A stretch of 45,007 nucleotides of DNA from a phage. Of this stretch, positions 1-45,007 are shown piece after piece. Each line of letters starts with the position of its first letter. Positions within the stretch are counted from its first letter, which is position 1. Below the pieces are notes generated by a model, which saw only the letters and a program-made list of their open reading frames with translations, made no database searches and had not been told where the DNA came from. The translations under genes were made by a program, and so were the position numbers. The stretch lies in assembly GCA_014469095.1 (NCBI GenBank), contig GCA_014469095.1_4330.1. One strand, written 5' to 3'.

Positions 1-30
1 AAAAAAAATCCCGGCTGGGTCAGGGCCGGG
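1..30 (-). terminator. Rho-independent terminator closing the leftward lysis operon
   Basis: Inverted repeat CCCGGC/GCCGGG (approx 10-15 and 25-30) followed on the minus strand by a T run (plus 1-8 is A8); lies 66 nt past the endolysin stop. Confidence 0.6.
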
Positions 31-96
31 ATAAAACTGGAGAGCAGAGGGATGGAGCAGGAGGTGATTTAAGTATCGTCGGATTAGTCTTATGTG

Positions 97-585
97 TCAA
101 CCTTTCACCGCGCGCCCGATAGCCTCAGCCTCCTGCCACGGTTTACCGTCGAACAGCGCCAGACGACCGGCGGTACGACGACGCAGTCCAAGTATCGGTT
201 TGCCGTTCTGGTTGATGAACAGCGCCAGCTTAGCCCGCAGAGTCGTGACGTCACCAGAACGCAGTGCCTTACCTGTGCCAGTAGTAGCCGCAATCACACC
301 GGCACCCGCGTTATACACCAGGTCGCACACTGCGTCGAACTGTGCCTGTGTCAATGAATGGTGTGCTGCTGCGTCAACCGCAGCTACGGCCTTAGCCATA
401 TCACGATTCAGTAACAGGAGGCCTTGTCCCGGGGTGATGGTCTTGCCTGGCGTTACGTCTGGCCCATAATGACCGTACCCAATAGTCAGGTACTTCTCAT
501 TTGGCGTAGCACGATACGCAGTTCCGCGGAACCCCTCAAACGCTGCGGTGAAATGCAACCCATTATCTGAAATGTTTCGAGACAC
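97..585 (-). CDS. Endolysin, T4/P22-type lysozyme (glycoside hydrolase family 24-like)
   Basis: ORF track 97..636; contains ISDNGLHFTAAFEGFRGTAYRATPNEKYLTIGYGHY, matching the catalytic Glu / TIGxGH core of phage lysozymes; start placed at GTG 585 (residue 18 of the track ORF) preceded by GGAGGA; TTG 636 is the alternative. Confidence 0.8.
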   Translation of the reverse strand: MSRNISDNGLHFTAAFEGFRGTAYRATPNEKYLTIGYGHYGPDVTPGKTITPGQGLLLLNRDMAKAVAAVDAAAHHSLTQAQFDAVCDLVYNAGAGVIAATTGTGKALRSGDVTTLRAKLALFINQNGKPILGLRRRTAGRLALFDGKPWQEAEAIGRAVKG

Positions 586-835
586 GCTTATGTCCTCCGT
601 ACGACAGCCACGCCTGACGAATCTGGCGCAGCGCAACTAAAGTGATTAATGTCTCAGGTAGCGTAGGTGACATGCTGCCCTGTAACAGGTGGATACATCC
701 GGCGGCGCAGACAATAGCAGTCAGAATATAAAGCACACGCCCGAACAGGCCATCATCTACGCTGGGGTGGTATACGTTAAACAGCGATGTGCTCCCGATT
801 GCGAGCATACCACCAAACCAGAATAACTCATTCAT
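563..835 (-). CDS. Holin/antiholin-like membrane protein, 2 predicted TM helices
   Basis: ORF track 563..928; internal ATG at 835 overlaps the upstream stop; hydrophobic segments LFWFGGMLAIGSTSLF and VLYILTAIVCAAGCIHLL; sits immediately upstream of the endolysin. Confidence 0.6.
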   Translation of the reverse strand: MNELFWFGGMLAIGSTSLFNVYHPSVDDGLFGRVLYILTAIVCAAGCIHLLQGSMSPTLPETLITLVALRQIRQAWLSYGGHKRVSKHFR

Positions 836-1136
836 TACCACCTCCGCGACGTGCGATGTATTCTCCGGCGACAATGCCAGAGAGACGGGAATAAATTGGC
901 ATCCAGAGAATAGCAATGATGAATCCAAGGCCCGCTATTTCGCGTTCACCTGCGATACCGAACCATTGAGCGGCGAGAGGCGCACCGAATACGGCGCACG
1001 CAAAGCCAGTGGCGAGAAAACAGAGAGCATCGACAGGGCCGGTAATAGTGGCTTTGTGTTGCCGTAAGCCTATTACCCCACCAGCTAATGCGGCAGCGAG
1101 AAGCCACCCCGTCACTGTTTCAGTAAATTTATCCAA
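828..1136 (-). CDS. Holin-like membrane protein, about 3 TM helices
   Basis: ORF track; TTG start preceded by GGAGGA; three hydrophobic helices; first gene of the lysis cassette. Confidence 0.6.
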   Translation of the reverse strand: MDKFTETVTGWLLAAALAGGVIGLRQHKATITGPVDALCFLATGFACAVFGAPLAAQWFGIAGEREIAGLGFIIAILWMPIYSRLSGIVAGEYIARRGGGNE

Positions 1137-1211
1137 GATGAATCCTCCAGGTGCGTATTAAGTACGCAGTAACTGGAGGATAGCACGGTTAGGAATTATC
1201 TTAATAACGGT

Positions 1212-1505
1212 TTATTTATGACGCCAGATGTATTGTCGTCTCTGCGGTTTAGTCGGAATATCATCGTATCCGAGCGATTTCCAGTAATTAAATAACCGAT
1301 TAGCGATTGCCGCGCGTTCCTGTGTTTTAAACTCTCCTAGATTCACGGCCTTTCCGTTCTGGAATCCACAGGCGCGGACCGCTTTGCGCCTGGCCTGAAT
1401 CTCGGGGTACAGCGCGTTACGGCGGCGCTTGTGTATACATGTCTTCGCTCTCGGTGACAGCGGCGCAAGGCCGCTTCGTTTCAGGATGTCAGTTGCAAGA
1501 GACAT
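1212..1505 (-). CDS. Hypothetical protein, 97 aa, basic
   Basis: ORF track 1212..1550; ATG at 1505 overlaps the upstream stop (TGATG) and follows GGAGG. Confidence 0.5.
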   Translation of the reverse strand: MSLATDILKRSGLAPLSPRAKTCIHKRRRNALYPEIQARRKAVRACGFQNGKAVNLGEFKTQERAAIANRLFNYWKSLGYDDIPTKPQRRQYIWRHK

Positions 1506-1687
1506 CACTCCACCCCCTCCACATGTGTAACTGACCCACAGTTCGCGCACTCAACGTAATCAGGAAACTGGTCCTTGTATTTCTGTAACTCGGCTTCGAG
1601 TTTCGCGTAATCTTCGTAAAGCACTAACACGCCCTCAACATCAGGAGTAAACCCGAATATCTGGTCGTAGGTATATCTCTGTACCAT
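1505..1687 (-). CDS. Hypothetical protein, 60 aa, C-terminal CxxC
   Basis: ORF track 1505..1759; internal ATG at 1687 preceded by AGGAGA. Confidence 0.45.
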   Translation of the reverse strand: MVQRYTYDQIFGFTPDVEGVLVLYEDYAKLEAELQKYKDQFPDYVECANCGSVTHVEGVE

Positions 1688-1688
1688 G

Positions 1689-1892
1689 TTATTTCTCCTG
1701 TTTACCAAGTCGCTTAGGTGAGCAGATAGCGCGTACCTCTGAATCGTTGGGCTTGTCACCCTGAAACAGAAAGTGCGCGTTCTCTGCGGCGCGTGCCGCT
1801 GACTGGCACGCCTCCATCGAGTAAAACGTTTCTGCTGCCGCTAGTTGCATCTGGCCTGCGGACAGTACCCAGATAAATAAGATGCTGGTCAT
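1689..1892 (-). CDS. Small secreted/periplasmic protein, 67 aa, predicted signal peptide
   Basis: ORF track 1689..1919; ATG at 1892 overlaps the upstream stop (ATGA); N-terminus MTSILFIWVLSAGQMQLAAAE is signal-peptide-like. Confidence 0.45.
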   Translation of the reverse strand: MTSILFIWVLSAGQMQLAAAETFYSMEACQSAARAAENAHFLFQGDKPNDSEVRAICSPKRLGKQEK

Positions 1893-2398
1893 AAGTTTAT
1901 CACCCCGCATTTGGTACAACGCCTACCGTCGGGGTAATAATATTCCCATTCATGCTCGCACTCCTGTGTATCGTTTTTCGGTTTATATTCCTTGTCGTCC
2001 CACTCACGTTTACCACATTTAGAGCAAAGCTCACTACCAGGAACGTTGTTCGTATTGCCTTCGCTGAGAAACAACCCAGGCATAATAATCCAAGAGTGCT
2101 CGCATTCCTGAGTATCTTCCTTACGGCAACCGGATTGCTCGGGCCCATGTTCACCTACTACGTAGCTCTCCCCTTTCGGCAGTGAGCCACCTCGCCCGGT
2201 TGCACGGTTAAAGTCCTCGTTCATTAGTTTTATTGTTTCATGTAACTCCGCCACCAGTGCTGACGCATCTCGTAACTGATTCTTAAGTGACTGCACCTCG
2301 TGCGCCAGGTCTTCACACTGTTGTTTGTATGGGTTGTTAATTACCTGCTGCCGTAGCTGGTCAATAAGGTACTCGAATACTTCGTTTTTACTGTTCAC
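1889..2398 (-). CDS. Coiled-coil protein with two tandem zinc-ribbon-like repeats, 169 aa
   Basis: ORF track; GTG start overlaps the upstream stop; N-terminal heptad-like region, then a repeated TQECEH(S/E)W...C(S/T)KCG unit. Confidence 0.55.
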   Translation of the reverse strand: MNSKNEVFEYLIDQLRQQVINNPYKQQCEDLAHEVQSLKNQLRDASALVAELHETIKLMNEDFNRATGRGGSLPKGESYVVGEHGPEQSGCRKEDTQECEHSWIIMPGLFLSEGNTNNVPGSELCSKCGKREWDDKEYKPKNDTQECEHEWEYYYPDGRRCTKCGVINL

Positions 2399-2568
2399 TC
2401 TGTTTCTCCTTCCACCTCATGTTTCCGTGTAAGGATAATCTCGTCATGAACTACCGTACACTCGTAACCTTCGGCTTCATAATGGGCGATCATATCCTCA
2501 CGCATTTCTGCCGCTAGCTTACCAAGTACCGTATTCTTCCGTAGTATGCATGTATATTGTTTATCCAT
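2395..2568 (-). CDS. Hypothetical protein, 57 aa
   Basis: ORF track 2395..2595; internal ATG at 2568 preceded by AGGAGA. Confidence 0.45.
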   Translation of the reverse strand: MDKQYTCILRKNTVLGKLAAEMREDMIAHYEAEGYECTVVHDEIILTRKHEVEGETE

Positions 2569-2587
2569 CTTCTGTCTCTCCTCTCGT

Positions 2588-2860
2588 TTACTCAACAGCG
2601 CCTGTTATTGTTATAAGCCCAGTGTTACCACGGCGGCGATACTTACGAATCACCGTTTTGAGTCCTTCATTGCTACTCTGATGCCCGAAAGTGATCGGCA
2701 GCTCTTCTCCACCAGACATCCCGAACTCAGTGTCTGTCGGTTTGTCCCGCCACCCCTGAATAAAACCGAAACGGTCACGGGTTATATACCGGTAGTTGTT
2801 AGGGAGGGGCAACTCCAGCCCCTCAAAATCAACGGTCACGGTGTAGCTTCTAAAATTCAT
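2588..2860 (-). CDS. Hypothetical protein, 90 aa
   Basis: ORF track 2588..2866; ATG at 2860. Confidence 0.5.
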   Translation of the reverse strand: MNFRSYTVTVDFEGLELPLPNNYRYITRDRFGFIQGWRDKPTDTEFGMSGGEELPITFGHQSSNEGLKTVIRKYRRRGNTGLITITGAVE

Positions 2861-2999
2861 AGTCAATTACCCCGAACTCGTTAATGATTTGAGCCTTGTA
2901 GAAGTTGCCGTTTGAAGCCAGGTGGTACGCCTGCGCCATAGTCATCTCTCGGTAAGTTGCGGGGCTGTTTTCGAACTCCATAATCATCAAAGTAACCAT
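2850..2999 (-). CDS. Small ORF, 49 aa (MVTLMIMEFENSPATYREMTMAQAYHLASNGNFYKAQIINEFGVIDYEI)
   Basis: Absent from the track (under 60 aa); ATG preceded by AGGAGAGG, directly downstream of the 3031-3059 promoter, overlaps the next gene start. Confidence 0.35.
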   Translation of the reverse strand: MVTLMIMEFENSPATYREMTMAQAYHLASNGNFYKAQIINEFGVIDYEF

Positions 3000-3030
3000 A
3001 TTCTGCCTCTCCTCTCGTTTGTGTAAATGA

Positions 3031-3059
3031 ATAGTATCCTATTCTTCCCCAGCGTGCAA
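3031..3059 (-). promoter_or_regulatory. Sigma70-like promoter, type A (TTGCAC-N17-TACTAT) with dyad core AATAG-N4-CTATT
   Basis: Minus strand reads TTGCACGCTGGGGAAGAATAGGATACTATTCA; near-identical to the elements at 4155, 27560, 37114 and 38953. Confidence 0.55.
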
Positions 3060-3206
3060 GTAAATTTTATTGGTGTTTGTATTATTGCATCTCCTGCAAT
3101 AGTCGCTTCGATTGTTGCGTTTGGTGAAATAGAACAAAAATGAGAAAAATGATACGCTGCTGTGTAGCAGCGTAAGTCACTCAGTAAAATCCCAAACTAT
3201 TGAACA

Positions 3207-3392
3207 TCACACCTCCGGCGGCTCAGGTAACGGCATCCAGTGCGTTATATCACCGTGATATAAACTCTTTGCAGGCCCCCAGTAGCCATCTGAATTAACA
3301 CGCATAACCTCACAGCCAACAAAACAATCAGTTACAAGAACGTATTCATAAGGCTCCGGCATCCGCTCACTACACTTAATCCACTTGCTCAT
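3207..3392 (-). CDS. DUF551-like phage protein, 61 aa
   Basis: ORF track; W-x5-ERMPE...VLV...THWMPLPEPPE pattern recalled for DUF551; a paralog lies at 9249..9506. Confidence 0.5.
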   Translation of the reverse strand: MSKWIKCSERMPEPYEYVLVTDCFVGCEVMRVNSDGYWGPAKSLYHGDITHWMPLPEPPEV

Positions 3393-3550
3393 AAATCGCC
3401 TCTCTTCTCAAATGCGCCAGCCATTACATTCGCACCAGCTTTCCACGCCCGCCACGCGAGACGCGTCTTAACGTTCAGGTACTCTTTCTTCGAACCCTTA
3501 TTAACCGGCAGACCCTCGACGATGGCCCACCGTTCGAATGCTTCTCTCAT
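3389..3550 (-). CDS. Small ORF, 53 aa (MREAFERWAIVEGLPVNKGSKKEYLNVKTRLAWRAWKAGANVMAGAFEKRGDL)
   Basis: Absent from the track; ATG follows GAGGT; stop overlaps the ATG of 3207..3392 (ATGA). Confidence 0.35.
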   Translation of the reverse strand: MREAFERWAIVEGLPVNKGSKKEYLNVKTRLAWRAWKAGANVMAGAFEKRGDL

Positions 3551-3702
3551 ACCAGAACCTCGCATTCATCCCGATACACGAACAATAATGACCCTTTGTA
3601 CTCAATCATAAAACCATAATGGTTGCTGCTGAACGCCAGAAAAACATCACCTACCGAGATACCGAAATCTATAAGCCTGCGGTCAGTTATTCGAATTTTC
3701 AT
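3547..3702 (-). CDS. Small ORF, 51 aa (MKIRITDRRLIDFGISVGDVFLAFSSNHYGFMIEYKGSLLFVYRDECEVLV)
   Basis: Absent from the track; strong SD GAGGGAGG; overlapping start and stop with both neighbours. Confidence 0.4.
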   Translation of the reverse strand: MKIRITDRRLIDFGISVGDVFLAFSSNHYGFMIEYKGSLLFVYRDECEVLV

Positions 3703-3935
3703 TAACGGCAACCTCCCTCAGAGTCGTCGGCACGAGCATCATGATTAGATGCCGTTGTGTATACCTTCGCTTCTGCCTTAGTTACCGGGATTGTGTATCT
3801 TCCTGTCTTAATCCACCAGCCATCCTCACAGGAATCCAGTACATTGAAAACATCTCCCACATTTACGCCTATTTTCTCGAGAGTATCACCATCTTCTTCG
3901 TAGATAACGGTGTTATCTGTAATTATGATTTGCAT
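3702..3935 (-). CDS. Hypothetical protein, 77 aa
   Basis: ORF track 3702..3938; ATG at 3935 overlaps the upstream stop (TGATG). Confidence 0.5.
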   Translation of the reverse strand: MQIIITDNTVIYEEDGDTLEKIGVNVGDVFNVLDSCEDGWWIKTGRYTIPVTKAEAKVYTTASNHDARADDSEGGCR

Positions 3936-4120
3936 CACTTCACCCCTTTGAATTTAAAATTGTTGCCGATGAGTGTTAAATTATCTCTGAAAGCGTAACC
4001 ATGTTTCTTTCGTACAAGACCCCATACGTCTACAGCGGTACTATATTCATCCTCATTCTGGGTAACTATTACGTACTGTCCGCCGCGTTTTGTTTTAACC
4101 AACTGACCCTTCTTAAACAT
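3935..4120 (-). CDS. Hypothetical basic protein, 61 aa
   Basis: ORF track 3935..4147; ATG at 4120; first gene downstream of the 4155-4183 promoter. Confidence 0.5.
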   Translation of the reverse strand: MFKKGQLVKTKRGGQYVIVTQNEDEYSTAVDVWGLVRKKHGYAFRDNLTLIGNNFKFKGVK

Positions 4121-4154
4121 AACCCTCACCCCTCTGTCTTGTTTCAATAAGTGA

Positions 4155-4183
4155 ATAGTATCCTATTATGTTGGGGTGTGCAA
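4155..4183 (-). promoter_or_regulatory. Sigma70-like promoter, type A (TTGCAC-N17-TACTAT)
   Basis: Minus strand reads TTGCACACCCCAACATAATAGGATACTATTCAC; heads the leftward small-gene block. Confidence 0.6.
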
Positions 4184-4242
4184 GAGAATAGTTACGTTGC
4201 CGTTGTGATTCTTTCGTTTCTTAAAAGAGTACGCAACGCAGT

Positions 4243-4262
4243 GGGTGGGCGTTAGCCCACCC
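4243..4262. other. GC-rich perfect hairpin in the 0.4 kb non-coding spacer
   Basis: GGGTGGGC-GTTA-GCCCACCC, 8-bp stem, no adjacent T run; function unknown. Confidence 0.4.
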
Positions 4263-4558
4263 CAGCGGAGTGAAGTACTCTCTACCTCGCCCACGGCAAC
4301 TATAGAAACTTTTAATTATCAGATACTTAAGAGATATGCTGCCGATGAGAATAGAGCTTGCCCAGGGCAACCGGAGATACTTAGAAAAGAAAGTTACGGT
4401 AATTTTTATGTTCAGTAATCTGCCGCTTAACACTTCGCTTGCGCTTTGGCGCAGCTGCGTTTCAAGCGGGTATTACAAGGTGAACAAGAATCAAAGTAAC
4501 TAAGATATAGAAGCACCTTAAACGAAGATTTTCATAATGTCAATAGGTGTGATTATGT

Positions 4559-4587
4559 TTGATTTCCCATTATTCGCAATGTATACT
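4559..4587 (+). promoter_or_regulatory. Sigma70-like promoter of the rightward early operon
   Basis: TTGATT-N17-TATACT about 30 nt upstream of the ATG at 4620; lacks the dyad core of the other promoters. Confidence 0.5.
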
Positions 4588-4619
4588 TGGTTTCGTTAAC
4601 TGATAATGAGGGTTTGAGA

Positions 4620-4772
4620 ATGGTTACTTTGACAGAAGAACAGTTGAAAGAGTTGCTGATAGAAGCGTGGTTTAACGGGCATAACGAGAGCAGATACTGC
4701 CCTAATAAATACGGCACAGCTACAGTGTTCGCACGGGAAACAATTAAGGAGATTAAAGATGACGCAGAATGA
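4620..4772 (+). CDS. Hypothetical protein, 50 aa
   Basis: ORF track 4587..4772; the TTG at 4587 lies inside the predicted -10, so the ATG at 4620 (SD GAGGG) is preferred. Confidence 0.45.
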   Translation: MVTLTEEQLKELLIEAWFNGHNESRYCPNKYGTATVFARETIKEIKDDAE

Positions 4773-4929
4773 AGTAGCTGAGCGTATCGGGGTTACTCGT
4801 CGCACATTGAATAACTGGTTAAAGAATGGGAAATTCCCGGATTGCTGTATCCGCATTATGGGTCGCCGTCAGCCAGGTACGTTCGACCCGGAGAAAGTGG
4901 AAGCGTGGATTAAGGAGAACGTAAAATGA
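4759..4929 (+). CDS. AlpA/excisionase-like HTH DNA-binding protein, 56 aa
   Basis: Not in track; MTQNEVAERIGVTRRTLNNWLKNGKFP... has the layout of AlpA-type HTH regulators; SD AGGAGA; stop overlaps the next ATG. Confidence 0.5.
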   Translation: MTQNEVAERIGVTRRTLNNWLKNGKFPDCCIRIMGRRQPGTFDPEKVEAWIKENVK

Positions 4930-5159
4930 CCGAGTTCCAGTCACGCGTATTTACGGCAGTAGTTTCGTTAACACGTAAAAAAAGGTCATGCAGCGTTATC
5001 GACTTGCGCCGCAGTTATTTTAAGTACTATAGTTCAGCCATTATTGAAGGGTCGTTGAAGGTACTTGTTAAAGCCGGTGTCGTGAAAAATGTTGGCGGGA
5101 AATATAGTGCCGTTGCAGAAGTTCGCGGAATGACAGCTACTTTAGAAGACCTGGAATAA
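4926..5159 (+). CDS. Hypothetical protein, 77 aa
   Basis: ORF track; start overlaps the preceding stop. Confidence 0.5.
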   Translation: MTEFQSRVFTAVVSLTRKKRSCSVIDLRRSYFKYYSSAIIEGSLKVLVKAGVVKNVGGKYSAVAEVRGMTATLEDLE

Positions 5160-5176
5160 AAGAAAGCCCCGACGCG

Positions 5177-7504
5177 GTGAACGCCGAGGCTAAATTACTT
5201 GCTGAAGGAATATACAATATGTCCGATGTAATTTTATCCTACTCGTGGTCCCGTCGCAACGCGCGGGCCGAGAAAAAGGATATAAACGTCAGAACCACAC
5301 ACACGGCAACACTGGACGACCTGAAAGAGTTAATCCAGCCGCTCGATGCTGTTCGTGACGGGATTAACCCGAAGACCGCCCCCGGATATATCACTGCTGC
5401 GTGCGACTCTACGCACGGCACCGTAAAAGACCCGGAAACCGGAGACTTTAAGCAAGCGCGTAAAGGCTTCTTCTACCGCTGCGACGCGTCTGTGACCAAA
5501 TCGTCGCTGGCATATCTGGACTTCGACAGCGCGACGCCGGAAGAGTATCAGGAAGCTGTGCGTCTGGTTAAGCGCAGCCGCCGGGCTATGTGTCTCTATA
5601 CCACGGCATCACATACCGATAAGTCTCCGCGCTTTCGCGTCGTCATGCCGCTGGCCCGTCCGGTTGAAGGTGGGGGCATCATCCGCGTTCGCCACGGATT
5701 GCTTGAGCACTTCTTCAAAGGCATGGGTGCCGACCGCAGCGGGTTCACTCTTTCGCAACCGATGTACCTGCCGCCGGTCGGCTCTCAGGTTATCTGGTCG
5801 CGCCGCAACGACCTGATTGACCCGGACGAGTTACTGGAAGGCATCCCGGATTACGAGGTGAGCAGCGCATCGGATTACCAGATACCGGAAGAACTGCGCA
5901 CCACGTTTACCGACGCATTCGAGGCACTGGCGTTCGAGTACGGTGGCGTCATGACGCCCCGCGGTCTGAAAATGCCTGCCACGCCAGAACATGCAGAAAA
6001 CTACAGCGACCCGACGCCACGCCCGGACGACTTCCTGCTGTGTTTCCCGCGTGAAGGGTACGAAGCACCTAACGTAACCATGATTCACGACACCGACATT
6101 ACGGCAACCGAAGGCATGTCACCGAAAGATGTGTGGAAGTATGCGTGCGATGCGACCGGGCTGCCGTTCAGTGAAGTCGCTGAGGCAATTGGCTGGGGCG
6201 CGCGGGAGTCCGTTTCATGCAGCCTGGACGACCTGGAAGACGACGAGGACTCAGAAGAGGACGAGTTACCAGAACCGGTAAAGGCTGATTTCGTCGTTGA
6301 GGGGTACATGCCGTCGGATTGTATCTGGGATATTGTCGGGGAATCCGGCACGTACAAATCATTCTATACGCTGGGGATGATGTACCTGAGCGCCGCCGGG
6401 TACCGGTTTGCGGGGGCTGACACCCAACGTTGCCACCATTTCTATATTGACGGCGAGGGTGGTGCAGCTACACGAACACGTATTGATGCACTCGCGGCTA
6501 AATATGGCGAGGAAGGTAAAGATTATGTACATGTCATCGATATGGGCGAAATACTCGCTACGCATGGTGATAAAAAAATTCCAGCTCTAATCCGCAGGAT
6601 GCGCGAAACCGCAGGGGATGAACCTATTGGCATGGTTGCCTTCGACACCCTTAACCAGACGCTGGCCCTGACGATTGATAAGTTCGACGAGAACAGTTCA
6701 TCAACGGCAATCGGTATGGGTAAAGTTATCGCCATCCTGAAAGAAGTGCGCGATGCAACTAAAGCCGCTGTCGGTGTCGTTCACCATACTCCGAAGGGCG
6801 GAAAGAAAGCCCGCGGCAGTGGAGCATTGTATGCGGGTGTCGACGTGGAACTGACAATCGAACGCGCTACCGACCGTCAGATAAACGTATACCACTCTAA
6901 ATTTAAGCACGGTCCGCAACAGAAGACGGTTGGCATGGTACTGGAGTCTGTACAGTTCCGTGAAGCACCGCCGCCGAAAGAGTACCGCGCGGTTGAGTTC
7001 CTCGGTAGCACAGAGGAATACGGCACAATAGTAAACCTCGACCTGCCTGAGCCGCACAAGGCGCTTGTATTGATGCCGTGGGGCTTCGAGCCATTCAAGA
7101 CCGACGAGGAGAAAGAGAGGGAAGAAGGGTTAACTAACGAAGGTAAACAAAATGTACGTAAAACCATAGAGAACGCCGTCAACAGTTCCGAGGCCACGAT
7201 ACTCGCGGCGTTTGAACTGGCGGAGGGGACCTACAACGGCAACGAGGGCATCACGGTATCCGCAGCGAATAAGCTCGCGCAGTCTGACCCCAACGCAAAG
7301 GCGTTTAACTCCAAAGAAGCCATAGAACGCGGGAAGATTAAGAAAATGGTTGAGGCTGGGTATCTTGTTCCGGGTACTGACGAAAACAATCAGATAATCC
7401 CAGGCCGTTACAGACTGAACACCATGATAACAGATAACAAGATTCCGAAGACAATATACGAGCCGAATGAAATGCTGACAGTGACCGAGGAGGATTTGGA
7501 ATGA
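5177..7504 (+). CDS. Putative DNA primase/helicase (primase-like N-terminal region plus RecA-like NTPase core)
   Basis: ORF track (GTG 5177; ATG 5219 with SD GAAGGA is the alternative); N-terminal LDFD and SHTD motifs suggest an archaeo-eukaryotic-type primase; C-terminal GESGTYKS, AFDTL and VVHHTPKG resemble RepA/DnaB-like cores, though the P-loop is non-canonical. Confidence 0.55.
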   Translation: MNAEAKLLAEGIYNMSDVILSYSWSRRNARAEKKDINVRTTHTATLDDLKELIQPLDAVRDGINPKTAPGYITAACDSTHGTVKDPETGDFKQARKGFFYRCDASVTKSSLAYLDFDSATPEEYQEAVRLVKRSRRAMCLYTTASHTDKSPRFRVVMPLARPVEGGGIIRVRHGLLEHFFKGMGADRSGFTLSQPMYLPPVGSQVIWSRRNDLIDPDELLEGIPDYEVSSASDYQIPEELRTTFTDAFEALAFEYGGVMTPRGLKMPATPEHAENYSDPTPRPDDFLLCFPREGYEAPNVTMIHDTDITATEGMSPKDVWKYACDATGLPFSEVAEAIGWGARESVSCSLDDLEDDEDSEEDELPEPVKADFVVEGYMPSDCIWDIVGESGTYKSFYTLGMMYLSAAGYRFAGADTQRCHHFYIDGEGGAATRTRIDALAAKYGEEGKDYVHVIDMGEILATHGDKKIPALIRRMRETAGDEPIGMVAFDTLNQTLALTIDKFDENSSSTAIGMGKVIAILKEVRDATKAAVGVVHHTPKGGKKARGSGALYAGVDVELTIERATDRQINVYHSKFKHGPQQKTVGMVLESVQFREAPPPKEYRAVEFLGSTEEYGTIVNLDLPEPHKALVLMPWGFEPFKTDEEKEREEGLTNEGKQNVRKTIENAVNSSEATILAAFELAEGTYNGNEGITVSAANKLAQSDPNAKAFNSKEAIERGKIKKMVEAGYLVPGTDENNQIIPGRYRLNTMITDNKIPKTIYEPNEMLTVTEEDLE

Positions 7505-7815
7505 ATATTTACGATTTTATAGATAACCCGTTTAAAGCAGTGAAGGCAGGATACCGCCCGTCATACCTGACATGTGTTTCCGCTGTAAGCAACAACTGGT
7601 GGACTTTTTGTGTGTATGCAGCGGGGATTTTTGCGGAGTTTAAAGACATTTTAGACATGACGCTGGCAGAGATTATAAAGTGCCTTTTCAAATTAATTAT
7701 ATCGATAACTATTGTTATAAGTTTTCCTGTAAGTGCGTGGTTTCTCGCCTGGATTCAGTACCTGAACGTGCAACACACTATTAAGAATTTGGAAGAACTC
7801 GATAAGTTGCTATAA
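7501..7815 (+). CDS. Small membrane protein, 104 aa
   Basis: ORF track; several hydrophobic stretches; last gene before the terminator. Confidence 0.5.
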   Translation: MNIYDFIDNPFKAVKAGYRPSYLTCVSAVSNNWWTFCVYAAGIFAEFKDILDMTLAEIIKCLFKLIISITIVISFPVSAWFLAWIQYLNVQHTIKNLEELDKLL

Positions 7816-7820
7816 AAAGA

Positions 7821-7839
7821 AAGGGGCTTTAAGCCCCTT
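7821..7839. terminator. Bidirectional intrinsic terminator between convergent genes
   Basis: AAGGGGCT-TTA-AGCCCCTT perfect palindrome with T-rich flanks; overlaps the stop of the HTH gene. Confidence 0.65.
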
Positions 7840-8044
7840 CACCTAACGCCAGCCACTTGGCGTCTACTTCCAGAACTTCCGCCAGTTTGAACAGCGTTGC
7901 CGGGCGGACGTCCTGAGTTACTCCAAGTGCCAGTTGGTTAATCGCGCCCTGGGAAACGCCGGTCAGGGCCGCCAAACGGCGCTGGGAGATGCCGAGTTCT
8001 TTACGGCGTTGTTCTACACGGATACCTAGTTCAGATGGTTGCAT
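7829..8044 (-). CDS. XRE/Cro-type helix-turn-helix transcriptional regulator, 71 aa
   Basis: ORF track; LGISQRRLAALTGVSQGAINQL is a classic XRE HTH; SD AGGAG; transcribed opposite to the flanking early genes. Confidence 0.8.
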   Translation of the reverse strand: MQPSELGIRVEQRRKELGISQRRLAALTGVSQGAINQLALGVTQDVRPATLFKLAEVLEVDAKWLALGEGA

Positions 8045-8064
8045 GTCAATTACTCCTTAGTCAG

Positions 8065-8094
8065 TTGATATGTGAATAGTACCATATTAATTAT
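8065..8094 (+). promoter_or_regulatory. Promoter/operator element with dyad core; its complement carries TACTAT for the HTH gene
   Basis: TTGATA-TGTGAATAGTACCATAT-TAATTA; the core GAATAGTACCATATT overlaps a minus-strand TACTAT about 30 nt upstream of the HTH gene SD. Confidence 0.4.
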
Positions 8095-8108
8095 TTTAGA
8101 AAAGCCCA

Positions 8109-8137
8109 TTGACATGTGAATAGTTCGCTATTATAGT
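8109..8137 (+). promoter_or_regulatory. Sigma70-like promoter, type B (TTGACA-N17-TATAGT) with dyad core
   Basis: TTGACA-TGTGAATAGTTCGCTAT-TATAGT; 28 nt upstream of the 8166 ATG. Confidence 0.65.
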
Positions 8138-8165
8138 TAGCCCATACCAAACGAGAGGGGCGGAT

Positions 8166-8393
8166 ATGAACACAATAACGGGAGCCATAGCTAAAGGTTT
8201 TCTAGCAATTTTCGGAGAATCGCAGGAAGTGTGCACAAAACATAAATTTGTACTTTCTTGCGTAGTCGGGGACGAGTTTGATGGGTTCGATAAACTTGTT
8301 GTCTGCGACCATTGCGGGCAAGAAGCTATTCAACACCCAAACGGTAAATTTGAATTAATAGACGATAGCCTTACAGAAGGCGACGGCGAGTAA
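8166..8393 (+). CDS. Small zinc-ribbon-like protein, 75 aa
   Basis: ORF track; C-x8-C and CDHC cysteine pairs; SD GAGAGGGG. Confidence 0.55.
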   Translation: MNTITGAIAKGFLAIFGESQEVCTKHKFVLSCVVGDEFDGFDKLVVCDHCGQEAIQHPNGKFELIDDSLTEGDGE

Positions 8394-8417
8394 CCCAAAT
8401 AAACAGGAGAATAAATA

Positions 8418-8936
8418 ATGTTAGAGAAATTCTTAGTATTACTGGAACGTTTCGTAGTTGCGCATGAACTGATTGCTGCGAACAGTGCACGCCGTACTGA
8501 ACTGCCGAAGGCTATCACGGCGCCATATGGTAAAGACGTCGACAGTGGTGTCGCAGAAACTGCAACAATCACGCCTACTGTTGTAAAAGAAGAAACAAAA
8601 GAAATCCCGGTCGAGGGTGAAGACGTAGTTGACACTAAACCGGCGGAGGAAGAGAAGCCAAAACGCAAGCCGCGTAAAGCTAAAGTAGAGGAACCTGCGC
8701 CAGAACCGGAAGAAGAGAAAGAAGAAGTCGATTACAAGTCTCTGCGTGACCAGATTCAGGCCATCGACGATGTAATTAATGAAGGTCCTAGCGATGCCGC
8801 GTGCGATGATTCTGATGAACTGCTGGAAGAGTTCACAGGTAAGAAGATGAAGATTGCCGCGATTAAAGACGAAGACCTGGTTGAGTACCTGGAACGCCTG
8901 ACAGCAATCAAGAACAAGTATTTCGAAGAAGAATAA
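8418..8936 (+). CDS. Highly acidic low-complexity protein, 172 aa
   Basis: ORF track; about 50 D/E versus about 27 K/R, with one basic patch KPKRKPRKAK. Confidence 0.55.
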   Translation: MLEKFLVLLERFVVAHELIAANSARRTELPKAITAPYGKDVDSGVAETATITPTVVKEETKEIPVEGEDVVDTKPAEEEKPKRKPRKAKVEEPAPEPEEEKEEVDYKSLRDQIQAIDDVINEGPSDAACDDSDELLEEFTGKKMKIAAIKDEDLVEYLERLTAIKNKYFEEE

Positions 8937-8943
8937 CTATCTC

Positions 8944-8964
8944 GCGGCCTTCGGGCCGCTTTAA
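8944..8964 (+). terminator. Intrinsic terminator/attenuator
   Basis: GCGGCC-TTCG-GGCCGC followed by TTTAA. Confidence 0.5.
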
Positions 8965-8979
8965 CTGAGGGTCGGAATT

Positions 8980-9252
8980 ATGATTTACCAACTCTACCGA
9001 GCCGTCGACAGGCGTGATAACACAGAGGCGCTATGGCTATTGCGTGCTCCGTCCGGTGCGCACCAGATGGAAGAGATGGCGTACTTAGGAAAAGTACCAC
9101 GGCCTAAAGATATAGGCCGTCACGTGTCACAGATTAAGCGCACAACTTTCGCCAAGCCTGACTTTTATGTCTTCGAGTCGATGTATGGGTGGGCCATGCA
9201 CTGCGACCATAAGACACGACATTTAATTGACCAGTGGGAGAACAGGGTATGA
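8980..9252 (+). CDS. Hypothetical protein, 90 aa
   Basis: ORF track. Confidence 0.5.
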   Translation: MIYQLYRAVDRRDNTEALWLLRAPSGAHQMEEMAYLGKVPRPKDIGRHVSQIKRTTFAKPDFYVFESMYGWAMHCDHKTRHLIDQWENRV

Positions 9253-9506
9253 ATTGGGTTAGCGTAAACGAAGCACTACCAGAGTCAAAAGATGATTCTG
9301 TTTTAGTTTGCTCAGTAGACGGAAGTAAATGTGACGATAATGGGTTCCCGGAAGGCGGAATTGATTTTGTGCATATACAGGACTATTTCGACGACATTAC
9401 TGCTGGGCTGGATGAAAACGGAAATCAGTTATATACGAAACGGTATATCGAGATGGGTATAACACACTGGATGTATTTACCAGAACTACCGGAGGAGGCT
9501 AAATAA
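9249..9506 (+). CDS. DUF551-like phage protein, 85 aa
   Basis: ORF track 9234..9506; ATG at 9249 overlaps the upstream stop; NWVSVNEALPE...VLV...THWMYLPELPE. Confidence 0.5.
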   Translation: MNWVSVNEALPESKDDSVLVCSVDGSKCDDNGFPEGGIDFVHIQDYFDDITAGLDENGNQLYTKRYIEMGITHWMYLPELPEEAK

Positions 9507-10744
9507 TGATTCTAAAAGAACGAGGCGGCAATAATGATGTACACGCCTTACTGTCACCGTCAGGCGCTAAAAAGTGGCTGTCATGCGCTGCGTCGCTGGC
9601 GTGTGAAAAAGATACCCCTAACACGTCGGGTAAAGCCGCTGTATTAGGAACCGCCATGCACACCATAGCTGAGGTCCATCTCAACGCCTATATACGCGGC
9701 ACTGCGTTGCCGTTGGAGCGTGAAGTCGGCGCTTACGTACTGGATGAAGGCAAAGGTCAGATTAAGGCGCTAATCAGCCCGATGAAAGGCGCGGTACTGA
9801 TTACGGCGGACATGATTGAGCAGGTGCGCAAGTACACCGACTACTGCAAAGCGATTATAGACGTAGCGACTTACGCCAAGCTGGAAATGCGTGTCAATCT
9901 TACTGAGGTATTGCATCCGGGGTATGAAGGCGTTGAGACGTTCGGAACCGCTGACCTCGTTGCTGTCCAGGAACTGGCAAACACCGACGAGCACATGCTC
10001 ATTATCGGCGACCTGAAAACAGGGCGGCATCGCGTCGAAGCGAAAGAAAACAAGCAGCTTATGCTTTACGCTCTCGGTGTTTATCGTCGACTCAAGAGAC
10101 GTTATAACATAACAACCGTTCGTCTGGTCATCTTCCAGCCTTACGCTGGGGGCGCGACAGAGTGGGACATCTCGGTTGAAGGACTGGAACTGTTCGCTAA
10201 GTTCGCACAGAAACGCGCGCTGTTAGCGCTTGATGCGTATTTCCGTGGCAAGAAGAACCTGAAAGCGTCGGACTTCAAGCCATCGGTAGATGGTTGTCAG
10301 TGGTGCCGGTTCTCTGAACAGTGCGCCGCGCGTACAAAGACGGTTAACTCTGTGCTGGCGGAAGAACTGGAGGACGACTTTGCCCTGGAACTTACGCCGG
10401 AGCAACTCGTAGCTGAGTATGAGAAGTTGCCGTTGTTGCGCCAGCACATCGACAAGGTTGAGAAAGCGATGGCTGCCGCGTTGCATTCCGGTAAGAAAGT
10501 GCCGGGGTACAAGCTGGTTGAAGGCCGCCCGGGTAATCGTGCGTGGAAAGATGCAGAGAAAGTGGCTGGCAAGTATGGCATAGCGCTAATGAAGCAAGTG
10601 CTCATGACGCCAACCGAAGCGGTTAAAGTCATACCGGAAGAAGAACTGAAAGACTTCATTACCCGTAAGCCAGGCGCACCATGTGTTGCAACGGCAGACG
10701 ACAAACGTCCTGAGTGGAATAGGGTAACAGAGGAGGATTTATAA
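9506..10744 (+). CDS. PD-(D/E)xK exonuclease, Cas4/RecB-like, with C-terminal Fe-S-type cysteine cluster
   Basis: ORF track; IIGDLKTG nuclease motif, N-terminal Cys (WLSCAAS) and CQWCRFSEQC; SD GGAGGAGG. Confidence 0.7.
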   Translation: MILKERGGNNDVHALLSPSGAKKWLSCAASLACEKDTPNTSGKAAVLGTAMHTIAEVHLNAYIRGTALPLEREVGAYVLDEGKGQIKALISPMKGAVLITADMIEQVRKYTDYCKAIIDVATYAKLEMRVNLTEVLHPGYEGVETFGTADLVAVQELANTDEHMLIIGDLKTGRHRVEAKENKQLMLYALGVYRRLKRRYNITTVRLVIFQPYAGGATEWDISVEGLELFAKFAQKRALLALDAYFRGKKNLKASDFKPSVDGCQWCRFSEQCAARTKTVNSVLAEELEDDFALELTPEQLVAEYEKLPLLRQHIDKVEKAMAAALHSGKKVPGYKLVEGRPGNRAWKDAEKVAGKYGIALMKQVLMTPTEAVKVIPEEELKDFITRKPGAPCVATADDKRPEWNRVTEEDL

Positions 10745-10947
10745 TGATTCAAGTAAATGAAATGCCCACAGATAAAGATTTTGTGATGATATGGCGCTGG
10801 GGCGGTTATATCCATTCGGAATCGTTTACGTTCCTGAACGGCACGATGGTGCGATACAACCATGTGGAGGATGAATTCGAACCCGTTGATATGAATGATT
10901 TCGAGAACATAGTCCGTATTGCGAAATTTTATTTGACACCTGAATAG
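10744..10947 (+). CDS. Hypothetical protein, 67 aa
   Basis: ORF track; start overlaps the nuclease stop. Confidence 0.45.
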   Translation: MIQVNEMPTDKDFVMIWRWGGYIHSESFTFLNGTMVRYNHVEDEFEPVDMNDFENIVRIAKFYLTPE

Positions 10948-10961
10948 TTAGCTATTATAGT
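10933..10961 (+). promoter_or_regulatory. Sigma70-like promoter, type B (TTGACA-N17-TATAGT) with dyad core
   Basis: TTGACA-CCTGAATAGTTAGCTAT-TATAGT; overlaps the 3-prime end of the upstream ORF. Confidence 0.6.
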
Positions 10962-11016
10962 TCTAATCACTGGCCGGGCAGCTCCCGGAGTAAACTGAAA
11001 ACTGAGGAATCGAGAA

Positions 11017-11643
11017 ATGGGACTGAAATTAAATCTGCGTAAAGTAAACACTGCTTGGGTTAACGTATTCGAACGTGAAAAAGACCGTGAAAATGATGAT
11101 GGTTCAATCACTAAAGGTCAGTACAGCGCGACTATTATCCTGCCGTCCGACCACGCGCAAATCGACGCGCTCTACGACACCGTTTACGCTGTAGTTGAAG
11201 AAGCGTTAGGTGCAGCCGCCGCCGAGAAGTGGATGAAGTCCAACTACGGCGAAGGTAAGCACATGGATAAATGTGCGATTAAAGACATTGCCGAGCGTGA
11301 CAATCCGTTTGAAGACTTCCCGGAAGGCTTCTACTTCAAAGCGAAGGCACAGAAGCAGCCGCTGATTGTAACCTCTAAAAAAGGTGAGACTCAGGTAGAA
11401 CAGGACTTCAATGTAGACGGTGAACAGATTGAAGGTGAACAGGTTTACAGCGGATGCTTAGCTAACGTAAGCGTTGAAATCTGGTTCAGCCAGAAATACA
11501 AAGTCCTCGGCGTTAACCTGCTGGCGATTAAATACGTTGGCGAAGGCAAAGCGTTCGGCGGTTCTAAAGTCGCTGCGAGCGTCAATGACCTGGAAGACGA
11601 CGAAGAAGATGAAGCACCGCGCCGCGAACGTCGCCGCCGCTAA
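11017..11643 (+). CDS. Putative ssDNA-binding / annealing protein
   Basis: ORF track; size, acidic DLEDDEEDE tail and position beside the exonuclease and polymerase; no specific family recognised. Confidence 0.4.
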   Translation: MGLKLNLRKVNTAWVNVFEREKDRENDDGSITKGQYSATIILPSDHAQIDALYDTVYAVVEEALGAAAAEKWMKSNYGEGKHMDKCAIKDIAERDNPFEDFPEGFYFKAKAQKQPLIVTSKKGETQVEQDFNVDGEQIEGEQVYSGCLANVSVEIWFSQKYKVLGVNLLAIKYVGEGKAFGGSKVAASVNDLEDDEEDEAPRRERRRR

Positions 11644-11662
11644 TATCTGAATCAATTTAACT

Positions 11663-11686
11663 AAGGCCCTTCATTGGGCCTTTTTA
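11663..11686 (+). terminator. Intrinsic terminator
   Basis: AAGGCCC-TTCATT-GGGCCTT followed by TTTTAC. Confidence 0.65.
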
Positions 11687-11702
11687 CTAGGGGTCAAAAA
11701 TA

Positions 11703-13874
11703 ATGAGTTACCTGTTCTTAGACTTTGAAACATTCTCAGAAGCCGATTTGAAGAAAGTCGGTTCTTACGCTTACGCCGAACACCCGTCAACCGAAGTGCT
11801 TATCTGTACATATGCTTTTGACGACGAACCTGTGCGGGTATGGGATTGCACCGACGGCAGCGACATGCCGGGGGATTTACACCGCGCACTGCGCCGCCTT
11901 GTTAAGCCCAACAGCCGCATCAAGATGGTGTGGCACAACGGTGGACTTTTCGATCGCCTAATCATGAAACACTGCTGGGACTTTGATATTCCGGTAAGTA
12001 ACACCATTGATACTATGATTTGGGCGTTCCGTCACGCGCTGCCGGGTTCTCTTGATGCGCTGTGCGAAGTGCTGGGCGTGTCTGCAGACAACGCGAAAGA
12101 TAAACGCGGCAAGGCTCTGATTAAGCGTTTCTCTAAACCGACGCCGAAGAACTACAAAATACGCCGGTATACCGCTGAAACGCACCCTGACGAGTGGGCG
12201 ATGTTCATCAGGTACGCCGTGAGCGACATCACTGCGATGCGTGAAGTCTTCCATAAGCTGCCGCGTTGGGGTAACTCCGAGTTCGAAGACCGTGTACTGG
12301 AACTTGACCAGTTAATCAACGACCGCGGATTTAAGGTTGACGTCGCACTGGCGGAAGCCGCGATTGAAGCCGTAGAGAAGCACAAGGCACAGTTACAGGA
12401 AGAAGCTCAACGTAAATACGGCGGCTCGCTTACCGGTAAAGACTTCCTTCCGATTCTGCGTGAACTTGCGCCCGCGCACCGCATACACAATGCACAGAAG
12501 TCGACGCTTAACGACCTGTTGGCAGATGATGATTTACCGGACGACGCCCGGATGATTATCGAAATGCGCCTCGGGGCCGCGTCAACAGCGTCCACGAAAT
12601 ATAACCCGCTGCTGTTAGGCCGCTCGTCGGACGACCGACGCCGCGGTTGTATCCAGTACGGTGGGGCAAAGCGTACGTTACGGTTCGCGGGTAAAGGCTT
12701 CCAGCCACAGAACCTGGCGCGTGGGTACTATCACGATGATGAACTGGATAAAGGCATTTCAGCGTTACTTAAGGGCCGGGCGCACCGCCGATTTGACGTA
12801 GCCAAGCTGACGGCATCTACCGTTCGTAGCTGCATTATACCGGAAGCTGGGCATAAGTTTGTCGTCGCCGATTACTCTAACGTTGAGGGTCGCGGGCTTG
12901 CGTGGCTGGCAGGTGAAGACGATTTAATCGAAGTATTTGTAAACGGGGTTGATGTGTATAAGAAACTCGCGTCAACGGTGTTCAACGTTGCATATGAGGA
13001 TGTAACAAAGGACCAAAGACAAATAGCCAAAGCAATGGTTCTGGGCCTCGGCTACGCGGGGGGTGTCGGTGCTTTCGTCACGTTTGCTAAAAACTTAGGT
13101 CTTGATTTGAACGATATGACTAACACTTTAGCAGGTACTTTCCCTGACCATATATGGGCCGCTACTGCACGAGGCTATGAGTGGGCGCGTATTCAGGAAG
13201 CCAAGCGACCACCACGTCCTGGTGAAAAAGATGACCGACCATCATATATTCTTGATAAGAAAGTGTGGCGTACCTGCGACGCTTTAAAACGCATGTACCG
13301 AGAAGCTAACCCCGCCATAGTCCAATTCTGGCGAGATATTGAAGACGCGGCTATGGCGGCTATCCGCAACCCCGGTAAAGAGTTCTCCGCAGGGCCGCGA
13401 GGCGTTAAGTTTTCGCGTAACGTAGAAACAGACAACAACGGCAACAAGGTCGCTGGTTGGTGGTTGCGCATGACGTTGCCGTCTGGCCGCGTTATGTCAT
13501 ACCCTGGCGTCGGATTGAGCGTATCTAAAGAGACAGACGAAGACGGGAAGGTGTCTACTAACGTGCGTATCAAGTACCAGGGAGAGAATCAGTTAACCCG
13601 TCAGTGGGGCTTCCAGTACACATATTCCGGTAAACTGGTGGAAAACTGCACTCAGGCACTGTGCCGTGATTTGCTGGCTAATGCGCTGCTGAACGTTGAA
13701 GCCAATGGCTACCCGATTGTGCTTCACGTACACGATGAGATTATCTGCGAGACACCAGATACGCCGGAATACAATGTCGCAGAACTGGAGCGATTGATGT
13801 GCGAATTACCGGAATGGGCAGAGGGTTTCCCTCTTGTAGCAGAAGGTGCGGAGATGAAGCGCTATGCTAAGTAA
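11703..13874 (+). CDS. DNA polymerase, family A, with 3-prime to 5-prime exonuclease domain
   Basis: ORF track; exonuclease motifs DFETFS, WHNGGLFD, YAVSDI; polymerase motifs DYSNVEGRG, KAMVLGLGYAGG, VHDEI. Confidence 0.9.
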   Translation: MSYLFLDFETFSEADLKKVGSYAYAEHPSTEVLICTYAFDDEPVRVWDCTDGSDMPGDLHRALRRLVKPNSRIKMVWHNGGLFDRLIMKHCWDFDIPVSNTIDTMIWAFRHALPGSLDALCEVLGVSADNAKDKRGKALIKRFSKPTPKNYKIRRYTAETHPDEWAMFIRYAVSDITAMREVFHKLPRWGNSEFEDRVLELDQLINDRGFKVDVALAEAAIEAVEKHKAQLQEEAQRKYGGSLTGKDFLPILRELAPAHRIHNAQKSTLNDLLADDDLPDDARMIIEMRLGAASTASTKYNPLLLGRSSDDRRRGCIQYGGAKRTLRFAGKGFQPQNLARGYYHDDELDKGISALLKGRAHRRFDVAKLTASTVRSCIIPEAGHKFVVADYSNVEGRGLAWLAGEDDLIEVFVNGVDVYKKLASTVFNVAYEDVTKDQRQIAKAMVLGLGYAGGVGAFVTFAKNLGLDLNDMTNTLAGTFPDHIWAATARGYEWARIQEAKRPPRPGEKDDRPSYILDKKVWRTCDALKRMYREANPAIVQFWRDIEDAAMAAIRNPGKEFSAGPRGVKFSRNVETDNNGNKVAGWWLRMTLPSGRVMSYPGVGLSVSKETDEDGKVSTNVRIKYQGENQLTRQWGFQYTYSGKLVENCTQALCRDLLANALLNVEANGYPIVLHVHDEIICETPDTPEYNVAELERLMCELPEWAEGFPLVAEGAEMKRYAK

Positions 13875-13995
13875 ACTGATTATCGCGGTACTGGCGGGAT
13901 TCGCCGCCGGTGTCTACTGTCACGAGGGGCAATACGGCATGATGGTCGCCGTATTGGGTATGCTAGTAGCAATTTATTTGTGGGTGCTAGAATGA
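13864..13995 (+). CDS. Small membrane peptide, 43 aa
   Basis: Absent from the track; hydrophobic MLSKLIIAVLAGFAAGVY...; overlaps the polymerase stop and the next start. Confidence 0.3.
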   Translation: MLSKLIIAVLAGFAAGVYCHEGQYGMMVAVLGMLVAIYLWVLE

Positions 13996-14081
13996 AAATT
14001 TACGGGTTTTATGAGGAAGACTGCCGAATCTGTCCGCGCTGCGGTATTGAGCATACAAAACGTGAAGGGTGTGTATTATGA
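13992..14081 (+). CDS. Micro-ORF, 29 aa, zinc-ribbon-like (CRICPRCG)
   Basis: Absent from the track; ATGA overlaps on both sides. Confidence 0.25.
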   Translation: MKIYGFYEEDCRICPRCGIEHTKREGCVL

Positions 14082-14230
14082 CAATGTTTGTATTTAGGAC
14101 CATAGTAACCATGCTCGCACTGTTACTCGGCGCGGGAATAGCTGCGATGTTCTGTTACGGCCTGTTCTTTAAGTTTGTTGGCGTTGCCGTTCTCGGAGGA
14201 GCGTTTATAACCTGGGTTCTGCGCTCATGA
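14078..14230 (+). CDS. Small membrane protein, 50 aa
   Basis: Absent from the track; two hydrophobic helices; ATGA overlaps on both sides. Confidence 0.35.
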   Translation: MTMFVFRTIVTMLALLLGAGIAAMFCYGLFFKFVGVAVLGGAFITWVLRS

Positions 14231-14511
14231 CCCCGGAAGGCAAGATTCAGAAATACGCAAAAGAGCGATTCGAGGCCATTGGTGGCCTCGTTCGCAAGAT
14301 GGCATTTGAAGGCCGGCGAGCCGCCATGGACCTGCTGGTAATTCTCCCCGGCGGTATCATCTGGTTCGTCGAGATTAAGAAAGACGAAAACACGAAGCCT
14401 GACCCCCACCAGTTACGCGAGCATGAAAGATTCCGTAAACGCGGTGCAAATGTTTTTGTCGTTGGTTCGTTTAAACAGGTTGACGACCTAATAGCGAACT
14501 ATTATAGTTAG
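14227..14511 (+). CDS. VRR-NUC domain nuclease, 94 aa
   Basis: ORF track; DLLVILPGGIIWFVEIKKD...PHQLREHERFRKRGANVFVV has the PD-(D/E)xK layout with EIK. Confidence 0.65.
   Translation: MTPEGKIQKYAKERFEAIGGLVRKMAFEGRRAAMDLLVILPGGIIWFVEIKKDENTKPDPHQLREHERFRKRGANVFVVGSFKQVDDLIANYYS
14480..14508 (+). promoter_or_regulatory. Sigma70-like promoter, type B (TTGACG-N17-TATAGT) with dyad core
   Basis: TTGACG-ACCTAATAGCGAACTAT-TATAGT; overlaps the 3-prime end of the VRR-NUC gene. Confidence 0.55.
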
Positions 14512-14541
14512 CCTTACACCAACAATATAAGGAATTGAGAA

Positions 14542-14733
14542 ATGAAACACGAATATGACCGTAAACCAGCACGTGACATCGTACCTGGCGACATGATTTT
14601 CAACGTTAAGACACGTCGCCCTGTTGCCGTTGATACGGTGTTCGTCGAGTCGAACGGTAAACTGGTTATCGAAGATGTAACTGGTAACGTTACGGCGTTC
14701 GGGCGTAAAGAGCTGGTGCTGGTGGCAAAATGA
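14542..14733 (+). CDS. Hypothetical protein, 63 aa
   Basis: ORF track. Confidence 0.5.
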   Translation: MKHEYDRKPARDIVPGDMIFNVKTRRPVAVDTVFVESNGKLVIEDVTGNVTAFGRKELVLVAK

Positions 14734-15413
14734 TTGTCTGGTCATTGTTTGACGGTTCGGGCCTTATGGCCCAACCGTGGGCAGAAGCGGGCCATACTTG
14801 CTATTGTTTCAACTACGACGGTGCCGACCACGGCGACTACGCGCGATTGGGCGCAAAAGTTGAACACGAGAACATCCACTATATAAACGCGTGGATTGAT
14901 AATAAGTTCGACTTCGAGGTTTCGCCAGATATTATTTTTGCGTTCCCTCCTTGCACAGATTTAGCCGTTAGTGGTGCGGCGCATTTCGAAACGAAGCGTA
15001 AGAAGAACCCAACGTTTCAGGTAGAGGCTGTTATCACATGCAAAGTGGCGGCACGCCTGGCTAAAAGGTATAACGTACCTTATATGATTGAGAACCCAGT
15101 TAGCGTCCTCTCGTCTTTGTGGCGTAAGCCCGATTATGTGTTCAATCCTTACGAATACGGCGGCTATCTACCGGAAGACGATACGCATCCAATGTTCCCT
15201 GAATACATAAAACCCCGAGACGCGTACCCTAAAAAGACATGTCTTTGGACGGGTAATGGTTTCGTAATGCCGGTTAAGTCAGGTGTTGCCGTGGGTGATG
15301 GGCATTCTGACCAGCACAACAAACTTGGCGGTAAATCAGTGCGGACAAAAACAATCCGCAGCCTTACTCCTCGGGGTTTCGCAAAAGCAGTTTACGAGGC
15401 TAATCATGTCTAA
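14730..15413 (+). CDS. DNA (cytosine-5)-methyltransferase-like protein, atypically short with variant motifs
   Basis: ORF track; motif I-like LFDGSGL, motif IV-like FPPCTDLAVSGA (PCT not PCQ), motif VI-like MIENPVS (ENP not ENV); at 227 aa there is no room for a normal target-recognition domain. Confidence 0.5.
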   Translation: MIVWSLFDGSGLMAQPWAEAGHTCYCFNYDGADHGDYARLGAKVEHENIHYINAWIDNKFDFEVSPDIIFAFPPCTDLAVSGAAHFETKRKKNPTFQVEAVITCKVAARLAKRYNVPYMIENPVSVLSSLWRKPDYVFNPYEYGGYLPEDDTHPMFPEYIKPRDAYPKKTCLWTGNGFVMPVKSGVAVGDGHSDQHNKLGGKSVRTKTIRSLTPRGFAKAVYEANHV

Positions 15414-16830
15414 GTTTCAAAGACGCGAGTACCAGAAGCTCATGACCTCGTTCATGCTGCAACACCCGCGCTGTAATATCTGGTGCGGAATGGGGGGAGG
15501 TAAAACCTCCTCCACTATGTGGGTGCTCAACCGCCTGTTCCGCAACGGGCAGCTTACGGAAGAGGACCGCGTGTTAATCCTTGCCCCGTTACGTGTTGCG
15601 TCCGGTACGTGGCCCGCTGAACAAGAGAAATGGCAATTCCCTTGTCTGCGTGTCGTAGATGCAACTGGTTCGGAGAAGCGCCGCATCGCAGCGCTGGAGT
15701 CAGATGCTAACGTGGTGTGCACTAACTACGAAGTTATCGAGTGGCTAATTGACTACTACGGCAAAGACGACTGGCCTTTTACGGTTATCGTTGCCGATGA
15801 AAGCACGAAGCTTAAATCGTTCCGCAGCCGTTCGGGTGGTAGCAAGCGGGCAAAGGCGCTCAGCAAGGTTGCGTTCGGAAAGGTTAAGCGTTTCATCAAC
15901 CTGACAGGCACACCGTCACCAAACGGCCTCAAAGACTTGTGGGGTCAGAACTGGTTTATCGACGCTGGCGAGCGCCTCGGCTCTTCGTACACAGCATTCA
16001 CCGACCGCTGGTTTAACTCGGTACAGAAAGGTAAGTCGGCTATGGCCCGCGAGTATCATGCACGACCGGGCGCAGATAATGAAATTCATCAGAAGATGAA
16101 AGACATCAGCCTGACCATCGACCCTGCCGAGTGGTTCGGTTGTGAAGCGCCTGTTATCGTACCGGTGGAAATAGACCTGCCGAAGAAAGCGCGTCAGGCG
16201 TACATCGATATGGAGGAGAAGTTATTCGCTGAGCTGGAGAGCGGAGAAGTCGAAGCGGCTAACGCCGCGGCGAAGACGTCGAAATGTTTGCAGATTGCAT
16301 CTGGTGCCGTGTATGTGTCAGGGCCGGATGGCGAAGCGACCAAAGACTGGGAGAAAGTGCACGACACGAAACTGGATGCGCTCGAGTCGATTGTTGAGGA
16401 GTTGCAGGGTGCGCCGTTGCTGGTAGCCTATCAGTTTAAACACGAACTGGAGCGTATCCTTAAGCGATTCCCACAGGCACAGGCGTTCGCCAAAGGCGCT
16501 AGGGGGAACAAGCAGATGGAAGCGTGGAACCGTGGGGAAATCGAGATTTTATGCGTGCATCCTGCGTCAGCCGGGCATGGTTTGAATTTACAGGACGGGG
16601 GTCATCATCTGGCGTTCATCTCGCAAGGCTGGAACCTTGAGCACTATTTGCAGGTTGTTGAGCGCATAGGCCCAGTCCGCCAGAAACAGGCGGGTCACGA
16701 GCGCCCGGTGTTCCTTTATCACATCGTTGCTAAAGACACTCTGGACGAGGTTGTCGCCGCGCGTACCGACGAGAAGAAATCGGTACAGGAAGAGTTGCTT
16801 AATTACATGAAGAGACGAGGTAAGAAATGA
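15406..16830 (+). CDS. SNF2/DEAD-like superfamily 2 helicase
   Basis: ORF track 15283..16830; ATG at 15406 overlaps the upstream stop; motifs GMGGGKTS, VIVADESTKLK, LTGTPSPN, HPASAGHGLNLQ. Confidence 0.8.
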   Translation: MSKFQRREYQKLMTSFMLQHPRCNIWCGMGGGKTSSTMWVLNRLFRNGQLTEEDRVLILAPLRVASGTWPAEQEKWQFPCLRVVDATGSEKRRIAALESDANVVCTNYEVIEWLIDYYGKDDWPFTVIVADESTKLKSFRSRSGGSKRAKALSKVAFGKVKRFINLTGTPSPNGLKDLWGQNWFIDAGERLGSSYTAFTDRWFNSVQKGKSAMAREYHARPGADNEIHQKMKDISLTIDPAEWFGCEAPVIVPVEIDLPKKARQAYIDMEEKLFAELESGEVEAANAAAKTSKCLQIASGAVYVSGPDGEATKDWEKVHDTKLDALESIVEELQGAPLLVAYQFKHELERILKRFPQAQAFAKGARGNKQMEAWNRGEIEILCVHPASAGHGLNLQDGGHHLAFISQGWNLEHYLQVVERIGPVRQKQAGHERPVFLYHIVAKDTLDEVVAARTDEKKSVQEELLNYMKRRGKK

Positions 16831-17342
16831 TGGATTTCGAAGAGTTTCTACTTAAAGCTCATCTGCTGGCGCGTGGGTTTGACGCTGACCGTCTCCAGGT
16901 AGTCTTAGCCCCTGGAGTAGCTACGTTTTACCTGTGGGGGTTTGACGGTAGGCTTCGCGGATACCAGCATTACAAACCACATGCCGAAAAGAACTGTAAA
17001 AACCCTAAAGACGCGCGGTACTTTACCAGAACAACAAGGCCGTGTTTATGGGGGCTTGAGTATTTGCCGGAAAGCGGGGTGGTATTTGTTACCGAAAGCA
17101 TATTCAAAGCCGTAGCCTTGATGAATTGCGGGTTCAATGCTGTAAGCGCACTGGGGTCAAATATATCAACAGACCTACGGCAGCAAATGTCACTTTTGCC
17201 GTATGACTGGGTGTGCGCTGGCGACAATGATAAAGCTGGATTAAAGTTCAGCAAAACATTCACCAGAGGATTTGTATCTAACGACCTTGATGAACTTTGT
17301 GAAGAAGAAATAACGTATCTTGCGAGGAAATTTACCAGATGA
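16827..17342 (+). CDS. Toprim-like domain protein, 171 aa
   Basis: ORF track; conserved Glu in VFVTESIFKA and a DxD in CAGDNDKAG. Confidence 0.45.
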   Translation: MMDFEEFLLKAHLLARGFDADRLQVVLAPGVATFYLWGFDGRLRGYQHYKPHAEKNCKNPKDARYFTRTTRPCLWGLEYLPESGVVFVTESIFKAVALMNCGFNAVSALGSNISTDLRQQMSLLPYDWVCAGDNDKAGLKFSKTFTRGFVSNDLDELCEEEITYLARKFTR

Positions 17343-17476
17343 ACATCATAGCCCCAATTCCGGCATTGCAAAAACGTATCAAGGAACTCGAAGAAGAGGT
17401 TCTGCGGCTACGTCAGCAAAGAGACGCCGCTAATGCGCAACTGGCGTTTGTACTGGAGAAGTTATCAGAAGAGTAG
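17339..17476 (+). CDS. Small coiled-coil protein, 45 aa
   Basis: Absent from the track; start overlaps the upstream stop; heptad-like KRIKELEEEVLRLRQQRD. Confidence 0.35.
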   Translation: MNIIAPIPALQKRIKELEEEVLRLRQQRDAANAQLAFVLEKLSEE

Positions 17477-17480
17477 AGAA

Positions 17481-17507
17481 AAGGCCCCGTTTGGGGCCTT
17501 AGTTTTA
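17481..17507. terminator. Bidirectional intrinsic terminator (AAGGCCCC-N4-GGGGCCTT family)
   Basis: AAGGCCCC-GTTT-GGGGCCTT then AGTTTTA; separates the rightward early block from the leftward tail genes. Confidence 0.75.
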
Positions 17508-19490
17508 AGCCAACGACATTCGGGAGTTAGCGAAAGCTAAAGCCTGAGCCTGCGTCGTAAACTCAGCGATGAAGAAGTCACTAAATCTGATAACAGCACC
17601 TGAACCTCCCCCAGTAGAGACGTACAGACCTACAGTACCGTTAGCGGAAGCTTTACCCACCCCAAATGTGCTAATCCACTCACCAGACTTAGTATAAACG
17701 CTACCCATAGTAATACCTAACGTTATACTCACATCTGCTGTTCCTGATTGGAGGCGAGAGTTGACGCCCCACACGTACCATCTACCGGATGTAAGTGTCG
17801 TTCTTGACGCTACCATTTCATATAAACCGGGCCCAGGGAATGAAAATTCGGTACATGTAGCGGCGTGAAGTCCGTCAGATACAGTCGAACCGTTAACGGT
17901 ACCGCTACCAGAAAAATTATGGCGACCTGAGTCAAATGTGATAGCTTTTAACTTATTCCCCGTCGGCGTATTAAACACTCGTCCCCTTGTTAAATTTCCT
18001 CGTAGAGACAAGTTTGTAGTGGCTATCGTTGCGGATTGCGACGCGACAGACTCTACAATAACGTCCTTTCCAGAGCTGCCGTTTAAATACACGTCGTGGG
18101 CTACGATGGTGCTTTGTGCATCCACTACAATATCCTGATTACCATCGGCGTTGTCAAAACGGCAACCATAAGTTACTAAGTTGGAGTTGGATAGCTCGAT
18201 GTTATTGAGATAAGAATACTCAGCAAAGAATATCGCGGTGTCTACCAACTTGAGAACTCGCGGTTTTTGCGCCACGCCGTCTACCTGAACAGCCGATGAT
18301 GTTGCAATAGATCCCATCCATACATTGGATACCCCGCATGGAGATATAGGACAGTCACCTGATTTGCTTTTTAAATATATCCCGCCGCCTCCGGAAGCCT
18401 CAATAATGGAGTCTTTAAGCCACCATCCGCCTATCCCGCCGTTATCGACAGTGCCGTTTAGGTAGACGGCATAGGTGGAGATGCCGTCGAAGTGGATATT
18501 GTAGAGGGTATCGGCCCCGCAATGCATCTCTGAGCCACTAATCGCGTAATACCCCCAATCACACGTAGATACCCCAATATTTCTCCATGTATTACCGATG
18601 TTCCCGGAAGGCTTCTGAATGGCCTTGTTGATGTTGTGGATGTATAAATCACTAAAATTATGACGTCCGGAATATTGGTCTGACGGGTCAAAACTAATAC
18701 CTACGGCCCCAGTTGTACCTGTACCATCTACGGCAAAACCACCGCTGTGTCGAAACTGCCAGTGCGGGGTGGATAAATTAACCTGTACAGTATTTGCATA
18801 GTTTGCCGATGGTTTTAATATTGCAGCACCACCTACACCTTTTATCTGCTTACTACCCAGAGTGATTGCTTCTGTATACTCACCCGGAGAAACAATTAAG
18901 TCGTTTTTAGTTAACGACGCATCTACCGCGGCTTGAAGGGTAGAAAAGTCGCCAGAATGCTTAATATCATTGTTACGTGCAAGCAAACTCCTTTCGCCAC
19001 TGCCTATGTTCTTGGCACCTTCCGCGTCAGATAATGTTTCAACGGTGTTACCGTTGGAAAAAGACACCAGTGAAGCCCCTAAACCGGCGGTACTTGACGC
19101 CAAATCATTACGCAAATTTGGGTCTGTCTGCGGCTTCCAGTTAGCGTTACCGACTGGATTAAAACTCGCGGGAACAACAACCGGCAACGTACCCGCATAT
19201 GAGTACCACGTCTTGCTTACGGGGTCATACACCACTTTGTCGCGGCCATTAACTGTTAACGTACCGCCGGTGGAAAAGTCCCACGATACGGGAGAAAAAC
19301 CCGCGTCGCGCAACACGGCAGGAAGCGTCTTCTGCGTCTGCCCGGTAACCTGATTTGTTGCGTAATCAATGTCTGCACCCGTAGCTACACCGCCGGATTT
19401 GCCAGTGATAACCTCGGCCTCGAAAATCTGATGTTTCTTGGCGGTCTGTAAATCCGCCAGGCTTAAAACGTCACCGCATCCGCTTGACAT
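17505..19490 (-). CDS. Tail fibre / tailspike protein, probable beta-helix receptor-binding domain
   Basis: ORF track; last gene of the tail module, 661 aa, Gly/Ser/Thr/Asn-rich repetitive C-terminal two-thirds. Confidence 0.65.
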   Translation of the reverse strand: MSSGCGDVLSLADLQTAKKHQIFEAEVITGKSGGVATGADIDYATNQVTGQTQKTLPAVLRDAGFSPVSWDFSTGGTLTVNGRDKVVYDPVSKTWYSYAGTLPVVVPASFNPVGNANWKPQTDPNLRNDLASSTAGLGASLVSFSNGNTVETLSDAEGAKNIGSGERSLLARNNDIKHSGDFSTLQAAVDASLTKNDLIVSPGEYTEAITLGSKQIKGVGGAAILKPSANYANTVQVNLSTPHWQFRHSGGFAVDGTGTTGAVGISFDPSDQYSGRHNFSDLYIHNINKAIQKPSGNIGNTWRNIGVSTCDWGYYAISGSEMHCGADTLYNIHFDGISTYAVYLNGTVDNGGIGGWWLKDSIIEASGGGGIYLKSKSGDCPISPCGVSNVWMGSIATSSAVQVDGVAQKPRVLKLVDTAIFFAEYSYLNNIELSNSNLVTYGCRFDNADGNQDIVVDAQSTIVAHDVYLNGSSGKDVIVESVASQSATIATTNLSLRGNLTRGRVFNTPTGNKLKAITFDSGRHNFSGSGTVNGSTVSDGLHAATCTEFSFPGPGLYEMVASRTTLTSGRWYVWGVNSRLQSGTADVSITLGITMGSVYTKSGEWISTFGVGKASANGTVGLYVSTGGGSGAVIRFSDFFIAEFTTQAQALAFANSRMSLA

Positions 19491-19502
19491 ATAGAGTCCT
19501 CT

Positions 19503-22070
19503 TTAATTAAAACCATTGCTGAATCCGTCGGAGAAGCTGCTGCCGTATGGCGCGACGCCGTCGTATTTATAGAATCCGTCATCATAGTTGTAGCCCGTAA
19601 TCTTGACCGTGCGGTCGTCGCCGGGGTCGATTGAAGAAACAACTATCTTCTGAGCATTATGCCTTGCTTCGTTGCCGAATGAAAACTCAGTTTTTAGCGC
19701 ACTATTCCCCGTGTAGATTGCCTCCTCCGGCGCGGAGAGCATAATCACTTCGCGGTCGTGGCTTCCTTTGATAACAGAAATACTCTGCACAGAGCCGTCG
19801 CGCTTCTTAAGAATGATGGAATGGTCATCACCAGGAGTAAACGTAACAGGCTGAGACAGCGTCAGCGTAAGGCCATTGACGGCAACAACATAACCATCCT
19901 GCGGCGCGATACGCGAGCCTTTAACCACACTGATTACGCCGCCGGGAGTAGCGAGAGCGCCTTCTTCGGTAGCTTCGAACTCTACGACAACTTTACTTAA
20001 CGTGTTGCGCTGGTAGCGACGCCACGCCAGCCAGTACGCTTGCTGATAGTTACGTACACCCTTCGATTCGTACTCCTCGGTGTTCGCGCCGAGTTCTTCC
20101 GGGATATAAATCGTCTCCTGTACGTTTGTATCCGGGTCAATGTACGAGAACGACAGGCTATCGTAGGTTGTCGAATCGTTGAACGTGCGCGTCCATTTCT
20201 CCGTACCGGTCGTTTTGCTGCGGTGGGTGAAAACCATCTCAGGCCCCGCAACAGGACGGTCGAATCGCAGCATAATATCAGCACCTTTACGGTATGCCGT
20301 ACAAAACACGGCTTCCGCGATGGTCTGAACGATGTCTTGCATGGTTGTGTCGTAGTCGTCGAATGTGTAGCAGAACTGCCCGGCTAATTCACTGTCAAAA
20401 TACGACTCAATTTCTTCCTGCACGGCAAGTAACTTGTCCATATTTGCCGTTGTCAGTTCCAGATTACCCACCACAGGGTCACGCGCCAGCCTGATTAGCG
20501 ACTGCACGGCCTGGGTGTTCGGTGTCATTACCGTATCGAATACGCCGTTACCTAAGTATTTGTAGCACATCTCGGTTGCAATCATGCGCAGTTCCGGTTC
20601 GGACACCTCGGCTGCACGTGGGGTTTGTTTACGGGCGCAGTGTACGGTAGTACGGTTGCCGTAGTGGGGGGTTGTGTCCAGCGACTGCCCATACAGATTA
20701 GTGAAAGTAACCTCGTCGCTAACAGTACCTTCAAAATCTTTATCGGTGTCCGAAACACGACGCATACGGGCGCGGAATCTGGAAGCAGTTGGTAAACTTC
20801 CGTAAAGAGTAATCCCTGTGTAATCCGTGTTCCGGCCTGTTACGGTTCCTCGTACGGTAAATATGTCACCTACAGGCTGTTTCAATTCATCTACCATCTG
20901 GTATTGCAGTTCGACTGTCACTGAAGCGCGGTTATAGTCGCCGTTGTATTTGTACATGCCGTTGCTGGCAGCCACATTGGCTACAACACGGTCGACGGTT
21001 CCGCGGGTGATGTACGCCCATCCAGAGAGGGAAGCCGCGTAAGTATCCGCCGGGCCTATAAGATGGTTGCCCTCTTCACCTATAAACCATACAGATGTTC
21101 CTAGCTGGTTCCATATTGATTGATTTGTACTGACGTCCACAATAAGGGTCGTTTCACTAACAGAAAGAACCGTGTACCTCCCGTCCAGGTTAACCTCATT
21201 ACCCAAAGACCCTGGGGTTGTATCTGCATATACGTTATCGAAGTATGCCAGGCCCCCGACCGCCAAAAACTCATCGAAACCAGCGTCATCGCCTACTACA
21301 ACGCCGGTTGTTCCCTGCCGCTGGACAGTGTAGTCCTGCACGTCTATAGCGATATCATTAGGGGCGGGAAGAACAGCGCCATCGACATCGGCGTTTTTAA
21401 ATGTAACGTACAATTTCTGGTCTATAGGGTCGCCGATATGCAATTGTGGTGTGCTGGTGTTATTCGGCGAAGTGTAAGGAGAATACACCGTCACCGACGA
21501 GCCAGTTATCTCGCTGATTCGGGTATCTGCCTCAGTTACACCGTCTTCCTCAATATGCAGATACCCTCGACCGGCGTCATAGTACGCATATTCAATAAGC
21601 GCCCCCGTGGCGTTAAACACCTTATACGTCTGCATCAGGTCATTGGGTATAGTCTGCACTGTCCCGCAGATGTCATAAGAACGTTCATAAGGACGTGGCT
21701 TGTTCGAGCGGTCAGTAAGACTGTTGTTAGGCGACGTAGCCTGATTGTTGGTAGCGGAATAATTAGCGTTAGCTGCTGTGTTTAGCCCGAACAATTTGGC
21801 GATTGGCTTAAGGATGAAACTGAATACACTCCCGATGGCGTCGCCAATGCCGCCGCCAGCGCCCTCAATAATGTGGTACACGGCGTCCTCGTCTTTGAGC
21901 GCGTCGAAGTCGTCTGTAACATCAGTATCATCACCAATCTCGCCAAGATAGACGCGTACCGGAACGCCGTCCGGGATACGGTTAACGACAAACTCCATCG
22001 GCATCCCGACGTGTTTTGTACGGTCGAAAGCGCCTTCAGCGTTTCGCGTGTAGTGCAGGATTATCGCCAA
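19503..22070 (-). CDS. Tail tip / host-specificity protein, lambda J-like
   Basis: ORF track; 855 aa, located between the K-like protein and the tail fibre; TTG start. Confidence 0.65.
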   Translation of the reverse strand: MAIILHYTRNAEGAFDRTKHVGMPMEFVVNRIPDGVPVRVYLGEIGDDTDVTDDFDALKDEDAVYHIIEGAGGGIGDAIGSVFSFILKPIAKLFGLNTAANANYSATNNQATSPNNSLTDRSNKPRPYERSYDICGTVQTIPNDLMQTYKVFNATGALIEYAYYDAGRGYLHIEEDGVTEADTRISEITGSSVTVYSPYTSPNNTSTPQLHIGDPIDQKLYVTFKNADVDGAVLPAPNDIAIDVQDYTVQRQGTTGVVVGDDAGFDEFLAVGGLAYFDNVYADTTPGSLGNEVNLDGRYTVLSVSETTLIVDVSTNQSIWNQLGTSVWFIGEEGNHLIGPADTYAASLSGWAYITRGTVDRVVANVAASNGMYKYNGDYNRASVTVELQYQMVDELKQPVGDIFTVRGTVTGRNTDYTGITLYGSLPTASRFRARMRRVSDTDKDFEGTVSDEVTFTNLYGQSLDTTPHYGNRTTVHCARKQTPRAAEVSEPELRMIATEMCYKYLGNGVFDTVMTPNTQAVQSLIRLARDPVVGNLELTTANMDKLLAVQEEIESYFDSELAGQFCYTFDDYDTTMQDIVQTIAEAVFCTAYRKGADIMLRFDRPVAGPEMVFTHRSKTTGTEKWTRTFNDSTTYDSLSFSYIDPDTNVQETIYIPEELGANTEEYESKGVRNYQQAYWLAWRRYQRNTLSKVVVEFEATEEGALATPGGVISVVKGSRIAPQDGYVVAVNGLTLTLSQPVTFTPGDDHSIILKKRDGSVQSISVIKGSHDREVIMLSAPEEAIYTGNSALKTEFSFGNEARHNAQKIVVSSIDPGDDRTVKITGYNYDDGFYKYDGVAPYGSSFSDGFSNGFN

Positions 22071-22426
22071 AATTCAATCTCCGTGTACGTGTCTCTGAGG
22101 TCCACCAGCCTGTCAAGCCGTACCTGACGGGATGCAAGCTCGCAATGACTCACCATCCCGTCGAAGTAAACTCCAGCGTGCCACACGATACGACCCCCGC
22201 GGCGATAACCCATAAGCACCGCGCAGAAGTTTTCAGGCTTATCAATTTTTGTAAGCCCCTTCGTGTCACGGTGGCCTTCGTCAAACGCTTCGTTAATTGC
22301 CGTTGGGCTTGTAACGTCGAACGCAGGGGTTTCTAACCCGGCATCCGCGCGGACAATGCGCACGTGATGCCAGCAATTGCGCTTGCGAAAGTCGTAAGGT
22401 ATGCCCGTGTAGTCGTTAATATTCAT
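22061..22426 (-). CDS. Tail assembly protein, NlpC/P60-like (lambda K-like)
   Basis: ORF track; Cys/His pattern NCWHHV...WHAGVY...SHC. Confidence 0.55.
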   Translation of the reverse strand: MNINDYTGIPYDFRKRNCWHHVRIVRADAGLETPAFDVTSPTAINEAFDEGHRDTKGLTKIDKPENFCAVLMGYRRGGRIVWHAGVYFDGMVSHCELASRQVRLDRLVDLRDTYTEIEFWR

Positions 22427-22938
22427 GTGGTCAACAGGCCGCGTAATAACGGTATCTCTTTAGGTGTCATCAGTATACCAGTGCTTCGCTGGTTCAGCAT
22501 AGGTGTACCAACATCCGCGGAGAACTCGCCCTTCTCCTGGTTGATGGCCTGCAACTCATACATGACAGGACCGTCAGCCGGATAAGACAGGTCTGTGCTG
22601 ACGTAACGACGGAAGACGAACTTCGGCAACTCGGTGTTACTCATAGGGATTTTATCCATCTCATCGTCAAGTTGATTGAGAATATCCGGTAAAGTAAACG
22701 TAGTCGTCTGGTCCATATCACTGTTGTTAGCCGCCCCCGACGCCTCCATCGGGGTTGGCTCGAACGTGATAATTTCGCCTGTCTCCAGTGTTGCCGTGAG
22801 TTCCTGTAACCCGCGCACAAGATAGTACGTCTTAGACAGCAACGGGTGGCTGATTTGCAACGTGATGTAGTCCATCTCGCCGTCGGGGTTGGAGGCCAGC
22901 TTACGGCGATAGGCGGCTTCTACTGATTCCTGGCTCAT
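22423..22938 (-). CDS. Minor tail protein
   Basis: ORF track; position between distal tail protein and K-like protein. Confidence 0.5.
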   Translation of the reverse strand: MSQESVEAAYRRKLASNPDGEMDYITLQISHPLLSKTYYLVRGLQELTATLETGEIITFEPTPMEASGAANNSDMDQTTTFTLPDILNQLDDEMDKIPMSNTELPKFVFRRYVSTDLSYPADGPVMYELQAINQEKGEFSADVGTPMLNQRSTGILMTPKEIPLLRGLLTT

Positions 22939-22941
22939 AAG

Positions 22942-24339
22942 TTAACTGTCCACATTAAAATCAATACGGGTGATGTACTTGCTTCCCCACGCAGAGTCTG
23001 CTTGAGGGATGGCGGCGTAACCGTCAACAGACGGAACGTTTACCACAGAGCCGTCTGAATATGTAATATCAATGCTTGTTGCACCGTTCATTACTACTTT
23101 TGCCGATGCCGTCGTTCGGGTTACCGGTGACGATTCGGTTACTATTGGCGACGTGGCAAAAGGTGATTTTTCTATTTGCATCGCGCACACTAATATCCCA
23201 CTAACCCCGTCACCGACAAATGAACCAACGGCGGAGTTGTTGTACACCCATGACGCTAAAAGCAGAGAAGATGCGCCGCCCTGGCGTATAGCTACCGTTT
23301 CTGTAAATCGATACCAACCATCGCCAAGCTCTGCTATATCGCTGCCGGGGGTGCCCGCGTAAATAACCCCTGTCGATAAGTTAGCAACACAATCCGCGAT
23401 AAACCCAGCATCATCAGCGGCGCGAAGTCTCGCATAATTATAACCATATGCCTTAGCAACGTAACTGAGAGTGTATACATCACCCTCCGCAAAAGCGGAA
23501 GACACCGATTGATATACGAGATGGCTGTCGTTTGTCTGGTTCGGGACTAGCGAGAACGTACCACCGTTTAGAAATCCGTCAACTGCATCCGACACTGTTG
23601 CTCTAGTTTTAGTCCACGATGCGTCAGATAATTTCGACGATTTAATCAGGATATTACTGGACGCGGATTCCGGCGGAACACGTCCAACAGCAACCCCATC
23701 AATAAACGTAAGAGGCCATTCATTAGCGGCGGACTGCACAAGATTGCCGTTGCGGTTGATGTAGTAAACCTGTGGCCCATCGTAAACAATGCGGCTATCA
23801 AGAGTCGACGCCAGAAGGTTAATCGGCGGATACCCGGCAGGCCATTCATTGCTCCAGATGCGCGGGAACGTAGTTTCGTAGTTCGCGTATATTTTCAGGA
23901 AACTACCCAGACAATCCCCGTAACAACCGTACAAATCTGGAAGATTGTTAATCAGGCACTGGTTCTCTTGGTCCTGGAACGGCGATTTCTCGGCGGTTGC
24001 CGTGAAGGTAATCGTCCAGTTAATGCCGTCTTCGGTGGACTCCGCGATGGTGGATGTAATTGTTACCTGGTAATCCTCAATGCCCATGCCGAAGTCGTGC
24101 GCCATCCAGAAACTTGACGCACCGCCGTCTACTTTTTCGAGGAACGACAGAAACGCCTGTCGCCCCATTGCGGATGTAATCAGGGTTACGCTAACAGGGA
24201 ACACGTCGTAATACGTGTCACGGCCCTGACGCACCCCGCCACCGGCTAAATCTACACTCCAGACGTTGTTACGTCTGGTCATTGAGTAGCCTTTTGATAC
24301 CACCGGCTTAAGGCTACGTGGAAAGTATAAGTCGCTCAT
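22942..24339 (-). CDS. Distal/minor tail protein
   Basis: ORF track; 465 aa immediately after the tape measure gene. Confidence 0.55.
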   Translation of the reverse strand: MSDLYFPRSLKPVVSKGYSMTRRNNVWSVDLAGGGVRQGRDTYYDVFPVSVTLITSAMGRQAFLSFLEKVDGGASSFWMAHDFGMGIEDYQVTITSTIAESTEDGINWTITFTATAEKSPFQDQENQCLINNLPDLYGCYGDCLGSFLKIYANYETTFPRIWSNEWPAGYPPINLLASTLDSRIVYDGPQVYYINRNGNLVQSAANEWPLTFIDGVAVGRVPPESASSNILIKSSKLSDASWTKTRATVSDAVDGFLNGGTFSLVPNQTNDSHLVYQSVSSAFAEGDVYTLSYVAKAYGYNYARLRAADDAGFIADCVANLSTGVIYAGTPGSDIAELGDGWYRFTETVAIRQGGASSLLLASWVYNNSAVGSFVGDGVSGILVCAMQIEKSPFATSPIVTESSPVTRTTASAKVVMNGATSIDITYSDGSVVNVPSVDGYAAIPQADSAWGSKYITRIDFNVDS

Positions 24340-26678
24340 TATTTAAACCCCGGCGCGTTTCTTGTGGCCCTGCGGGCCTTGCTAATCTTACTATTACTGT
24401 TCTGCAAAGAGGCAGCTACCTGCTCCTCGATGATGATACGCAAACGGCCTTCATCATCTTGCTCAGTGGATACGTTGCCGATTTGAGAACTCGTGTTGTT
24501 TACGATAGTAACATTAGACGGTCCGGAAGAAGACCCGTTTTGCCCCATAATTTCTTTCATCTGCTGTGCGGTGCGTACACGTGACGCACCAGCGGGCATG
24601 ATAACTTCTGGTTTACCGCGTTCGGCGATGGTTGAAGCCTGCCCCGCGGATAACTGTCCGCCCTGTTCACGTGCGGACCTGATAGCGGAAATCTGCGCCA
24701 TGCCCGCCCCAACGGCAGCAGCGGCAGCTACAGGAGCCAGGAACGGGCCAACTACAGGGATAGCCGCTGTTGACTTATACGCCTCAATAGCCGCGGTGTA
24801 CGTGGCTATAGTGGCCTGCACGATAGCGAATGCCTTGTACGCGCCAGAAGCCTCGCCCAAAGCCGAACCGATGTTTGAGGCCATGTTACCGAAGGCCGTT
24901 GCCGTTGCGTCGGCACGCTTCGTGGCGTACTGCTCGTTGATGGCATTAAGCGCAGCCTGATACTGCTTCTCACTAATCAAACCCTGCTCGCGGTACTTAT
25001 CTGCTACCGACAGTTTCTGCTGTTCCTGAATGTTGAGAAGCTCAAGCTCAGCGGCGTTCTGACCCATAATCTGAGTCATGAAGTCTTCACCTTTCTGCTG
25101 CTTCTCCTGGGCTTCTTTCCTTTTCTTGTCCAGTTCTTCCTGGCGGGCCTGTTCGGCAGAGAGCATAATCTGCGTCTTGGCGTTTTCGTACTGCTGGTCG
25201 CTAAGAAGCTGATTGCCGTAAAACTCCTGTAGCTTGGTTAACTGCTGTTCCTGGTTGGCTTCTATTTTCTGGAATACATCATCATTGAGATGAATTGACT
25301 GATAGTAGAAATCCTCCGCGGCTTTCTTCTGGCGCTCGAACGCATCCGCTGCTTTCTTAGCGGCTTTTGCACCCGCGCTATCATCTTCAGATCCGCCGCC
25401 GGTACCAGTTACCTTAAATTTACTAAGCCCTTCTTCCTTAGCGGCTTCTTTGTCGATGTCATACGCTGCGCGTTTAAGCGCGACGATATTTTGCAGAGCT
25501 TCTACCTGTTCGCGGAAACTTTTACGCGTAACGTCGGCGACATCGCGCTGGGTATCCAAAGCCATGCCAAGCTGGAAGTTGATATTTTTAGCTACGTCTA
25601 CTGATTCCCCGGGGGTAAAAGCGGCGCGTACAAGACGGCCAGCGTCCTGAGCACCTTTAACCATATCTTCAAAGAATCTCTCCATCGCGGTGAACTCTTC
25701 CGCGATGAAGTCAAGAGCATCGGCGGCGGATTCAGCGATGGTGGTGGCCGTTTGTTCTCCGCTATCGGTAATACTCTTGCTGCTGAAATCCCACAGTTCA
25801 TTAAGCCCGTTGATGGCATCACCAACAAAGCCAAACGCAGCGTCGAATGACATCTCGATAGCGCTTCCTACTTCCGACGCTATGTCGCCCCACATCTGCA
25901 TTTCAGCGGCTAATTCACCGGAAGCAACAGACGCGTTTAATTCCTGGATCAAGTCATTGATATACCTGATAGGTTCCGCAAGTGCGCCAACATCAAGACT
26001 GGTGGCAAGCGTCATTTTTAGCTGCGACCATGAGTCACTGGCGCTCGCGATAGCGCCATTAAGGGTGTTGGCCTGGTCCGCCATGGCACCGGCAAAATTT
26101 ACGTTACCAATATTAAGTAAATACTGCTCAATATCGGCAGCGCTTTTCTTAACTACGGTTGTTGTCCCCTGGAATGTAAACTCTACGTCGTTTTTGTTCT
26201 GCTTGGCTTTGATGCCGAATTCTTTTAGGCGTTCGAACTCAAACGTACTGGCGTCGGCTACCGCCTCAATCATCTGATTAAGGTCCTTGCCCATAGCCGA
26301 TGCGGTATTGCCGTAGGACCGCAACGCCTCCTCGGATGGGGTAAGGCCAAGGGCCACCAGCTTACGGAAGCCTTCCACCGCCTGCTCCAGTCCGTATGGG
26401 GTATCGCGGGCAAAATCTTGCAGGATACTTAGCGCCTGTTTAGCACCTTGGGTACTTCCTGTTAAGGTCTTCAAACTGGCGGACATCTTGTCCAGTTGCC
26501 GCTGTGAGTCAACCAGTTCTTGGGCAGCTTTATACGCGGTAGCCGCTACGATAGAAGCAAGGCCTGCTACGGCGGCCCCCGCTACTTTTGCGGACTTTGA
26601 AAGGTTGTCAAGACGGTCTGATGTGGCTTTCGCGCCTTGCTCTGTTACTTTTACTACTAAACTAGCTACATCAGCCAT
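24339..26678 (-). CDS. Tail tape measure protein
   Basis: ORF track; 779 aa, Ala/Gln/Glu-rich helical sequence, follows the two chaperone genes. Confidence 0.8.
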   Translation of the reverse strand: MADVASLVVKVTEQGAKATSDRLDNLSKSAKVAGAAVAGLASIVAATAYKAAQELVDSQRQLDKMSASLKTLTGSTQGAKQALSILQDFARDTPYGLEQAVEGFRKLVALGLTPSEEALRSYGNTASAMGKDLNQMIEAVADASTFEFERLKEFGIKAKQNKNDVEFTFQGTTTVVKKSAADIEQYLLNIGNVNFAGAMADQANTLNGAIASASDSWSQLKMTLATSLDVGALAEPIRYINDLIQELNASVASGELAAEMQMWGDIASEVGSAIEMSFDAAFGFVGDAINGLNELWDFSSKSITDSGEQTATTIAESAADALDFIAEEFTAMERFFEDMVKGAQDAGRLVRAAFTPGESVDVAKNINFQLGMALDTQRDVADVTRKSFREQVEALQNIVALKRAAYDIDKEAAKEEGLSKFKVTGTGGGSEDDSAGAKAAKKAADAFERQKKAAEDFYYQSIHLNDDVFQKIEANQEQQLTKLQEFYGNQLLSDQQYENAKTQIMLSAEQARQEELDKKRKEAQEKQQKGEDFMTQIMGQNAAELELLNIQEQQKLSVADKYREQGLISEKQYQAALNAINEQYATKRADATATAFGNMASNIGSALGEASGAYKAFAIVQATIATYTAAIEAYKSTAAIPVVGPFLAPVAAAAAVGAGMAQISAIRSAREQGGQLSAGQASTIAERGKPEVIMPAGASRVRTAQQMKEIMGQNGSSSGPSNVTIVNNTSSQIGNVSTEQDDEGRLRIIIEEQVAASLQNSNSKISKARRATRNAPGFK

Positions 26679-27030
26679 CGTTTCTACCCTCGAAAATAGC
26701 GTCTAAGCTCATGATGATGTCGGATTCGAACATCCCTATATTCTGGCCTGAAACGGTGCTGTACGCCACTAAATCTGACCATCGTAATTGCTCGCGCGGG
26801 TACATCTTGATGCCGTCGTCGTCCACTCGGCGGGTGAATTTAATTTCCCTGTACTTCTCAAATGTGGTTAGTAGCTCAGGGGGGCATTCCGGCCCAGCGG
26901 CCTGCGTTGCATCCGGCGCGTCTTGCATAACCCCCATAGCAATTAGCGCGGCTTTATGCCCATCGGCGATACTGTCAAATTCCCGCCGTTTGTGGCGGGT
27001 TATGAAGTTCCAACGGGCGAACTGGAGCAA
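26671..27030 (-). CDS. Tail assembly chaperone, distal segment (possible frameshift partner)
   Basis: ORF track; lies in the -1 frame relative to 27036..27452 and overlaps the tape measure start. Confidence 0.5.
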   Translation of the reverse strand: MLQFARWNFITRHKRREFDSIADGHKAALIAMGVMQDAPDATQAAGPECPPELLTTFEKYREIKFTRRVDDDGIKMYPREQLRWSDLVAYSTVSGQNIGMFESDIIMSLDAIFEGRNDG

Positions 27031-27035
27031 CGCGT

Positions 27036-27452
27036 CTACTTTTCCTGTAGCTGGTGCAGTTGTTCGTTATGAAACACAACAACAAGTTCCGCGAGTCGTT
27101 TATATTGCGTCAGGAGTGTGTTCAGATTCTCTTTATTGAATTCGTCGTCAAGGCTCCACCCGTTAACCAATTCAATCGCTAACTGACGGTTAAGGTCCGT
27201 CGCCGCGTCTTCCATCTTCAGGTTGTATTCAGAGAAATCTTTCATCTCTTCGCACTTATCACGAAGCGGTTTTAATTTCCCTAATACTGCCCGGTATGCA
27301 AGGGTGAACGCGCGCATAGCCTTAACGGCAACGTCCGCCTCAGGAGAAACAACATTAAGCCATTCCCCGGAATCAGTACCGTCTTTTAGCGGTATCGGCA
27401 TACGTGCGCCCTTTTCGGCTTCCGCTTCGTAATAAAAATCAGAAAGTTTCAT
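27036..27452 (-). CDS. Tail assembly chaperone (lambda G-like)
   Basis: ORF track; acidic 138-aa protein between the major tail region and the tape measure. Confidence 0.55.
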   Translation of the reverse strand: MKLSDFYYEAEAEKGARMPIPLKDGTDSGEWLNVVSPEADVAVKAMRAFTLAYRAVLGKLKPLRDKCEEMKDFSEYNLKMEDAATDLNRQLAIELVNGWSLDDEFNKENLNTLLTQYKRLAELVVVFHNEQLHQLQEK

Positions 27453-27559
27453 TCTTTAATCCTTTGGTTAAGAGGTTACTGGTTAAAGGAAATGCGCCAG
27501 ACGGGAACCACCCGCTTTTCGTGTGCGACACTAGGCGCAAAATTATTCTAGCACACTAC

Positions 27560-27588
27560 TTGCACACCCCAATATAATAGCGTACTAT
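27560..27588 (+). promoter_or_regulatory. Sigma70-like promoter, type A (TTGCAC-N17-TACTAT) driving the rightward cassette
   Basis: TTGCAC-ACCCCAATATAATAGCG-TACTAT-TCAC. Confidence 0.6.
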
Positions 27589-27630
27589 TCACTTACACCA
27601 ACGATGTTATCTCAAATCAGGAGTTATGTT

Positions 27631-27822
27631 ATGACCGGTATCACTATGTTCTTCTTAATTATTTTTGTAGCCGTTTATTTTATCCCGTTTTTGGTGGCAC
27701 ATATGCGTAACCATAAAGCAAAGCTGGCGATATTCATGGCTAACTTATTTCTCGGGTGGATTCTGTTGCCGTGGGTATTCATTTTAATCTGGGCTTGCAA
27801 CTCGAACGTGAAAGAGAAGTAG
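27631..27822 (+). CDS. Superinfection-immunity-like small membrane protein (T4 Imm-like)
   Basis: ORF track 27604..27822; ATG at 27631 with SD CAGGAG; YFIPFLVAHMRNHKAKLAIFMANLFLGWILLPWVFILIWA matches the recalled Imm-family signature YF-P...R-H-N...NL-LGW...W..LIWA. Confidence 0.6.
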   Translation: MTGITMFFLIIFVAVYFIPFLVAHMRNHKAKLAIFMANLFLGWILLPWVFILIWACNSNVKEK

Positions 27823-27860
27823 GCTACTATAAGACAAATCCTAAACACGAGGAAGTAAGC

Positions 27861-28991
27861 ATGGCCCAGAAGAAAATAACCGACGAGCAATTACAGGAAG
27901 AATTGAACGCCGGGATGAAGAATATCGATATCGCCCGTAAATACGGAATCTCAGACCGCGTTATCCGAATACGTAAAGCTAAGCTGGCTAAGAAAGGCGT
28001 AGGCCACGGGCGGGACGTAAGCCACCTTGTACCAGACGGCTACAAGATTAAAGGCACGTCGTCTCTGGTGGACGAGTTCGGTAACACTAAGTTGCAGTGG
28101 GTTAAGACAGACACCGATGCCGAACGTCAGGTTGAGTTGATGAAAGCCGTAGTCGAAGGCATGAAGTCGGAGATTACTCCCGTTCCGCCAGTTAAGGCCG
28201 CCCGGACTAAACGTGACGACAAGCTGCTTAACCTGTACACCGTGTCTGATTTCCATCTCGGTATGTTAGCCTGGGCTGACGAGAGCGGCGACGACTGGGA
28301 TATGAAAATCGCGGAGGACTTATTCTCTCGTTGGTTTGATGCTGCGTTTCAGAAAGCACCGGATGCAGGTACGGGGGTTATTAATCTTCTTGGCGACTTA
28401 GCTCACTTCGATAGTCTTGACGCCGTTACACCGGCGAGTGGTCATGTCCTTGACGCCGACACGCGTTACCAGAAACTTGTCCGCTACATGATTCGCATGG
28501 TCCGCCGTGTTGTTGATATGGCTCTGGTTAAGCATAAAACTGTTCGCTTGCTTATAGTTCAGGGGAACCACGACGAATCCGGGATGATTTGGTTGGCTGA
28601 GATGTTCAGTACGCTGTACGACAATGAGCCGCGCGTGTTCGTCGATACGTCGCCGGATGTTTACAAGATGGTGCAACACGGCAAAACGACGCTGTTCTTC
28701 CATCACGGGCATAAAGCACGATTCGACGCTATCGAACCGGTTATGATTGCCAAGTTCCGTAAAGCGTTCGGCGAGAGTGTTTACAGCTACGCCCACGTAG
28801 GCCATCTGCACCACCAGAAGATTGTAGAAAGCCGTAACATGATTGTTGAGCAACACCGCACCTTAGCGGCTAAAGACGCCTACGCCTCTCGCGGCGGATG
28901 GATGTCGGGCCGCAGTGCAAATGTAATTACTTATAGCGCCGAATATGGCGAGGTCGCACGTTTAACTATTTCACCGGAGATGCTGGGATGA
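27861..28991 (+). CDS. HTH-fused calcineurin-like metallophosphoesterase (Mre11/SbcD-type motifs)
   Basis: ORF track 27756..28991; ATG at 27861 with SD GAGGAAG; N-terminal HTH-like NIDIARKYGISDRVIRIRKAKL; phosphoesterase motifs VSDFHLG, LLGDLAHFD, LIVQGNHDESG, FHHGH. Confidence 0.65.
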   Translation: MAQKKITDEQLQEELNAGMKNIDIARKYGISDRVIRIRKAKLAKKGVGHGRDVSHLVPDGYKIKGTSSLVDEFGNTKLQWVKTDTDAERQVELMKAVVEGMKSEITPVPPVKAARTKRDDKLLNLYTVSDFHLGMLAWADESGDDWDMKIAEDLFSRWFDAAFQKAPDAGTGVINLLGDLAHFDSLDAVTPASGHVLDADTRYQKLVRYMIRMVRRVVDMALVKHKTVRLLIVQGNHDESGMIWLAEMFSTLYDNEPRVFVDTSPDVYKMVQHGKTTLFFHHGHKARFDAIEPVMIAKFRKAFGESVYSYAHVGHLHHQKIVESRNMIVEQHRTLAAKDAYASRGGWMSGRSANVITYSAEYGEVARLTISPEMLG

Positions 28992-29476
28992 AAGATATTG
29001 TAATTTTCGATTTAGACGGGACATTGGCCGACGGTACCCATCGCTTACACCTGTTACCAAAAGATAACTACGGAGAAACGTGGGCGTGGAAGCCATTTAA
29101 CATGGCCTGCAAAGATGACGCTCCGATATACGACAATATCCATTTGTGTAGCGTACTGTGGCATTCCGGACTTACTATAATTATCCTTACCGGGCGAAGT
29201 GATGACGCTGAGGAGGAGACTCGCGAATGGTTACGAGAGAATAACGTTAGGTTTGACACGCTAATCATGCGCAGCAAACACGACAACAGAAAAGACATCG
29301 TAATTAAAGAAGAGGTGTTGCGTGCTTTCGGACTGGAAAGAATCTTGTGTGCGTTCGACGACTCTCCAGCGGTAATAAAGCATTTCCGTGACCTCGGCAT
29401 AACCGCACACGCAGTTACCGAATACGACTGTAACGGGAACTCTACACACTTAAAACCACACGGGAGCGATAAATAA
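28988..29476 (+). CDS. HAD-superfamily phosphatase resembling the T4 polynucleotide kinase 3-prime phosphatase domain
   Basis: ORF track; IVIFDLDGTLADG (DxDGT), IILTGRSDD and RKDIVIKEE, recalled as close to the T4 Pnk C-terminal domain (VIFDVDGTLA, VVVSGRESG, RKDDVVKEE). Confidence 0.65.
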   Translation: MKDIVIFDLDGTLADGTHRLHLLPKDNYGETWAWKPFNMACKDDAPIYDNIHLCSVLWHSGLTIIILTGRSDDAEEETREWLRENNVRFDTLIMRSKHDNRKDIVIKEEVLRAFGLERILCAFDDSPAVIKHFRDLGITAHAVTEYDCNGNSTHLKPHGSDK

Positions 29477-30030
29477 TGGCTAAGGTAATTATTCTTAATG
29501 GCCCTGCGGGTTGCGGGAAAGACACGCTTGCTATGGCGCTGGTAGAAATGGGCTTTGCGAAAGGAACTACCAGTTTCAAGAATCCAATGTTCAATATTGC
29601 TTTGGCAGCGTTAGGCCAGGATGCTTACCACGAATTTCTCGACGGCTACGACGACCGGGCGCGGAAAGAAAAACCCGAGGGTTTTCTTAATGGGTTGTCC
29701 CGCCGCCGGTTAATGATTGCCATTTCTGAGCAATTCATTAAACCGGTATTCGGCGATGATTATTTCGGTAAGTATCTTGCTGAAAACTTGCCTGACGGCG
29801 ACGAAGTTTTTGTAGTGTCCGATGGTGGATTCGCCAGTGAAGTTGCCCCTATCGTCGCCGCGGGGCATGACGTGCGAATCGTCCGCCTCCATCGTGACGG
29901 CTATACGTTCATCTGCGATAGCCGTGGCTATCTGTACGATGTTAGTGGTGTAAAAGATTACGACACCTACATCATACCGGGTGACGTTAAATCGAACGTT
30001 ATAGACATTGCTTTAAAATTAGGTTTGTAA
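29476..30030 (+). CDS. P-loop kinase, dNMP-kinase-like (T4 gene 1 type); polynucleotide kinase is the alternative
   Basis: ORF track; P-loop GPAGCGKDT (the GKDT variant recalled for phage dNMP kinases), SRRRLMIAI; start overlaps the phosphatase stop by 1 nt. Confidence 0.55.
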   Translation: MAKVIILNGPAGCGKDTLAMALVEMGFAKGTTSFKNPMFNIALAALGQDAYHEFLDGYDDRARKEKPEGFLNGLSRRRLMIAISEQFIKPVFGDDYFGKYLAENLPDGDEVFVVSDGGFASEVAPIVAAGHDVRIVRLHRDGYTFICDSRGYLYDVSGVKDYDTYIIPGDVKSNVIDIALKLGL

Positions 30031-30034
30031 GAAA

Positions 30035-30061
30035 AAGGCCCCGAAAGGGGCCTTAGTTTTA
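30035..30061. terminator. Bidirectional intrinsic terminator (AAGGCCCC-N4-GGGGCCTT family)
   Basis: AAGGCCCC-GAAA-GGGGCCTT then AGTTTTA. Confidence 0.75.
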
Positions 30062-31231
30062 TGCGTAGGTGATACGTTGAATTACGATAGACGACTGGTA
30101 CTGATTGCCGGTAGCCTGGCCTTCAATGGACTGAGTGATTGACTCAGGCCCACCAATCTCAGGTGTAACCGCCGTAAGCTCTGCACGTTTCAAACTGAAA
30201 GACATAGCCCCGTTTACCCCTGCCAGAATAGAGTTAATCTCTACATGCTGCTCGTTGATAAACTTCTGAATCATCGCCATGTCGTACAGCTTGCCAGAGA
30301 TAGAGAATGTGTTAGCTGCGCGTCCACGTTCGACGAACGCCACGCTACTGTTACCGAGTTCGAACTGCGCGGAAGCTCCGTTGTCGTTGGTGATGGTGAG
30401 AGTATCGCAACGCAACGGCGTGGAGCCATCGAACACCGACACATCTACCGACGAGAACGGCTCATCGGTGAACGTAACCTGAGAGAAATCAGAGCCAGAC
30501 GGCGGCGCGGTAAGAATCTCCTGACTCAGGCCGATGAACGGGAAGCTGCCGGTGACCATGGCGTTAACCGCCTGCTCTACGGTAAAGCCAGAGATTTCCA
30601 CACCTTTGGTCAGCATGTACGCGTCCGGGTTACCACACTGGCCCTTGAACCACGTCAGGATGGAGAACGTCTTACACGCGTTACCGGTTTCCAGCTTGTC
30701 GCCAGTTTTTGCGTCAGTGGTTACTGTCTCTACTGTCAGCGTGTGCTGAATACCTGCGCCCGTAACTACCAGAGCGGAAACCGCGGTCACGATAAACGGT
30801 TTTGCGTTGTCGCCGGTTAAGTCGGTGAACGCAATAAGGTCGCCAACTTCTACACCGTCAGTAATGAAGCTACCGGCAGCGCGGGTGAATGTTTTACCTG
30901 CTGGGGCGACCGTAATTTCGGCGCCAGTAATCTCTACCCCAGCTTGCCACGTAGAAGTCATCGCTCCCGCAAGGAAATCATCCTGGCTACGAGAGCTAAG
31001 TTCGATGGCGTACTCCCCGCTAACCTGTTTGTTACCGGTTCGGATGGATGTAGTTTCACGGCTGCCGTCCAGTTCGTTGGAAGTCAGTGCATCGCGGGTT
31101 ACAGCGGGAACGCCGCCCGTGTTACGCAACGGCGACCATACCGGGTTAGTCGGTGTTACGCCAAAGGTATTTTCCGCCACATAGAATTGCGCGGTATTCG
31201 CGCCCTTAAAAGGAGTTGTAGCCATATTCAC
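30059..31231 (-). CDS. Major tail (tube) protein
   Basis: ORF track; 390 aa, Thr/Gly/Ser-rich, positioned between the tail completion genes and the chaperones. Confidence 0.6.
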   Translation of the reverse strand: MNMATTPFKGANTAQFYVAENTFGVTPTNPVWSPLRNTGGVPAVTRDALTSNELDGSRETTSIRTGNKQVSGEYAIELSSRSQDDFLAGAMTSTWQAGVEITGAEITVAPAGKTFTRAAGSFITDGVEVGDLIAFTDLTGDNAKPFIVTAVSALVVTGAGIQHTLTVETVTTDAKTGDKLETGNACKTFSILTWFKGQCGNPDAYMLTKGVEISGFTVEQAVNAMVTGSFPFIGLSQEILTAPPSGSDFSQVTFTDEPFSSVDVSVFDGSTPLRCDTLTITNDNGASAQFELGNSSVAFVERGRAANTFSISGKLYDMAMIQKFINEQHVEINSILAGVNGAMSFSLKRAELTAVTPEIGGPESITQSIEGQATGNQYQSSIVIQRITYA

Positions 31232-31644
31232 AGCCTCTTGGTGAATGCAATAAAGTTAATTGACAATGGTCGTTTGGCCCATCCGTTTTCTACAATCAGC
31301 GGCCCCAGGCTAACCGATTGAACCTCGGCGCAGATGTCGTTACGCGAAAATGCCTTACCTGATTTAAACGCCGTGTTAAGTAAGTCTGCCATTTTATTGA
31401 TTGGCGCGCTACCTTTCACCGATGCGTAGTTAATGTCTATCTGATAGACACCGGCGCGTTGTTCCGTGAAGAATAAGTCAGCCTGCTCGGTATCCGCCAG
31501 CAACATGTAACTTGCCAGATACGGCGTATCTGTTGACGTCGGCGCGTCGATGTTTTCAAGCGCTACCTTGATGCCGTTGGTGGTTCCGAAGGCTACCAGC
31601 GGCACATCAAACGCTTTTGTTAAGTCCTCAAAGTAGCCCATCAT
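31228..31644 (-). CDS. Tail completion / tail terminator-like protein
   Basis: ORF track; position only. Confidence 0.45.
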   Translation of the reverse strand: MMGYFEDLTKAFDVPLVAFGTTNGIKVALENIDAPTSTDTPYLASYMLLADTEQADLFFTEQRAGVYQIDINYASVKGSAPINKMADLLNTAFKSGKAFSRNDICAEVQSVSLGPLIVENGWAKRPLSINFIAFTKRL

Positions 31645-32036
31645 CTCACCTTGCTAGCTTCTTCGTTAATGAGTTGCTGGAAGCGGGACACGTTAGTCCT
31701 GACGAATCCTTGCGGGGCCTGTTGCGACCAGCCATACTCCAGCCGTTGTGCATACGGCAGGTTATTTGTCAGCGTGAACTCATGCCAGTCGGTGGCTTTC
31801 AGCACGAAACTTGTAGCGTTTCCGGTTGCTGTGTTTCCTGATTTATCCGTAGCATCCGTAATCCCGGAAGCAGGAGTACCGCCAGATGCCATCCAGTTCA
31901 TGCGAAACCGACCAGTATCTACCGGACTCGCCTTTATAATAGCGGAAAACAGCTTGATAGACACCTGACGCATCACCTTCTCAGGGTTCTTCTTCGCCTT
32001 TTCCACGAACTTAGAGACGTCCAGCGCGAAACTCAT
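31641..32036 (-). CDS. Neck protein, HK97 gp10-like
   Basis: ORF track; SPVDTGRFRMNW resembles the recalled gp10-family motif. Confidence 0.5.
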   Translation of the reverse strand: MSFALDVSKFVEKAKKNPEKVMRQVSIKLFSAIIKASPVDTGRFRMNWMASGGTPASGITDATDKSGNTATGNATSFVLKATDWHEFTLTNNLPYAQRLEYGWSQQAPQGFVRTNVSRFQQLINEEASKVR

Positions 32037-32392
32037 TTTCTCACCTGAATAAAGTAGGCCACAACATCATCGTTAACCACCTTCTTCTCAATGGCTACGA
32101 CGGACCATTGCTCGCCGCCGAATTGCACTTTGTCTTCCATCTTAGGAACGACGCTGTAATCGGCTTTAACAATCATGTCACCAGCCTGAATCGTCGTACC
32201 GTTCACCAGACCCGCATTAACAGGAACCGGAACGGCCTTCAACGGCAACACTTCGTCCGCAGACCAGACGTACTCACCGAGAACTTCATCCCACACTTTC
32301 GAGCCAGCGCGAATCAGAGATACCGTGCTACCGAATTTGGTTAACAGGCGTGTACCTACGCCTTGCATACGTTTACTGAAAGCTGTGCTCAT
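32033..32392 (-). CDS. Head closure / head-tail joining protein
   Basis: ORF track 32033..32446; ATG at 32392 overlaps the upstream stop; position only. Confidence 0.45.
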   Translation of the reverse strand: MSTAFSKRMQGVGTRLLTKFGSTVSLIRAGSKVWDEVLGEYVWSADEVLPLKAVPVPVNAGLVNGTTIQAGDMIVKADYSVVPKMEDKVQFGGEQWSVVAIEKKVVNDDVVAYFIQVRK

Positions 32393-33006
32393 CAGGCGGC
32401 CTCCAGTCTCGAAATAACCAGTAGCGCGGACGGTGCCGTGCCCCATGCAGTTACAGTAGCCACCTGCGGGTATACGCCTCCGAAGTTAGTCCCGGCGCTA
32501 TCTCGCATAATCTGAACGGCGAATGTTTGCCCGGCGGTTGGGTTAATCACTACACGGGATTCAATCGGGATTGTGGTGTCCGCGCTTACCAGTTTCGTGG
32601 CGGCTGGCGAGCCGTACTGAGCGCCGTTTACTAAAATACGTGATAGCAGGATTGACGTTCCGCTGGCCCCGGTGCGTCCCGCTTGTAACTTGATGCGAAC
32701 GGCGTAGTTACCCGCGGTGTTGAATGTAACCAGCCCCGCAGCATTAATCATTACCGGGTCAGATGCACTACCCTGAGCAGAGCCGAACGATACCCGCAAC
32801 GCCGTATCTACTGCGGTAGGCGCTTGCGCTACTGTCGACGCAGCGCGGAGAACTTCAACCTCTTTAACACCCGGAGTGGCGTAAATAGGTGAGTCAGCCA
32901 TCTGGGTTAATACCCCGCGCAACTTCGCAGGCGTAATAAGTCCGGTCGTGTTGTCCGGTAGCTCGGAACCGATTAGCGTGAATATCTCTGATTTAGTCTT
33001 CGCCAT
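32392..33006 (-). CDS. Structural protein, 204 aa
   Basis: ORF track; Ala/Thr/Gly-rich; position only. Confidence 0.45.
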   Translation of the reverse strand: MAKTKSEIFTLIGSELPDNTTGLITPAKLRGVLTQMADSPIYATPGVKEVEVLRAASTVAQAPTAVDTALRVSFGSAQGSASDPVMINAAGLVTFNTAGNYAVRIKLQAGRTGASGTSILLSRILVNGAQYGSPAATKLVSADTTIPIESRVVINPTAGQTFAVQIMRDSAGTNFGGVYPQVATVTAWGTAPSALLVISRLEAA

Positions 33007-33008
33007 TT

Positions 33009-33521
33009 TTAACCCCGGTACACGTTAAACGAGAAACCATTGTTAAGACCGCCACACAATAACGGGCGTAAAGCGTCGTCAGCAGCGGTAATCGCGGTCG
33101 TAGCGCCACTGTTGCCATTGTTGAAGTAGGTCACTGTTACCGCACCCTCGACACGCTCAGTCTGCACGGCGCGACCGTCTGAGTTAGCCCGGACTTCGGT
33201 GCCCTCGCCATATGTAGCGGCAGCGATTACCTGCGCAAGAATCACCTGTTTCGGAATGGCGTTGTTGACCACCGGGAACCCGTTTAACGTAACGCCGGTG
33301 CGGGGGTATGCAAGAGACTGTTCGGCGGATACTCGACGACCGCACATCTGCGGTTCTGCAAGCCCTACATAAGTAGCACCGTTGCGTAAGGCCACCTCTG
33401 CTGCGGTATCGTCTTCCGGCAGCTCAAGGCCATAATTAGCCGCTAACGCGCGGGCGTCAGCCAGACTAATGTAACTGTCGGCATTTGGGACGATCACCCC
33501 AGTTTCCACGATTAGCGGCAT
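33009..33521 (-). CDS. Head-tail connector (adaptor) protein, gp6-like
   Basis: ORF track; N-terminus YISLADARALAANYGLELPEDD is typical of head-tail adaptor proteins. Confidence 0.55.
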   Translation of the reverse strand: MPLIVETGVIVPNADSYISLADARALAANYGLELPEDDTAAEVALRNGATYVGLAEPQMCGRRVSAEQSLAYPRTGVTLNGFPVVNNAIPKQVILAQVIAAATYGEGTEVRANSDGRAVQTERVEGAVTVTYFNNGNSGATTAITAADDALRPLLCGGLNNGFSFNVYRG

Positions 33522-33524
33522 AAA

Positions 33525-33704
33525 TTATTCCTCTGACTTACGGCGACGACGCTTAGTACCACCGCCGTTGTTGTGCGCTTCTTCATTGTCTGGTTGGGTT
33601 GCAACCAGTTCATCCGCTTCTACCACACCGCGAACAGGCATCACCTGTCCGTCAACGATATCAACGTGGGTATACTTTTCGCGGATTACGTAATTATCTG
33701 CCAT
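33525..33704 (-). CDS. Small ORF, 59 aa, basic C-terminus
   Basis: Absent from the track; ATG preceded by AAGGAAAGG just downstream of a GC hairpin. Confidence 0.35.
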   Translation of the reverse strand: MADNYVIREKYTHVDIVDGQVMPVRGVVEADELVATQPDNEEAHNNGGGTKRRRRKSEE

Positions 33705-33740
33705 GACCTTTCCTTATTACGGCCCCGAAGGGCCGTTGTA

Positions 33741-34091
33741 TTAAGACACAGTTGCTACGGTGCTGCTGGAGATAATATTACCATACACATCGTGAACAAC
33801 CACTTTATACGTGCCTGAATCTGCGGTAGTAGTGGACGCCTTCGCATAGGTAGCTGCGGTGGCCCCGTCGATGGCGTTGTTATCTTTGTACCACTGGTAG
33901 GAATACGGCTCCAGACCGCCAGTTACCTCTACGGTAAGAGTCATAGTCTGCCCCACCGTAACTGCGGTGGTAGCCGCAAGCGCGGCAGAAAAAGACGCTG
34001 GCGAGATATTCGCCATATCGATTTCAACCTGACCATCGGCAGGAGAATCATCAGAAACACCGGTAATACGACGTTTGATTACATCAACCAT
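33741..34091 (-). CDS. Ig-like domain protein (head decoration / fibre-like)
   Basis: ORF track; YQWYKDN...ADSGTYKVVV is an Ig-like motif common in phage decoration proteins. Confidence 0.55.
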   Translation of the reverse strand: MVDVIKRRITGVSDDSPADGQVEIDMANISPASFSAALAATTAVTVGQTMTLTVEVTGGLEPYSYQWYKDNNAIDGATAATYAKASTTTADSGTYKVVVHDVYGNIISSSTVATVS

Positions 34092-34103
34092 TTTTAAGCT
34101 CCT

Positions 34104-34403
34104 TTAGCTTACGGTTCCTGCGTTTTTAAGCGCAGTCAACAGATTTGCTACGGTAGTGCGCAGCGCGGTAACATCGGTTCGGAGTTTGTTGTACTCCGCT
34201 ACAAGGGCGTCGAACTCTTCCTTAGTCGGTGCCGCGGCGGACTGCGCTCCTTTACCAGCGGTAACCGCCGCAGGTGCGGCTACAGTAGCTGACTTTTTAA
34301 CCCCACCAACTACGCTGGTAGTAGCAGGCGTGACTGGGATATCAAAGTCGCCGAAATCGACATTCTGAAGGCTGCGCGGCAAGCCTTTTCCGGTCTTGAC
34401 CAT
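34104..34403 (-). CDS. Hypothetical structural protein, 99 aa
   Basis: ORF track; directly downstream of the major capsid gene. Confidence 0.5.
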   Translation of the reverse strand: MVKTGKGLPRSLQNVDFGDFDIPVTPATTSVVGGVKKSATVAAPAAVTAGKGAQSAAAPTKEEFDALVAEYNKLRTDVTALRTTVANLLTALKNAGTVS

Positions 34404-34427
34404 AATTTACCTCTTAGTAAATGAAAA

Positions 34428-34445
34428 GAGGGACCGAAGTCCCTC
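34428..34445 (-). terminator. Hairpin attenuator/terminator after the major capsid gene
   Basis: GAGGGAC-CGAA-GTCCCTC followed on the minus strand by TTTTCATTT. Confidence 0.5.
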
Positions 34446-34462
34446 TCGATTATAGCTTAACC

Positions 34463-35512
34463 TTAAGCACCGACACCAGTTACCAGGAAGGCAATCGGTA
34501 CGTGCTTACGGTCAACAACACGGCTCCAGTTAGAGGCGTTCGCCAGGTCCTGCCAGGAAGCAGAACGTGCGACAGTCTCGGTGCCGTTACCGGTGATTAC
34601 TGCGCTGGTGAAGCTGTAACCAAACGGATGTAGCAACCAGGTCTTACGGGTCCACAGGGTTTCAACGCCGCCGCCGTTGCCGCGGGACGCTTCGCGCTCG
34701 TATTCCAGCGGGTTGGACGGAGAACCTTCACCGTAACCGATAGCGCCGTTGCCGAAGATGATGGAGATGAACTTACGGGTCGGGCCAGTGCCGACTACGG
34801 TCATGCTGTCGTCAACAATCACGCGGTAGCCCTGGTAGGTGGCGAACATGGTGTTGTTGTCCGCGTCACGGATGAAGTCGATAAGCTGCTGCTTACGTGC
34901 CTGCGCATAAACGAAGCTATGCATCGCGATAGCCCCCAGCACTTCACCGCCGTTGCCCATCAGAGCATCGCCCATAGTCTGGGTAGCGTCGATGAACGCG
35001 CCCACATCGAAGCCCAGAGTAGCAGACACGTCGATAACCATGTCGTTCTGCTCGTGGTAAGCATCGGTAGCAGCTACGTTGTCGTTGTACAGACCGAGCG
35101 CGGTAGCAATCAGACGGCGTTGTGCCTGGCGCTGCCAGAAGTTATCCAGACGGGACGCTACGGATTGCAGCGGGTTCTGGCGGGTCAGTTCGACAGTCAA
35201 ATCCGCCTGACCGAAACCTTCGTTCAGGTATGCAACGCGGGCCATCATCTCGCCGGTCTGCACGTTACGCGGGGTGGCGATGTCCTGGTATACGTCGTTC
35301 GAGTAGTTCGGCTCGATAGAGGTATCAATCGCTTTCCAGAAAGGAATATTAGCGACGTTGGACGGGCCGCGGGCAATCTCGGCGGCGTATGGGGTCGGGG
35401 TCAGAATACCAGACTGGAAGAACGCGGTTTTTTCTACCGGGTCCTCGGTCATATAAGACGCCAGGACCGGGATGTTGCCAGTTACGATATCGCCGATAGT
35501 GGTAATTGCCAT
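34463..35512 (-). CDS. Major capsid protein
   Basis: ORF track; 349 aa, immediately downstream of the scaffold gene, followed by a terminator hairpin. Confidence 0.8.
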   Translation of the reverse strand: MAITTIGDIVTGNIPVLASYMTEDPVEKTAFFQSGILTPTPYAAEIARGPSNVANIPFWKAIDTSIEPNYSNDVYQDIATPRNVQTGEMMARVAYLNEGFGQADLTVELTRQNPLQSVASRLDNFWQRQAQRRLIATALGLYNDNVAATDAYHEQNDMVIDVSATLGFDVGAFIDATQTMGDALMGNGGEVLGAIAMHSFVYAQARKQQLIDFIRDADNNTMFATYQGYRVIVDDSMTVVGTGPTRKFISIIFGNGAIGYGEGSPSNPLEYEREASRGNGGGVETLWTRKTWLLHPFGYSFTSAVITGNGTETVARSASWQDLANASNWSRVVDRKHVPIAFLVTGVGA

Positions 35513-35514
35513 TA

Positions 35515-36216
35515 TTATTTCCTCAGGGCTTTAAGTTGCCGTTCAAATTCGGCAGGGTTCGATTTATACAGGGCTAAACGCTCTGCTTCACTCATGTCTT
35601 TAAACGCTGGTGCGGCCCCGCCGCCTTTGCTACCGGAAGCCCCGCCGCCGGAAGCTGCATTTGCTTTGATCAAATGCGAAAACGCCTTGTGTTCGCGCAG
35701 GTATTTGCGGAACTGTTCCGGGTCAGTCGTGATTACGTTACCGTCTGCACCAACAAACTTAGTAACCACATCATCGCCTTCGAACTCAGTCTTAACGAAC
35801 GGCGCAAGAATGTCCACTGCTTCCGGGGTAATAAAGTCACCCGCGAAAGAGCCTAGCACCGCTTTACGTTCGCTGCCGAGGATACGCTCTGCCATTCTGG
35901 AGATGCGACCGTCTTTCTCGGCTAACACCGGGTCATACTGGCTACGAATCGTCTTTTCGAACTCGTCCATCTTACCAGCGGCTTTTAACGCCTCCTGGTG
36001 CGCGCGCTGCCGTTCTTCTTCGGCCTCTTTTGCTTTGCGAGCGGCTTCTTTCTTCTCCGCCAACAATGCTTCCTGATTAGCCTTAAGCCCAGCAACTTCT
36101 TTCTCAATCAGCGCCTGAACTTCTTCAGCGGTGAACATTTTCGGCGCGTCACCGCCACCAGCTTTATCTTCTGCCCCAGCTTCTTCCTGGAACGGATAAC
36201 GTAAAAAACGATTCAT
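35515..36216 (-). CDS. Scaffolding protein
   Basis: ORF track 35515..36270; ATG at 36216; Ala/Glu/Lys-rich coiled coil directly upstream of the capsid gene. Confidence 0.65.
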   Translation of the reverse strand: MNRFLRYPFQEEAGAEDKAGGGDAPKMFTAEEVQALIEKEVAGLKANQEALLAEKKEAARKAKEAEEERQRAHQEALKAAGKMDEFEKTIRSQYDPVLAEKDGRISRMAERILGSERKAVLGSFAGDFITPEAVDILAPFVKTEFEGDDVVTKFVGADGNVITTDPEQFRKYLREHKAFSHLIKANAASGGGASGSKGGGAAPAFKDMSEAERLALYKSNPAEFERQLKALRK

Positions 36217-36277
36217 AGTCAGTATGTCCCCTGGACGTTGGAACCCGGGCCACCCGGATTTACATGTCAAGAATAAA

Positions 36278-36305
36278 TTATTCCAACATGCAAGGCAACT
36301 ATTCC
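36278..36305. repeat. Repeat block TTATTCCAACAT plus CAACTATTC, copy 1
   Basis: Both short motifs recur at 37045-37072, flanking the spanin genes. Confidence 0.5.
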
Positions 36306-36562
36306 AGAATATTCCTCACGTAATCCTGCAACATAAACACTTTCAGCCTCAGTTGCCGTACACATTCAGCGTTCTGAACGTCGATAGCTAAATCTTCGTC
36401 GGCATCGCTACTCGGCGGTGCCAGCTTGCACGGCGGCTGCATCATCGTCGTATCCGGGGATGGAGTTGGCGTTTGCGACGGCGCGGGACTTGAGCTGCAC
36501 GCGCTCAGGGTCAAAAGCGCACACACTGCGACCAGGCGTTTTAATGTACTTAACGACTTCAC
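36299..36562 (-). CDS. Rz1: o-spanin (Rz1-like outer-membrane lipoprotein), overlapping the Rz gene in the +1 frame
   Basis: ORF track; GTG start with SD GAGGTGA; signal peptide ending in lipobox LSAC; Pro-rich mature region; starts inside the Rz gene and extends past it. Confidence 0.65.
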   Translation of the reverse strand: MKSLSTLKRLVAVCALLTLSACSSSPAPSQTPTPSPDTTMMQPPCKLAPPSSDADEDLAIDVQNAECVRQLRLKVFMLQDYVRNILE

Positions 36563-36794
36563 GGGTGATCACCTCTGATTTCGTCTTGCCTTCGTTGTCA
36601 GCGGCTGCGGCCTTTGATTCGTCCTGCTGCTGCCGTTGTGTTTTCTTAGTCATCTCGGCCTGTGCTTTCTGCTGTTGCTGAGAAACGAGATTCGCCCGGC
36701 CTTCGTTCCAGCCGATGCGGTACTGGTAGATGCCGTGTGTGTAAGCCAGGATGATGAAACATGCTCCCGCTACGACAGTTGCTTTAAGATTCAT
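36408..36794 (-). CDS. Rz: i-spanin (Rz-like inner-membrane protein)
   Basis: ORF track; N-terminal TM helix then a Gln/Lys/Ala-rich helical periplasmic region; SD AAGGAG; carries the embedded lipoprotein gene. Confidence 0.65.
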   Translation of the reverse strand: MNLKATVVAGACFIILAYTHGIYQYRIGWNEGRANLVSQQQQKAQAEMTKKTQRQQQDESKAAAADNEGKTKSEVITREVVKYIKTPGRSVCAFDPERVQLKSRAVANANSIPGYDDDAAAVQAGTAE

Positions 36795-37044
36795 GTTTCT
36801 CCTTTCTCGATAAGTAAAGCCCCGCCTTAAAGCGGGGCGCTAGTCCTTATCATTTAAACATAGAAACGGCGTAATCTCAGTAAACCAGTTACTTTTTACA
36901 CAAGCAATAGAGTATGGCCCGTCCGAACGCGTCAGCGTAACTACACTCAGGACTTACGTCCCGCTCCGTTACCTGCCCGCGCCGCGGTCGCTTGTTCATA
37001 CTTCACAAGCTCAGGTGGAGCTTATCATATTTTTAGTGAAAAGT

Positions 37045-37072
37045 CAACTATTCGAATAGTTTATTCCAACAT
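37045..37072. repeat. Perfect 16-bp palindrome AACTATTCGAATAGTT followed by TTATTCCAACAT, copy 2
   Basis: The palindrome carries the CTATT/AATAG half-sites of the promoter core in everted order; lies upstream of the spanin genes and of the 37114 promoter. Confidence 0.5.
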
Positions 37073-37113
37073 TTACAATTGAGCGGAATAACTGGAATAA
37101 GTAAATAAATAGT

Positions 37114-37142
37114 TTGCACACCCCAATATAATAGGGTACTAT
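37114..37142 (+). promoter_or_regulatory. Sigma70-like promoter, type A (TTGCAC-N17-TACTAT)
   Basis: TTGCAC-ACCCCAATATAATAGGG-TACTAT-TCAG, then SD GCAGGAGGTG. Confidence 0.65.
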
Positions 37143-37169
37143 TCAGTTAACTTAAGCAGGAGGTGAAAA

Positions 37170-37373
37170 ATGTATGCAATTTGCGAAGTAGTTCAAGAGT
37201 TCGATGAAGAGTTCGACGGTGACTTGTGCCGTGTTAAAAAGGTTCTGCAGGTTTTCCCTGACGTAAACTCCGCTAACAAGGCATTAGAGCTATTCGAACC
37301 TGGAAGATATGGGGATTATGACACTGTTCTGAGGGTGGTGCATGAACAGAAATTAGGTACAAAATTCCGTTGA
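37170..37373 (+). CDS. Hypothetical acidic protein, 67 aa (single-gene cassette)
   Basis: ORF track; own promoter and terminator, opposite in orientation to the surrounding head genes. Confidence 0.6.
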   Translation: MYAICEVVQEFDEEFDGDLCRVKKVLQVFPDVNSANKALELFEPGRYGDYDTVLRVVHEQKLGTKFR

Positions 37374-37377
37374 AAAC

Positions 37378-37401
37378 TAAGGCCCCGTAATGGGGCCTTT
37401 T
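37378..37401. terminator. Bidirectional intrinsic terminator (AAGGCCCC family)
   Basis: AAGGCCCC-GTAAT-GGGGCCTT then TTAT. Confidence 0.7.
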
Positions 37402-37402
37402 A

Positions 37403-37861
37403 TCAGTCTGGCTTAGTGACCTTCGCTGCTTTACTGACGGCCGCTACACCATCGGCATCGGTAACTTTAACGAAGTATTCACCGACCGCGTTAACCGTCA
37501 GAGACAAAGCCTCTTCGGGCGCGTTTACTACTTCCTTGCCGTCTTTGTACCAGGCCAGTGCATAGGGGGATTTACCCGCCTTAACTTCGACAGTGATAGT
37601 TGCGCTGCCATCTGCCAGTTCAACGTCCTGCGGTTGTACAGAGAAATACACATCGCCTGCGTCAGCCAGATACGGGATTTCATAAAGCATACCCGCCGCT
37701 GGTAGCGCAATGCCAGTCTTGTCTGCAAACGGCATATCGTCTACTGGTGTACCAAGTACACTTTCGTCTTCAATAAACACCACGTTCTCACCAGAGCCAG
37801 ACACGCGGGCGTACTGGACTACGCGACGCGAAGGTACATCAGTTACTTTGAAAAAGCCCAT
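37403..37861 (-). CDS. Ig-like domain structural protein, 152 aa
   Basis: ORF track; YALAWYKDGKEV...GEYFVKV is an Ig-like motif. Confidence 0.5.
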   Translation of the reverse strand: MGFFKVTDVPSRRVVQYARVSGSGENVVFIEDESVLGTPVDDMPFADKTGIALPAAGMLYEIPYLADAGDVYFSVQPQDVELADGSATITVEVKAGKSPYALAWYKDGKEVVNAPEEALSLTVNAVGEYFVKVTDADGVAAVSKAAKVTKPD

Positions 37862-37864
37862 AAA

Positions 37865-38908
37865 CTAAACCTCTTTCAGATAATCAGCAACACGTTTATC
37901 GAGTTCCGCCATCTCTTTAATAGTCAGCTGACGCCCGAAACCATCTACAGATATTACGCGAAACTCTTCCGGCGATATACCGCTGTTACGGAAAATCTTA
38001 CCTCGCACCGGGCCGAGTGCTTCATCCACGAACCATGCCGGTTGTTGTTTAAGGAACTCGTAATAGGTGGTGTCCGCGCTTACCTGAGTACCGCCGTCCG
38101 CGCCCTTAGCCGCTCGTTTTGCGCCTTTATCGAGGAAGTCGAACTCTGAACTGATTACCGGCGCAGTGGTACTTCGACAGTTCGGATGTGCTGGGGGCAT
38201 CGGCCCTTTTCCAATCGCCCACGTCATTCCGTCTCTGGCTCTGCAAATCGTACTGGTACGGCTGTCCAGCGTCGACACCCATTCGTATTTCTCGATGATG
38301 TCGCCGTTCTGCCGGTACGTCTCGTTACGTGCTTCGTTGGATACATGAGACAGCGCGGTGCGTATTACGGTAGCCGCGTTACGTTCTGAGATGTCCGCCA
38401 GCCCACCAGCACCAACAACATTCTTAACAATCTGTCGTGTGGTTTGGCCTTGTACAAAGCCCATCTTAACGCCAGTTACCAGGCGCGCGACCTCCGCTTC
38501 ACCCCAGCCAGACATCAGCTTAGTGAAATCAACAGGCTTGTCACTTAATGATAGCGGCTGAAATTCGGCGGCAGCCCACACCTGCTCGGCGGTAGGCGTA
38601 ACAAATTCTGCGTCTACGTTGGCGGTCAGTGTCTTTACATTCCACTCAGCCTCATACGCCGCCAGCTCCTTGAGGTCTTCTGTCAGCTTTGTTTGCCAGT
38701 CGCCTGTAAGCCCGGTTAGTGCTTCTTCTAGGTCGCGTAACAGTTTATTCAGGCGCGCTGTGCTGCGACCGTCGTCACCGAATAGCAGTACCTGCCGTTT
38801 GATTTCGTCTCGCATTTCCTGAATGAACGGTGCGAGGTCTTTCACTTCACCTGATGCGGTGCGTTGCAGCCATATCTGGTGGCTGATTAGCGATGTAAGT
38901 AAGCTCAT
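37865..38908 (-). CDS. Head morphogenesis protein, MuF / SPP1 gp7-like
   Basis: ORF track 37865..38968; ATG at 38908 with SD AGGAGG; C-terminal AHPNCRST resembles the recalled MuF motif; sits downstream of the portal. Confidence 0.65.
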   Translation of the reverse strand: MSLLTSLISHQIWLQRTASGEVKDLAPFIQEMRDEIKRQVLLFGDDGRSTARLNKLLRDLEEALTGLTGDWQTKLTEDLKELAAYEAEWNVKTLTANVDAEFVTPTAEQVWAAAEFQPLSLSDKPVDFTKLMSGWGEAEVARLVTGVKMGFVQGQTTRQIVKNVVGAGGLADISERNAATVIRTALSHVSNEARNETYRQNGDIIEKYEWVSTLDSRTSTICRARDGMTWAIGKGPMPPAHPNCRSTTAPVISSEFDFLDKGAKRAAKGADGGTQVSADTTYYEFLKQQPAWFVDEALGPVRGKIFRNSGISPEEFRVISVDGFGRQLTIKEMAELDKRVADYLKEV

Positions 38909-38952
38909 ATGCCCTCCTGTGGTATCGCCAGTGTAACGCATAAAAATAATAT

Positions 38953-38981
38953 TTGCAGACACCAACATAATAGGGTACTAT
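38953..38981 (+). promoter_or_regulatory. Sigma70-like promoter, type A (TTGCAG-N17-TACTAT)
   Basis: TTGCAG-ACACCAACATAATAGGG-TACTAT-TCAT. Confidence 0.6.
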
Positions 38982-39016
38982 TCATTGCATCGAAACGAGA
39001 GATAAGGAATTTAGAA

Positions 39017-39298
39017 ATGGCTAAATATTCAAACAGTGATTTATATCTTACATGTGTATGTGTTGATAGCGTTCAGGTAGAGTGTGTCGCTCAGGAGTGG
39101 ACTTCCAGTGAAGAAGATATATTTAAAATAGGGCGCAAGTATTGGCTACACCACGGGTGGTTGACTAGACCTAACGGGGACTCCGATGTGGAACTTTGGT
39201 GGGTAGAGTATCGCGGGCGCTCGTATATCTGTTGGCCCGAAACGAAAAACGGCGCCACCAGTTACACCGCTACCAGCACTGGATTTACATTTGTATAG
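39017..39298 (+). CDS. Hypothetical Cys/Trp-rich protein, 94 aa (single-gene cassette)
   Basis: ORF track 38909..39298; ATG at 39017 with SD AAGGAA; own promoter and terminator between the portal and head-morphogenesis genes. Confidence 0.6.
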   Translation: MAKYSNSDLYLTCVCVDSVQVECVAQEWTSSEEDIFKIGRKYWLHHGWLTRPNGDSDVELWWVEYRGRSYICWPETKNGATSYTATSTGFTFV

Positions 39299-39303
39299 AT
39301 AAA

Positions 39304-39330
39304 AAGGCCCCTTATGGGGCCTTAATTTTA
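39304..39330. terminator. Bidirectional intrinsic terminator (AAGGCCCC family)
   Basis: AAGGCCCC-TTAT-GGGGCCTT then AATTTTA. Confidence 0.75.
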
Positions 39331-39345
39331 TCTCTGTTGTTGGTC

Positions 39346-40824
39346 TTACGCAGGCAGCGCTTCCTGCTGTGCCGACTGCGGAATCTCTCCTGCTACCTGA
39401 GCAACAGCACCTAACGGCAGCGGCGCGTCCTCAATAGCGTTCTGAATGTCCTCGTCAGTCCAGTCAGTTATCCCCGCCTTGCGCAACGCAGCGTAGTAAG
39501 CGGTAGCCGGTAACAGGCCAGCGTTAATATCCGCCATCCACTGAGCGCGTTCCTGAGCGGTCATTGGTTGCAGGAAGAACTCCATATTCAGCTTGAACTC
39601 AATCTCTGTGCCTTCACGCAGCCCCAGCATCGCCGCTACCCAGCGCAACGCATCGGTATACGCCATGCTTACGTTACGTGCGATTGTTGCCATAACGGAC
39701 GTATCAGCACCGCGTTGTAGACGGGCCGATTCAGCGGTGATTTGCTGCGTCGGGGTGATAAGCTGCGCACCAATCTGGATGGCCTGATTCTCTTTATCCA
39801 GCATGTTCTGCTTGGCAAGGTTGTTCTCTCCTGCCTGAACCAGAAACGCATTACCGCCGTAACCAATGTTATGGCCTGAACGCGACCCCATGCGCACGCC
39901 GTGTGGGTTGGCTTCTTTCCACTGTTCCATGCTCATGTTCTCGCCCGGGGCGATGAACAGCGTGGGCTGACCTACAACGAAGCTGGACTCCTCATTGTCC
40001 GCGCTGTTTCGGAAATGTCCGATATTTAGCTCGGCCAACGGCAGCAAAGGTGCATCATCTATAGTGGCGTCGTTGTTGCTCGCCCCAATGAACGTGAACG
40101 GGATTTTGCCGCGTAACTGTTCGCCGAGTTCCGGGAAGATTTCGATTACTTCATCCTGAGCGCCACCTTCGGCATCGAAGCGGTAAATGCGCTGGCGGTA
40201 ACGGCCTTCAATCAGGTCGAGGACACGATATTGCTCGCCGAACTTTGTTTCGAACTCTGCGCCAGGTTCTGAGTATTCCCATACCTCACGCAACACGACC
40301 ATCGTCACGCGGTTAACGGATCCGATGCGGGTGAGTCTCCAGTTGATAATGTTCTCCGCGGTATAGAATGCGATTACCGGGTTTAATAATCCCGCGTTCT
40401 GCTCTGCCGCCGTTGCTGCGGCTGTTTCCGGGGCGTCCACCAGCAACCCGCCACGGCCTATCGAGTTAATCTCCATCAGCGTATCCTGCGCGTGCTGCCA
40501 CAGCCCGACACCTGAACCGTCAGCGTTGTGCAACAGGTACTCAAGTTCAGGCGGGATAATCTGCTCAGGGTCTTTGCGCATCACTGACCCCGTCATCCCC
40601 GCCAGCGTGCGTTTGGTGAAATTGTAGCAGATAGCGCCGTTCTCATATTCTTCCTGTCGCTGTGCTGCGTAGGTCTGGTCAGGCTCGTTCTTCCCGACGT
40701 TGCGCAGATAGCGGATAAGGTCGCCTTCAAGAGCGTGGCGTACCTTCTGCCATTTATCGAAGTGATGCAGCCATTCCCGGTGTTTTGTCTTAACACCCTG
40801 ATTCTGACCGTTCATAGTTAACAT
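39346..40824 (-). CDS. Portal protein
   Basis: ORF track; 492 aa, immediately downstream of the terminase large subunit. Confidence 0.75.
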   Translation of the reverse strand: MLTMNGQNQGVKTKHREWLHHFDKWQKVRHALEGDLIRYLRNVGKNEPDQTYAAQRQEEYENGAICYNFTKRTLAGMTGSVMRKDPEQIIPPELEYLLHNADGSGVGLWQHAQDTLMEINSIGRGGLLVDAPETAAATAAEQNAGLLNPVIAFYTAENIINWRLTRIGSVNRVTMVVLREVWEYSEPGAEFETKFGEQYRVLDLIEGRYRQRIYRFDAEGGAQDEVIEIFPELGEQLRGKIPFTFIGASNNDATIDDAPLLPLAELNIGHFRNSADNEESSFVVGQPTLFIAPGENMSMEQWKEANPHGVRMGSRSGHNIGYGGNAFLVQAGENNLAKQNMLDKENQAIQIGAQLITPTQQITAESARLQRGADTSVMATIARNVSMAYTDALRWVAAMLGLREGTEIEFKLNMEFFLQPMTAQERAQWMADINAGLLPATAYYAALRKAGITDWTDEDIQNAIEDAPLPLGAVAQVAGEIPQSAQQEALPA

Positions 40825-40836
40825 TGAATAATCCTC

Positions 40837-42108
40837 TTAAAGTGCGAAAGTCACCGGGACGTTAATAACTGGTTTGCGAATCGGCATTTCATACGCGATA
40901 GGGTATGTGGTTCCATCATTCTGGTGGTCCACGCCCCCGGATTTATCCGGTTCGCCGTTCTTGTCGTAGGCTTGCTGTTCCAGGCATCGCGCCGTAACTG
41001 GGCAGGCCTGTTCATTAATCATGACCATACCAGATTCAAGCGCCTTATTCATCGCCGCTACGCGGTCTTTAACCGGTGGGTTTGTCGATTTAGCGCGCAC
41101 TTCGAAGCCGGCCTGCTGTAACTGGGCAATATCAGATGTGCTGGCGTTGTTACTTTTACGGTTTTTACCGCTTGCGTCGGGGTACATAACGATATAGTGG
41201 CCCTTACTTTTCCAGCGCTCTGTTACGGCTCTCACCACATCGGGCGTATCGAACATATCCACCAACTCGGCGACTGCATGCCAGACTTTGCCACGTTGCA
41301 CGTAAACTGTACTAGCCATGTGGCCTACGTTAAAGTCCTGCCCGATATACAGAGTCTCGCCTGGTTTTATTGTTTCGCGGCTGCTGTTTTTCCTGCGGTC
41401 ATAGGCGTAATAGACAGTCCCCGCCGTCAGGTTGACGAACTCGCCGTTGATGTAGGCGTCAATCAACTGACCTGGGTATGTGTCGCGTAACGACTGCACA
41501 TAATCTTCTGGCAGGAACGGGTTAGACAGGGTGGACGCCTGAATCATCTCGTAGCCTGGATTCTTTTTGACTACCCAGCGGTCATGTACGAAACGGAATC
41601 CTTCCGGGGTAGTGAACACGGAAACGGTATTAGCAGGTTTCGGTGTAATAGGTTTATATGTCCGCGGCAACTGGCGGTTACGGGCGATGACTTTGTTCCA
41701 CGCGTGCTCGGCGTGCTCCATGTTAAGGGTGTCCAACTCGTCGATTTTCGCACGAAACGATTCGTAGCCAACGATTCGTGCTGGATTATCAAGTGTACGC
41801 AGAACAAAATCCCCAAATTGTCCGGAAGACGTATAGATTATGTTGTCAGACTTGTTGTATTTGTACCGGATACCCCAGTCGGTGAGCTTTTCTTCCATAC
41901 GCGGTGCAAGGATGAGGCGCACCAGGTCATAAGTCGGCTCATACATGGCGATGATAGAATCGCTACCACCTTCCATGCTGTCGAGTAGTGCAGAGTTGCA
42001 CATAACTTCGGATTTACCCGTACCGAAGCCAGCTACGAATGCCGGAAACTTGCAATGCATACCGAGAAACGCGCCTTGCGGCTCCGTTGCCGTGATATTA
42101 ACGTTCAC
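40837..42108 (-). CDS. terL: Terminase large subunit
   Basis: ORF track; N-terminal Walker A-like AGFGTGKS; 423 aa; overlaps the upstream small-subunit gene. Confidence 0.8.
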   Translation of the reverse strand: MNVNITATEPQGAFLGMHCKFPAFVAGFGTGKSEVMCNSALLDSMEGGSDSIIAMYEPTYDLVRLILAPRMEEKLTDWGIRYKYNKSDNIIYTSSGQFGDFVLRTLDNPARIVGYESFRAKIDELDTLNMEHAEHAWNKVIARNRQLPRTYKPITPKPANTVSVFTTPEGFRFVHDRWVVKKNPGYEMIQASTLSNPFLPEDYVQSLRDTYPGQLIDAYINGEFVNLTAGTVYYAYDRRKNSSRETIKPGETLYIGQDFNVGHMASTVYVQRGKVWHAVAELVDMFDTPDVVRAVTERWKSKGHYIVMYPDASGKNRKSNNASTSDIAQLQQAGFEVRAKSTNPPVKDRVAAMNKALESGMVMINEQACPVTARCLEQQAYDKNGEPDKSGGVDHQNDGTTYPIAYEMPIRKPVINVPVTFAL

Positions 42109-42607
42109 CGGACACCACCTTAATTGTTACTTCGCTGATTGGCTCGTCGCGTACTTCTTCGGCGACAACTGTTTTATTCAGGCCCAGTTTCGCGGCAGCA
42201 AACGTAGCAGAGATGCCCGCGGCCCCCGTTTCAGTGAAGTATGCCTCTTCCAGCGCCTGTGCTGTCTCCCAGGCTTCTGCAAATGCGGGAATCTCCCGCA
42301 GCCAAAGCTTAATAATCGGGATAGTGACTCCGATGTGTAAGGCGAAGCGGGCCAGTGACGGTGGTTTATCCTGAATCAGCGGGCGTTCGTCACCCTTAGA
42401 CGTAGGCACAAGCTCCCACGACGTGCGGTCGAAGAACTCGATTAGTGCATCGCAATAGCCCGGGTCCCACAACGCGGCGGAATTACGGGATGATTGATAA
42501 AGGCTCTGTTTACCGCGCGGTCGTTTACGGCGACGGTTTGCGCTAACAGCTTCTTCATGTGCAGCTTGTACCACCTCTGGCGATGGCTGCTTAAGTTTCA
42601 GCTTCAT
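42098..42607 (-). CDS. terS: Terminase small subunit (putative)
   Basis: ORF track 42098..42646; ATG at 42607 or 42622; basic N-terminal region; overlaps the terL start. Confidence 0.5.
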   Translation of the reverse strand: MKLKLKQPSPEVVQAAHEEAVSANRRRKRPRGKQSLYQSSRNSAALWDPGYCDALIEFFDRTSWELVPTSKGDERPLIQDKPPSLARFALHIGVTIPIIKLWLREIPAFAEAWETAQALEEAYFTETGAAGISATFAAAKLGLNKTVVAEEVRDEPISEVTIKVVSGER

Positions 42608-42700
42608 AGAATCCCCTTGCATATGCGTCTGACCATCAGAGCGCACCAGACGCGCCCTACGCGTCTAAAGGGATTATATAAGGGGATTGGGCGGAATGTA

Positions 42701-42724
42701 CAGAAAAGCCCTCCGTAGAGGGCT
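42701..42724 (-). terminator. Intrinsic terminator between the early block and the terminase operon
   Basis: AGCCCTC-CGTA-GAGGGCT followed on the minus strand by TTTCTG. Confidence 0.5.
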
Positions 42725-42783
42725 TGTATCAGTTATATAGGCCGTGGCGTGGCGCTCGTTTACCGTCGCCGCCGTAATGGTCG

Positions 42784-43056
42784 TTAGCTACCGCTATAAC
42801 CCAGGCATTCGGAAAGACTAAAAGTTGCATTAAATTCCTCAAGGTCTATTTTACGAATACATGGTGAAAGGCAATCAGCGAAAACCAACTCACCAGAATC
42901 AATAACGACGAATCGCCAGCCTTTGAATATGTTCTCGGAAATACCCTCCGCAACTTCGCGTACATTAGGCATGTGTTCTGGGAAATCGTGGAAGTTTCTG
43001 GACAAAAATTCAAGTGCCTCACACCGGTTTATGTGGTAGTTATCATATTCAATCAT
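42784..43056 (-). CDS. Hypothetical protein, 90 aa
   Basis: ORF track. Confidence 0.5.
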   Translation of the reverse strand: MIEYDNYHINRCEALEFLSRNFHDFPEHMPNVREVAEGISENIFKGWRFVVIDSGELVFADCLSPCIRKIDLEEFNATFSLSECLGYSGS

Positions 43057-43313
43057 TCCCCGCTCTCCTCTCGCGCAATGCGTTGCTCTGTTTTAGTGAT
43101 ACCACGGCGCGTGAATAACACCGGGCTTGTCTTAACGTGCGTCATAAGGCGGTTATTATAAATTACATGGCGCTCGCATTTCACGTCTTTGCTGTACTTC
43201 GCAATCGTCATTTCGTTGAGGCCTGTTTGTCGGCACGTCTCCGCCATCGTGCCAAATTCTTTAATAAGGTTAGGAATGCTGGTAATCATCCTAAGAAATT
43301 CCTCGTCGTCCAC
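43053..43313 (-). CDS. Hypothetical protein, 86 aa, possible HTH
   Basis: ORF track; start overlaps the upstream stop. Confidence 0.5.
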   Translation of the reverse strand: MDDEEFLRMITSIPNLIKEFGTMAETCRQTGLNEMTIAKYSKDVKCERHVIYNNRLMTHVKTSPVLFTRRGITKTEQRIAREESGE

Positions 43314-43471
43314 ATCGCATTCGGATATTTGTTATCGCGGTCCTGCACTACGGCGACCATGTTGCCGCGTTGCACCAGGCAGAAGTGCCGTTGCTGCTCG
43401 CCGTTGTAGCGTCGCCAGATTGCCTCTTCGATTGCTGCGTTGATGTCACTGAACATTAGTATCTGCCCCAC
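43286..43471 (-). CDS. Hypothetical protein, 61 aa
   Basis: ORF track. Confidence 0.4.
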   Translation of the reverse strand: MGQILMFSDINAAIEEAIWRRYNGEQQRHFCLVQRGNMVAVVQDRDNKYPNAMWTTRNFLG

Positions 43472-43543
43472 AGAAACCCAACCAATAGTCCGATGAAGTA
43501 ACTAAGACCGACCAGGCCAATAACAACCTCAAGACTCATACTC

Positions 43544-43744
43544 TTACCCCACTATCTCATCACCGAGCCACGCCGTTTCTCGTATATCATCGACCACACA
43601 GGCAGCATGCTCACGGCTAATTGCAAAAATGTAGAAGCTGAACTTCTTCCCGTCGGCGTCGATGTGGTTAACCGAGTATGGTTTCCACAGGACGCCATCA
43701 ATAACTACCGGTTCAGGCGCTTTCATCTTCTGGTCCGACAACAT
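43544..43744 (-). CDS. Hypothetical protein, 66 aa
   Basis: ORF track. Confidence 0.45.
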   Translation of the reverse strand: MLSDQKMKAPEPVVIDGVLWKPYSVNHIDADGKKFSFYIFAISREHAACVVDDIRETAWLGDEIVG

Positions 43745-44003
43745 TGTCGTACAGCGGGATTATCACATCAGCCCCATCCTTTGAAGCTGCGGTTGCCGTG
43801 TTGTAATAAGCCAGCGAAGAACTGTCTTCACCGACGAACAACCCCGCGTACACGTTCGGTTCTTGCGTCTTAATAGCCAGTAACTCCTTAAACGCCTCCA
43901 GTTGAAACTCACCGTTAATTGACAGTTGCCCGCCTAACGTCTGTTTCTCTGACTCAAGGACCAGAATACGACGCTCAAGTGACGCGATTGTGATTTTAGG
44001 CAT
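43713..44003 (-). CDS. Hypothetical protein, 96 aa
   Basis: ORF track. Confidence 0.5.
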   Translation of the reverse strand: MPKITIASLERRILVLESEKQTLGGQLSINGEFQLEAFKELLAIKTQEPNVYAGLFVGEDSSSLAYYNTATAASKDGADVIIPLYDNVVGPEDESA

Positions 44004-44227
44004 TATTCGGCTCCCTCATAAAAATCGCCATTTCGGTAATCCCCATCGAAATCGTCAGAAATAGCGCGCCCCTTGTTCATGTTGAAGCGGCTAATCAGCT
44101 CACGGCGGCGTTCCATAAGATTATCCACCTGCCGTAAGTGGTGTTCGATGTGGGTGTCAATCCACGCTATTTCAGATTCACCGGTCGCGGATTCGACGCA
44201 TGCTTTTTCATATTCGTTATTAGTCAT
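44003..44227 (-). CDS. Hypothetical acidic protein, 74 aa
   Basis: ORF track; start overlaps the upstream stop. Confidence 0.5.
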   Translation of the reverse strand: MTNNEYEKACVESATGESEIAWIDTHIEHHLRQVDNLMERRRELISRFNMNKGRAISDDFDGDYRNGDFYEGAE

Positions 44228-44382
44228 ACTTTACGCTCTCCCCACATGCGATTGAGATACTTGTTCTTGTCCGGCCCAGGGAAACTGTTACGTTTCATCA
44301 GTTCCTCGCGTGTCGGGAACGGGGTGTGGCTGACTTTACGGCCTACCCGTAGTGGTTGGCTTACTTGACCTTGTTCGCTCAT
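44224..44382 (-). CDS. Small ORF, 52 aa (MSEQGQVSQPLRVGRKVSHTPFPTREELMKRNSFPGPDKNKYLNRMWGERKV)
   Basis: Absent from the track; ATGA overlaps on both sides. Confidence 0.35.
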   Translation of the reverse strand: MSEQGQVSQPLRVGRKVSHTPFPTREELMKRNSFPGPDKNKYLNRMWGERKV

Positions 44383-44576
44383 TCTACAATCTCCCATTTA
44401 ACGCCGTGGAAGCCATCACCTTCATCGTTACCAAAGTCTATGAAAATACAGCAGTCGTCGTCGGAGTCTATATAACCGAAACCAGTAGCTGTCGGGTTGT
44501 ACACATCGTACACTTTACCCTCTGTCACATAGTCAAGGGCGGCTAACCAGAGAATTTTAGCGGCTTTAACTTTCAT
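44379..44576 (-). CDS. Hypothetical acidic protein, 65 aa
   Basis: ORF track. Confidence 0.5.
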   Translation of the reverse strand: MKVKAAKILWLAALDYVTEGKVYDVYNPTATGFGYIDSDDDCCIFIDFGNDEGDGFHGVKWEIVE

Positions 44577-44722
44577 TTCTTCTCTCCTGCATAAGCTGCT
44601 TTAAGTGTCTGCATCGCAGCGAACCAGAACGCGTCCGCTGGAATGCTGTTGCTCAGGTTACTAACTGCGATGCGCGCCATCAGTTGCGCGTCTTTGAATG
44701 CTTCGATATCTGTGATTTTCAT
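44573..44722 (-). CDS. Small ORF, 49 aa (MKITDIEAFKDAQLMARIAVSNLSNSIPADAFWFAAMQTLKAAYAGEKK)
   Basis: Absent from the track; overlapping start and stop with both neighbours. Confidence 0.35.
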   Translation of the reverse strand: MKITDIEAFKDAQLMARIAVSNLSNSIPADAFWFAAMQTLKAAYAGEKK

Positions 44723-44922
44723 TAGTTATTCTCCAGTATTTCTAACGCTTTCACGAGGTAACGTTTACGTAAAACATCAGTCTGCGCGCTATTAGCCCTG
44801 CGTATGTAGCCCGCAGCAGCCCTCATCTGTAGTTTTTCCACCGAACCATTCCCTATTATAGCTGATGCGATACATTTAACTTCGAGTTCTTCGGTTATTT
44901 CTATCGTCGATACGTTGCCCAT
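44722..44922 (-). CDS. Hypothetical protein, 66 aa, first gene of the right-end leftward block
   Basis: ORF track; ATG preceded by GGAG; directly downstream of the 44957-44985 promoter. Confidence 0.5.
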   Translation of the reverse strand: MGNVSTIEITEELEVKCIASAIIGNGSVEKLQMRAAAGYIRRANSAQTDVLRKRYLVKALEILENN

Positions 44923-44956
44923 TTCTCTCTACTCCGTTCTCGTTGTCGATGAAGTA

Positions 44957-44985
44957 AATATAATAGGGTCGAGGATAATAGTCAA
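44957..44985 (-). promoter_or_regulatory. Sigma70-like promoter (TTGACT-N17-TATATT) for the right-end early block
   Basis: Minus strand reads TTGACT-ATTATCCTCGACCCTAT-TATATT; the plus strand carries a partial core AATATAATAGGG. Confidence 0.5.
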
Positions 44986-45007
44986 CTAGTCATCACAGAA
45001 AATAGAT

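Follow-up and report, generated by a model that had tools for sequence, protein, structure and literature searches.

Cis-acting structured leaders lying between an early or late promoter and the first terminator are known from phage lambda (the pR'-tR' '6S' leader) and from HK022 (the put RNAs). In the satellite phage P4, the leader upstream of a replication system of the primase-helicase type holds a structured RNA, CI, together with complementary internal repeats. At the primary origin of T7, promoters are followed by AT-rich DNA, and the transcript serves as the primer. The ssoA elements (single-strand origins) of rolling-circle plasmids serve replicons of single-stranded DNA, as do the minus-strand origins of filamentous phages.

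The spacer considered here is like the lambda, HK022 and P4 examples in its layout alone; homology to them was not found. It lies in a 45-kb stretch of phage DNA (GenBank assembly GCA_014469095.1), which was analysed as a whole and is called the window below. Of the 381 phage records that match a 3-kb region around the spacer, most belong to Escherichia Kagunavirus or Salmonella Jerseyvirus, both of the subfamily Guernseyvirinae. The window is a Kagunavirus-type siphophage, and its gene map agrees with this subfamily. Phages of the subfamily, Jersey-like ones from Salmonella and K1G-like ones from E. coli, belong to those isolated most frequently for therapy and food biocontrol.

The spacer occupies positions 4123–4619 (~0.5 kb), between a leftward early block and a rightward replication module. 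An earlier note on this DNA had described a gene-free stretch at 4184–4619; its right end holds, and its left end has to be moved to 4123, the first leftward gene opening with the ATG at 4122–4120. The features of the locus and of the surrounding genes are as follows.

1–4122, minus strand: small leftward genes (gene map).
4181→4153, minus strand: leftward type-A promoter TTGCAC-17-TACTAT, one of four copies, with a palindromic invariant spacer.
4184–4213, no strand assigned: conserved left block GAGAATAGTTACGTTGCCGTTGTGATTCTT, kept across genera wherever the left module is present.
4236–4508, minus strand: putative leftward non-coding transcript or leader of ~270 nt, beginning at the predicted start and reaching the GC hairpin, both ends being inferred.
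4243–4262, minus strand: GC hairpin of 8 bp with a 4-nt loop, the positional equivalent of a minus-strand terminator in relatives.
4317–4391, minus strand: near-invariant domain 2 of 75 nt, with both AGATACTTA repeats and a small palindrome TTGCCcagGGCAA (4358–4370).
4392–4500, minus strand: rod-like hairpin of ~110 nt, recognized by folds, a covariance model and covariation.
4543→4515, minus strand: leftward sigma-70 promoter P_L2, with -35 TTGACA (4543→4538), a 17-nt spacer and -10 TAAGGT (4520→4515).
4559–4587, plus strand: rightward early promoter TTGATT-17-TATACT, found by scan and conserved.
4620–4772, plus strand: 50-aa ORF (phrog_20928), the first ORF of the rightward replication module.
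4759–4929, plus strand: HTH_17 protein with an alpA-like HTH, replication module.
Between the HTH_17 and helicase-primase genes, plus strand: 77-aa ORF, replication module.
5177–7504, plus strand: helicase-primase of 775 aa, replication module.
Downstream of the helicase-primase, plus strand: exonuclease, then family-A DNA polymerase, then helicase, replication module.
Minus strand of the window: tail genes (gene map).
39.3–40.8 kb: portal gene (protein scan, with no terminase gene located).

In most relatives nothing separates the leader from the HTH gene. In the window the 50-aa ORF comes between the two, after the conserved promoter and leader, and it therefore has the look of a small gene that was inserted precisely at the start codon.

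The spacer alone is matched by 447 phage records and represents a conserved non-coding unit, not junk. About 350 Jerseyviruses match only window positions 4320–4622, at ~72% identity, and the match ends at the first ATG. Among the aligned versions of the spacer (19, later 36 distinct ones), the right core (4317–4622) is found in all Jerseyviruses and most Kagunaviruses. Over these ~300 nt, Kagunavirus and Jerseyvirus are 70–74% identical, and the adjacent HTH and helicase-primase DNA of the same genus pair lies below the core, at 66–67%. The length stays within 436–448 nt. The left module (~4197–4316), which carries the GC hairpin, occurs in several unrelated versions; together with its hairpin it is absent from several viable Jerseyviruses, and its deletion there indicates that it is dispensable. 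K1G and K1H have only the left 200 nt in common with the spacer. The right modules of K1G and Snoke are non-homologous and re-use a few short motifs. A search of plasmids for a homologue of the spacer found none.

These two alleles occupy the right half of the spacer (K1G allele, L016 1700–1990; Snoke allele, L017 1600–1970). Unrelated in sequence, they have the same layout, which consists of back-to-back promoters, ~200–270 nt of non-coding DNA and a GC hairpin.

The left block at 4184–4213 lies just upstream of the type-A -35 hexamer and carries one exact copy of a genome-wide word, GTTGCCGTTG. It also takes part in a partial internal duplication, in which 4189–4213 and 4392–4410 are each complementary to 4486–4502. 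The features listed in the earlier note fall into blocks conserved across two genera, and its repeats belong to conserved helices and to this duplication, which takes them beyond chance.

The core has no coding character. In none of the 34 distinct cores (0/34) does one of the six reading frames stay open, the variable columns are distributed over codon positions as 33/38/38 without 3-periodicity, and the indels between the genera measure 1, 1, 8, 9 and 6 nt. A plus-strand ORF family (24 loci, annotated as a CDS in BUCT789) was considered and ruled out by stops in all frames, the lack of 3-periodicity and frame-shifting indels; for the same reasons, the ORFs annotated here in some records are spurious.

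Nor was a known RNA class recognized in the spacer. Rfam 15 gave no match at gathering thresholds, and at E-values up to 10 only two chance-level matches were obtained (17.7 bits against 70 and 16.3 against 50). The tRNA/tmRNA scan was negative. When the element was compared with the rest of the genome in search of trans targets, no match of at least 13 nt was found, and the matches of 11–12 nt are explained by the genome-wide word. No description of the spacer element was found in the literature on transcription, origins or sRNAs in these phages, and the main text of the RNA-seq paper on the Kagunavirus K1B4 makes no mention of intergenic, non-coding or antisense transcripts (PMC12645636). 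The element is most likely a phage-encoded structured non-coding RNA or leader that belongs to no Rfam family and is undescribed in the searchable literature.

The sole Rfam match at gathering level in the window is the int-alpA RNA motif (RF02996) at 27477–27541 on the minus strand (36.6 bits; gathering threshold 35.8). The motif falls within the 5' leader of the minus-strand gene for a tail assembly chaperone (27036–27452), in a second divergent junction that also has a type-A promoter (27560), and not beside the alpA-like HTH gene at 4759–4929.

No 8-mer of the genome is more over-represented than the genome-wide word GTTGCCGT, which also has an extended form GTTGCCGTTG; it is present 29 times where 2.2–3.6 copies are expected (z 13–18). 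With at most one mismatch, 39 sites are found against 3.7 expected. They are spread over the three frames and over coding as well as template strands, and 28 of the 39 are on the plus strand irrespective of gene direction; the excess is common to Jerseyvirus and Kagunavirus relatives. In and near the spacer, sites are located at 3703(-), 3748(+), 3962(+), 4196(+) and 4291(-). A phage DNA enzyme could use the word for binding or priming, or the word could be an oriented signal of the Chi kind; the literature yielded nothing on it. Of the E. coli Chi sequence GCTGGTGG, eight copies are present against 1.1 expected (~7-fold), at 1078, 3813, 14718, 22102, 26354, 36155, 38403 and 40437. Seven of the eight are on the minus strand, a bias opposite to that of GTTGCCGT, which suggests a genome-wide polarity, for example through protection against RecBCD entry from a single end, or through directional rolling-circle replication or packaging. 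Next in over-representation among the 8-mers is GAGTTCGA/TCGAACTC, with 12 copies against 1.2–2.4 expected.

The spacer contains three promoters. The leftward type-A promoter named in the earlier note is present at 4181→4153, and its motif occurs four times in the window against 0 expected (4153–4181, 27560–27588, 37114–37142 and 38953–38981). The four copies have a near-invariant 17-nt spacer, ACCCCAAYATAATAGGGTAC, containing a palindrome, which suggests that a phage regulator binds inside the promoter. In the four-copy alignment, the motif is conserved only in the orientation that is leftward at 4181, and the mirror position of the -35 hexamer is not conserved. The copy at 27560 reads TTGCAC-17-TACTAT toward plus-strand genes. 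Hence the copy at 4181→4153 fires leftward only, and a bidirectional type-A promoter feeding a plus-strand RNA is ruled out. It drives the leftward gene block, the first ATG of which is at 4122. In phage fBC-Eco01 the same motif is reported as a 7-copy repeat, assigned in the corresponding paper to a 'phage RNA polymerase' (PMC9825357). Among the 18 window proteins scanned, none has a likeness to RNA polymerase.

The second leftward promoter, P_L2, was absent from the list in the earlier note, which also did not include the ~110-nt rod or the conservation across genera; it is these three that make up the real content of the spacer. Its -35 hexamer agrees with the consensus in 6/6 positions and its -10 hexamer, TAAGGT, in 3/6 (T-12, A-11 and T-7 are kept), 9/12 in total; the promoter scan requires at least 4/6 per hexamer, so P_L2 was not called. 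The hexamers and their 17±1 spacing are conserved while the spacer sequence diverges (TTATGAAAATCTTCGTT in Kagunavirus vs TTTTCATTTTTTTCGTG in Jerseyvirus). Equivalents are found at the same place in non-homologous alleles, TTGACA-16-TAAAAT in K1G and TTGACT-17-TAAGCT in Snoke, and P_L2 is thus kept in three non-homologous spacer alleles. The second search pattern used for collecting loci included part of the P_L2 block; the loci obtained by BLAST or by the first pattern alone show the same invariance of this block. Transcription from P_L2 is predicted to start near 4508, 8 nt before helix P1 of the rod.

The rightward early promoter at 4559–4587, also recognized in the earlier note, stands back to back with P_L2, with 15 bp between their -35 hexamers. 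Downstream of it come a short leader, a Shine-Dalgarno sequence GAGGG and the ATG at 4620, and the block TTGATTTCCCATT at this promoter is invariant across the aligned versions. Upstream of the core, in the left module, promoter scans that included the relatives revealed no conserved plus-strand promoter.

The rod consists of P1 (AGTTAC/GTAACT), P2, P3 (TGTTCA/TGAACA), a conserved 4-nt bulge (AAGG on the plus strand, CCUU on the minus strand), P4 (GTAAn/nTTAC) and a variable apical stem, P5. Its architecture is identical in both genera when each sequence is folded separately. The covariance model of the rod, R1, gives one match per locus at 36 loci, with 68–114 bits, and no match in the K1G and Snoke modules. 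In the model-fitted alignment, 84% of the cells pair, against 31–47% with the partners slid, and nine pairs vary on both sides; the covariation score is 0.174 compared with 0.102 in shuffles, and none of 500 shuffles reaches 0.174. A purely sequence-based alignment has 99% of the P1–P4 cells paired (30–50% slid). Compensatory changes are found in P2 (CG/UA), in P4 (GC/AU/UA and AU/GU/GC) and in six P5 pairs. The Jerseyvirus apical stem is placed out of register by RNAalifold on the MAFFT alignment and also by the covariance-model alignment, and P5 was therefore analysed segment by segment. Its 22 distinct versions have 53–98% mutual identity, and all 22 form hairpins of 10–17 pairs. The element thus combines the compensatory substitutions of a structured non-coding RNA with the absence of a conserved reading frame.

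In domain 2, a candidate minus-strand helix has 98.7% of its cells paired, and all of its five variable pairs change via G·U, which is valid on the minus strand only. Double-sided covariation was not detected in this helix, and the proposed structure of domain 2 is tentative. The direct repeats AGATACTTA are exact at 4321 and 4375, 54 nt apart, as had been noticed earlier; the window contains three copies against 0.38 expected, a number reached in none of 100 shuffles. The AGTTACG repeats are likewise real and start at 4190 and 4392. The copy at 4392 is one arm of P1, and the copy at 4190 lies in the partial duplicate of that arm; the short repeats of the earlier note are pieces of conserved helices.

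The GC hairpin was also described correctly: it is a perfect 8-bp stem (GGGTGGGC/GCCCACCC at 4243–4250/4255–4262) with a 4-nt loop and without a T run on either strand (plus tail CAGCGGAGTG, minus tail ACTGCGTTGC). Compared with an intrinsic terminator, it has the GC-rich stem (7 G-C of 8 bp) and lacks the U tract, and for this reason it is only the positional equivalent of a terminator. A GC hairpin stands to the left of the core in 38/38 spacers, built from one of five unrelated stems. In 23 of the 38, from both genera, the minus-strand tail is TTTAGTTACC and the hairpin scores as a minus-strand terminator. Across all 38 the tails are T-richer on the minus strand, and the plus-strand tails are never T-rich. 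The majority type shows a compensatory change (GGGCAGGC/GCCTGCCC vs GGGCAGGT/ACCTGCCC), and one pair of the hairpin in locus L003 is G·U on the minus strand only. The version without a U tract is found in the window, in K1G and in two metagenomic relatives.

As for the strand, the evidence leans toward the minus strand. Against dinucleotide shuffles, folding of the whole putative transcript gives z-scores of -4.1 for the window, -4.5 for L001 and -3.7 for L002 on the minus strand, compared with -3.0 for the plus strand of the window. P5 is more stable on the minus strand in 19 of 22 segments, the one-sided changes in P4 and in the candidate domain-2 helix give G·U on the minus strand only, the tails of the GC hairpins are of the terminator type on this strand, and the only promoter pointing into the element, P_L2, reads this strand. 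The rod taken separately is close to neutral: it has 26 G·U cells on the minus and 35 on the plus strand, a strand call from G·U versus A·C counts was dropped as neutral, and in 22 of 32 sequences it is the minus strand that folds more stably, by just ~1 kcal/mol. The strand evidence not being uniform, a leftward RNA is taken as the best-supported reading rather than as a result. That the plus strand is the functional one, or that both strands are transcribed as a sense/antisense pair, is quite improbable. It would agree with the better plus-strand folding of the K1G and Snoke alleles (z -4.05 vs -2.04 and -2.16 vs -0.16, respectively), with a second, allele-specific GC hairpin in the K1G right module that has the T-rich tail TTTAAGT on the plus strand, with the slight excess of rod G·U cells there, and with the purine-rich character of the plus strand, which has GGA and ARN-like runs. 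It is opposed by the lack of a conserved plus-strand promoter upstream of the core, the unidirectional type-A promoter, the absence of T-rich plus tails from the left-module hairpins of all 38 spacers, and the Jerseyvirus plus-strand folds, which abandon the rod.

The reading preferred here, for which the chance is put at slightly less than even, is that the spacer element is an early leftward structured non-coding RNA or gating leader of ~190–270 nt. The spacer would be an early control region carrying a non-coding transcription unit, with two sigma-70 (host-type) promoters back to back at 4515–4587. The rightward promoter would serve the HTH protein and the replication genes. P_L2 would fire early, and an RNA beginning near 4508 would fold at once into the ~110-nt rod (4500→4392), run on through the near-invariant 75-nt domain 2 (4391→4317) and then reach the GC hairpin (4262→4243). 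In most relatives the hairpin is followed by UUUAGUU, which should release a discrete RNA of ~270 nt. In the window the hairpin has no U tract, so that more transcripts probably pass the type-A promoter into the leftward small genes. The hairpin and terminator could in this way gate the early transcription entering the leftward genes; once released, the RNA may have a function in trans as well. The sequences themselves show the conservation, the lack of coding character, the covariation of the hairpin, and the promoter and terminator consensus together with its conservation. It is from these features of the locus that we infer the transcription of the element, its strand, the end of the RNA and its regulatory target.

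The earlier note had left a choice between a replication origin, a packaging site and a small RNA. The small RNA is the best supported of the three: a sigma-70 promoter points into the element, the structure covaries, the DNA is non-coding, and in most relatives a terminator-type hairpin lies on the same strand. For the origin the evidence decides neither way, and the packaging site is unlikely. A leftward RNA is favoured by a core that is more conserved than the neighbouring HTH and helicase-primase DNA and recurs in 447 records, by a rod architecture common to both genera with 22 apical stems that all pair, by the P_L2 hexamers kept despite spacer divergence and also in the K1G and Snoke alleles, and by the 23/38 hairpins that score as minus-strand terminators. 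Several facts speak against it: the strand test on the rod is neutral, the plus strand gives the better folds in the K1G and Snoke alleles, the -10 hexamer of P_L2 has only 3/6 consensus positions, the window hairpin has no U tract, and several viable Jerseyviruses lack the left module along with its hairpin. An origin acting at the DNA level would be equally compatible with conserved hairpins and short repeats beside replication genes.

Such an origin is an unlikely explanation of the spacer. The helicase-primase or the HTH protein would be loaded here, and the divergent promoters would activate or prime initiation, in the manner of lambda ori or of the primary origin of T7. In this view proteins would bind at the short repeats, and the rod would work as a DNA hairpin, either extruded or single-stranded. 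The spacer does lie directly upstream of the genes for HTH_17, helicase-primase, exonuclease, family-A polymerase and helicase, and it contains AT-rich stretches. The rod is without clear strand preference, and the alleles disagree on the strand, as expected for a hairpin at the DNA level. The motif AG[AT]TA[CT], defined post hoc, occurs seven times in 319 nt against 2.7 per kb genome-wide (~8-fold). The cumulative GC-skew minimum near 4 kb would also fit, but it coincides with the switch in transcription direction and is therefore uninformative on the origin. Signals of known initiator systems are missing: the DnaA box TTWTNCACA has 0 copies in 4100–4650 (three in the window against 3.1 expected), no regular iteron spacing is seen in the spacer, and an iteron cluster of GTTGCCGT is not significant, as five sites in 700 nt are reached by 647 of 2000 random placements. 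The imperfect rod with its conserved bulges would make a poor cruciform, and there is no plasmid homologue. The window is like T7 in its replisome set (helicase-primase, family-A polymerase) and in having promoters at the head of the replication module; it is unlike the T7 primary origin in that the spacer promoters are of the host sigma-70 type and the element is a structured hairpin, not simply AT-rich. With ssoA and the filamentous minus-strand origins, which work on one strand, the element has in common an imperfect rod of ~100–150 nt, conserved unpaired motifs and compensatory stem changes, but the window belongs to a dsDNA phage with its own primase, and no sequence similarity was found.

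Control purely at the DNA level, by promoters with operator or activator sites (e.g., for the HTH_17 protein) and hairpins without RNA function, is about as doubtful as an origin. Three promoters are packed into 430 nt, domain 2 has very high primary-sequence conservation with its AGATACTTA direct repeats 54 nt apart, the left block is placed immediately upstream of the type-A -35, and a DNA-binding protein is encoded immediately downstream of the spacer, its gene being an early one in phage K1B4 (PMC12645636). Operators leave unexplained the compensatory changes in P2, P4 and P5, the 22 different apical stems that keep pairing, and the GC hairpin that stays at a fixed position with five unrelated sequences. 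A packaging (pac) site, finally, is highly improbable. The region is non-coding and has repeats, and several GenBank records start or end beside it, which reflects record conventions and not mapped termini. Terminase genes usually adjoin the portal gene, and pac sites are normally located in or beside the small terminase gene; here the portal gene is at 39.3–40.8 kb, with the terminase genes not located, the spacer sits between early and replication genes, and neither a terminase-type repeat array nor anything else pac-like is present in it.

Taken as a leftward leader RNA, the element can be compared with the lambda 6S and HK022 put leaders. It is like them in the succession of a promoter for the host RNA polymerase, a structured non-coding RNA, a terminator-type hairpin and then phage genes, and in stem sequences that vary while the pairing persists. 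It is unlike them in lacking sequence or Rfam similarity, in showing no sign of antitermination and in having the type-A promoter between the hairpin and the genes; in addition, it would form one long rod and a second domain, whereas put consists of two short stem-loops. The complementarity of 4486–4502 to both 4392–4410 and 4189–4213 may be seen as analogous to the internal repeats of the P4 CI leader. The P4 leader, however, is on the transcript of the replication genes, whereas the RNA from the spacer would run away from them, and homology was not detected.

A bolder version of this reading, in which the rod and domain 2 represent a new class of cis-acting phage leader RNA, is on balance improbable. 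Such a leader, made from an early host-type promoter, would gate or reprogram RNA polymerase or prime DNA synthesis. It could work by put-like antitermination, by P4-like RNA-mediated termination, or as a primer at a transcription-dependent origin.

In the Guernseyvirinae genomes, hundreds of which are deposited, this region is left blank or carries spurious small ORFs. Annotators gain a feature that can be marked, a non-coding element conserved as strongly as essential replication genes, and for genome engineering the spacer is probably unsafe for deletion or insertion. The element also offers a target of ~270 nt for studying the start of the early programme or of replication in these phages. 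If the new leader class is real, the leader would link the early transcription of Guernseyvirinae phages to the onset of their replication, and the interchangeable alleles (window, K1G and Snoke types) would be its specificity variants.

Follow-up and report, generated by a model that had tools for sequence, protein, structure and literature searches.

A 14-bp inverted repeat, AATAG-N4-CTATT, marks about ten promoters across this phage genome and is not special to the locus of the small helix-turn-helix (HTH) gene where two of its copies lie. On the strength of the sequence comparisons given below, we lean towards reading these dyads as operators at which a phage repressor acts, the adjacent 71-aa Cro-like protein being the likeliest candidate, and region 8045-8165 would be where a virulent Kagunavirus controls a repressor of the 434 Cro type. 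The compact divergent layout that a preliminary description proposed for this region holds, with a leftward HTH promoter opposite tandem dyad-bearing rightward promoters (Table 1).

The window, meaning the whole 45,007-bp stretch analyzed here, was identified by whole-genome comparison as a complete, circularly permuted genome of the Kagunavirus type. Over the 1.5 kb around the control region, identity is 99.9% with Escherichia phage vB_EcoM_SHAK7858 and 85-98% with many phages of the genus Kagunavirus (Guernseyvirinae), and a close relative with 83 annotated CDS matches the window at 99.9% identity across 7400-8900 and at 87-99.6% in the aligned blocks elsewhere. In annotated relatives a rightward helicase-primase operon is followed by the lone leftward HTH gene, labeled 'Cro', 'transcriptional repressor' or 'DicA', and then by rightward small genes, exonuclease, SSB and DNA polymerase; the genes downstream of the rightward promoter, a presumed early operon in the preliminary description, are recombination and replication genes. 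We found no experimental work on a Guernseyvirinae control region of this kind in the literature searched. Conservation was assessed in a set of 37 related Kagunavirus contigs, in which the intergenic region is about 90% identical overall.

Table 1. Predicted features of the control region, the HTH genes and the dyad-bearing promoters (window coordinates)
Feature	Position	Strand	Details
Class-B promoter	3031-3059	-	TTGCAC-17-TACTAT, -10 in dyad 3030-3043; followed by Shine-Dalgarno and ATG at 2999
Class-B promoter heading leftward gene cluster	4155-4183	-	TTGCAC-17-TACTAT, dyad 4154-4167
56-aa HTH_17 (excisionase-type) protein, rival candidate	4759-4929	+	Pfam HTH_17, 30.8 bits
Intrinsic terminator of leftward HTH transcript	7820-7840	-	9-pair stem GAAGGGGCTTAAAGCCCCTTT, then CTTTTTATAG
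71-aa Cro/C1-type HTH gene, candidate repressor	7829-8044	-	ORF; Pfam HTH_3
Shine-Dalgarno AAGGAG of HTH gene	8053-8058	-	read on minus strand; invariant in 37 relatives
P_R1, weak upstream rightward promoter-like copy	8065-8094	+	TTGATA-18-AATTAT, 9/12; uncertain function
O_L, predicted operator	8075-8088	.	AATAGTACCATATT, one mismatch; covers P_L -10, sits in P_R1 spacer
P_L, leftward promoter of HTH gene	8076-8084	-	extended -10 TGgTACTAT, poor -35 (CTTTTC); predicted start near 8069
Alternative leftward promoter-like site	8093-8120	-	TTCACA-16-TAAAAT, 10/12; less likely used
P_R2, strong near-consensus sigma-70 promoter	8109-8137	+	TTGACA-17-TATAGT, 11/12; predicted start near 8144
O_R, predicted operator	8119-8132	.	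AATAGTTCGCTATT, perfect AATAG-N4-CTATT dyad; fills P_R2 spacer
Conserved leader and Shine-Dalgarno of rightward transcript	8138-8165	+	CATACCAAACGAGAGG
P_R2-driven genes	8166-10947	+	75-aa Cys-rich, 172-aa, 90-aa, DUF551, DUF2800/PD-(D/E)XK exonuclease and 67-aa proteins
Second class-A promoter, upstream of SSB and DNA polymerase genes	10933-10961	+	TTGACA-17-TATAGT, dyad 10943-10956
Third class-A promoter	14480-14508	+	TTGACG-17-TATAGT, dyad 14490-14503
Divergent promoter pair on one dyad (27576-27589)	27560-27601	.	rightward TTGCAC-17-TACTAT; leftward TTGGTG-16-TATTAT
Class-B promoter of lone plus-strand gene (37170-37373) inside structural module	37114-37142	+	dyad 37130-37143
Class-B promoter of inserted plus-strand ORF	38953-38981	+	TTGCAG-17-TACTAT, dyad 38969-38982
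Promoter with -35 inside dyad-like site	44957-44990	-	TTGACT-17-TATATT; ACTAGTTGACTATT at 44977-44990

A promoter scan returned the two tandem rightward elements of the preliminary description at the same coordinates, 8065-8094 and 8109-8137, and ranked P_R2 as the best promoter match within 7000-9500. Promoter-like matches in this 2.5 kb numbered 5, compared to 3.6 +/- 1.5 in shuffles, and were thus not above chance; the hexamers alone therefore prove little, and the case rests on the repeated core. This core, ATGTGAATAGT, occurs in exact copies at 8070 and 8114 and, as had been stated, supplies each rightward promoter with a dyad, carrying one mismatch at 8075-8088 (O_L) and perfect at 8119-8132 (O_R). 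The centres of the two lie 44 bp apart, and no third dyad site is present in 8045-8165.

The P_R2 hexamers are invariant in the 37 relatives except for one G->T change in the -10, while the two bases after its -35 vary in 20/37 and 12/37 and the linker changes in length by 1 nt. The leader that follows, CATACCAAACGAGAGG, is kept among relatives even where they differ in the gene next to it. Of the tandem rightward promoters proposed, P_R1 is the weaker claim and the least secure part of the region, given that its -35 is altered in three of the 37 relatives and that it is degenerate in Jerseyvirus.

The complement of the first core had also been proposed to provide a leftward TACTAT -10 for the HTH gene. 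We observed this hexamer at 8081->8076, together with a TG at -15/-14 that makes it an extended -10; the minus strand through this promoter reads ...aatATGGTACTATtcacat..., with TGGTACTAT at 8084->8076. The combination of an extended -10 with a poor -35 explains why P_L was missed by a scan demanding a good -35. The TGnTACTAT of P_L is kept in 37/37 Kagunavirus contigs, and the choice of this -10 is supported by leftward sigma-70 promoters at the orthologous position and the same distance from the HTH start codon in Jerseyvirus SE2 (TTGCGT-17-TACTAT) and Cornellvirus VSiA (TTGTGC-18-TATACT). The alternative leftward site is a minor possibility only, because the last two positions of its -35 vary in 20/37 and 12/37 relatives and its -10 is lost in L038, the most divergent of them.

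Polymerase bound at P_L and polymerase bound at P_R1 would both occupy 8065-8104, and the sharing of these 40 bp should render the two promoters mutually exclusive, in agreement with the suggestion that transcription of the regulator competes with rightward transcription over the same DNA. Expression of the HTH gene by read-through only, which would have undermined this arrangement, is ruled out: it is a lone minus-strand gene between plus-strand genes, with its own Shine-Dalgarno and terminator. A terminator is annotated at the corresponding place in phage Schulenburg, and the minus-strand terminator identified here makes the HTH gene monocistronic.

Searching the whole genome for AATAG-N4-CTATT with at most one mismatch returned 11 matches where 1.14 were expected, a number reached in 0/100 shuffles. 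Among all perfect dyads with 5-bp arms and spacers of 0-8, the AATAG/N4 combination was the sole outlier with 8 copies, the runners-up, with no more than 4 copies, being stems of GC-rich terminators. Of the 11 matches, ten are located in or at the edge of non-coding gaps, which make up 7.6% of the genome, and the control region is the only gap with two good dyads, which bracket the HTH gene's own promoter. Reading of the flanks revealed that every copy overlaps a sigma-70 core promoter with a -35/-10 spacing of 16-18 bp, and that it does so in three registers. In the class A register (dyads at 8119, 10943 and 14490), TTGACA is followed by 4 nt, the dyad and ATAGT, so that the dyad constitutes the spacer. 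In the class B register (3030 and 4154 leftward; 27576, 37130 and 38969 rightward), TTGCAC is followed by 10 nt and AATAGGrTACTATT, which places the -10 TACTAT inside the dyad, and the dyad at 8075 stands in this same register relative to the leftward HTH promoter. In the third register, represented at 44977, a dyad-like site contains the -35 (TTGACT). The single dyad at 27576 appears to serve two divergent promoters, which is the arrangement that the preliminary description had put forward for 8065-8094.

Conservation of these sites distinguishes the arms from their surroundings. The O_R arms show 0 deviations in the 37 relatives, whereas the centre reads TTCG, TTCA, TTAG, CTAG, TTTG or CTCG, and the promoter upstream of SSB behaves likewise in related contigs, with arms and both hexamers invariant and centre and linker variable. 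Because the class-A arms belong to neither the -35 nor the -10, their invariance indicates selection on the arms themselves and not on polymerase contacts alone, and the combination of invariant arms with a drifting centre points to a dimer reading two half-sites. At O_L the whole 14 bp, centre included, is unchanged or almost unchanged in the 37 relatives, as expected if the centre doubles as the -10 and TG of P_L; the C->A mismatch is itself invariant, and the same base creates the TG of the extended -10. Identical AATAG arms were also observed in Jerseyvirus SE2 and 12 further Jerseyvirus contigs.

The leftward HTH gene of the preliminary description is real, its 71-aa product (7829-8044, minus strand) matching Pfam HTH_3 (PF01381) with E = 3.9e-13 and 49.7 bits against a cut-off of 23. 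The best matches among solved structures in a phmmer search were 434 Cro and the DNA-binding domain of the 434 repressor (E ~1e-5, residues 6-68), with 40% identity to 434 Cro. An AlphaFold model of the protein (pLDDT 77.5) contains five helices and superposes on 2cro with TM 0.73/0.79, as well as on the 434 repressor, P22 c2, SinR and restriction-modification (R-M) controller proteins. Judged by sequence and predicted structure, the protein is a homologue of 434 Cro that consists of a single domain and shares its five-helix fold. Its recognition helix, GVSQGAINQLALG, with the following loop, GVSQGAINQLALGVTQDVR, is invariant in all Kagunavirus variants, while the termini drift. About 540 Guernseyvirinae genomes carry the gene. 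The 434 Cro and repressor proteins bind 14-bp operators of the form ACAA-N6-TTGT, the outermost A of which is read by Gln28. This glutamine is kept in the 71-aa protein, and the dyad is likewise 14 bp long with A as its outermost base.

A word-indexed protein search for homologues carrying the same recognition helix in unrelated contexts returned Kagunavirus-like proteins only, and a scan of a genome collection yielded only distant homologues (at most 51% identity) with other helices and no dyad. The L039 homologue, whose helix starts similarly, adjoins a different repeat, ACAGATAT.

By analogy with 434, both the 14-bp size and the pairing of Gln with A fit binding of the dyad by the HTH_3 protein, and two dyads bracketing a gene's own promoter would represent the usual autoregulatory layout. 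The gene is also expressed during infection in a Kagunavirus relative, where an RNA-seq study classed its orthologue (K1B4_004) as 'middle', along with most other genes, and the orthologue of the 56-aa HTH_17 protein as 'early', these classes denoting peak time at 5-120 min, a sampling too coarse for ordering promoters. Further support comes from VSiA and SE1, which possess an enriched dyad of their own, TATTA-N6-TAATA, with 6 copies in each against 0.9 and 1.0 expected (0/100 shuffles reach 6) and with 12/12 sites inside the intergenic gaps of the annotation or at their edge. De novo repeat finding on a Cornellvirus genome had been uninformative, and this dyad came to light only when promoter spacers were inspected; at 5+4+5 resolution the Cornellvirus-type dyad displays no significant enrichment. 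Given that these two genomes lack HTH_17 and keep HTH_3 together with a dyad of the same size, the protein common to all lineages is the more economical binder.

Several observations weigh against the HTH_3 protein. The same AATAG arms occur in Kagunavirus and Jerseyvirus even though their HTH_3 proteins are only 48% identical and differ at four recognition-helix residues (QGAINQ versus QSLITH), whereas the Jerseyvirus and Cornellvirus helices are similar and their dyads differ (AATAG versus ATTAG), suggesting that dyad and recognition helix do not co-vary cleanly across the three genera compared. The control region of the VSiA HTH gene contains degenerate sites only. In addition, a repressor that shut about ten promoters, one of them upstream of packaging genes, would leave late-gene expression without an explanation.

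We considered it unlikely, though not negligibly so, that the dyad is instead the site of the early 56-aa HTH_17 protein, which would regulate and perhaps activate these promoters while HTH_3 acts on something else. Kagunavirus and Jerseyvirus share both the AATAG-N4-CTATT dyad and this protein, which is 88% identical in SE2 and 80-99% identical in nearly all of the 443 Kagunavirus/Jerseyvirus records that carry it; VSiA and SE1 have neither the protein nor AATAG dyad enrichment; and its orthologue is an early gene among mostly middle ones in the RNA-seq. This correlation, however, amounts to a single phylogenetic split, and a dyad of equal size is enriched in the non-coding gaps of the lineages without the protein, too. 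The operon of the HTH_17 gene itself starts from a promoter without a dyad (TTGATT-17-TATACT at 4559). The usual targets of small winged helices of the excisionase type are single sites or direct repeats and not 14-bp palindromes, and activation in particular is disfavored both by the near-consensus sequences of the dyad promoters, which need no activator, and by the three registers. The palindrome might also require no dedicated protein and be a by-product of opposed -10-like hexamers (TACTAT, TATTAT), bidirectional promoters and cassette duplication or recombination, a reading to which we assign a somewhat lower likelihood again. The arms do resemble -10 hexamers, and the dyad at 27576, and probably the one at 8075, appears to serve promoters in either orientation; a stretch of some 35 nt common to the class-B promoters seems to have been copied; and Jerseyvirus contigs carry the Kagunavirus leader joined exactly after the -10, an indication that promoters act as recombination joints. 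Such an origin does not account for the class-A arms at 8119, 10943 and 14490, which are not hexamers and yet are invariant in the 37 contigs while linker and centre drift, nor for the exact 5+4+5 geometry that is kept in three registers.

Recognition of the dyad by another factor, whether a further protein of the phage or a conserved one of the enterobacterial host, ranks below both of these and is improbable in our judgment. It would accommodate the identical arms in E. coli and Salmonella phages despite their divergent HTH_3 proteins, and the phage does encode other small DNA-binding-like proteins, such as an annotated NinH-family protein; against it, a Salmonella-infecting Cornellvirus uses a different dyad, and no matching motif was found among those of the host factors CRP, ArgR and Lrp. 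ArgR and Lrp boxes differ from the dyad in spacing, and CRP was rejected as the TGTGA beside the dyad, though CRP-like, is not conserved in relatives. Least probable among the candidate binders, and in our estimate very improbable, is a Q/AlpA-type antiterminator for which the spacer dyad would be a loading site. The lambda QBE and the AlpA-binding element of P. aeruginosa do sit between -35 and -10, and a match to the int-alpA RNA (Rfam) adjoins one dyad. Yet the present palindrome occurs in three registers, the sole HTH_17 protein is 56 aa long, and no Q-like protein is annotated in the 83-CDS relative. We rejected this candidate after comparison with the published AlpA structure, in which a much larger protein, with DNA-contacting HTH residues 128-142, places a single molecule on an asymmetric 6-bp element.

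Returning to the 71-aa Cro-like protein, we infer from the observed promoter sequences, from the enrichment, placement and conservation of the dyad and from the family and fold of the protein that it would bind the dyad and repress by binding. In this circuit P_R2 would direct RNA polymerase to a rightward start near 8144 and P_L to a leftward start near 8069, and dimers of the HTH protein would bind the operators and thereby exclude the polymerase. The predicted order of filling begins with the perfect O_R in the P_R2 spacer and the other good operators, which would turn down the replication and recombination genes and other operons; the imperfect O_L would fill later, at a higher protein level, resulting in negative autoregulation and in repression of P_R1 too, should that promoter be active. 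With the same operator in about nine further promoter cores, the protein could act throughout the genome, repressing or timing the promoters used by host polymerase while the phage grows lytically. The position of the dyad, always over the promoter core and in varying register, makes occlusion, that is steric repression, likelier than position-dependent activation or Q-type loading. A broader proposal, which we hold tentatively and which is rather less likely to be right than wrong, is that in a strictly virulent siphovirus an orphan Cro-type repressor persists, with its 14-bp operator in nearly all host-polymerase promoters (about ten), including divergent pairs with a common operator and the promoters of moron-like single genes; a single small protein may then set the timing or dosage of the whole lytic programme, and sister lineages may have co-evolved a one-base variant of the site (AATAG versus ATTAG).

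The preliminary description had likened the region to a genetic switch. Interpretation of the region as a lambda/434-type lysis/lysogeny (immunity) switch draws on the divergent promoters with repeated operators beside a Cro/CI-family gene and on GenBank records that label this gene 'repressor' or 'Cro', but we regard it as highly implausible. The only repressor is Cro-sized and lacks a C-terminal oligomerisation or cleavage domain, and there is no CI partner: no second repressor was found, the rightward proteins encoded in 8166-9506 being without an HTH domain in Pfam and PHROGs. The two operators are 44 bp apart and not three adjacent ones. The absence of a visible integrase, already remarked on, was borne out, as none is present among the 83 CDS annotated in the close relative. 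In the published descriptions Kagunavirus phages grow lytically and lack lysogeny genes, and the family is characterised as strictly lytic; the switch claim accordingly falls.

The resemblance to 434 is otherwise extensive. Like 434 Cro (with P22 and lambda Cro as further comparisons), the protein is a single HTH_3 domain of about 71 aa with 40% identity and a five-helix fold, and its putative sites resemble the 434 OR operators in being 14-bp, twofold-symmetric sequences with an outer A, matched to a Gln first in the recognition helix, that overlap divergent promoters beside the gene. Differences extend beyond the missing CI partner and lysogeny module and the wide operator spacing described above: the half-site is AATAG as opposed to ACAAG/ACAAT, the operator is also present in about nine other promoters of a virulent genome, and the repressor gene itself is divergently transcribed. 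The R-M controller proteins C.AhdI and C.BclI are among the top structural neighbours of the 71-aa protein. C proteins, small dimers of the HTH_3 family, recognise palindromic boxes in the promoter of their own gene and serve as autoregulated timing devices, but they act at one promoter and activate it at low occupancy, whereas the targets considered here are many, near-consensus and in no need of activation. Phage phi29 is a virulent phage that relies on host RNA polymerase and times expression through small DNA-binding proteins (p4/p6) at closely spaced divergent promoters; those proteins are unrelated, and they combine activation and repression with DNA bending in one control region. The element is thus of a familiar kind, a Cro-type repressor with a palindromic operator, and what is less usual is its occurrence in a virulent phage and at about ten promoters.

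The same dyad has been reported before under another interpretation. The paper on phage fBC-Eco01 gives the consensus tgAATAGTa-ccTATTat-T for seven copies of PHIRE 'phage-specific promoters' and attributes recognition of the motif to an RNA polymerase encoded by the phage, and the VB_EcoS-Golestan paper lists seven PHIRE sites, without giving their sequence. The motif is the dyad described here, but in the window it lies inside ordinary sigma-70 promoters; we rejected a phage RNA polymerase as its reader since no RNA polymerase is annotated in the 83-CDS relative and every copy is flanked by sigma-70 hexamers spaced 16-18 bp apart. Isolation of Kagunavirus and Jerseyvirus phages for therapy is widespread, and they are entering use as small synthetic-biology chassis. 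Control of most promoters by the Cro-like protein and its operator, if real, would explain the repeated 'PHIRE promoters', would offer in one repressor and one 14-bp site a simple handle for engineering or attenuating these phages, and would show that the 'repressor' annotation that worries therapy safety screens does not indicate lysogeny; as the circuit itself is familiar and only the host family is new, the gain would be mostly practical. The dyad-like sequence ACTAGTTGACTATT that contains the -35 of the promoter near the right end of the window was also observed at the equivalent place in SE2.

Comparison across genera showed that in three Jerseyvirus contigs (L068, L072 and L073) the Jerseyvirus HTH gene and operators are followed by the Kagunavirus leader TAGCCCATACCAAACGAGAGG directly after the TATAGT -10 element of P_R, the rightward promoter. 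On the basis of this sequence junction, P_R is a recombination joint between the genera Jerseyvirus and Kagunavirus. We also observed that the first gene downstream of P_R varies among Kagunavirus contigs.

Two lone genes inside the structural module, each with its own class-B dyad promoter (TTGCAC-17-TACTAT type, the -10 element lying within the AATAG-N4-CTATT palindrome), share a promoter cassette of about 35 nt, cTTGCACaccccaatatAATAGGGTACTATTca. The GenBank record OR594183.1 lacks window segment 38910-39364. Both genes look like moron-type insertions that carry in a regulated promoter. The leader of the tail-assembly-chaperone gene contains a match to the Rfam int-alpA RNA (RF02996; 27477-27541, minus strand) that barely exceeds the gathering score (36.6 versus 35.8 bits), and for the tail genes this int-alpA-like element could be a structured leader or act as an attenuator.

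Promoters, promoter-like sites and associated genes in the window
Feature	Position	Strand	Remarks
Promoter-like site TTGCGC-18-TATAGT	5004-5033	+	without dyad
Tail-assembly-chaperone gene	start 27452	-	preceded by about 115-nt leader from dyad promoter 27576
Lone gene with own class-B dyad promoter	37170-37373	+	opposed to minus-strand structural module
Lone gene with own class-B dyad promoter	about 39000-39298	+	opposed to minus-strand structural module

In VSiA (34354-37005) and SE1 (4112-7002), which represent the lineages lacking HTH_17, the gene for the Cro-like HTH_3 protein lies directly upstream of the helicase-primase gene on the same strand, and because of this arrangement the two are probably co-transcribed. 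The HTH_3 gene is thereby inverted relative to its orientation in Kagunavirus and Jerseyvirus. The non-coding gaps of both genomes hold TATTA-N6-TAATA dyads.

The early promoter at 4559 (TTGATT-17-TATACT) has no dyad. Approximately 370-470 bp of non-coding DNA (4190-4560) separates the leftward cluster from the rightward early operon; it contains GC-rich hairpins, e.g. GGGTGGGCGTTAGCCCACCC, and an origin, an sRNA or a leader are candidate roles. The TTGCGC-18-TATAGT site falls within a 77-aa ORF immediately upstream of the helicase-primase gene and is kept at the equivalent place in the Jerseyvirus SE2 (11542, minus strand).

At the window start (1-56, minus strand), weak sub-threshold Rfam matches to Betaproteobacteria toxic sRNA and anti-hemB simply reflect an intrinsic terminator, in which the strong hairpin CCCGGCCC...GGCCGGG precedes a U run. 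The HTH gene is unannotated in the nearest GenBank record, OR594183.1 (32743-32958, corresponding to window 7829-8044), which instead annotates a short opposite-strand ORF inside it (32758-32853). This record is classified as Autographiviridae/Kayfunavirus despite its Kagunavirus-type genome.

Follow-up and report, generated by a model that had tools for sequence, protein, structure and literature searches.

A compact 'Dcm-like' gene of a Kagunavirus probably encodes a DNA cytosine-5 methyltransferase with almost no target-recognition domain

We identified a 227-aa protein that is very probably an active AdoMet-dependent DNA cytosine-5 methyltransferase of the phage 'Dcm-like' mini family (PHROG 757). 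It is encoded in a 45,007-nt stretch of DNA (the window, meaning the whole stretch analysed) that corresponds approximately to a complete Kagunavirus (Guernseyvirinae) genome. The gene is of an already known kind, a phage accessory gene whose family has been described previously. Over 3.7 kb around the gene, the window shares 99.1% identity with Escherichia phage vB_EcoS-22664BS2, and its identity to many further Kagunaviruses is 87-95%. The gene belongs to a rightward operon with the following members, small ORFs lying between the polymerase and the nuclease:

11703-13874, rightward: family-A DNA polymerase
14227-14511, rightward: VRR-NUC nuclease, before the 63-aa ORF
14542-14733, + strand: conserved 63-aa ORF, function unassigned (phrog_4879, E 2.7e-46; annotated in JSSK01 and XY1), whose TGA stop overlaps the methyltransferase ATG (ATGA)
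14730-15413, + strand: candidate mini 'Dcm-like' DNA cytosine-5 methyltransferase gene, 227 aa, ATG start (PHROG 757)
15406-16830, + strand: SNF2-family helicase, 474 aa, ATG at 15406 (PF00176, E 6.7e-13; phrog_62, E 7e-167)
16827-17342, + strand: Toprim-domain primase-like protein, 171 aa (PF13155, Toprim_2, E 9.6e-5; phrog_849 'DNA primase', E 2.7e-48)

The ORF at 14730-15413 is a real gene: by tblastn, upwards of 1,400 phage genomes conserve it over its full length. Its TAA stop (15411-15413) falls inside the helicase start ATGTCTAA, and the two genes share 8 nt. An earlier note made from the DNA sequence had described this overlap and the Toprim gene after the helicase, and both were confirmed. 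The helicase start at 15406 is the one annotated in phage JSSK01 and the sole possible start in phage XY1, and the 3' end of the methyltransferase gene carries a GAGG Shine-Dalgarno sequence for the helicase.

The protein matches phrog_757, 'DNA methyltransferase', along its full length (residues 1-226, E 5.5e-87). With tblastn, the family was found in 1,526 of 50,697 phage records, 1,475 of them at 80% coverage or more. The carriers are mostly phages of Escherichia, Klebsiella, Salmonella and Shigella, with genomes of either ~42-50 kb (including Drexlerviridae, Dhillonvirus and Guernseyvirinae) or ~135-165 kb. A word-indexed search yielded upwards of 7,700 family clusters at 90% identity, and an exhaustive HMMER scan (E up to 1e-3) gave 1,292 clusters at 50% identity, in which the full-length members, with few exceptions, measure 210-260 aa. 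Sister Kagunaviruses annotate the gene as a DNA cytosine methyltransferase. In the nearest RefSeq record, a 99%-identical genome, it is labelled 'hypothetical protein', an entry that could be re-annotated.

Resemblance to canonical C5-methyltransferases is faint at the level of sequence searches. The window protein scores 17.2 bits against PF00145, below the Pfam gathering threshold of 22, and only over residues 3-100. Within an alignment of 86 diverse family members (34-72% identical to the query, median length 238.5 aa), which also underlies all conservation counts given below, only 5 reach an E-value of 0.01 with this profile. An NCBIfam search gave no match to the window protein, nor did phmmer against PDB sequences. 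The best match of the family profile among PDB sequences, DNMT2, is non-significant (E 0.19). BLASTP detected no similarity to E. coli Dcm (E 0.36), so that 'Dcm-like' is a functional nickname and not a statement of orthology.

Structure prediction points to a class-I Rossmann-type C5-methyltransferase catalytic domain. The AlphaFold2 model built from the 86-member alignment (pLDDT 95.9, pTM 0.92) has a seven-stranded alpha/beta core, and the best 50 Foldseek matches in the PDB are all structures of DNMT3-family methyltransferases (lowest E 7.8e-7). The earlier note had considered both a divergent orphan methyltransferase and, as grounds for abandoning the idea, a fold unrelated to class I; the model and the Foldseek matches support the former, with a predicted C5-methyltransferase fold. 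The catalytic domains of DNMT3A and DNMT3B are only 13-16% identical to the window protein. DNMT3 enzymes have canonical PCN, ENV and RxR motifs, form dimers or tetramers and recognise CpG.

The model also indicates what the protein lacks. A conserved insertion of ~30 residues (139-169) separates the last two core strands, and between the last core strand (170-175) and the C-terminal helix (215-225) lie only ~39 residues (176-214) with two short helices. In M.HhaI, whose sequence was verified against the PDB as was that of M.HaeIII, ~100 residues extend from motif VIII to motif IX. The variable target-recognition domain (TRD) that would take up ~80 residues or more from motif VIII to motif IX is thus absent, which bears out the suggestion that the protein is too short for a conventional TRD. 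At 227 aa, it is ~100 residues shorter than M.HhaI (327 aa) and 245 shorter than E. coli Dcm (472 aa), and it has neither a conventional TRD nor a small domain. To our knowledge, the ~227-aa family would comprise the smallest natural DNA C5-methyltransferases.

Five segments can be placed relative to the canonical enzymes:

14742-14762, + strand: motif I-like putative AdoMet loop S5-L-F-D-G-S-G11 at the end of strand beta1, aligned with FIDLFAGLGG (M.HhaI) and FIDLFAGIGG (E. coli Dcm)
14943-14975, + strand: motif IV catalytic loop F72-P-P-C75-T-D-L-A-V-S-G82, with C75 the predicted nucleophile, aligned with GFPCQAFSISG of M.HhaI
15090-15098, + strand: motif VI E121-N-P123 (ENP for ENV), aligned with ENV of M.HhaI and Dcm
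15144-15248, + strand: family-specific segment N139-W173 (P140, EYGGYLP, D164-A-Y166-x-K168-x-T170-C-L-W173), at the place of motif VIII, conserved across the family
15357-15404, + strand: motif IX-like C-terminal segment R210-S-L-T-P-R-G-F-A-K-A220 ... A224-N225, including the terminal helix of the model, conserved across the family

Motifs I, IV and VI are found in the order claimed by the earlier note, as FDGSG, FPPCT and ENP, and this order and spacing are shared with the canonical PF00145 enzymes M.HhaI, M.HaeIII and E. coli Dcm. HHalign comparisons were made with M.HhaI alone, with a M.HhaI/M.HaeIII profile and with E. coli Dcm; the search for M.HhaI homologues had recovered no sequence below 71% identity, so that the resulting profile was poor. 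The three motifs came out in register with FAGLGG/FAGIGG, PCQ and ENV, each run covering only motifs I-IV or IV-VI. F7-D8-G9-S10-G11 (nt 14748-14762) aligns with F-A-G-L-G-G and conforms to the FxGxG pattern of motif I. Across the family, the consensus is (F/Y)-D-x-(T/S)-G, with G9 in only 10 of 86 members. The residue after beta2 is Asn28 in place of the usual acidic residue (Asp in 74 members, Asn in 10).

The catalytic motifs are far better conserved. In F72-P-P-C75-T76 (nt 14943-14957) and the rest of the loop, C75 is present in 85 of the 86 members, T76 in 77 and G82 in 85; in motif VI, E121 and P123 are invariant and N122 occurs in 82. In M.HhaI and Dcm, PC and EN stand opposite the Pro-Cys of motif IV (P74-C75) and the Glu-Asn of motif VI (E121-N122). 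PCT and ENP do depart from the canonical PCQ and ENV, as the earlier note had pointed out, but they are no oddity of a single protein. The alignment shows them to be the invariant signature of a family that is very large among phages. All signature residues (the PPCT loop, ENP, D-x-Y-x-K-x-T-x-x-W and R-S-x-T-P-R-G-F-A) are present in the window protein, at family frequencies of 77-86 of 86.

Beyond motif VI, the correspondence becomes positional. No HHalign alignment passes this motif, and motifs VIII (QxRxR) and X (GNxV) were not mapped by these runs. Y166-P-K-K-T170, within the Y-x-K-x-T-C-L-W sequence, stands by position at QxRxR, and the N139-W173 segment with its K168/K169 pair may be the equivalent of motif VIII. 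P140, Y166 and W173 are invariant in this segment, K168 is found in 85 and T170 in 84 members, and the residues of the D164-x-Y166-x-K168-x-T170-x-x-W173 block occur in 81-86 of 86. The C-terminal segment R210-A220 resembles RKLHPRECARV of M.HhaI by eye only, as the profile alignments stop short of it. It is nonetheless conserved, with R210 and G216 in 84 members, P214 in 80, A220 in 81 and N225 in 66 (64-84 of 86 for the residues of the R210-S-x-T-P-R-G216-F-A block). The protein ends with A224-N225-H-V and, differing in this from the canonical enzymes, has no separate, identifiable motif X.

Support for activity comes from an experimentally studied relative. The 711-bp 'Dcm-like' gene bas06_0055 of the BASEL phage KarlJaspers (Bas06) encodes a protein 57% identical to the window protein from end to end (E 9e-98, residues 2-225 against 5-234) and of the same length class (236 versus 227 aa). 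The FPPCTDLA, IENPV, KKTCLWTGNGF and IRSLTPRGFA blocks are identical in the two proteins, and the KarlJaspers protein likewise has Asn after beta2. According to a study of retron Ec86 (bioRxiv 10.1101/2023.08.16.553469; journal version Wang et al., Cell Rep 2024;43:114857), the genome of the Hanrivervirus K42 shares 95.4% identity with that of KarlJaspers. In that study, the K42 mutants that escaped retron Ec86 all carried disruptions of the 711-bp 'Dcm-like' gene, and expression of K42 dcm triggered the retron and raised 5mC in msDNA, as measured by LC-MS (bioRxiv 10.1101/2023.08.16.553469). The quadruple mutant C82A/E128A/K175A/K176A produced neither retron triggering nor the rise in 5mC (bioRxiv 10.1101/2023.08.16.553469). 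Via the KarlJaspers alignment, these four residues correspond to C75, E121, K168 and K169 of the window protein. K42 and KarlJaspers belong to the Drexlerviridae and carry the gene in another genomic neighbourhood, and it is the K42 enzyme that was assayed, whereas the Kagunavirus protein is known from its sequence.

Two further full-length relatives, gp52 of Pantoea phage AAS23 (54% identity) and gp74 of Klebsiella phage KP36 (46% identity), have a circumstantial tie to DNA modification. The DNA of both phages resists EcoRII, which host Dcm could explain as well. The authors of the AAS23 study reported an HHpred probability of 99.7% to a Shigella cytosine methyltransferase structure; those of the KP36 study did not identify gp74 as a cytosine methylase.

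We also considered whether the protein could be catalytically dead, as a DNMT3L-like regulator or DNA binder, or act on a substrate other than DNA, as a DNMT2-like tRNA m5C methyltransferase. The non-significant best match to DNMT2, the lack of a recognisable TRD, motif VIII and motif X, and the weak conservation of the motif I glycines across the family would fit such a role. However, the Cys, the Glu and Lys168/Thr170/Trp173 are near-invariant among proteins only ~35-60% identical, which argues for a conserved enzymatic function, and the K42 orthologue methylates DNA and needs the corresponding residues to do so. We therefore regard an inactive or non-DNA enzyme as improbable.

By analogy with M.HhaI and DNMT3, the window protein would keep the catalytic Rossmann-type C5-methyltransferase core almost without a target-recognition domain. 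AdoMet would be bound at the beta1 loop F7-D-G-S-G11 and the target cytosine flipped out of the DNA. Cys75 of the PPCT loop would then attack C6, while Glu121 of ENP would hydrogen-bond or protonate N3/N4. After transfer of the methyl group to C5, the enzyme would be freed by beta-elimination. Contacts to DNA would probably be provided by the conserved 139-173 segment, including K168/K169, together with the short 176-214 region.

The earlier note had coupled the methyltransferase to the adjacent SNF2 helicase. Such a partnership, a remodeller-methylase module like eukaryotic DNMT5 or the P1 DarB-type fusions, could be read from the 8-nt stop/start overlap, from the Dhillonvirus arrangement, in which the gene also adjoins a homologous helicase, and from uncultured phages, in which remote copies of the fold (25-28% identity) form part of helicase-type fusion proteins longer than 1,100 aa. 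Comparison with Kagunavirus XY1 revealed a different picture:

14730-15405, + strand: 676-nt presence/absence cassette relative to XY1 (pairwise alignment and XY1 annotation), whose 5' ATG is the ATGA junction that starts the XY1 helicase

In XY1, the methyltransferase gene is absent and the 63-aa ORF directly abuts the helicase. Both genomes share the junction GGCAAAATGA, the ATG of which starts the methyltransferase in the window and the helicase (MSKFQRREYQ...) in XY1. Like XY1, at least three further closely related Kagunaviruses (~81-82% cover of the 3.7-kb query, no methyltransferase listed) keep the helicase and the primase without the gene. The gene lies upstream of the helicase in the window and downstream of the homologous helicase in Dhillonvirus Sponge. 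In the Drexlerviridae (KarlJaspers, AAS23 and KP36), its neighbours are small early genes and include no SNF2 gene, and the nearest helicase, two small ORFs away, is of another type (DUF3987 in AAS23). In addition, a scan of 10 longer family members for fused domains found one HNH domain and no helicase domain, and K42 Dcm is active when expressed alone. Stop/start overlaps are usual along the whole operon in the ORF list, and the one with the helicase is a product of operon packing. Given the clean absence of the cassette from XY1 and its changed position in other phages, we conclude that the gene is an accessory cassette that is not functionally coupled to the SNF2 helicase; a helicase partnership now seems very unlikely.

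The least probable alternative, also raised in the earlier note, is a chemistry other than simple methylation, such as transfer of a carboxymethyl group from Cx-SAM or the first step of a hypermodification pathway. The phage DNA cytosine C5-carboxymethyltransferase CmoX (PDB 8yf3, ~370 aa) uses Cx-SAM via an Arg that replaces Asn304 of M.HhaI, has an SPPC motif and is usually encoded next to CmoA and CmoY ligase genes. The donor would be available, as the E. coli CmoA makes Cx-SAM, and the motifs of the window protein do depart from those of canonical methylases, but the K42 orthologue yields 5mC by LC-MS and the hallmarks of CmoX were not found in the window protein, in which the loop reads FPPC and the consensus at the C-terminus has A-N and not Arg (the match to Asn304 being positional only). 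The named products of the 99%-identical genome include no CmoA or ligase, most of its genes being listed as hypothetical. We rejected this alternative on the K42 result and the absent CmoX hallmarks.

We return to the preferred reading, a DNA cytosine-5 methyltransferase carried as an accessory cassette. Its insertion in an operon of replication genes suggests that the enzyme is made while phage DNA replicates, and in Kagunavirus K1B4 the orthologue and DNA polymerase A fall in one temporal class of transcription. The likely benefit would be that progeny DNA is shielded from restriction by the host, with EcoRII-type enzymes and their CCWGG sites as one possibility. An anti-restriction role is plausible; in the BASEL study, phage methyltransferase genes and restriction resistance were not simply linked. 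The CCWGG specificity given in the retron study was borrowed from host Dcm, and the host used, MG1655, is itself dcm+ (bioRxiv 10.1101/2023.08.16.553469); the same specificity may apply to the window protein. CCWGG is mildly depleted in the genome (82 sites observed, 119 expected), and such counts do not tell which motif the enzyme methylates.

Alternatively, the family may not copy the CCWGG specificity of host Dcm. We consider it possible, if rather doubtful, that the 139-173 insertion reads a short or relaxed motif, perhaps within DNMT3-like dimers, or that hairpin or single-stranded replication intermediates are the target. The latter would fit the action on retron msDNA. If true, the family would offer a minimal C5-methylation scaffold with a new mode of DNA recognition. 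The value of the gene as a discovery is limited, as sister phages routinely annotate it and an orthologue has been studied experimentally, and the way in which a TRD-less enzyme of ~227 aa recognises DNA is the one, only modestly novel, angle left. The known cost of the gene is that the methylase can set off abortive infection by retron Ec86/Eco1. Carriage of the gene predicts phage sensitivity to this retron, which is relevant to host range in phage therapy.

We identified an asparagine after strand beta2 of the methyltransferase, a position occupied by Asp in 74 of the 86 diverse members aligned from the mini-methylase family; that Asp is expected to be the AdoMet ribose-binding residue. The Asn is common to a subclade formed by Kagunavirus and the Drexlerviridae phages KarlJaspers, AAS23 and KP36, and the KarlJaspers protein that carries it is an orthologue of the active K42 enzyme. 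This residue and the other features discussed are:

14811-14819, window: N28-Y-D30 of the methyltransferase, with the Asn after strand beta2
14542-14733, plus strand, window: conserved 63-aa ORF (phrog_4879, E 2.7e-46)
17505-19490, minus strand, window: tailspike of 661 aa, differing from the relatives' protein at the same position
14553-15245, minus strand, Klebsiella phage KP36 (NC_029099): gp74, a mini-methylase family member, 46% identical

Remote copies of the mini-methyltransferase fold (25-28% identity, TM ~0.66) were found in BFVD entries A0A6J5SE15 and A0A6J5NPY6, where they are domains of helicase-type proteins of >1,100 aa from uncultured Caudovirales. Thus, this fold does occur in methylase-helicase fusions, although the Kagunavirus gene, unlike these, is a free-standing cassette.

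The 2013 paper on KP36 found complete resistance of its DNA to EcoRII; according to its authors, the phage has no cytosine methyltransferase, and the resistance was attributed to the host. They did not recognise gp74 as a cytosine methylase.

The RefSeq record NC_073324 labels the methyltransferase a 'hypothetical protein', starts the helicase at 15283 (116 nt inside the methyltransferase gene) rather than at 15406, and annotates an antisense 85-aa ORF (14488-14745, minus strand) over the place of the 63-aa ORF. The sister genomes JSSK01 and XY1 support both the plus-strand 63-aa ORF and the helicase ATG at 15406. At the position of the tailspike, these two genomes encode a K1 endosialidase (endo-N-acetylneuraminidase); the difference is a host-range module swap directly beside the replication operon.

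Under a maximal-order Markov model, GATC is nearly missing from the window (1-45007; 10 sites observed, ~155 expected), and CTAG (23 versus 69) and CTGCAG (2 versus 8.7) are depleted. These deficits suggest selective pressure against restriction that targets GATC, or against processes of the Dam/MutH type.

Four records (MG065688, MG065646, MG065650 and MG065636) are named 'Campylobacter phage', with C. jejuni as host. These host labels look doubtful: homologues in the records share 45-74% identity with the window coliphage protein, and the genomes (~44, 50, 137 and 151 kb) have sizes typical of coliphage groups.

Follow-up and report, generated by a model that had tools for sequence, protein, structure and literature searches.

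The analysed window, a stretch of 45,007 nucleotides of phage DNA, belongs to Kagunavirus and is approximately 99% identical to phages in GenBank. Between the tail tube gene on one side and the tail-assembly chaperone genes on the other, both encoded on the minus strand, four co-directional open reading frames are present on the plus strand, where the first-pass annotation had located them between the major tail protein and the chaperones, and the Pfam or PHROG matches obtained for each gene uphold the four protein identifications given there. The features of the locus are:

26671-27030, minus strand, tail-assembly chaperone gene
27036-27452, minus strand, tail-assembly chaperone gene
27560-27588, plus strand, candidate sigma-70-type promoter of the cassette, TTGCAC (27560), 17 nt, TACTAT (27583-27588); weak match to the consensus (7/12)
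27575-27602, minus strand, candidate divergent promoter for the chaperone, tape-measure and tail genes, TTGGTG, 16 nt, TATTAT; read from the sequence, scored under the scan threshold
27631-27822, plus strand, Imm-like small membrane protein, 63 aa from ATG 27631 (the open reading frame opens at 27604); Pfam Imm_superinfect, phrog_1039
27861-28991, plus strand, HTH-fused calcineurin-type metallophosphoesterase, 376 aa; phrog_704
28988-29476, plus strand, stand-alone HAD phosphatase of the Pnkp-phosphatase type, 162 aa; HAD_PNKP, phrog_415
29476-30030, plus strand, P-loop kinase of the T4 gp1 / dNMP-kinase type, 184 aa; phrog_139
30035-30054, both strands, bidirectional intrinsic terminator AAGGCCCCGAAAGGGGCCTT, 8-bp stem with 6 GC pairs
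30059-31231, minus strand, tail tube gene; Pfam Phage_tube_2, 1e-34

The stop codon of the phosphoesterase gene overlaps the start codon of the HAD phosphatase gene as ATGA at 28988, and the HAD stop overlaps the kinase start as TAATG at 29476; these overlaps, read from the sequence, agree with the translational coupling proposed earlier, and the phosphatase indeed precedes the kinase, which is the reverse of the order in T4 Pnk. Through this coupling the HAD phosphatase and the kinase would be co-produced and act as a pair, and their open reading frames also closely abut or overlap in other lineages. Comparison with three relatives yielded dN/dS values of 0.02-0.035 for the phosphoesterase gene and of 0-0.16 for the other three genes (0.03-0.12 for the Imm-like gene), and judged by these ratios all four genes are under purifying selection.

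The whole cassette was found in 51 phage records at a coverage of at least 80%, and has been annotated in GenBank since K1ind1. It is the normal, already-annotated four-gene arrangement of Kagunavirus and not a novel insertion; the view that the genes had been inserted here, and that they were not known as a fixed four-gene unit at this position, is not supported, the arrangement being standard in Kagunavirus and not peculiar to this genome. A foreign origin of the island was also considered and is unsupported, since its GC content (0.44-0.52) is near that of the flanks (about 0.50-0.54) and the island is kept across the subfamily.

The block is probably an island transcribed by the host RNA polymerase, on the strand that also carries the replication genes, and it would divide the tail operon into two transcription units. 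The strong promoter attributed to it was not recovered: a sigma-70 consensus scan of positions 27453-27630 found no site, and 27560-27588 is the best conserved candidate despite its poor consensus score. The TTGC and TAnTAT elements of this candidate and their spacing are common to Kagunavirus and Jerseyvirus, and a promoter function is suggested by this sequence pattern; conservation in Jerseyvirus does not extend to the TATAAT at 27573. The hairpin at 30035-30054, initially described as a terminator, is real and strong (dG of -18.3 and -15.4 kcal/mol on the plus and minus strand, z of -4.1 and -3.8, respectively), but it is bidirectional and its U-run is better on the minus strand, from which it follows that it also ends the tail-tube transcript and serves both the cassette and the tail tube gene that converges on it. 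Because the hairpin is a good minus-strand terminator after the tail tube gene, a minus-strand promoter is needed for the chaperone and tail genes, and the putative divergent promoter at 27575-27602, conserved in Jerseyvirus as TTGATG...TATTAA, may provide it. A conserved GC hairpin at 27496-27526 was rejected as a terminator, as shuffled sequence folds equally well (z of -0.3 and +0.2).

The first gene product matches Imm_superinfect (PF14373; score 50.6 bits, cutoff 27.9 bits, E 1.8e-13) and phrog_1039 (3e-24). Translation likely starts at ATG 27631 rather than at 27604, given the AGGAG located 7 nt upstream and the same start annotated in relatives. The protein would be a small member of the T4 Imm family, spanning the inner membrane with two helices, and probably keeps out the DNA of superinfecting phages.

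The phosphoesterase is assigned to phrog_704 (1.8e-167) and is encountered in 2050 phage records, being a core gene of Guernseyvirinae and Drexlerviridae, and it can be regarded as the constant element of the island. The protein has all five metal-binding motifs of the calcineurin superfamily (DxH, GD, GNH[DE], H, GHxH) and scores below the Pfam gathering cutoffs (Metallophos_2, 21.7 versus 27; Metallophos, 18.8 versus 21.5). Alignment of 123 homologues showed that D130, H132, N236, H237, H282, H315, and H317 are invariant and that D179 and D238 are nearly so (>=90%), and the metal-binding residues whose loss would have spoken against the assignment are accordingly in place. The AF2 model (pLDDT 86) nevertheless matches the calcineurin fold unambiguously (Foldseek probability 1.0), with Mre11, Rv0805, and PolD DP1 among the matches, and Rv0805, a cyclic-nucleotide phosphodiesterase, is as close in fold (E 1e-8) as the nucleases; a BFVD fold search returned members of the family. 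Compared with T5 A1, which belongs to phrog_1745, hhalign gave a probability of 19-24.5% with motifs III-V in register, BLASTP was not significant and hmmsearch gave a non-significant score of about 6 bits, so that the protein was not placed in the A1 family. The phage SbcD protein D12 of T5 scored a probability of 0.1% by hhalign, making the phosphoesterase seem weakly nearer to T5 A1 than to phage SbcD. No SbcC/Rad50-like gene is present in the annotation of a close relative, and the protein was not assigned to the Mre11/SbcD family. Single-sequence and profile searches of solved structures with the kinase and the phosphoesterase returned only P-loop or HTH matches, and NCBIfam and PADLOC searches gave nothing useful.

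The HAD phosphatase is of the Pnkp type (HAD_PNKP, PF25109, 73.1 bits versus 27.6, E 3e-20; phrog_415, 3e-64). Its motifs are conserved, i.e., DxDGT (D8, D10), T68/R70, the D99-R-K-D103 block, and D124-D125, and within the family D8, D10, T68, D99, D103, K107, and D125 do not vary. The profile aligns with the whole T4-type Pnkp phosphatase domain (hhalign 98.8%, E 1e-16, 33% identity to the profile), and the PDB matches are Pnkp1 and T4 Pnk. T5 Dmp, a 5'-dNMPase, falls in phrog_415 as well, but direct comparison covered only 52 N-terminal residues (probability 85%), and the T4-type Pnkp phosphatase is a much better match than T5 Dmp.

The kinase is a member of phrog_139 (3e-44), the PHROG to which T4-type gp1 also belongs (7e-66), and the nearest solved fold of its AF2 model (pLDDT 94) is the T4 dNMP kinase 1DEK, followed by phosphomevalonate kinase. 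Neither T4 Pnk nor any other polynucleotide kinase occurs among the top 50 fold matches, and similarity to T4 Pnk is confined to the P-loop; placement in an unrelated family, which would have overturned the original proposal, is not what was found. The direct profile comparison with gp1 was nevertheless modest (probability 51% over 44 residues) and did not surpass the match to Pnk at the P-loop. The kinase family comprises 8468 representative clusters and includes fusions to HAD_PNKP and to dUTPase; one homologous polypeptide is 45% identical to the HAD phosphatase and 46% identical to the kinase with the same domain order, and another homologue, 37% identical to the kinase, carries a fused dUTPase. 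The kinase neighbours in unrelated contigs encode dCMP deaminase, dUTPase, MazG, 5'-3' exonuclease, and endonuclease VII. Both the phrog_704 phosphoesterase and the phrog_415 HAD gene are absent within 6 kb in 34 of 42 kinase clusters, six of which carry a phrog_221 phosphoesterase at most two genes upstream of the kinase. DNA ligase is the commonest neighbour (13/123 neighbour proteins, most of them contributed by a single group of contigs about 53 kb long, in counts uncorrected for shared ancestry), and one contig reads phosphoesterase-kinase-ligase.

A search for co-occurrence in related phages revealed that the unit is not fixed. Jerseyvirus keeps the phosphoesterase without the HAD-kinase pair, which is accessory, its island consisting of a small protein (Imm in TUMS_E4), the phosphoesterase, and a 76-aa open reading frame, with or without HNH and Rha/Ant genes; many phages other than Jerseyvirus also carry the phosphoesterase without the pair. 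In T1, HAD-HNH-kinase is located 35 kb from the phosphoesterase. The phosphoesterase adjoins lysis genes in Dhillonvirus, RcAqua, and a Vibrio phage, and in 508 of 522 Drexlerviridae (PMC13164509). Linkage of phosphoesterase and kinase nevertheless recurs in Guernseyvirinae, Drexlerviridae, T7-like contigs, and one 74-kb contig, and does so with two phosphoesterase families, phrog_704 and phrog_221. For Drexlerviridae, a 2026 description of the phosphoesterase-PNK-dNMP kinase trio put forward the hypothesis of a 'nucleotide supply' role (PMC13164509). In T5-like phages A1 lies near a phrog_415 HAD gene, two small open reading frames apart in T5 and adjacent in Vibrio phage D232; dnk was not found in the stretch of T5 examined.

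The gene anatomy, the family assignments, the intact catalytic motifs, the purifying selection, the recurrent linkage of the three enzymes, and the fusion of the last two are established. As judged from its sequence, the cassette most likely defends the infected host against other phages and recycles host DNA to supply the precursors of phage DNA. By analogy with T5 A1/Dmp/Dnk, the enzymes may form a module for breakdown of host DNA and handling of the dNMP pool, a reading that is tentatively preferred and given nearly an even chance. The phosphoesterase would most likely be a DNA-directed nuclease that degrades the host chromosome, the HAD phosphatase would strip phosphomonoesters from the breakdown products, acting either on 3'-phosphates of ends or mononucleotides or on selected dNMPs, and the gp1-type kinase would turn dNMPs into dNDPs for the phage's own DNA polymerase. 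The phage does encode a polymerase, and no other nucleotide-metabolism gene is present in the annotation of a close relative or in the window. We infer all substrates, when the genes are expressed, and the degradation of host DNA as such.

Of the two readings originally offered, the T5-like one is thus favoured and end-healing is retained at a lower probability; the evidence leans this way because of 1DEK as top fold match of the kinase, its gp1 PHROG, the dUTPase fusion, and the nucleotide-pool and nuclease neighbours. The fusion and the neighbours indirectly support phosphorylation of dNMPs by the kinase. The T5-like reading is further favoured by the phrog_415 membership of both the HAD phosphatase and T5 Dmp, by the coupling and fusion of HAD phosphatase and kinase, by the conserved metal-binding motifs, low dN/dS, N-terminal HTH, nuclease fold neighbours (Mre11, PolD DP1), and slightly nearer A1 profile of the phosphoesterase, and by the recurrent phosphoesterase-kinase linkage with its A1-HAD parallel in T5-like phages. 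Phages of the T1 type break down host DNA and use its nucleotides again (PMC11447400), and Ec2ApeA, to which Guernseyvirinae are sensitive, senses deoxydinucleotides that the authors of that work ascribe to host DNA breakdown. Literature searches on T1 gene 2.5 mapping, host-DNA degradation in Kagunavirus, and Jerseyvirus transcriptomes found nothing. Against the preferred reading stand the equal proximity of the phosphoesterase fold to Rv0805 and the non-significant A1 similarity in HMM search, the full-length likeness of the HAD phosphatase to the T4 Pnkp 3'-phosphatase with only 52 residues matching Dmp, and the modest profile match of kinase and gp1. The phosphoesterase is, moreover, often without or apart from the pair, most kinase clusters (34/42) lack both partner families nearby, and ligase is the commonest neighbour of the kinase.

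The strongest alternative, unlikely but still live, is healing of nucleic-acid ends, in which the HAD phosphatase and the kinase would constitute a split, reverse-order analogue of Pnkp (3'-phosphatase and 5'-kinase), with the phosphoesterase adding a 2',3'-cyclic phosphodiesterase or end-trimming activity. Their targets would be nicked DNA, which host LigA would then seal, or RNA that defence nucleases have cleaved. The coverage of the whole T4-type Pnkp phosphatase domain and the Pnkp1 and T4 Pnk structure matches are consistent with end-healing, as are the Pnkp domain content of the HAD-kinase fusions, the calcineurin-type phosphatase used by bacterial Pnkp, and the frequency of ligase neighbours including the phosphoesterase-kinase-ligase contig. 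However, fold and PHROG indicate a dNMP kinase of the gp1 type with no polynucleotide kinase in the top 50, and the dUTPase fusion and nucleotide-pool neighbours speak for a small-molecule substrate. The ligase adjacency derives largely from one contig group and mirrors T7, whose ligase and nucleotide kinase genes likewise lie a short distance apart. Neither a ligase for RNA or DNA nor a tRNA gene is present in the closest fully annotated relative or in the window, in line with the earlier remark that no ligase was seen, and the phosphoesterase, as a core gene with very low dN/dS, is unlike typical accessory counter-defence genes.

Less probable again is that the genes do not form one functional unit, the phosphoesterase being a core gene with a role of its own, either as a replication/recombination nuclease or in a late lysis-linked function, and Imm and the HAD-kinase pair being independent accessories that accumulated at a permissive site flanked by two tail transcription units. 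The variable island content across Jerseyvirus, the 35-kb separation in T1, the position beside lysis genes in Drexlerviridae and the other phages mentioned above, and an approximately five-fold difference in selection strength between the phosphoesterase and the HAD-kinase pair all fit such independence, but the phosphoesterase-(HAD)-kinase contiguity in several unrelated lineages with two phosphoesterase families, the ATGA coupling of phosphoesterase and HAD genes here, and the parallel pairing of A1 and HAD genes in T5-like phages argue against it. Very improbable is counter-defence by signal destruction, with the phosphoesterase hydrolysing cyclic-nucleotide immune signals and the HAD phosphatase and kinase resetting the products, as the place of Rv0805 among the top fold matches is outweighed by the fused HTH DNA-binding domain, the core-gene status and extreme conservation, the absence of a match of the phosphoesterase to PADLOC defence-protein models, and the DNA-metabolism genes in its neighbourhood.

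Returning to host-DNA breakdown and dNMP handling, a broader and somewhat unlikely extension would make the phrog_704 phosphoesterase the host-chromosome-destroying enzyme of T1-like and Guernsey-like siphoviruses, arisen independently of T5 A1, and the HAD-kinase pair a bifunctional nucleotide-conditioning enzyme of a hitherto unrecognised 'phosphatase-then-kinase' kind, occurring split or fused, through which the breakdown products would enter phage replication. As a core gene with strong constraint and repeated linkage to nucleotide enzymes, the phosphoesterase is a concrete candidate for the T1-type host-genome degradation gene. T1 and TLS are the phages long known for host-genome degradation and nucleotide reuse (PMC11447400). 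Phage therapy and biocontrol make use of Guernseyvirinae and Drexlerviridae, and destruction of host DNA bears on transduction risk and on the triggering of defences such as ApeA. The cassette is ordinary as a sequence feature, yet a useful experimental lead.

Among known systems, T5 A1/Dmp/Dnk comprises the same three enzyme classes (metallophosphoesterase, phrog_415 HAD, and dNMP kinase), and in T5-like phages, too, the phosphoesterase gene lies close to the HAD gene. It differs in that A1 is of another family (phrog_1745) with a profile match of 19-24% only, Dmp aligns with the HAD phosphatase over the N-terminal 52 residues only, the T5 kinase gene lies outside the pre-early block that holds A1 and dmp, and T5 excretes the breakdown products and does not reuse them; for degradation of host DNA, T5 A1 is both necessary and sufficient (bioRxiv 10.64898/2026.04.02.716235), and the phosphoesterase would be its functional analogue, not its orthologue. 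T4 Pnkp/PseT shares a HAD domain homologous over its full length and a functionally coupled P-loop kinase, of which fused homologues exist, whereas the HAD phosphatase and kinase of the window are separate genes in reversed order, the kinase belongs to the gp1 / phosphomevalonate-kinase clade and not to the Pnk clade, and the phage lacks an Rnl-type ligase partner; the pair is thus not a bifunctional enzyme of the T4 Pnkp type. T4 gp1 (1DEK) resembles the kinase in its PHROG (139), as best structural match (TM 0.66 on the query), and in the GKDT P-loop, but sequence identity is approximately 19% and the lengths are 184 aa versus 241 aa for gp1. Mre11/SbcD shares the calcineurin-type fold and the five metal-binding motifs, and is among the top Foldseek matches, whereas the phosphoesterase has no Rad50/SbcC partner annotated nearby, has a profile without similarity to the SbcD-like D12 of T5 (probability 0.1%), and carries an N-terminal HTH and a family-specific TPxSGHxLDxDxR insert. 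The 'DNA repair exonuclease - polynucleotide kinase - dNMP kinase' block of Drexlerviridae (for example in Klebsiella phage KPN N141) contains the same three families in the same order at 41-56% identity, but adjoins the lysis cassette instead of lying inside the tail module, lacks the Imm gene, and in T1 has the pair standing apart from the phosphoesterase.

The window is the genome of a Kagunavirus (subfamily Guernseyvirinae), in which four plus-strand open reading frames share their strand with the replication genes and interrupt structural genes encoded on the opposite strand:

26671-27030 and 27036-27452, minus strand, tail-assembly chaperone genes (one flank)
27631-27822, plus strand, Imm-like protein
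27861-28991, plus strand, HTH-fused metallophosphoesterase (phrog_704)
28988-29476, plus strand, stand-alone HAD phosphatase (phrog_415)
29476-30030, plus strand, P-loop kinase (phrog_139)
30059-31231, minus strand, tail tube gene (other flank)

Over 27400-30100, identity was 99.4% with Escherichia phage SHAK7858 and 97.5% with Golestan, and the region matched 324 phage records, 51 of which at a coverage of at least 80% of the region. The first-pass annotation had considered the four genes a unit not known at this position; many copies are in fact present in GenBank, annotated since K1ind1, and the phosphoesterase-HAD-kinase trio is already in print, leaving only the sharpened, testable hypothesis as new. 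In Golestan, the 45-residue gp31 (L001:9919-10056) is labelled 'exonuclease subunit SbcD' at far below SbcD length, which looks like an annotation artefact. In the chaperone region (26671-27452, minus strand, junction near 27030-27050), the first open reading frame ends in ...CAG GAA AAG TAG, the second lies in a different frame, and the K1ind1 record joins them into one CDS; a programmed -1 frameshift, as is usual for tail assembly chaperones, is the probable explanation.

The Imm-like gene most likely starts at ATG 27631, preceded by AGGAG. Stop and start codons overlap at two junctions, as ATGA from phosphoesterase to HAD and as TAATG from HAD to kinase. By dN/dS, purifying selection acts on all four genes, with the phosphoesterase as the extreme (0.02-0.035). 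A hairpin at 30035-54 folds strongly on either strand (dG -18.3 and -15.4 kcal/mol; z -4.1 and -3.8), and its better U-run lies on the minus strand, so that it would terminate the tail tube transcript too and the downstream tail genes would need a promoter of their own. The spacer at 27453-27630 (80% conservation between Kagunavirus and Jerseyvirus) seems to hold two overlapping, divergent sigma-70-like candidate promoters (27560-27602), both weak and below the threshold of the promoter scan, which gives no support to the strong promoter previously ascribed to the cassette. RNA polymerase bound at one candidate might exclude the other, thereby acting as an early/late switch.

The best-supported reading, which we hold tentatively, is that the cassette would constitute a module that breaks down host DNA and conditions nucleotides, headed by a presumed superinfection-exclusion gene that is unrelated to it; the Imm-like protein passes the Pfam Imm_superinfect cutoff. 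The HAD phosphatase and the kinase clearly act together. The kinase shares phrog_139 with T4-type gp1, and its model (pLDDT 94) best matched T4 dNMP kinase (1DEK), followed by phosphomevalonate kinase and adenylate kinases, with T4 Pnk not found among the top 50 structure matches. Searching viral contigs with the kinase profile yielded 80 loci, which form 42 clusters at 70% identity; in counts that are raw and uncorrected for shared ancestry, the phrog_704 phosphoesterase-HAD-kinase arrangement occurred in 5 of these clusters and HAD-kinase in 3 further ones, while 6 T7-like clusters carried another phosphoesterase (phrog_221 or Metallophos) at most two genes upstream of the kinase, once with a HAD gene in between. 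Neighbouring proteins included dUTPase (6), endonuclease VII (5), exonuclease and MazG, and further contexts were dCMP deaminase-phosphoesterase-deoxyribosyltransferase-like-kinase and dCMP deaminase-kinase. Among 1.84 billion representatives, searched exhaustively, there were 8468 kinase-family clusters, mostly stand-alone proteins, together with two fusions of HAD_PNKP to kinase and one of kinase to dUTPase (again raw counts); one of the former was 45% identical to the HAD phosphatase and 46% to the kinase of the window, in the same order. For the kinase, deoxynucleotide-pool chemistry is favoured over polynucleotide ends by its fold, its family, the dUTPase fusion and its neighbours. Since the HAD phosphatase and the kinase are co-translated, a 5'-dNMPase of general range would undo the work of the kinase in a futile cycle, making a 3'-phosphatase or selective nucleotidase more plausible.

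This kinase type speaks against nucleic-acid end-healing, which we regard as unlikely, although the HAD phosphatase is of Pnkp type over its full length, HAD-kinase fusions exist, and ligase is found among the kinase neighbours. The HAD phosphatase matches Pfam HAD_PNKP and, in hhalign (98.8%, E 1e-16), the entire phosphatase domain of a T4-type Pnkp; phrog_415 also includes T5 Dmp, with which only 52 residues align. DNA ligase accounts for 13 of the 123 kinase-neighbour proteins, mostly from a single group (about 53 kb) that carries ligase-kinase-dUTPase. The phage itself encodes neither a ligase, as had been noted before, nor a tRNA, which also disfavours end-healing.

That the cassette is no functional unit at all appears distinctly improbable, its support being the variable content of the island and the separate locations of the genes in T1.

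The families occur in 2050 (phosphoesterase), 2371 (HAD) and 1536 (kinase) phage records; close copies (at least 80% identity) number about 292 for the phosphoesterase and only about 55 for HAD and kinase. Jerseyvirus retains island and phosphoesterase, the remainder being swapped for other small genes, HNH or Rha/Ant genes. Klebsiella Webervirus has contiguous phosphoesterase-HAD-kinase adjoining lysis genes, the early region of T1 holds HAD-HNH-kinase with the phosphoesterase separately upstream of lysis, and the order in one Bonnellvirus is exonuclease-endonuclease-phosphoesterase-x-HAD-dGTP diphosphohydrolase. A phosphoesterase-lysis core was described in 508 of 522 Drexlerviridae by a 2026 paper (PMC13164509), which also points out PNK and dNMP kinase genes directly after it and proposes a role in nucleotide supply.

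Several observations were made in stretches of other phages' DNA (L-numbers). The phrog_704 phosphoesterase adjoins holin/endolysin genes in Drexlerviridae, Dhillonvirus, Rhodobacter phage RcAqua and one Vibrio phage (L002, L003, L006, L007, L009, L011), and not in Guernseyvirinae. Several lineages carry HNH homing endonuclease genes inside the module or next to it (L012:4671-5171; L006:6241-6750), including T1, where one separates HAD from kinase (L009:5465-5959). In Escherichia phage usur, the gene following HAD (L004:6802-7386) is not the kinase of the cassette; it carries a dATP/dGTP diphosphohydrolase N-terminal domain and is a nucleotide-pool enzyme. The phosphoesterase gene of Salmonella phage TUMS_E4 (L012:3501-4652) is mosaic, with an N-terminal HTH/beta module nearly identical to that of AG11 and whole-protein identities to the window phosphoesterase of 88% for AG11 and only 55% for TUMS_E4, which suggests recombination at the domain boundary.

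The phosphoesterase is a core, highly constrained enzyme, with a DNA-binding domain and repeated linkage to this kinase. It is a divergent calcineurin-type enzyme with an N-terminal HTH, matching phrog_704 at 1.8e-167 and scoring under the cutoff in Pfam. The presumed metal-binding residues were retained: among 123 homologues (26-99% identity) the core ligands are invariant and D179 and D238 nearly so, and the family-specific TPxSGHxLDxDxR insert is conserved too. The confident model (pLDDT 86) was about as close to Mre11 as to the cyclic-nucleotide phosphodiesterase Rv0805 and the PolD DP1 exonuclease, so the fold leaves the substrate unfixed; immune-signal hydrolysis, for which the Rv0805 match is the sole support, is very improbable. 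PADLOC defence-system models matched none of the cassette proteins.

In T1-type phages, host DNA is degraded and reused, the responsible gene being not yet assigned (PMC11447400). Classical T1 mutants that fail to degrade the host chromosome have been described (Roberts & Drexler 1981). Ec2ApeA, which senses deoxydinucleotides, is a defence to which Guernseyvirinae are sensitive. T5 A1, which is both required and sufficient for the degradation of host DNA (bioRxiv 10.64898/2026.04.02.716235), is a metallophosphatase of another family than the phrog_704 phosphoesterase, and an HMM search between the two gave no significant match. The N-terminal residues 31-69 of an A1-like protein of Caulobacter phage Ccr34 (L016:82-1782) align weakly to the phrog_704 HTH, which hints at a common HTH-plus-phosphoesterase architecture. 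Profile comparison of the phosphoesterase with T5 A1 was weak (19-24%) and clearly above a phage SbcD control (0.1%); motifs III-V are in register, both proteins share the NHDxAxSxWL context, and the T5 A1 gene lies near a phrog_415 HAD gene.

Follow-up and report, generated by a model that had tools for sequence, protein, structure and literature searches.

A dyad recurs in sigma-70-like promoters across the genome

At positions 27560 to 27588 of the phage DNA studied here, a promoter-like element coincides with the inverted repeat AATAG-N4-CTATT. This arrangement raises the questions of what the dyad does in a promoter and which protein, if any, recognizes it. We analyzed the whole stretch of 45,007 nucleotides, referred to here as the window. 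It represents a virulent Kagunavirus (Guernseyvirinae) of E. coli with approximately 99% identity to Escherichia phage fEg-Eco06, and 6.3% of it is noncoding. No CI, integrase, or lysogeny module was found in the window phage, and no RNA polymerase or sigma gene was found among the window ORFs or in an annotated relative with 98.8% identity; every ORF of >300 aa in the window was accounted for. We also considered the “RNA polymerase inhibitor” (T7 Gp2-like) of fEg-Eco06 and set aside the two candidate ORFs, 43286..43471 and 43544..43744, which match no PDB sequence.

A motif search confirmed that the dyad is real and far above chance. The window contains eight exact copies, compared with 0.01 expected, and none of 100 shuffled sequences reached eight. 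With one mismatch allowed, 11 matches were found (1.14 expected), and the three additional copies are all conserved. All of the copies are embedded in sigma-70-like -35/-10 pairs, each of which precedes a gene block read in the same direction, as would be expected of the promoter family proposed in the preliminary description. That description placed the sites between genes, which holds for the nine of 11 dyads that lie wholly within noncoding DNA; the dyad at 10943 shares 5 nt with the end of an ORF, and the dyad at 14490 is wholly contained in the 3′ end of the VRR-NUC ORF. At 38953..38982, the site and the start codon of a divergent gene, encoding the minor head protein, overlap. Strong terminators recur along the genome, promoter-leader-terminator arrangements precede late genes, and some of the dyad promoters directly follow a terminator, such as the promoter at 3030..3059(-), downstream of a terminator at 3174-3153(-). 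The only dyad-free promoters in the window are the divergent pair 4543(-)/4559(+) and the promoter at 100(-).

The dyad center is located at about -12.5, -18.5, or -33, which places it over the -10 in Type A promoters, in the spacer in Type B promoters, and over the -35 in Type C-like sites (44985 and 37047) (Table 1). The element is asymmetric and occurs in both orientations, being inverted and shifted by 6 bp between Types A and B. We recovered the five Type A sites (TTGCAC-N17-TACTAT) with the coordinates and strands originally assigned to them, one reading TTGCAG (38953) and one having a divergent spacer (3031), as well as three Type B sites (TTGACA-N17-TATAGT; TTGACG at 14480). The two -35-centered members, 44985(-) and 37047(-), are absent from the earlier list. 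The downstream half of the dyad had been thought always to form the -10; this is true of Type A (TA+CTAT), but the Type B dyad shares only its last T with TATAGT. Type A is a weak match to the sigma-70 consensus (3/6 + 4/6, or 7/12), retaining TTG, A2, T6, and the 17-bp spacer, and its members were not listed by a generic promoter scanner. Type B matches at 10 to 11 of 12 positions and Type C at 10 of 12.

The Type C promoter at 44957..44990 heads a small-gene block leading into the terminase genes; its Jerseyvirus counterpart is conserved and annotated as a promoter. Downstream of the promoter-like site at 37019..37052 are a leader of ~190 nt and a hairpin, followed by spanin and capsid genes. 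The -35 of the Type B promoter at 8109..8137 abuts the -35 of a divergent promoter serving a gene for a 71-aa helix-turn-helix (HTH) protein. The candidate for the latter promoter is TTCACA-N16-TAAAAT at 8120..8093(-), or alternatively an extended -10, TGgTACTAT. The element at 8065-8094, previously listed as a variant of Type B, is better read as the minus-strand operator and promoter region of this HTH gene.

TABLE 1 Coordinates of promoters, dyads, and candidate regulator genes in the window
Feature	Coordinates	Strand	Elements	Genes or context
Type A promoter	3030..3059	-	Dyad 3030-3043; divergent spacer	Next leftward block
Type A promoter	4154..4183	-	Dyad 4154-4167	Five small leftward genes, 4147..3207
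56-aa HTH_17 protein	4759..4929	+	MerR/Xis-like winged helix	In primase operon behind dyad-free promoter 4559
71-aa HTH_3 protein	7829..8044	-	Cro/434-like; terminator 7840-7820	Monocistronic; leading candidate binder
HTH gene control region	8075..8120	-	Imperfect dyad AATAGTACCATATT, 8075-8088	Conserved
Type B promoter	8109..8137	+	TTGACA-N17-TATAGT; dyad 8119-8132 in spacer	Rightward replication/recombination genes
Type B promoter	10933..10961	+	Dyad 10943-10956	DUF2815 and DNA polymerase genes
Type B promoter	14480..14508	+	TTGACG; dyad 14490-14503	63-aa, methylase, and helicase genes
Int-alpA-like leader RNA	27541..27477	-	Structured, conserved	Starts leftward transcript
Leftward tail-operon promoter	27572..27545	-	TTGGGG-N16-TAGAAT; overlaps Type A spacer	Region 27477..27572
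Type A promoter	27560..27589	+	-35 TTGCAC 27560-65, -10 TACTAT 27583-88; dyad 27576-27589	Sie/exonuclease/PNK/dNMP-kinase cassette
Promoter-like site	37019..37052 (hexamers 37047..37019)	-	TTGACT-N17-TAAGCT; one-mismatch dyad 37039-37052 over -35	
Type A promoter	37114..37143	+	Dyad 37130-37143	67-aa gene, 37170..37373
Type A promoter	38953..38982	+	TTGCAG; dyad 38969-38982	Small gene, ~39017 to 39298
Type C promoter	44957..44990 (hexamers 44985..44957)	-	TTGACT-N17-TATATT; one-mismatch dyad ACTAGTTGACTATT centered on -35	

Invariant arms and a variable center suggest an operator

We surveyed variation over the paralogues and approximately 20 related genomes. The full element is 18 bp long, TGAATAG-N4-CTATTAT. 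The AATAG arms are invariant over 36 distinct Kagunavirus and 16 Jerseyvirus sites (2.0 bits), while the central 4 bp comprise 20 different tetramers among the 36 Kagunavirus sites. Among orthologues of the HTH-divergent promoter, differences fall in the center and in the bases separating the dyad from the -35 but not in the arms. At the position flanking the core, T is found in 32/32 Jerseyvirus half-sites, and the 72 Kagunavirus half-sites have G in 30 and T in 36, with a G-arm and a T-arm retained at each Kagunavirus site. The upstream arm of Type B is located in the spacer, a part of sigma-70 promoters in which RNA polymerase favors no particular bases, and conservation of the element thus exceeds the needs of sigma-70, in agreement with the earlier view that it extends well beyond the -35 and -10.

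The combination of invariant arms, a variable 4-bp center, and occurrence at three locations with respect to the core promoter, in either orientation, led us to predict an operator. Judged from the sequences, the best reading of the dyad is as a putative operator for a dimeric regulator. It has the two-fold symmetry, conserved outer arms, and variable center of ~4 bp of a P22/434-type operator, and the P22 repressor binds as a dimer to an 18-bp site (PMC4267663). The variable placement and orientation of the element would fit repression by occlusion and not a motif recognized by a polymerase. Against this reading, the arms are -10-like A/T hexamers, and part of their conservation could reflect promoter function.

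The same motif has already been published as the output of PHIRE. The “phage promoter” consensus reported for fBC-Eco01, tgAATAGTa-ccTATTat-T, is this motif (PMC9825357), and the PHIRE list for Golestan includes TAATAGCGTACTATTCACTT, the orthologue of the dyad at 27576 (PMC7203180). PHIRE picks the 20-mer seven times in each of these phages, as might be expected if an RNA polymerase or sigma-like factor of the phage's own used it as a promoter, the reading given in the fBC-Eco01 report. PHIRE, however, finds only repeated 20-mers. The absence of a polymerase or sigma gene from the window ORFs and the annotated relative, the canonical host-type -35/-10 hexamers flanking the element, and its unfixed position and orientation relative to downstream genes make such a promoter extremely unlikely, and they run counter to the phage-specific promoter class offered as an option in the preliminary description. 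In the GenBank record of phage Jersey, the orthologues of the Type A, B, and C sites are labeled as promoters of the sigma-70-like kind. Neither the dyad symmetry, the variable center, nor a link to an HTH protein is noted in the fBC-Eco01, Golestan, and Jersey reports, and function was not tested there; no functional study turned up in our literature searches on promoters and transcriptomes of Jersey-like phages. The label “phage polymerase promoter” appears to be mistaken, and the operator reading appears to be new.

Alternatively, there might be no dedicated regulator, and the dyad could consist of back-to-back -10-like hexamers, forming bidirectional or competing promoters, in a promoter cassette that spread by duplication. 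The arms (TATTAT, TACTAT, and TAATAT) do resemble -10 hexamers, the right arm supplies the Type A -10, and in three promoters of the related phage St162 the right dyad arm is itself the -10. The bottom strand at 27576 offers both TTGGTG-N16-TATTAT and TTGGGG-N16-TAGAAT, directed toward the tail operon, and the ~30 bp shared by the Type A copies suggests common descent. This explanation nevertheless seems improbable. The upstream arm of Type B, TGAATAG, has no sigma-70 role and provides no usable bottom-strand -10, yet three paralogues and both genera retain it unchanged. Moreover, bottom-strand transcription at 3030 and 4154 would be antisense to upstream genes, the -35-centered copies are tied to no -10, and a free center between unchanging arms argues for selection on the arms instead of recent copying. 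We also tried the conserved CACCCCAA of the Type A spacer as a bottom-strand -35; this is plausible only at 27560 and not at 37114 or 4155, and it does not account for the conservation of the spacer.

A 71-aa Cro-like protein is the leading candidate binder

The 71-aa protein matches Pfam HTH_3 with an E value of 4e-13. Among proteins of solved structure, it comes closest to 434 Cro/repressor (E ~1e-5) and P22 c2, with 39% identity to 434 Cro across the aligned fold. A fold model agrees with the 434 Cro-like class, with C.BclI and C.AhdI among the top fold matches; our AlphaFold models were built from single sequences with moderate confidence (pLDDT 81 and 78) and were used for fold class only. 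The gene is bracketed by operator-like copies at 8075 and 8119, both within a 121-bp control region, and the imperfect copy AATATGGTACTATT stays imperfect in 13/13 Kagunavirus loci. Homologues in temperate phages adjoin 5-N4-5 dyads with related half-sites (AATAC, ATTAC, AACAC, ATTAG, and ACAAT). The Cro-like HTH protein is the only predicted sequence-specific DNA-binding protein found in all of the Guernseyvirinae lineages examined.

On balance, we consider it probable that the dyad promoters are host sigma-70 promoters carrying an 18-bp operator of the P22/434 type, at which a phage-encoded dimeric HTH protein, most likely the 71-aa Cro-like protein, blocks RNA polymerase. The host enzyme would read these promoters, and the dimer would grip both arms of the element. 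As the operator lies over the -10, the spacer, or the -35, occupancy would turn down nearly all of the transcription units of the phage together. The HTH promoter would be included through its weaker, imperfect copy, resulting in negative autoregulation. We infer binding as such, the identity of the binder, and the sign of the regulation. In Kagunavirus K1B4, transcriptome sequencing identified the HTH-domain gene 008 as one of only four early genes (PMC12645636); judged by gene order, it is likely the orthologue of the Cro-like gene. That transcriptome, the only one that our searches recovered, is gene level with a coarse time course, and genes downstream of dyad promoters are among those classed as “late” (PMC12645636), so the time course does not give the sign of regulation.

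The preliminary description named the 71-aa protein as the obvious candidate. It is a reasonable first candidate but not an obvious one, since its recognition helix differs between genera that share the AATAG core: it reads SQGAINQL in Kagunavirus and SQSLITHL in Jerseyvirus, and the proteins are 48% identical, while the AATAG-N4-CTATT core is identical. In addition, the presence of one G-arm and one T-arm per Kagunavirus site is not obviously explained by a symmetric homodimer.

The same core occurs in phages of two different host genera whose HTH proteins have diverged, so a host transcription factor common to E. coli and Salmonella could also be its binder. The core loosely resembles the TrpR operator, ACTAG-N4-CTAGT, and the one-mismatch copies read CTAGT. 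When the ARG-box and TrpR-box consensuses were compared with the dyad, both were rejected because the spacing or key bases do not match, and no E. coli factor is known to have an AATAG-N4-CTATT consensus. Because St162, likewise a phage of Salmonella, has a dyad of another kind, and because lineage-specific dyads follow the phage lineage and not the host, we regard a host factor as very unlikely.

Other Guernseyvirinae lineages allow the pairing of helix and half-site to be compared. St162 has no AATAG dyad. It has instead ATAWTA-N6-TAWTAT at seven sites (1.3 expected), all in promoters, and this dyad was not found in the Kagunavirus window. The L026 and L036 lineages have TAAGA-N4-TCTTA, one copy of which adjoins the HTH gene, and degenerate dyads of the AATAG type are found in the Otaku lineage at intergenic sites resembling promoters. 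Homologues with SQGAI-type helices are paired with AATAC or AATAG, and St162 differs in both helix and dyad. The St162 helix, TQSAISHL, resembles that of Jerseyvirus yet is paired with a different dyad, and L026 and L036 share a dyad despite different helices. A simple code relating helix residues to half-sites was only partly consistent across relatives, with Jerseyvirus and L026/L036 as exceptions.

A 56-aa HTH_17 protein matches the distribution of the dyad

The dyad might instead be an operator for a 56-aa MerR/Xis/BldC-like protein, which scores 30.8 bits against Pfam HTH_17 (cutoff, 27 bits). This protein was not considered earlier, though its distribution matches that of the dyad exactly. 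It is present, with 70 to 98% identity, in every dyad-positive Kagunavirus or Jerseyvirus locus that reaches far enough, and tblastn (E<0.05) did not detect it in any Guernseyvirinae lineage that lacks the dyad, St162 included. Between Kagunavirus and Jerseyvirus it is 88% identical, with the same helix, VTRRTLNNW, and its fold model resembles the DNA-binding domain of RacA, which binds a 14-bp palindrome.

Other observations make the 56-aa protein an unlikely binder. In locus L017, the helix is changed to VSPMTLNRW, with the loss of both arginines, but the dyads are unchanged. The promoter of the HTH_17 gene lacks the dyad, and no operator copy adjoins the gene. The closest folds (Xis, BldC, and gpNu1) usually bind direct repeats or form filaments, and the protein has no obvious dimerization module. 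Finally, St162, L026/L036, and Otaku have promoter-embedded dyads without an HTH_17 protein. An IMG/VR scan with TGAATAGNNNNCTATTAT returned mostly single chance matches in unrelated contigs, and the few multihit loci inspected were all on 42- to 45-kb contigs like those of Kagunavirus. The scan yielded no unrelated phage group and thus no tie-break between the two candidate binders.

Opposing promoters overlap near a dyad at 27.5 kb

At 27.5 kb, the Type A promoter overlaps a leftward promoter for the tail operon. The leftward promoter has a weak -35, and the dyad center lies at about -44.5 relative to it (about -42.5 in Jersey). Its predicted transcript begins with a structured RNA resembling int-alpA, for which a literature search found nothing related.

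This geometry raises the possibility that the dyad serves not as a repressor operator but as the place where a positive factor is loaded or activates transcription, for example an antiterminator of the Q or AlpA type or an activator of class II. Type A, as a poor sigma-70 match (7/12), might need help. The strong terminators and promoter-leader-terminator units before late genes, together with the presence of both an AlpA-like HTH_17 protein and an int-alpA-like RNA, would be in keeping with such a role. Types B and C, however, are near consensus and need no activator, and shifts of 6 to 20 bp in position and orientation are incompatible with a fixed contact to RNA polymerase. The 2-bp difference between the genera at the tail promoter further weakens a strict class II geometry. 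A purely positive role is thus quite unlikely.

A more ambitious form of the repressor model, which we regard as doubtful, is a virulent siphovirus governed by a genome-wide, lambdoid-style Cro switch with one operator per promoter. At 27.5 kb, a bound dimer would cover the -10 of the rightward Type A promoter and shut it, and the same dimer would free or activate the leftward tail promoter from about -42 to -45, much as CI at OR2 acts on PRM. Half-sites and HTH proteins would then coevolve lineage by lineage across the Guernseyvirinae.

Implications and relation to known systems

Few phages are isolated as often for therapy and biocontrol of E. coli and Salmonella as the Guernseyvirinae (Kagunavirus and Jerseyvirus), of which the collection that we searched has about 490 genomes. 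Host-type promoters with Cro-type operators would provide a concrete model (one protein, one 18-bp site, and ~11 targets) that is cheap to test, and this reading would correct the annotation of a “phage RNA polymerase promoter” in phages without that enzyme. Phage engineering would also gain a set of well-defined promoters whose strengths are graded, and the lineage-specific operator/HTH pairs could serve as a natural series for studying the evolution of specificity.

The proposed regulation is not a new kind of mechanism. Operators of P22 c2 and 434 are likewise inverted repeats of 14 to 18 bp with conserved outer arms and ~4 variable, noncontacted central base pairs, and they overlap core promoter elements. 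As in the window, where the candidate binder is the 71-aa HTH_3 protein, the regulator gene diverges from the regulated operon with the operators in between, and an imperfect copy lies at the regulator's own promoter. Unlike the two clusters of three operators in those phages, the ~11 predicted operators are dispersed genome-wide, one per promoter, in a virulent phage, and we found no evidence in the window of cooperative tandem sites of the P22/434 kind.

Dispersed copies of one short site are also found in cluster A mycobacteriophages, in which many stoperators (L5 gp71 sites) allow genome-wide downregulation by one small HTH protein. Stoperators lack symmetry, are mostly found within transcription units in a single orientation, and stop elongation in temperate phages, whereas the dyads are part of promoters and face either way. 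For the 27.5-kb region, a possible analogue is p4 of phi29, a virulent Bacillus phage relying on host RNA polymerase; this small protein acts at divergent, overlapping promoters to repress early and favor late transcription. It differs in not belonging to HTH_3, in acting together with p6 at a single control region, and in lacking a site in every promoter. The controller (C) proteins of restriction-modification systems resemble the 71-aa protein as small, dimeric XRE-type HTH proteins that autoregulate through dyads over their own promoters, but they control one operon via two adjacent C-boxes and not a genome-wide set of promoters.

Dyads lie within promoters across the genome

The dyad AATAG-N4-CTATT occurs in the window as eight exact copies, against 0.01 expected, which shows that the repeated family reported in the preliminary description is real; the number rises to 11 when one mismatch is tolerated (1.14 expected). 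The two promoter forms reported there were also recovered, TTGCAC-N17-TACTAT (Type A) at all five places and TTGACA-N17-TATAGT (Type B) at all three. Noncoding DNA makes up 6.3% of the window, and 9 of the 11 dyads are wholly noncoding, the other two lying on the final codons of an ORF. Every site is 5' of a gene block and has the orientation of that block. Over 4 kb surrounding the Type A promoter at 27560-27589(+), the phage shares 98.8% identity with Escherichia phage fEg-Eco06 and 98 to 99% with several other Kagunavirus genomes (Guernseyvirinae). The ORF inventory and the annotation of fEg-Eco06 describe a virulent siphovirus of about 45 kb, with no gene for an RNA polymerase, sigma factor, integrase, or CI-type repressor in the window. 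The window also contains no tRNA genes.

Features of the window and their positions
Feature	Position (strand)	Sequence or score	Remark
Replication module	4.6 to 17.3 kb (rightward)		
Structural module	17.5 to 42.6 kb (leftward)		Broken by three small rightward cassettes
Small-gene and lysis-gene blocks	Wrapping round window ends (leftward)		
Candidate 1, 71-aa Cro-like HTH protein	7829..8044 (-)	Pfam HTH_3, E 4e-13	
Candidate 2, 56-aa HTH_17 protein	4759..4929 (+)	Pfam HTH_17, 30.8 bits	Overlooked in the preliminary description
50-aa ORF	4620..4772		Precedes the HTH_17 gene
Type C promoter	44985..44957 (-)	TTGACT-N17-TATATT, dyad ACTAGTTGACTATT	
Type C promoter	37047..37019 (-)	Dyad AATAGTTGACTTTT	
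Variant element	8065-8094	Imperfect dyad AATAGTACCATATT	Within the 121 bp that separate the HTH gene from Type B promoter 8109
Divergent promoter pair	4543 (-), 4559 (+)	TTGACA-N17-TAAGGT, TTGATT-N17-TATACT	In the 4434-4620 region
Strong promoter	100-72 (-)	TTGACA-N17-GATACT	Unit continues across window ends (1-46 and 45007)
Terminator	About 60 nt after promoter 100-72 (-)	CCCGGCCCTGACCCAGCCGGG + T8	Just 5' of a Type C promoter
Terminator	3174-3153 (-)		Immediately before Type A promoter 3059 (-)
Terminator	7840-7820		Directly after the HTH gene
Repeated hairpin	11663, 17481, 30035, 39304	AAGGCCCC-N4-GGGGCCTT	
int-alpA-like RNA	27541..27477 (-)	RF02996, 36.6 bits (gathering threshold 35.8)	5' leader of the tail operon
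Leader with hairpin	36819-37047 (-)	GCCCCGC-N6-GCGGGGC	Directly ahead of spanin and capsid genes
Palindrome	37046-37061	AACTATTCGAATAGTT	Perfect, 16 bp
G+C-rich hairpin	10962-10995	CCGGGCAGCTCCCGG	Directly after -10 of the DNA-polymerase-operon promoter
G+C-rich hairpin	36270-36240 (-)	CCGGGTGGCCCGG	Directly after -10 of the scaffold/capsid promoter
Small gene	39017-39298 (+)		Driven by Type A promoter at 38953
Gp2-like annotated gene	43286-43471 (-)		

The full 18-bp element, TGAATAG-N4-CTATTAT, is asymmetric when written on one strand and occupies three positions relative to the core promoter. Type A has ATAATAG as its upstream arm and TGAATAG as its downstream one, and the 14-mer covers about -19 to -6, so that the -10 is made of TA plus CTAT. 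In Type B, the element is inverted and moved 6 bp upstream (about -25 to -12), where it fills the spacer and overlaps TATAGT only by the last T. Type C, with two members that the preliminary description overlooked, has a one-mismatch dyad centered on the -35. Types B and C are near-consensus sigma-70 promoters, and Type A matches the consensus at only 7 of 12 positions. Three strong promoter candidates, those at 4543(-), 4559(+), and 100(-), are free of the dyad; the divergent pair, which is kept in Jersey-like loci, is a candidate for unregulated immediate-early promoters.

Upstream of the HTH gene, a minus-strand promoter can be drawn in two ways, as TTCACA-N16-TAAAAT (10 of 12 matches) or with an extended -10, TGgTACTAT. 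Given these options, both operator copies in this region overlap the gene's own promoter. The dyad at this promoter stays imperfect in all 13 Kagunavirus loci.

Repeated motifs have been predicted in related phages. PHIRE analysis listed seven "phage RNAP promoters" in fBC-Eco01, with the consensus tgAATAGTa-ccTATTat-T (PMC9825357), and seven promoters in Golestan (PMC7203180), among which are the orthologue of the dyad at 27576 and the HTH gene's imperfect copy. Orthologous sites are annotated as sigma-70-like promoters in the GenBank record of Jersey. Neither the repeated motif nor the prediction of promoters is therefore novel, and we found no functional study of these promoters in the literature. 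What is new is the reading of the dyad as a predicted operator and its putative link to the HTH protein, a novelty ordinary in kind.

Conservation of the dyad points to a repressor operator

We compared 80 IMG/VR loci around HTH homologues and the complete genomes of Jersey, St162, and Serratia phage Otaku. Multiple dyads were present in all Kagunavirus loci and also in Jerseyvirus, whose HTH protein is only 48% identical. The AATAG arms were invariant in 36 distinct Kagunavirus and 16 Jerseyvirus sites, and the central four bases took 20 different values among the 36. Among orthologues of one promoter, the arms were likewise fixed, and the center and the stretch between dyad and -35 varied not only in sequence but also in length. 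Immediately outside the arm, all 32 Jerseyvirus half-sites had T; of the 72 Kagunavirus half-sites, 30 had G and 36 had T, typically one each per site. Both genera keep the one-mismatch dyad on the -35, with the imperfect arm on opposite sides (ACTAG..CTATT versus AATAG..CTAGT). Elements were centered at -12.5, -18.5, about -16 (Jersey 16957), and -33, in both orientations. Invariant arms, a free center, and the use of both orientations and several positions are, on sequence grounds, what a repressor operator looks like. Neither an element recognized by a polymerase nor a simple duplicated cassette would be expected to show this pattern. Of the interpretations in the preliminary description, the operator was supported and the phage-specific promoter class was not.

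Other lineages carry dyads of their own. St162-like phages have no AATAG dyad; they have seven ATAWTA-N6-TAWTAT sites (1.3 expected; 0 of 100 shuffles reached seven), a motif with zero copies in the window. All seven lie within promoter regions, with the right arm forming the -10 hexamer in three and the -35 in the center in three, and one is at the position equivalent to 27576. Otaku has degenerate AATAG-type dyads at seven intergenic sites, mostly in promoter-like sequence. TAAGA-N4-TCTTA is common to two further lineages (L026 and L036), with one copy just 5' of the HTH gene. These dyads suggest that the operator-in-promoter design is subfamily-wide, with predicted half-sites that are lineage specific.

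The Cro-like protein is the leading candidate for the dyad-binding protein

The 71-aa HTH protein has as its nearest solved relatives 434 Cro/repressor (E of about 1e-5) and P22 c2, and its fold model (pLDDT 81) matches HipB, C proteins, 434 Cro (39% identity), and P22 c2. The P22 repressor dimer recognizes an 18-bp site, contacting positions 2 to 7 and 12 to 17 and leaving the central four untouched (PMC4267663), an anatomy identical to that of the 18-bp element, to which binding is predicted here. Homologues in temperate phages are found in cI/cro-type divergent regions, adjoining 5-N4-5 dyads with related half-sites: AATAC-N4-GTATT and ATTAC-N4-GTAAT with helix SQGAIGHL (L074), AACAC-N4-GTGTT with SQSTIGNL (L042 and L083), ATTAG-N4-CTAAT with SQATISQL (L085), and the 434-like ACAAT-N4-ATTGT with TQQSIVSI (L040). 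The gene is monocistronic with operator copies around it, and no predicted sequence-specific DNA-binding protein other than its product was found in every Guernseyvirinae lineage. In a time course of Kagunavirus K1B4, HTH-domain gene 008 was among only four early genes, preceded by DNA-binding gene 004 and AAA gene 005 (PMC12645636); gene order suggests that 008 is the orthologue. Counting against this candidate, the helix is SQGAINQL in Kagunavirus and SQSLITHL in Jerseyvirus, yet the core is the same.

Alternatively, the dyad might be bound by the HTH_17 protein, whose fold is MerR/Xis/BldC-like, resembling RacA, BldC, Xis, and gpNu1. This protein and the dyad have exactly the same distribution: all Kagunavirus and Jerseyvirus loci that extend far enough encode the protein, and it is missing from every dyad-negative lineage, where the Cro-like gene takes its place 5' of primase. 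However, in one locus (L017) its helix is altered and the dyads are not, its own promoter has no operator, and promoter dyads also occur in lineages that lack it. We rank it well behind the Cro-like protein, a plausible, unproven binder that the preliminary description had proposed.

A model for regulation, and the divergent region at 27.5 kb

Promoter context, conservation pattern, and protein family were observed here; that a protein binds, in which direction it regulates, and when it acts are inferred in the following model. Host sigma-70 polymerase would initiate at all dyad promoters. The Cro-like dimer would build up from its own early transcript and fill the operators, competing with polymerase for the -10, spacer, or -35. 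Cassettes, replication operons, and small-gene blocks would be damped, and the HTH gene's own promoter last, via its weaker copy.

At 27.5 kb, the int-alpA-like RNA was kept in all lineages examined, including dyad-negative ones, and 5 of its 13 base pairs show compensatory substitutions. A -10 (TAGAAT in Kagunavirus, TATTCT in Jersey) is conserved 6 nt 5' of it, and the -35 of this leftward tail promoter, TTGGGG, is within the Type A spacer, so the rightward and leftward promoters must compete. The dyad center is at about -44.5 relative to the leftward promoter (about -42.5 in Jersey). Speculatively, a dyad-bound protein would shut the rightward promoter and could favor the leftward one, as at lambda OR2/PRM.

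Hairpins, leaders, and accessory genes

The repeated hairpins at 30035 and 39304 score as terminators on both strands and stand at junctions of convergent gene blocks; Jersey, St162, and fEg-Eco06 have hairpins of nearly the same sequence. At the window ends, promoter 100-72(-) and its terminator suggest an RNA of about 65 nt, a unit that recalls lambda PR'-6S-tR' and is conserved in Jersey-like loci. Its weak Rfam match to a toxic sRNA family (E 0.6) is probably due to the terminator alone. The promoter-like sequence at 37047(-) is followed by a leader of about 190 nt and then the hairpin, a layout that hints at antitermination control of late genes. Adjoining the -35 of this promoter, the 16-bp palindrome (center about -41.5) consists of operator-arm copies facing outward. 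In phage Jersey (L002), the moron-like gene Jersey_05 has an annotated promoter at 5569-5595(-) that contains another palindrome, AAATGGTATAT-CTAT-ATATACCATTT, whose 11-bp arms match perfectly; this may be an operator peculiar to the cassette.

A leader motif, (C)ACACCAA(A)CGAGAGG, is common to the promoters, lying 8 to 25 nt 3' of most -10 hexamers (e.g., 27595-27602, 14516-14523, and 8146-8159) and reaching into the Shine-Dalgarno sequence. AACGAGAG occurs six times (1.4 expected), and ACACC(CC)AA is also found within the Type A spacer. The two G+C-rich hairpins are kept in all lineages and may be 5' stabilizing or pause elements.

The small gene at 39017-39298 lacks both a Pfam match and a homologue in fEg-Eco06, Jersey, St162, or Otaku; the neighboring minor head protein gene of fEg-Eco06 is annotated with an inserted intein. 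The product of 43286-43471 had no PDB match in a sequence search. Its fEg-Eco06 orthologue is annotated "RNA polymerase inhibitor, similar to 2LMC_A" (T7 Gp2), which, if right, would be odd in a phage dependent on host RNA polymerase.

Follow-up and report, generated by a model that had tools for sequence, protein, structure and literature searches.

The gap between two convergent genes at positions 30035-30061 of this phage DNA holds a perfect palindrome with a short A/T-rich tail. The preliminary description took it for one of a family of near-identical terminators, each placed where transcription changes direction and able to act on both strands, and proposed that the gene cassettes that they insulate were acquired or maintained by a common mechanism. 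Can one such element stop transcription arriving from either side, and what does its recurrence say about how the cassettes come and go? The window, that is, the whole stretch of 45,007 nucleotides analyzed, is a near-complete genome of a Kagunavirus (Guernseyvirinae), a coliphage. Our answer, to which we assign a probability of roughly 70%, is that the hairpins are intrinsic terminators, the four main copies acting from both sides, and that three of these close portable promoter-gene-terminator cassettes, which are swapped, probably via short shared sequences. Judged by their sequence, the hairpins are already known: orthologous ones are annotated in Salmonella phage SETP3 and the stem is common elsewhere, so the element is not new.

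A family of hairpins in the window

The four main hairpins and two variants are as follows.

17481-17507: hairpin AAGGCCCC-GTTT-GGGGCCTT followed by AGTTTTA; probable bidirectional terminator and junction for the exchange of tailspike C-termini; the last plus-strand gene of the replication module stops at 17474-17476 and the minus-strand tailspike gene at 17505-17507
30035-30061: hairpin AAGGCCCC-GAAA-GGGGCCTT followed by AGTTTTA; probably a bidirectional intrinsic terminator, which closes cassette 1 at its 3' end; 28-nt gap, with the stop codon of the plus-strand cassette gene at 30028-30030 and that of the minus-strand tail gene at 30059-30061
37379-37399: hairpin AAGGCCCC-GTAAT-GGGGCCTT with the same 8-bp stem; probably a bidirectional terminator, which closes cassette 2 at its 3' end; plus-strand gene 37170-37373 faces minus-strand gene 37403-37861
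39304-39330: hairpin AAGGCCCC-TTAT-GGGGCCTT followed by AATTTTA; probably a bidirectional terminator, which closes cassette 3 at its 3' end; the plus-strand cassette gene stops at 39296-39298 and the minus-strand portal gene at 39346-39348
7821-7839, minus strand: hairpin AAGGGGC-TTTAA-GCCCCTT; probably a one-way terminator of a gene for a helix-turn-helix (HTH) protein
11663-11686, plus strand: hairpin AAGGCCC-TTCATT-GGGCCTT followed by TTTTAC; probably a plus-strand terminator or attenuator

A search for AAGGCCCC-N4-GGGGCCTT returned four matches, three of them exact (17481-17500, 30035-30054 and 39304-39323) and one with two mismatches (11663-11682). With 0.01 matches expected, and with none of 100 shuffled sequences reaching four, a chance origin of the motif is ruled out. 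A census of hairpins in the window added 37379-37399 and 7821-7839 to these pattern matches. Of the four sites at which the motif was said to recur, three carry it exactly, the loop at 37379-37399 being 5 nt long. The associated tail was likewise borne out in part, as AGTTTTA follows the hairpins at 17481 and 30035, and AATTTTA that at 39304, but the tail at 37379 is inverted, with GAAAACT 5' of the hairpin and TTATCAG 3' of it. The direction of transcription switches at five of the six sites; the exception, 11663, lies between two co-directional plus-strand genes (11017-11643 and the DNA polymerase gene, 11703-13874).

All four main copies occupy gaps between convergent genes, 28-47 nt in length. 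By self-BLAST, the likeness among the copies is limited to about 27-29 nt, that is, to the hairpin and its A/T tails, and a longer repeat or a mobile element surrounding the hairpins is therefore ruled out. Rfam, applied at gathering thresholds, gave no match at any hairpin.

The two variant hairpins have folding energies of about -12 kcal/mol. The 7821 site is convergent, with plus-strand gene 7501-7815 facing minus-strand HTH gene 7829-8044, the stop codon of which falls within the hairpin; the T-tract of this hairpin (CTTTTTAT) is present on the minus strand only, and that of the 11663 hairpin on the plus strand only. The HTH gene encodes 71 aa with a clear match to Pfam HTH_3 and is a homologue of SETP3 ORF43. 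It is absent from the closest GenBank annotation.

Evidence bearing on termination

The reading of the six hairpins as intrinsic (Rho-independent) terminators is supported by several of their features. The main stems are perfect over 8 bp, with six G-C pairs and loops of 4-5 nt, within the range for intrinsic terminators (stems of about 5-14 bp, loops of 3-8 nt); on either strand their predicted folding energies fall between -14.9 and -15.8 kcal/mol. The hairpins begin 0-22 nt from the stop codons on each side. Counted with the terminal UU of the stem, the tails at 17481, 30035 and 39304 have six or seven U in their first 8-9 nt on both strands, and those at 37379 are shorter (five of the first six on the plus strand, six of nine on the minus strand). 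The plus-strand tails (UUAGUUUUA) are interrupted U-tracts, which counts against a terminator. An upstream A-tract mirrors the downstream T-tract at the four main copies only; the 7821 hairpin is convergent but one-sided, and that at 11663 is neither convergent nor symmetric. That a perfect palindrome would terminate transcription on both strands is consequently plausible for the four main copies, with their U-rich tails on the two strands, but does not extend to the one-sided hairpins at 7821 and 11663.

The AA/TT ends of the stem merge with A-rich and T-rich flanks. We propose that either transcript would form a hairpin with a U-rich tail, and that one hairpin could halt RNA polymerase arriving from both sides. 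The hairpins would then keep early-type plus-strand transcription out of the late structural genes, and vice versa. We infer termination, and its efficiency in each direction, from these features; a literature search found no transcriptome or transcript 3'-end data for any Guernseyvirinae phage.

Annotations of related genomes are in agreement. The GenBank record of SETP3 (EF177456) has orthologous hairpins annotated as rho-independent terminators: the feature at 12706-12729 is the orthologue of the 30035 hairpin, the features at 24448-24484 correspond to the 17481 site, and that at 34786-34810, at the ORF43/ORF44 junction, is orthologous to the 7821 site. The stem recurs unchanged in SETP3, at four sites orthologous to those of the window and at one further site. 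Kagunavirus genome papers also list terminators predicted by ARNold (PMC7203180, PMC9825357). More distant relatives (tail-protein identity <=73%) carry other fully paired stems at the tail-gene site, namely AAAGGGGC/GCCCCTTT, AAGGGCC/GGCCCTT and AAAGCCCCT/AGGGGCTTT, the pairing having been kept by compensating changes. Because the stem is invariant within both Kagunavirus and Jerseyvirus, these two genera yield no covariation.

Stems that are stable, rich in G+C and placed right behind the stop codons of both strands would also suit a mainly post-transcriptional role, in which 3' stem-loops block 3'-5' exonucleases or mark processing sites, as has been proposed for repetitive extragenic palindromes (REP). 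The interrupted U-tracts of the plus strand are sub-optimal for termination, and the late genes continue beyond three of the hairpins, which fits read-through better. Efficient termination on the minus strand would mean that the head and tail genes past each cassette need late promoters or antitermination; a convincing minus-strand late promoter was sought downstream of each cassette and none was found, and a structured leader at 27477-27541 may bear on antitermination. We nevertheless consider a mainly post-transcriptional role improbable, since the succession of A-tract, stem and T-tract is that of a canonical intrinsic terminator and the U-rich tail is kept across relatives despite the changing neighbor genes. 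The two roles can also coexist.

As terminators, the hairpins would be of a familiar kind. They share with intrinsic terminators the G+C-rich stem-loop, the U-rich tail, the position after a stop codon and the symmetry of A/T tracts, and nothing essential differs; distinctive here is the identical 8-bp stem at four or five sites in one 45-kb genome. The bidirectional terminators mapped in Escherichia coli by SEnd-seq (Ju et al. 2019) are described by their authors, as summarized in bioRxiv 10.1101/2022.10.23.513370, as mostly unlike intrinsic ones, whereas the hairpins of the window do resemble intrinsic terminators.

Cassettes and their exchange among relatives

Three plus-strand cassettes lie antisense within the late genes, each consisting of a shared promoter-like repeat, one or more genes and a AAGGCCCC hairpin. 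Besides the hairpins, their features, together with further copies of the repeat, are the following.

27560-27591, plus strand: promoter-like repeat TTGCACACCCCAATATAATAGCGTACTATTCA; 5' boundary of cassette 1
27631-30030, plus strand: genes of cassette 1 (superinfection immunity, metallophosphoesterase, PNKP-type phosphatase, P-loop protein)
37114-37145, plus strand: exact reference copy of the promoter-like repeat, which bounds cassette 2 on the 5' side and precedes a Shine-Dalgarno sequence and an ATG at 37170
37170-37373, plus strand: gene of cassette 2, a 67-aa ORFan
38953-38984, plus strand: promoter-like repeat with 3 mismatches; 5' boundary of cassette 3
39014 (probable start, not 38909), plus strand: gene of cassette 3, 94 aa, MAKYSN...
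4152-4183, minus strand: fourth copy of the promoter-like repeat, in the early region
3030-3059 (end of the repeat), minus strand: looser fifth copy

The 32-nt repeat is present in four copies, against none expected, and three of these pair with hairpins (27560 with 30035, 37114 with 37379, and 38953 with 39304) at distances of 260-2470 nt between partners. The copy at 27560 has a -35 element TTGCAC, a 17-nt spacer and a -10 element TACTAT, and contains the palindrome AATAG-N4-CTATT. An apparent conserved N-terminus of the cassette 3 gene proved to be promoter and leader DNA. The GC content is 40-44% in the small cassettes, 0.48 (as a fraction) in the large one and 52-55% in the flanking structural genes.

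The candidate promoter agrees with the sigma70 consensus at only 7 of 12 positions and was missed by a standard promoter scan. Its core is matched by a published PHIRE motif, tgAATAGTa-ccTATTat-T (PMC7203180, PMC9825357). The palindromic core and the weak consensus match raise the possibility that the promoter fires the opposite way, towards the late genes, and this we disfavor. Firing towards the cassette is indicated because (i) the SETP3 motifs at 37848 and 38961 precede co-directional plus-strand early genes, (ii) the -35 element and the downstream leader (CTTACACCAAC / AAACGAGAGG) align with the strong TTGACA-17-TATAGT promoters at 8109, 10933 and 14480, and (iii) of the promoters that SETP3 annotates upstream of its inverted cassettes, one has a perfect TATAAT in the cassette direction. 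The fourth copy of the repeat, being located in the early region (4152, minus strand), shows that the predicted promoters of the cassettes are members of an early promoter family native to the phage.

The boundaries of the cassettes in related phages, at which the preliminary description had proposed to look, enclose different genes between the same promoter and hairpin. Across the approximately 120 related loci compared, the stem is constant and the neighboring genes are swapped. At the tail-gene site (30035), 35 of 40 related loci have the exact stem, which at least six unrelated cassette sequences adjoin, and the BLAST homology of many relatives begins at window positions 30027-30035. At the 17481 junction, at least five unrelated tailspike ends adjoin the right-hand side of a stem that does not vary (loci L245-L253). 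Relatives have at the portal site (39304) either a 79-nt spacer with AGCCCC-GAAA-GGGGCT or cassettes of 250-1420 nt, in which a hairpin, a differing reversed gene and a promoter are found in turn. At the second site (37379), a spacer of about 340 nt contrasts with lengths of 508-1113 nt, and relatives carry there either a AAGGCCCC hairpin with an inverted cassette or AAGCCCC-GAAA-GGGGCTT without a cassette. In one clade, whose portal identity is 72-74%, the second site carries AACGCCCC/GGGGCGTT and the tail site AAGGCCCC; these mixed stems rule out strict concerted evolution of the copies within a genome.

Whole units have also changed position. The post-portal cassette of L211 matches the cassette that follows a fibritin-like gene in L188 and L200, with 92% identity over 590 nt that extends exactly from hairpin to promoter, the sequence becoming site-specific past the promoter's TTGCA. 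A homologue of the metallophosphoesterase of the window is encoded at the second site in L223 and L240. In SETP3, a Rha cassette of about 780 nt lies between hairpins at 12704 and 13485, where L125 and L126 have a single hairpin. Anatomy, conservation, mosaic junctions and the relocation of whole units are all directly observed in these comparisons. The notion of a common mechanism behind the cassettes is thereby supported, and can be extended, in that the promoter is shared too, cargo is swapped between the same signals and a cassette has been relocated across phages.

Across the Guernseyvirinae, the promoter core and the hairpin remain constant, and the genes between or beside them are exchanged, shifted to a different hairpin site or stacked. 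The likeliest route of exchange would be recombination within short shared sequences, as proposed for the PeSL (promoter-early stem-loop) elements of T4-like phages (discussed later); we infer that this recombination takes place inside the hairpin or the promoter.

The distribution of the stem bears on how much of this is owed to the hairpin. We found the 16-nt stem in at least 120 unrelated IMG/VR viral contigs, mostly once per contig, accompanied by A/T tracts and with GAAA or TTCG as the loop, and in at least 120 bacterial contigs from many phyla, which rules out that it is specific to this phage group. Among the matches listed, 101 of 104 viral and 90 of 104 bacterial stems lie at the ends of open reading frames, approximately 40% of these being convergent. 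Since the stem is so widespread outside the group, its identity alone is no proof of common descent, and convergence can account for part of that identity. The hairpins might accordingly be ordinary terminators only, with a stem reached by convergence and without a role in exchange, and mosaic junctions might be found there since recombinants broken within genes were lost. GGCCCC/GGGGCC capped by AA/TT makes a very good symmetric terminator, and convergence on it is in keeping with its presence, mainly at the ends of reading frames, in so many unrelated contigs, with the other stems that distant relatives have at the same site, and with copies within a genome that are not always homogenized. 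As the hairpins lie within a few bases of gene boundaries, selection for viability alone could place the junctions there. We regard this explanation as rather unlikely, on four grounds: (i) the 92% identical hairpin-to-promoter units occur at different sites, with site-specific sequence just outside; (ii) the insertion in SETP3 has a copy of the hairpin on each side; (iii) the stem is invariant in those 35 of 40 loci, and loops diverge four times faster than flanks (0.25 versus 0.061 per nt); and (iv) AAGGCCCC goes with inverted cassettes, whereas cassette-free genomes have AGCCCC or AAGCCCC hairpins.

The loops also differ by inversion. In matching contexts a loop flips to its exact reverse complement, AAAC versus GTTT in L248 and L249, and TTTC versus GAAA in two settings, the tail site and the opposite flanks of the SETP3 Rha cassette. 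Parallels are the minute inversions described for hairpin loops in chloroplast non-coding DNA and template-switch mutagenesis at quasipalindromes; the flip of a loop between identical stems and flanks resembles these, though only as a mechanistic analogy from a different biological system. Such flips are events at the level of DNA, and the stem is conserved within Kagunavirus and Jerseyvirus in its sequence, beyond its pairing. Both observations would suit hairpins that serve as cruciforms or protein-recognition sites for a phage recombinase, a nuclease, replication or packaging, their likeness to terminators being incidental. We think this highly improbable, as template switching is expected to flip the loops of any perfect palindrome, the hairpin is widespread at the ends of reading frames in unrelated genomes, distant relatives alter its sequence and retain the hairpin, and no candidate sequence-specific recombinase was found adjoining the hairpins.

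The reading of the hairpins as two-way terminators of exchangeable cassettes can be carried a step further, to a tentative proposal that we place a little short of even odds. The 20-nt palindromic terminator and the promoter core of about 33 nt may together act as recombination linkers, which would provide slots for early genes in the late operon and a junction for the exchange of tailspike ends. This would amount to PeSL-like modular shuffling in phages other than the T4-like myoviruses, with the loop inversions as a footprint of DNA-level activity of the palindrome.

Relation to known systems

REP are imperfect palindromes of about 35 nt with a consensus of their own; they come in clusters and are associated with RAYT transposases, traits that the hairpins of the window do not show. 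Like the REP and BIME of enterobacteria, the hairpins are small palindromes that recur in 3' untranslated gaps, in many cases where genes converge; unlike these, or MITE-like elements, they are perfect, 20 nt long, alike over no more than about 29 nt, and lack a REP-like consensus in the sequences read.

The cassettes appear to be portable units akin to morons and PeSL, with accessory cargo (superinfection immunity, RNA-end-repair-type enzymes and ORFans). A literature search found no earlier description of these cassettes. Morons are self-contained units that bring along a promoter and a terminator and sit between genes found side by side in relatives (Juhala/Hendrix; PMC3594210). The cassettes resemble them in the downstream terminator, the presence or absence between adjacent genes, the lower GC content and the accessory cargo, their promoter being predicted. 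They differ from morons in that the phages that carry the cassettes are apparently virulent siphoviruses, to which expression from a repressed prophage would not apply; in the published genomes of close relatives no genes related to lysogeny are described (PMC7203180, PMC9825357). They differ as well in using the phage's own early promoter family, in their antisense orientation to the operon, and in having promoter and terminator sequences common to all.

In T4-like phages, PeSL elements serve as mobile regulatory cassettes (Arbiol et al. 2010, PMC2839356; Comeau et al. 2014, PMC4122927), for which mini-circles excised by recombination between the flanking motifs are a characteristic product. 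Here, as there, variable ORFans are bordered by a repeated sigma70-like early promoter and a stem-loop terminator with G/C runs, close relatives differ by insertions, deletions and replacements that end at the repeats, and the units carry their own transcription signals. PeSL unites promoter and stem-loop in a single intergenic motif of about 100 bp, whereas here the two usually stand at opposite ends of a cassette; only the spacer between the stacked SETP3 cassettes (13400-13510) is a fused terminator-promoter. There are, moreover, 3-5 copies per genome and not about 50, concentrated in hyperplastic regions, as in T4-like phages, and the genomes are those of Guernseyvirinae siphoviruses, in which the cassettes are inverted relative to the late genes.

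The element is ordinary in kind, and its setting a tidy case of modular phage evolution. With the comparison, the concept of the mobile regulatory cassette reaches beyond T4-like phages into a siphovirus lineage, and the question arises by what means late transcription gets past three strong hairpins within the structural operon, or starts anew behind them. Kagunavirus and Jerseyvirus include phages widely isolated for therapy, and in these phages it is at a small set of constant junctions that accessory genes and tailspike ends vary; these junctions have a hairpin in common and, in the case of the cassettes, a promoter too. This predicts where new cargo will appear, for example genes for superinfection exclusion or possibly counter-defence, and insertion sites with ready transcription signals may be suitable for engineering.

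Hairpins at gene ends

The window is an essentially complete Kagunavirus (Guernseyvirinae) genome, with 96% identity across 20 kb to Escherichia phage vB_EcoS-22664BS2, whose annotation guided our gene map.

Gene map of the window
about 5177-17476, + strand: replication block
7829-8044, - strand: 71-aa Cro/XRE-type HTH gene (Pfam HTH_3 E = 4e-13; 48% identity to ORF43 of Salmonella phage SETP3)
17505-27452, - strand: tail block (tailspike, tape measure, chaperone)
27560-30030, + strand: cassette 1 block
30059-36999, - strand: head/tail block
37170-37373, + strand: small gene
37403-38906, - strand: two genes
to 39298, + strand: cassette 3 gene
39346 onward, - strand: portal, terminase, and lysis genes

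The preliminary description had reported a family of near-identical palindromic terminators, each at a switch of coding strand, and this observation was essentially right save in two details. Three exact copies of the stem AAGGCCCC-N4-GGGGCCTT (17481, 30035, and 39304) and one with two mismatches (11663) were found, far above chance (four matches in the window vs. 0.01 expected); a separate census of perfect hairpins added the same stem with a 5-nt loop at 37379-37399, as well as the variant AAGGGGC-TTTAA-GCCCCTT at 7821-7839. As detected by self-BLAST, the likeness among copies spans only about 29 nt, comprising the hairpin and its A-rich/T-rich flanks, and hairpins between co-directional genes elsewhere in the genome have unrelated stems (e.g., 34427, after the major capsid gene, and 36819). 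Convergent gene ends host five of the six hairpins; the exception, 11663, has a + strand gene on either side and marks no strand switch. The junction at 7821 was recognized as convergent because we found the HTH gene at 7829-8044, which is missing from the closest GenBank record, where a 31-aa ORF on the + strand is called instead.

The anatomy of these hairpins is, to judge by their sequence, that of intrinsic terminators. Each main copy (17481, 30035, 37379, and 39304) sits between two stop codons in a gap of 28-47 nt, folds on either strand with a predicted energy of -14.9 to -15.8 kcal/mol, and has a U-rich tail on both strands, the terminal UU of the stem included. At 30035 these tails are UUUUUCUU on the - strand and UUAGUUUUA on the + strand, while those at 37379 are shorter (U at five of the first six positions on the + strand, and at six of nine on the - strand). 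The four same-stem hairpins are symmetric in build, as would be expected for use from both sides, and the proposal that one element serves both strands is plausible for them; the T-tract of the 7821 variant is on the - strand only and that of 11663 on the + strand only, suggesting that these two are one-way elements.

As a prediction, the terminator reading is well founded on this anatomy and already known in relatives. In the GenBank record of SETP3, a Jerseyvirus whose adjoining tail gene has about 67% nucleotide identity to the window, rho-independent terminators are given at orthologous junctions and promoters upstream of inverted cassettes; the AAGGCCCC/GGGGCCTT stem is present there at four orthologous sites and one extra. 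Kagunavirus genome papers likewise list ARNold-predicted terminators (PMC7203180, PMC9825357). Because of these sources, the existence of terminators here is not new.

Outside this group, the exact 16 specified stem bases were matched in at least 120 IMG/VR contigs and, with one genome per species, in at least 120 bacterial contigs of many phyla. In nearly all of the IMG/VR contigs listed, the stem was present just once, with A/T flanks and a GAAA, TTTC, TTCG, or CGAA loop. Among the matches listed, the hairpin lay just past an ORF end in 101 of 104 cases (IMG/VR) and 90 of 104 (bacteria), and convergent ORF ends surrounded it in about 40% of cases in both sets. The stem is thus a generic 3'-end hairpin that has evolved repeatedly, so that stem identity alone is no proof of common descent of the copies.

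Putative cassette promoters, cargo, and the late strand

Three + strand units within the late region (cassettes 1, 2, and 3) consist of a putative promoter, one or more genes, and a hairpin: P27560-T30035, P37114-T37379, and P38953-T39304. Their shared putative promoter is a 32-nt repeat, TTGCACACCCCAATATAATAGGGTACTATTCA, found by self-BLAST at 27560, 37114, and 38953 (+ strand) and at 4152-4183 (- strand), with four matches vs. 0 expected at up to three mismatches; it comprises a -35 element (TTGCAC), a 17-nt spacer, and a -10 element (TACTAT), with the palindrome AATAG-N4-CTATT inside. We infer that it would fire toward the cassette genes, because its -35 and leader (CTTACACCAAC / AAACGAGAGG) align with three strong replication-block promoters, because in SETP3 the motif precedes early genes of the same orientation, and because TATAAT occurs without a mismatch in one cassette promoter of that phage.

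Cassette cargo, palindromes, and late-strand signals
27631-30030, + strand: cassette 1 genes, encoding
superinfection-immunity protein
metallophosphoesterase with an N-terminal HTH-like segment (weak Pfam match)
PNKP-type HAD phosphatase
separate P-loop protein (weak Pfam match)
further cassette cargo, + strand: two ORFans
3030, 4154, 8119, 10943, 14490, 27576, 37130, 38969: AATAG-N4-CTATT (14 nt each)
27477-27541, - strand: Rfam int-alpA match (36.6 bits vs. gathering score 35.8; E = 5e-4)
about 36815-37011, - strand: conserved RNA-like unit of about 190 nt (RNAalifold)
37047-37042 and 37024-37019, - strand: promoter-like TTGACT and TAAGCT of this unit
36819-36838, - strand: its strong terminator hairpin

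The palindrome occurs eight times in the window (0.01 expected), always in promoter-like contexts of two spacing classes, including three strong TTGACA-17-TATAGT promoters of the replication block. A phage regulator probably uses it as an operator, and the 7829-8044 HTH protein is a candidate binder. The palindrome also fits the published PHIRE "phage promoter" consensus of phage fBC-Eco01, there ascribed to phage RNA polymerase; the motif in one Kagunavirus paper is tgAATAGTa-ccTATTat-T (PMC7203180, PMC9825357).

The small cassettes have a GC content of 40-44%, vs. 52-55% in flanking structural genes. The HAD phosphatase and P-loop protein of cassette 1 look like a split polynucleotide kinase-phosphatase, and the set may therefore be an RNA-end-repair or counter-defence module. 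In cassette 3, the closest relative is annotated with a 129-aa ORF (38909-39298, + strand) that takes in the promoter at 38953-38984; the real start is probably 39014, which has a Shine-Dalgarno sequence (MAKYSN..., 94 aa), and the seeming conservation of the first 25-47 residues in other phages reflects conserved promoter/leader DNA.

Three strong hairpins lie within the late structural operon, and their U-tracts on the late strand are good. This leaves three options: the hairpins are leaky, late transcription is antiterminated, or it restarts after each cassette. No convincing late promoter emerged from a search of the - strand after each cassette. Two structured, conserved leaders lie just past cassette promoters in the direction of late transcription. 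One, the int-alpA match, lies within the tail-assembly-chaperone gene leader, just past the cassette 1 promoter. The other, at 36815-37011, is a candidate phage non-coding RNA: it is found in at least 23 Kagunavirus/Jerseyvirus loci, and eight of 62 predicted pairs show compensatory double changes (RNAalifold), with a single-sequence z-score of only -1.85. Rfam gave it no match, and a 36-aa ORF recorded as a hypothetical protein overlaps it. At 37046-37061, the perfect 16-nt palindrome AACTATTCGAATAGTT, with the AATAG/CTATT half-sites in inverted order, overlaps the -35 of its promoter-like sequence.

Cassette sites in related phages

Loci were fetched around homologues of the tail gene (64), the portal gene (58), and the last replication gene (9). 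Downstream of the tail gene, among the 40 loci whose protein identity is 79% or more, 35 keep the exact stem, and at least six unrelated sequence types lie beyond it; many relatives' BLAST matches start at window 30027-30035. Relatives with 73% identity or less have different, perfectly paired stems in the same position, so that over long distances it is the structure that is conserved. At 17481 the stem does not vary, and the receptor-binding C-termini of tailspikes, of at least five unrelated types, begin directly after GGGGCCTTAGTTTTA (L245-L253; window tailspike 17505-19490, - strand), so that this terminator also marks the host-range swap junction.

The portal site (39304) exists in two states. 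Without a cassette, it is a 79-nt spacer with AGCCCC-GAAA-GGGGCT; with one, a AAGGCCCC-type hairpin is followed by a reversed gene that varies among genomes, the promoter core, and about 50 conserved nt leading to the next late gene. The second site (37379) shows the same pattern. One cassette can also occupy different sites: the unit after the portal gene in L211 and that after a fibritin-like gene in L188/L200 share 92% identity across 590 nt that run from hairpin through gene to promoter core, and past TTGCA the sequence is particular to each site. L236 and L191 provide a second case, and in L223 and L240 the second site contains a homologue of the window metallophosphoesterase gene. Where L125 and L126 carry just one hairpin, SETP3 has two, which flank a Rha-family cassette of about 780 nt; the inner copy has another promoter-like sequence within the next 85 nt, which makes a fused terminator-promoter spacer.

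Two portal sites lacking a cassette (L189 and L192; portal end +29 to +75, orthologous to 38906-39345) carry the palindrome TATAGTATGCTATT directly after AGCCCC-GAAA-GGGGCT, and look like an empty terminator-plus-operator slot. About 1590-1620 nt past the portal end in L192 (orthologous to 37379), the hairpin AGGCCCC-GAAA-GGGGCTT seems chimeric: on the left, arm and flank resemble those of cassette-bearing genomes, and on the right, those of cassette-free ones. A crossover within the hairpin, or a simple point change, might account for this.

Among pairs whose flanks are conserved, the loops have changed about four times faster than the flanks (0.25 vs. 0.061 differences per nt). Exact reverse-complement loops occur repeatedly within the same flanks: AAAC vs. 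GTTT in L248 and L249 (orthologues of 17481), TTTC vs. GAAA at the tail site (L123-L184, orthologues of 30035) and around the SETP3 insertion (12704 vs. 13485), and GGAA/TTCC. Such flips are what would result if a perfect palindrome underwent internal template switching or inversion, and suggest minute inversions.

Portable units with a predicted promoter and terminator

The two-state sites, the recurrence of one cassette at different sites, and the two-hairpin insertion in SETP3 show that the units are portable. By analogy with the PeSLs of T4-like phages, motifs proposed to provide homology for exchange (PMC2839356), the hairpin and promoter core would themselves supply that homology. Alternatively, junctions may match these elements merely because they coincide with gene ends; since hairpins take up nearly all of the space between the genes, the present data fit both explanations. 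Two defining PeSL features, the fused motif and high copy number, are absent from these cassettes, and the resemblance is thus one of working alike rather than of membership. The definition of a moron fits better, save that prophage expression may not apply; published descriptions of relatives report no lysogeny genes.

The best reading of these sequences is that the hairpins are intrinsic terminators, four of them bidirectional, which would insulate early-type + strand units from late - strand operons, and which together with the shared early promoter would delimit portable, moron-like cassettes. The cassette idea of the preliminary description was right, and the shared promoter and the portability of the units make it more precise. 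The literature searched yielded no prior description of this cassette architecture. The terminators are an ordinary class of element, and the moderate added interest lies in the portable promoter-gene-terminator architecture.
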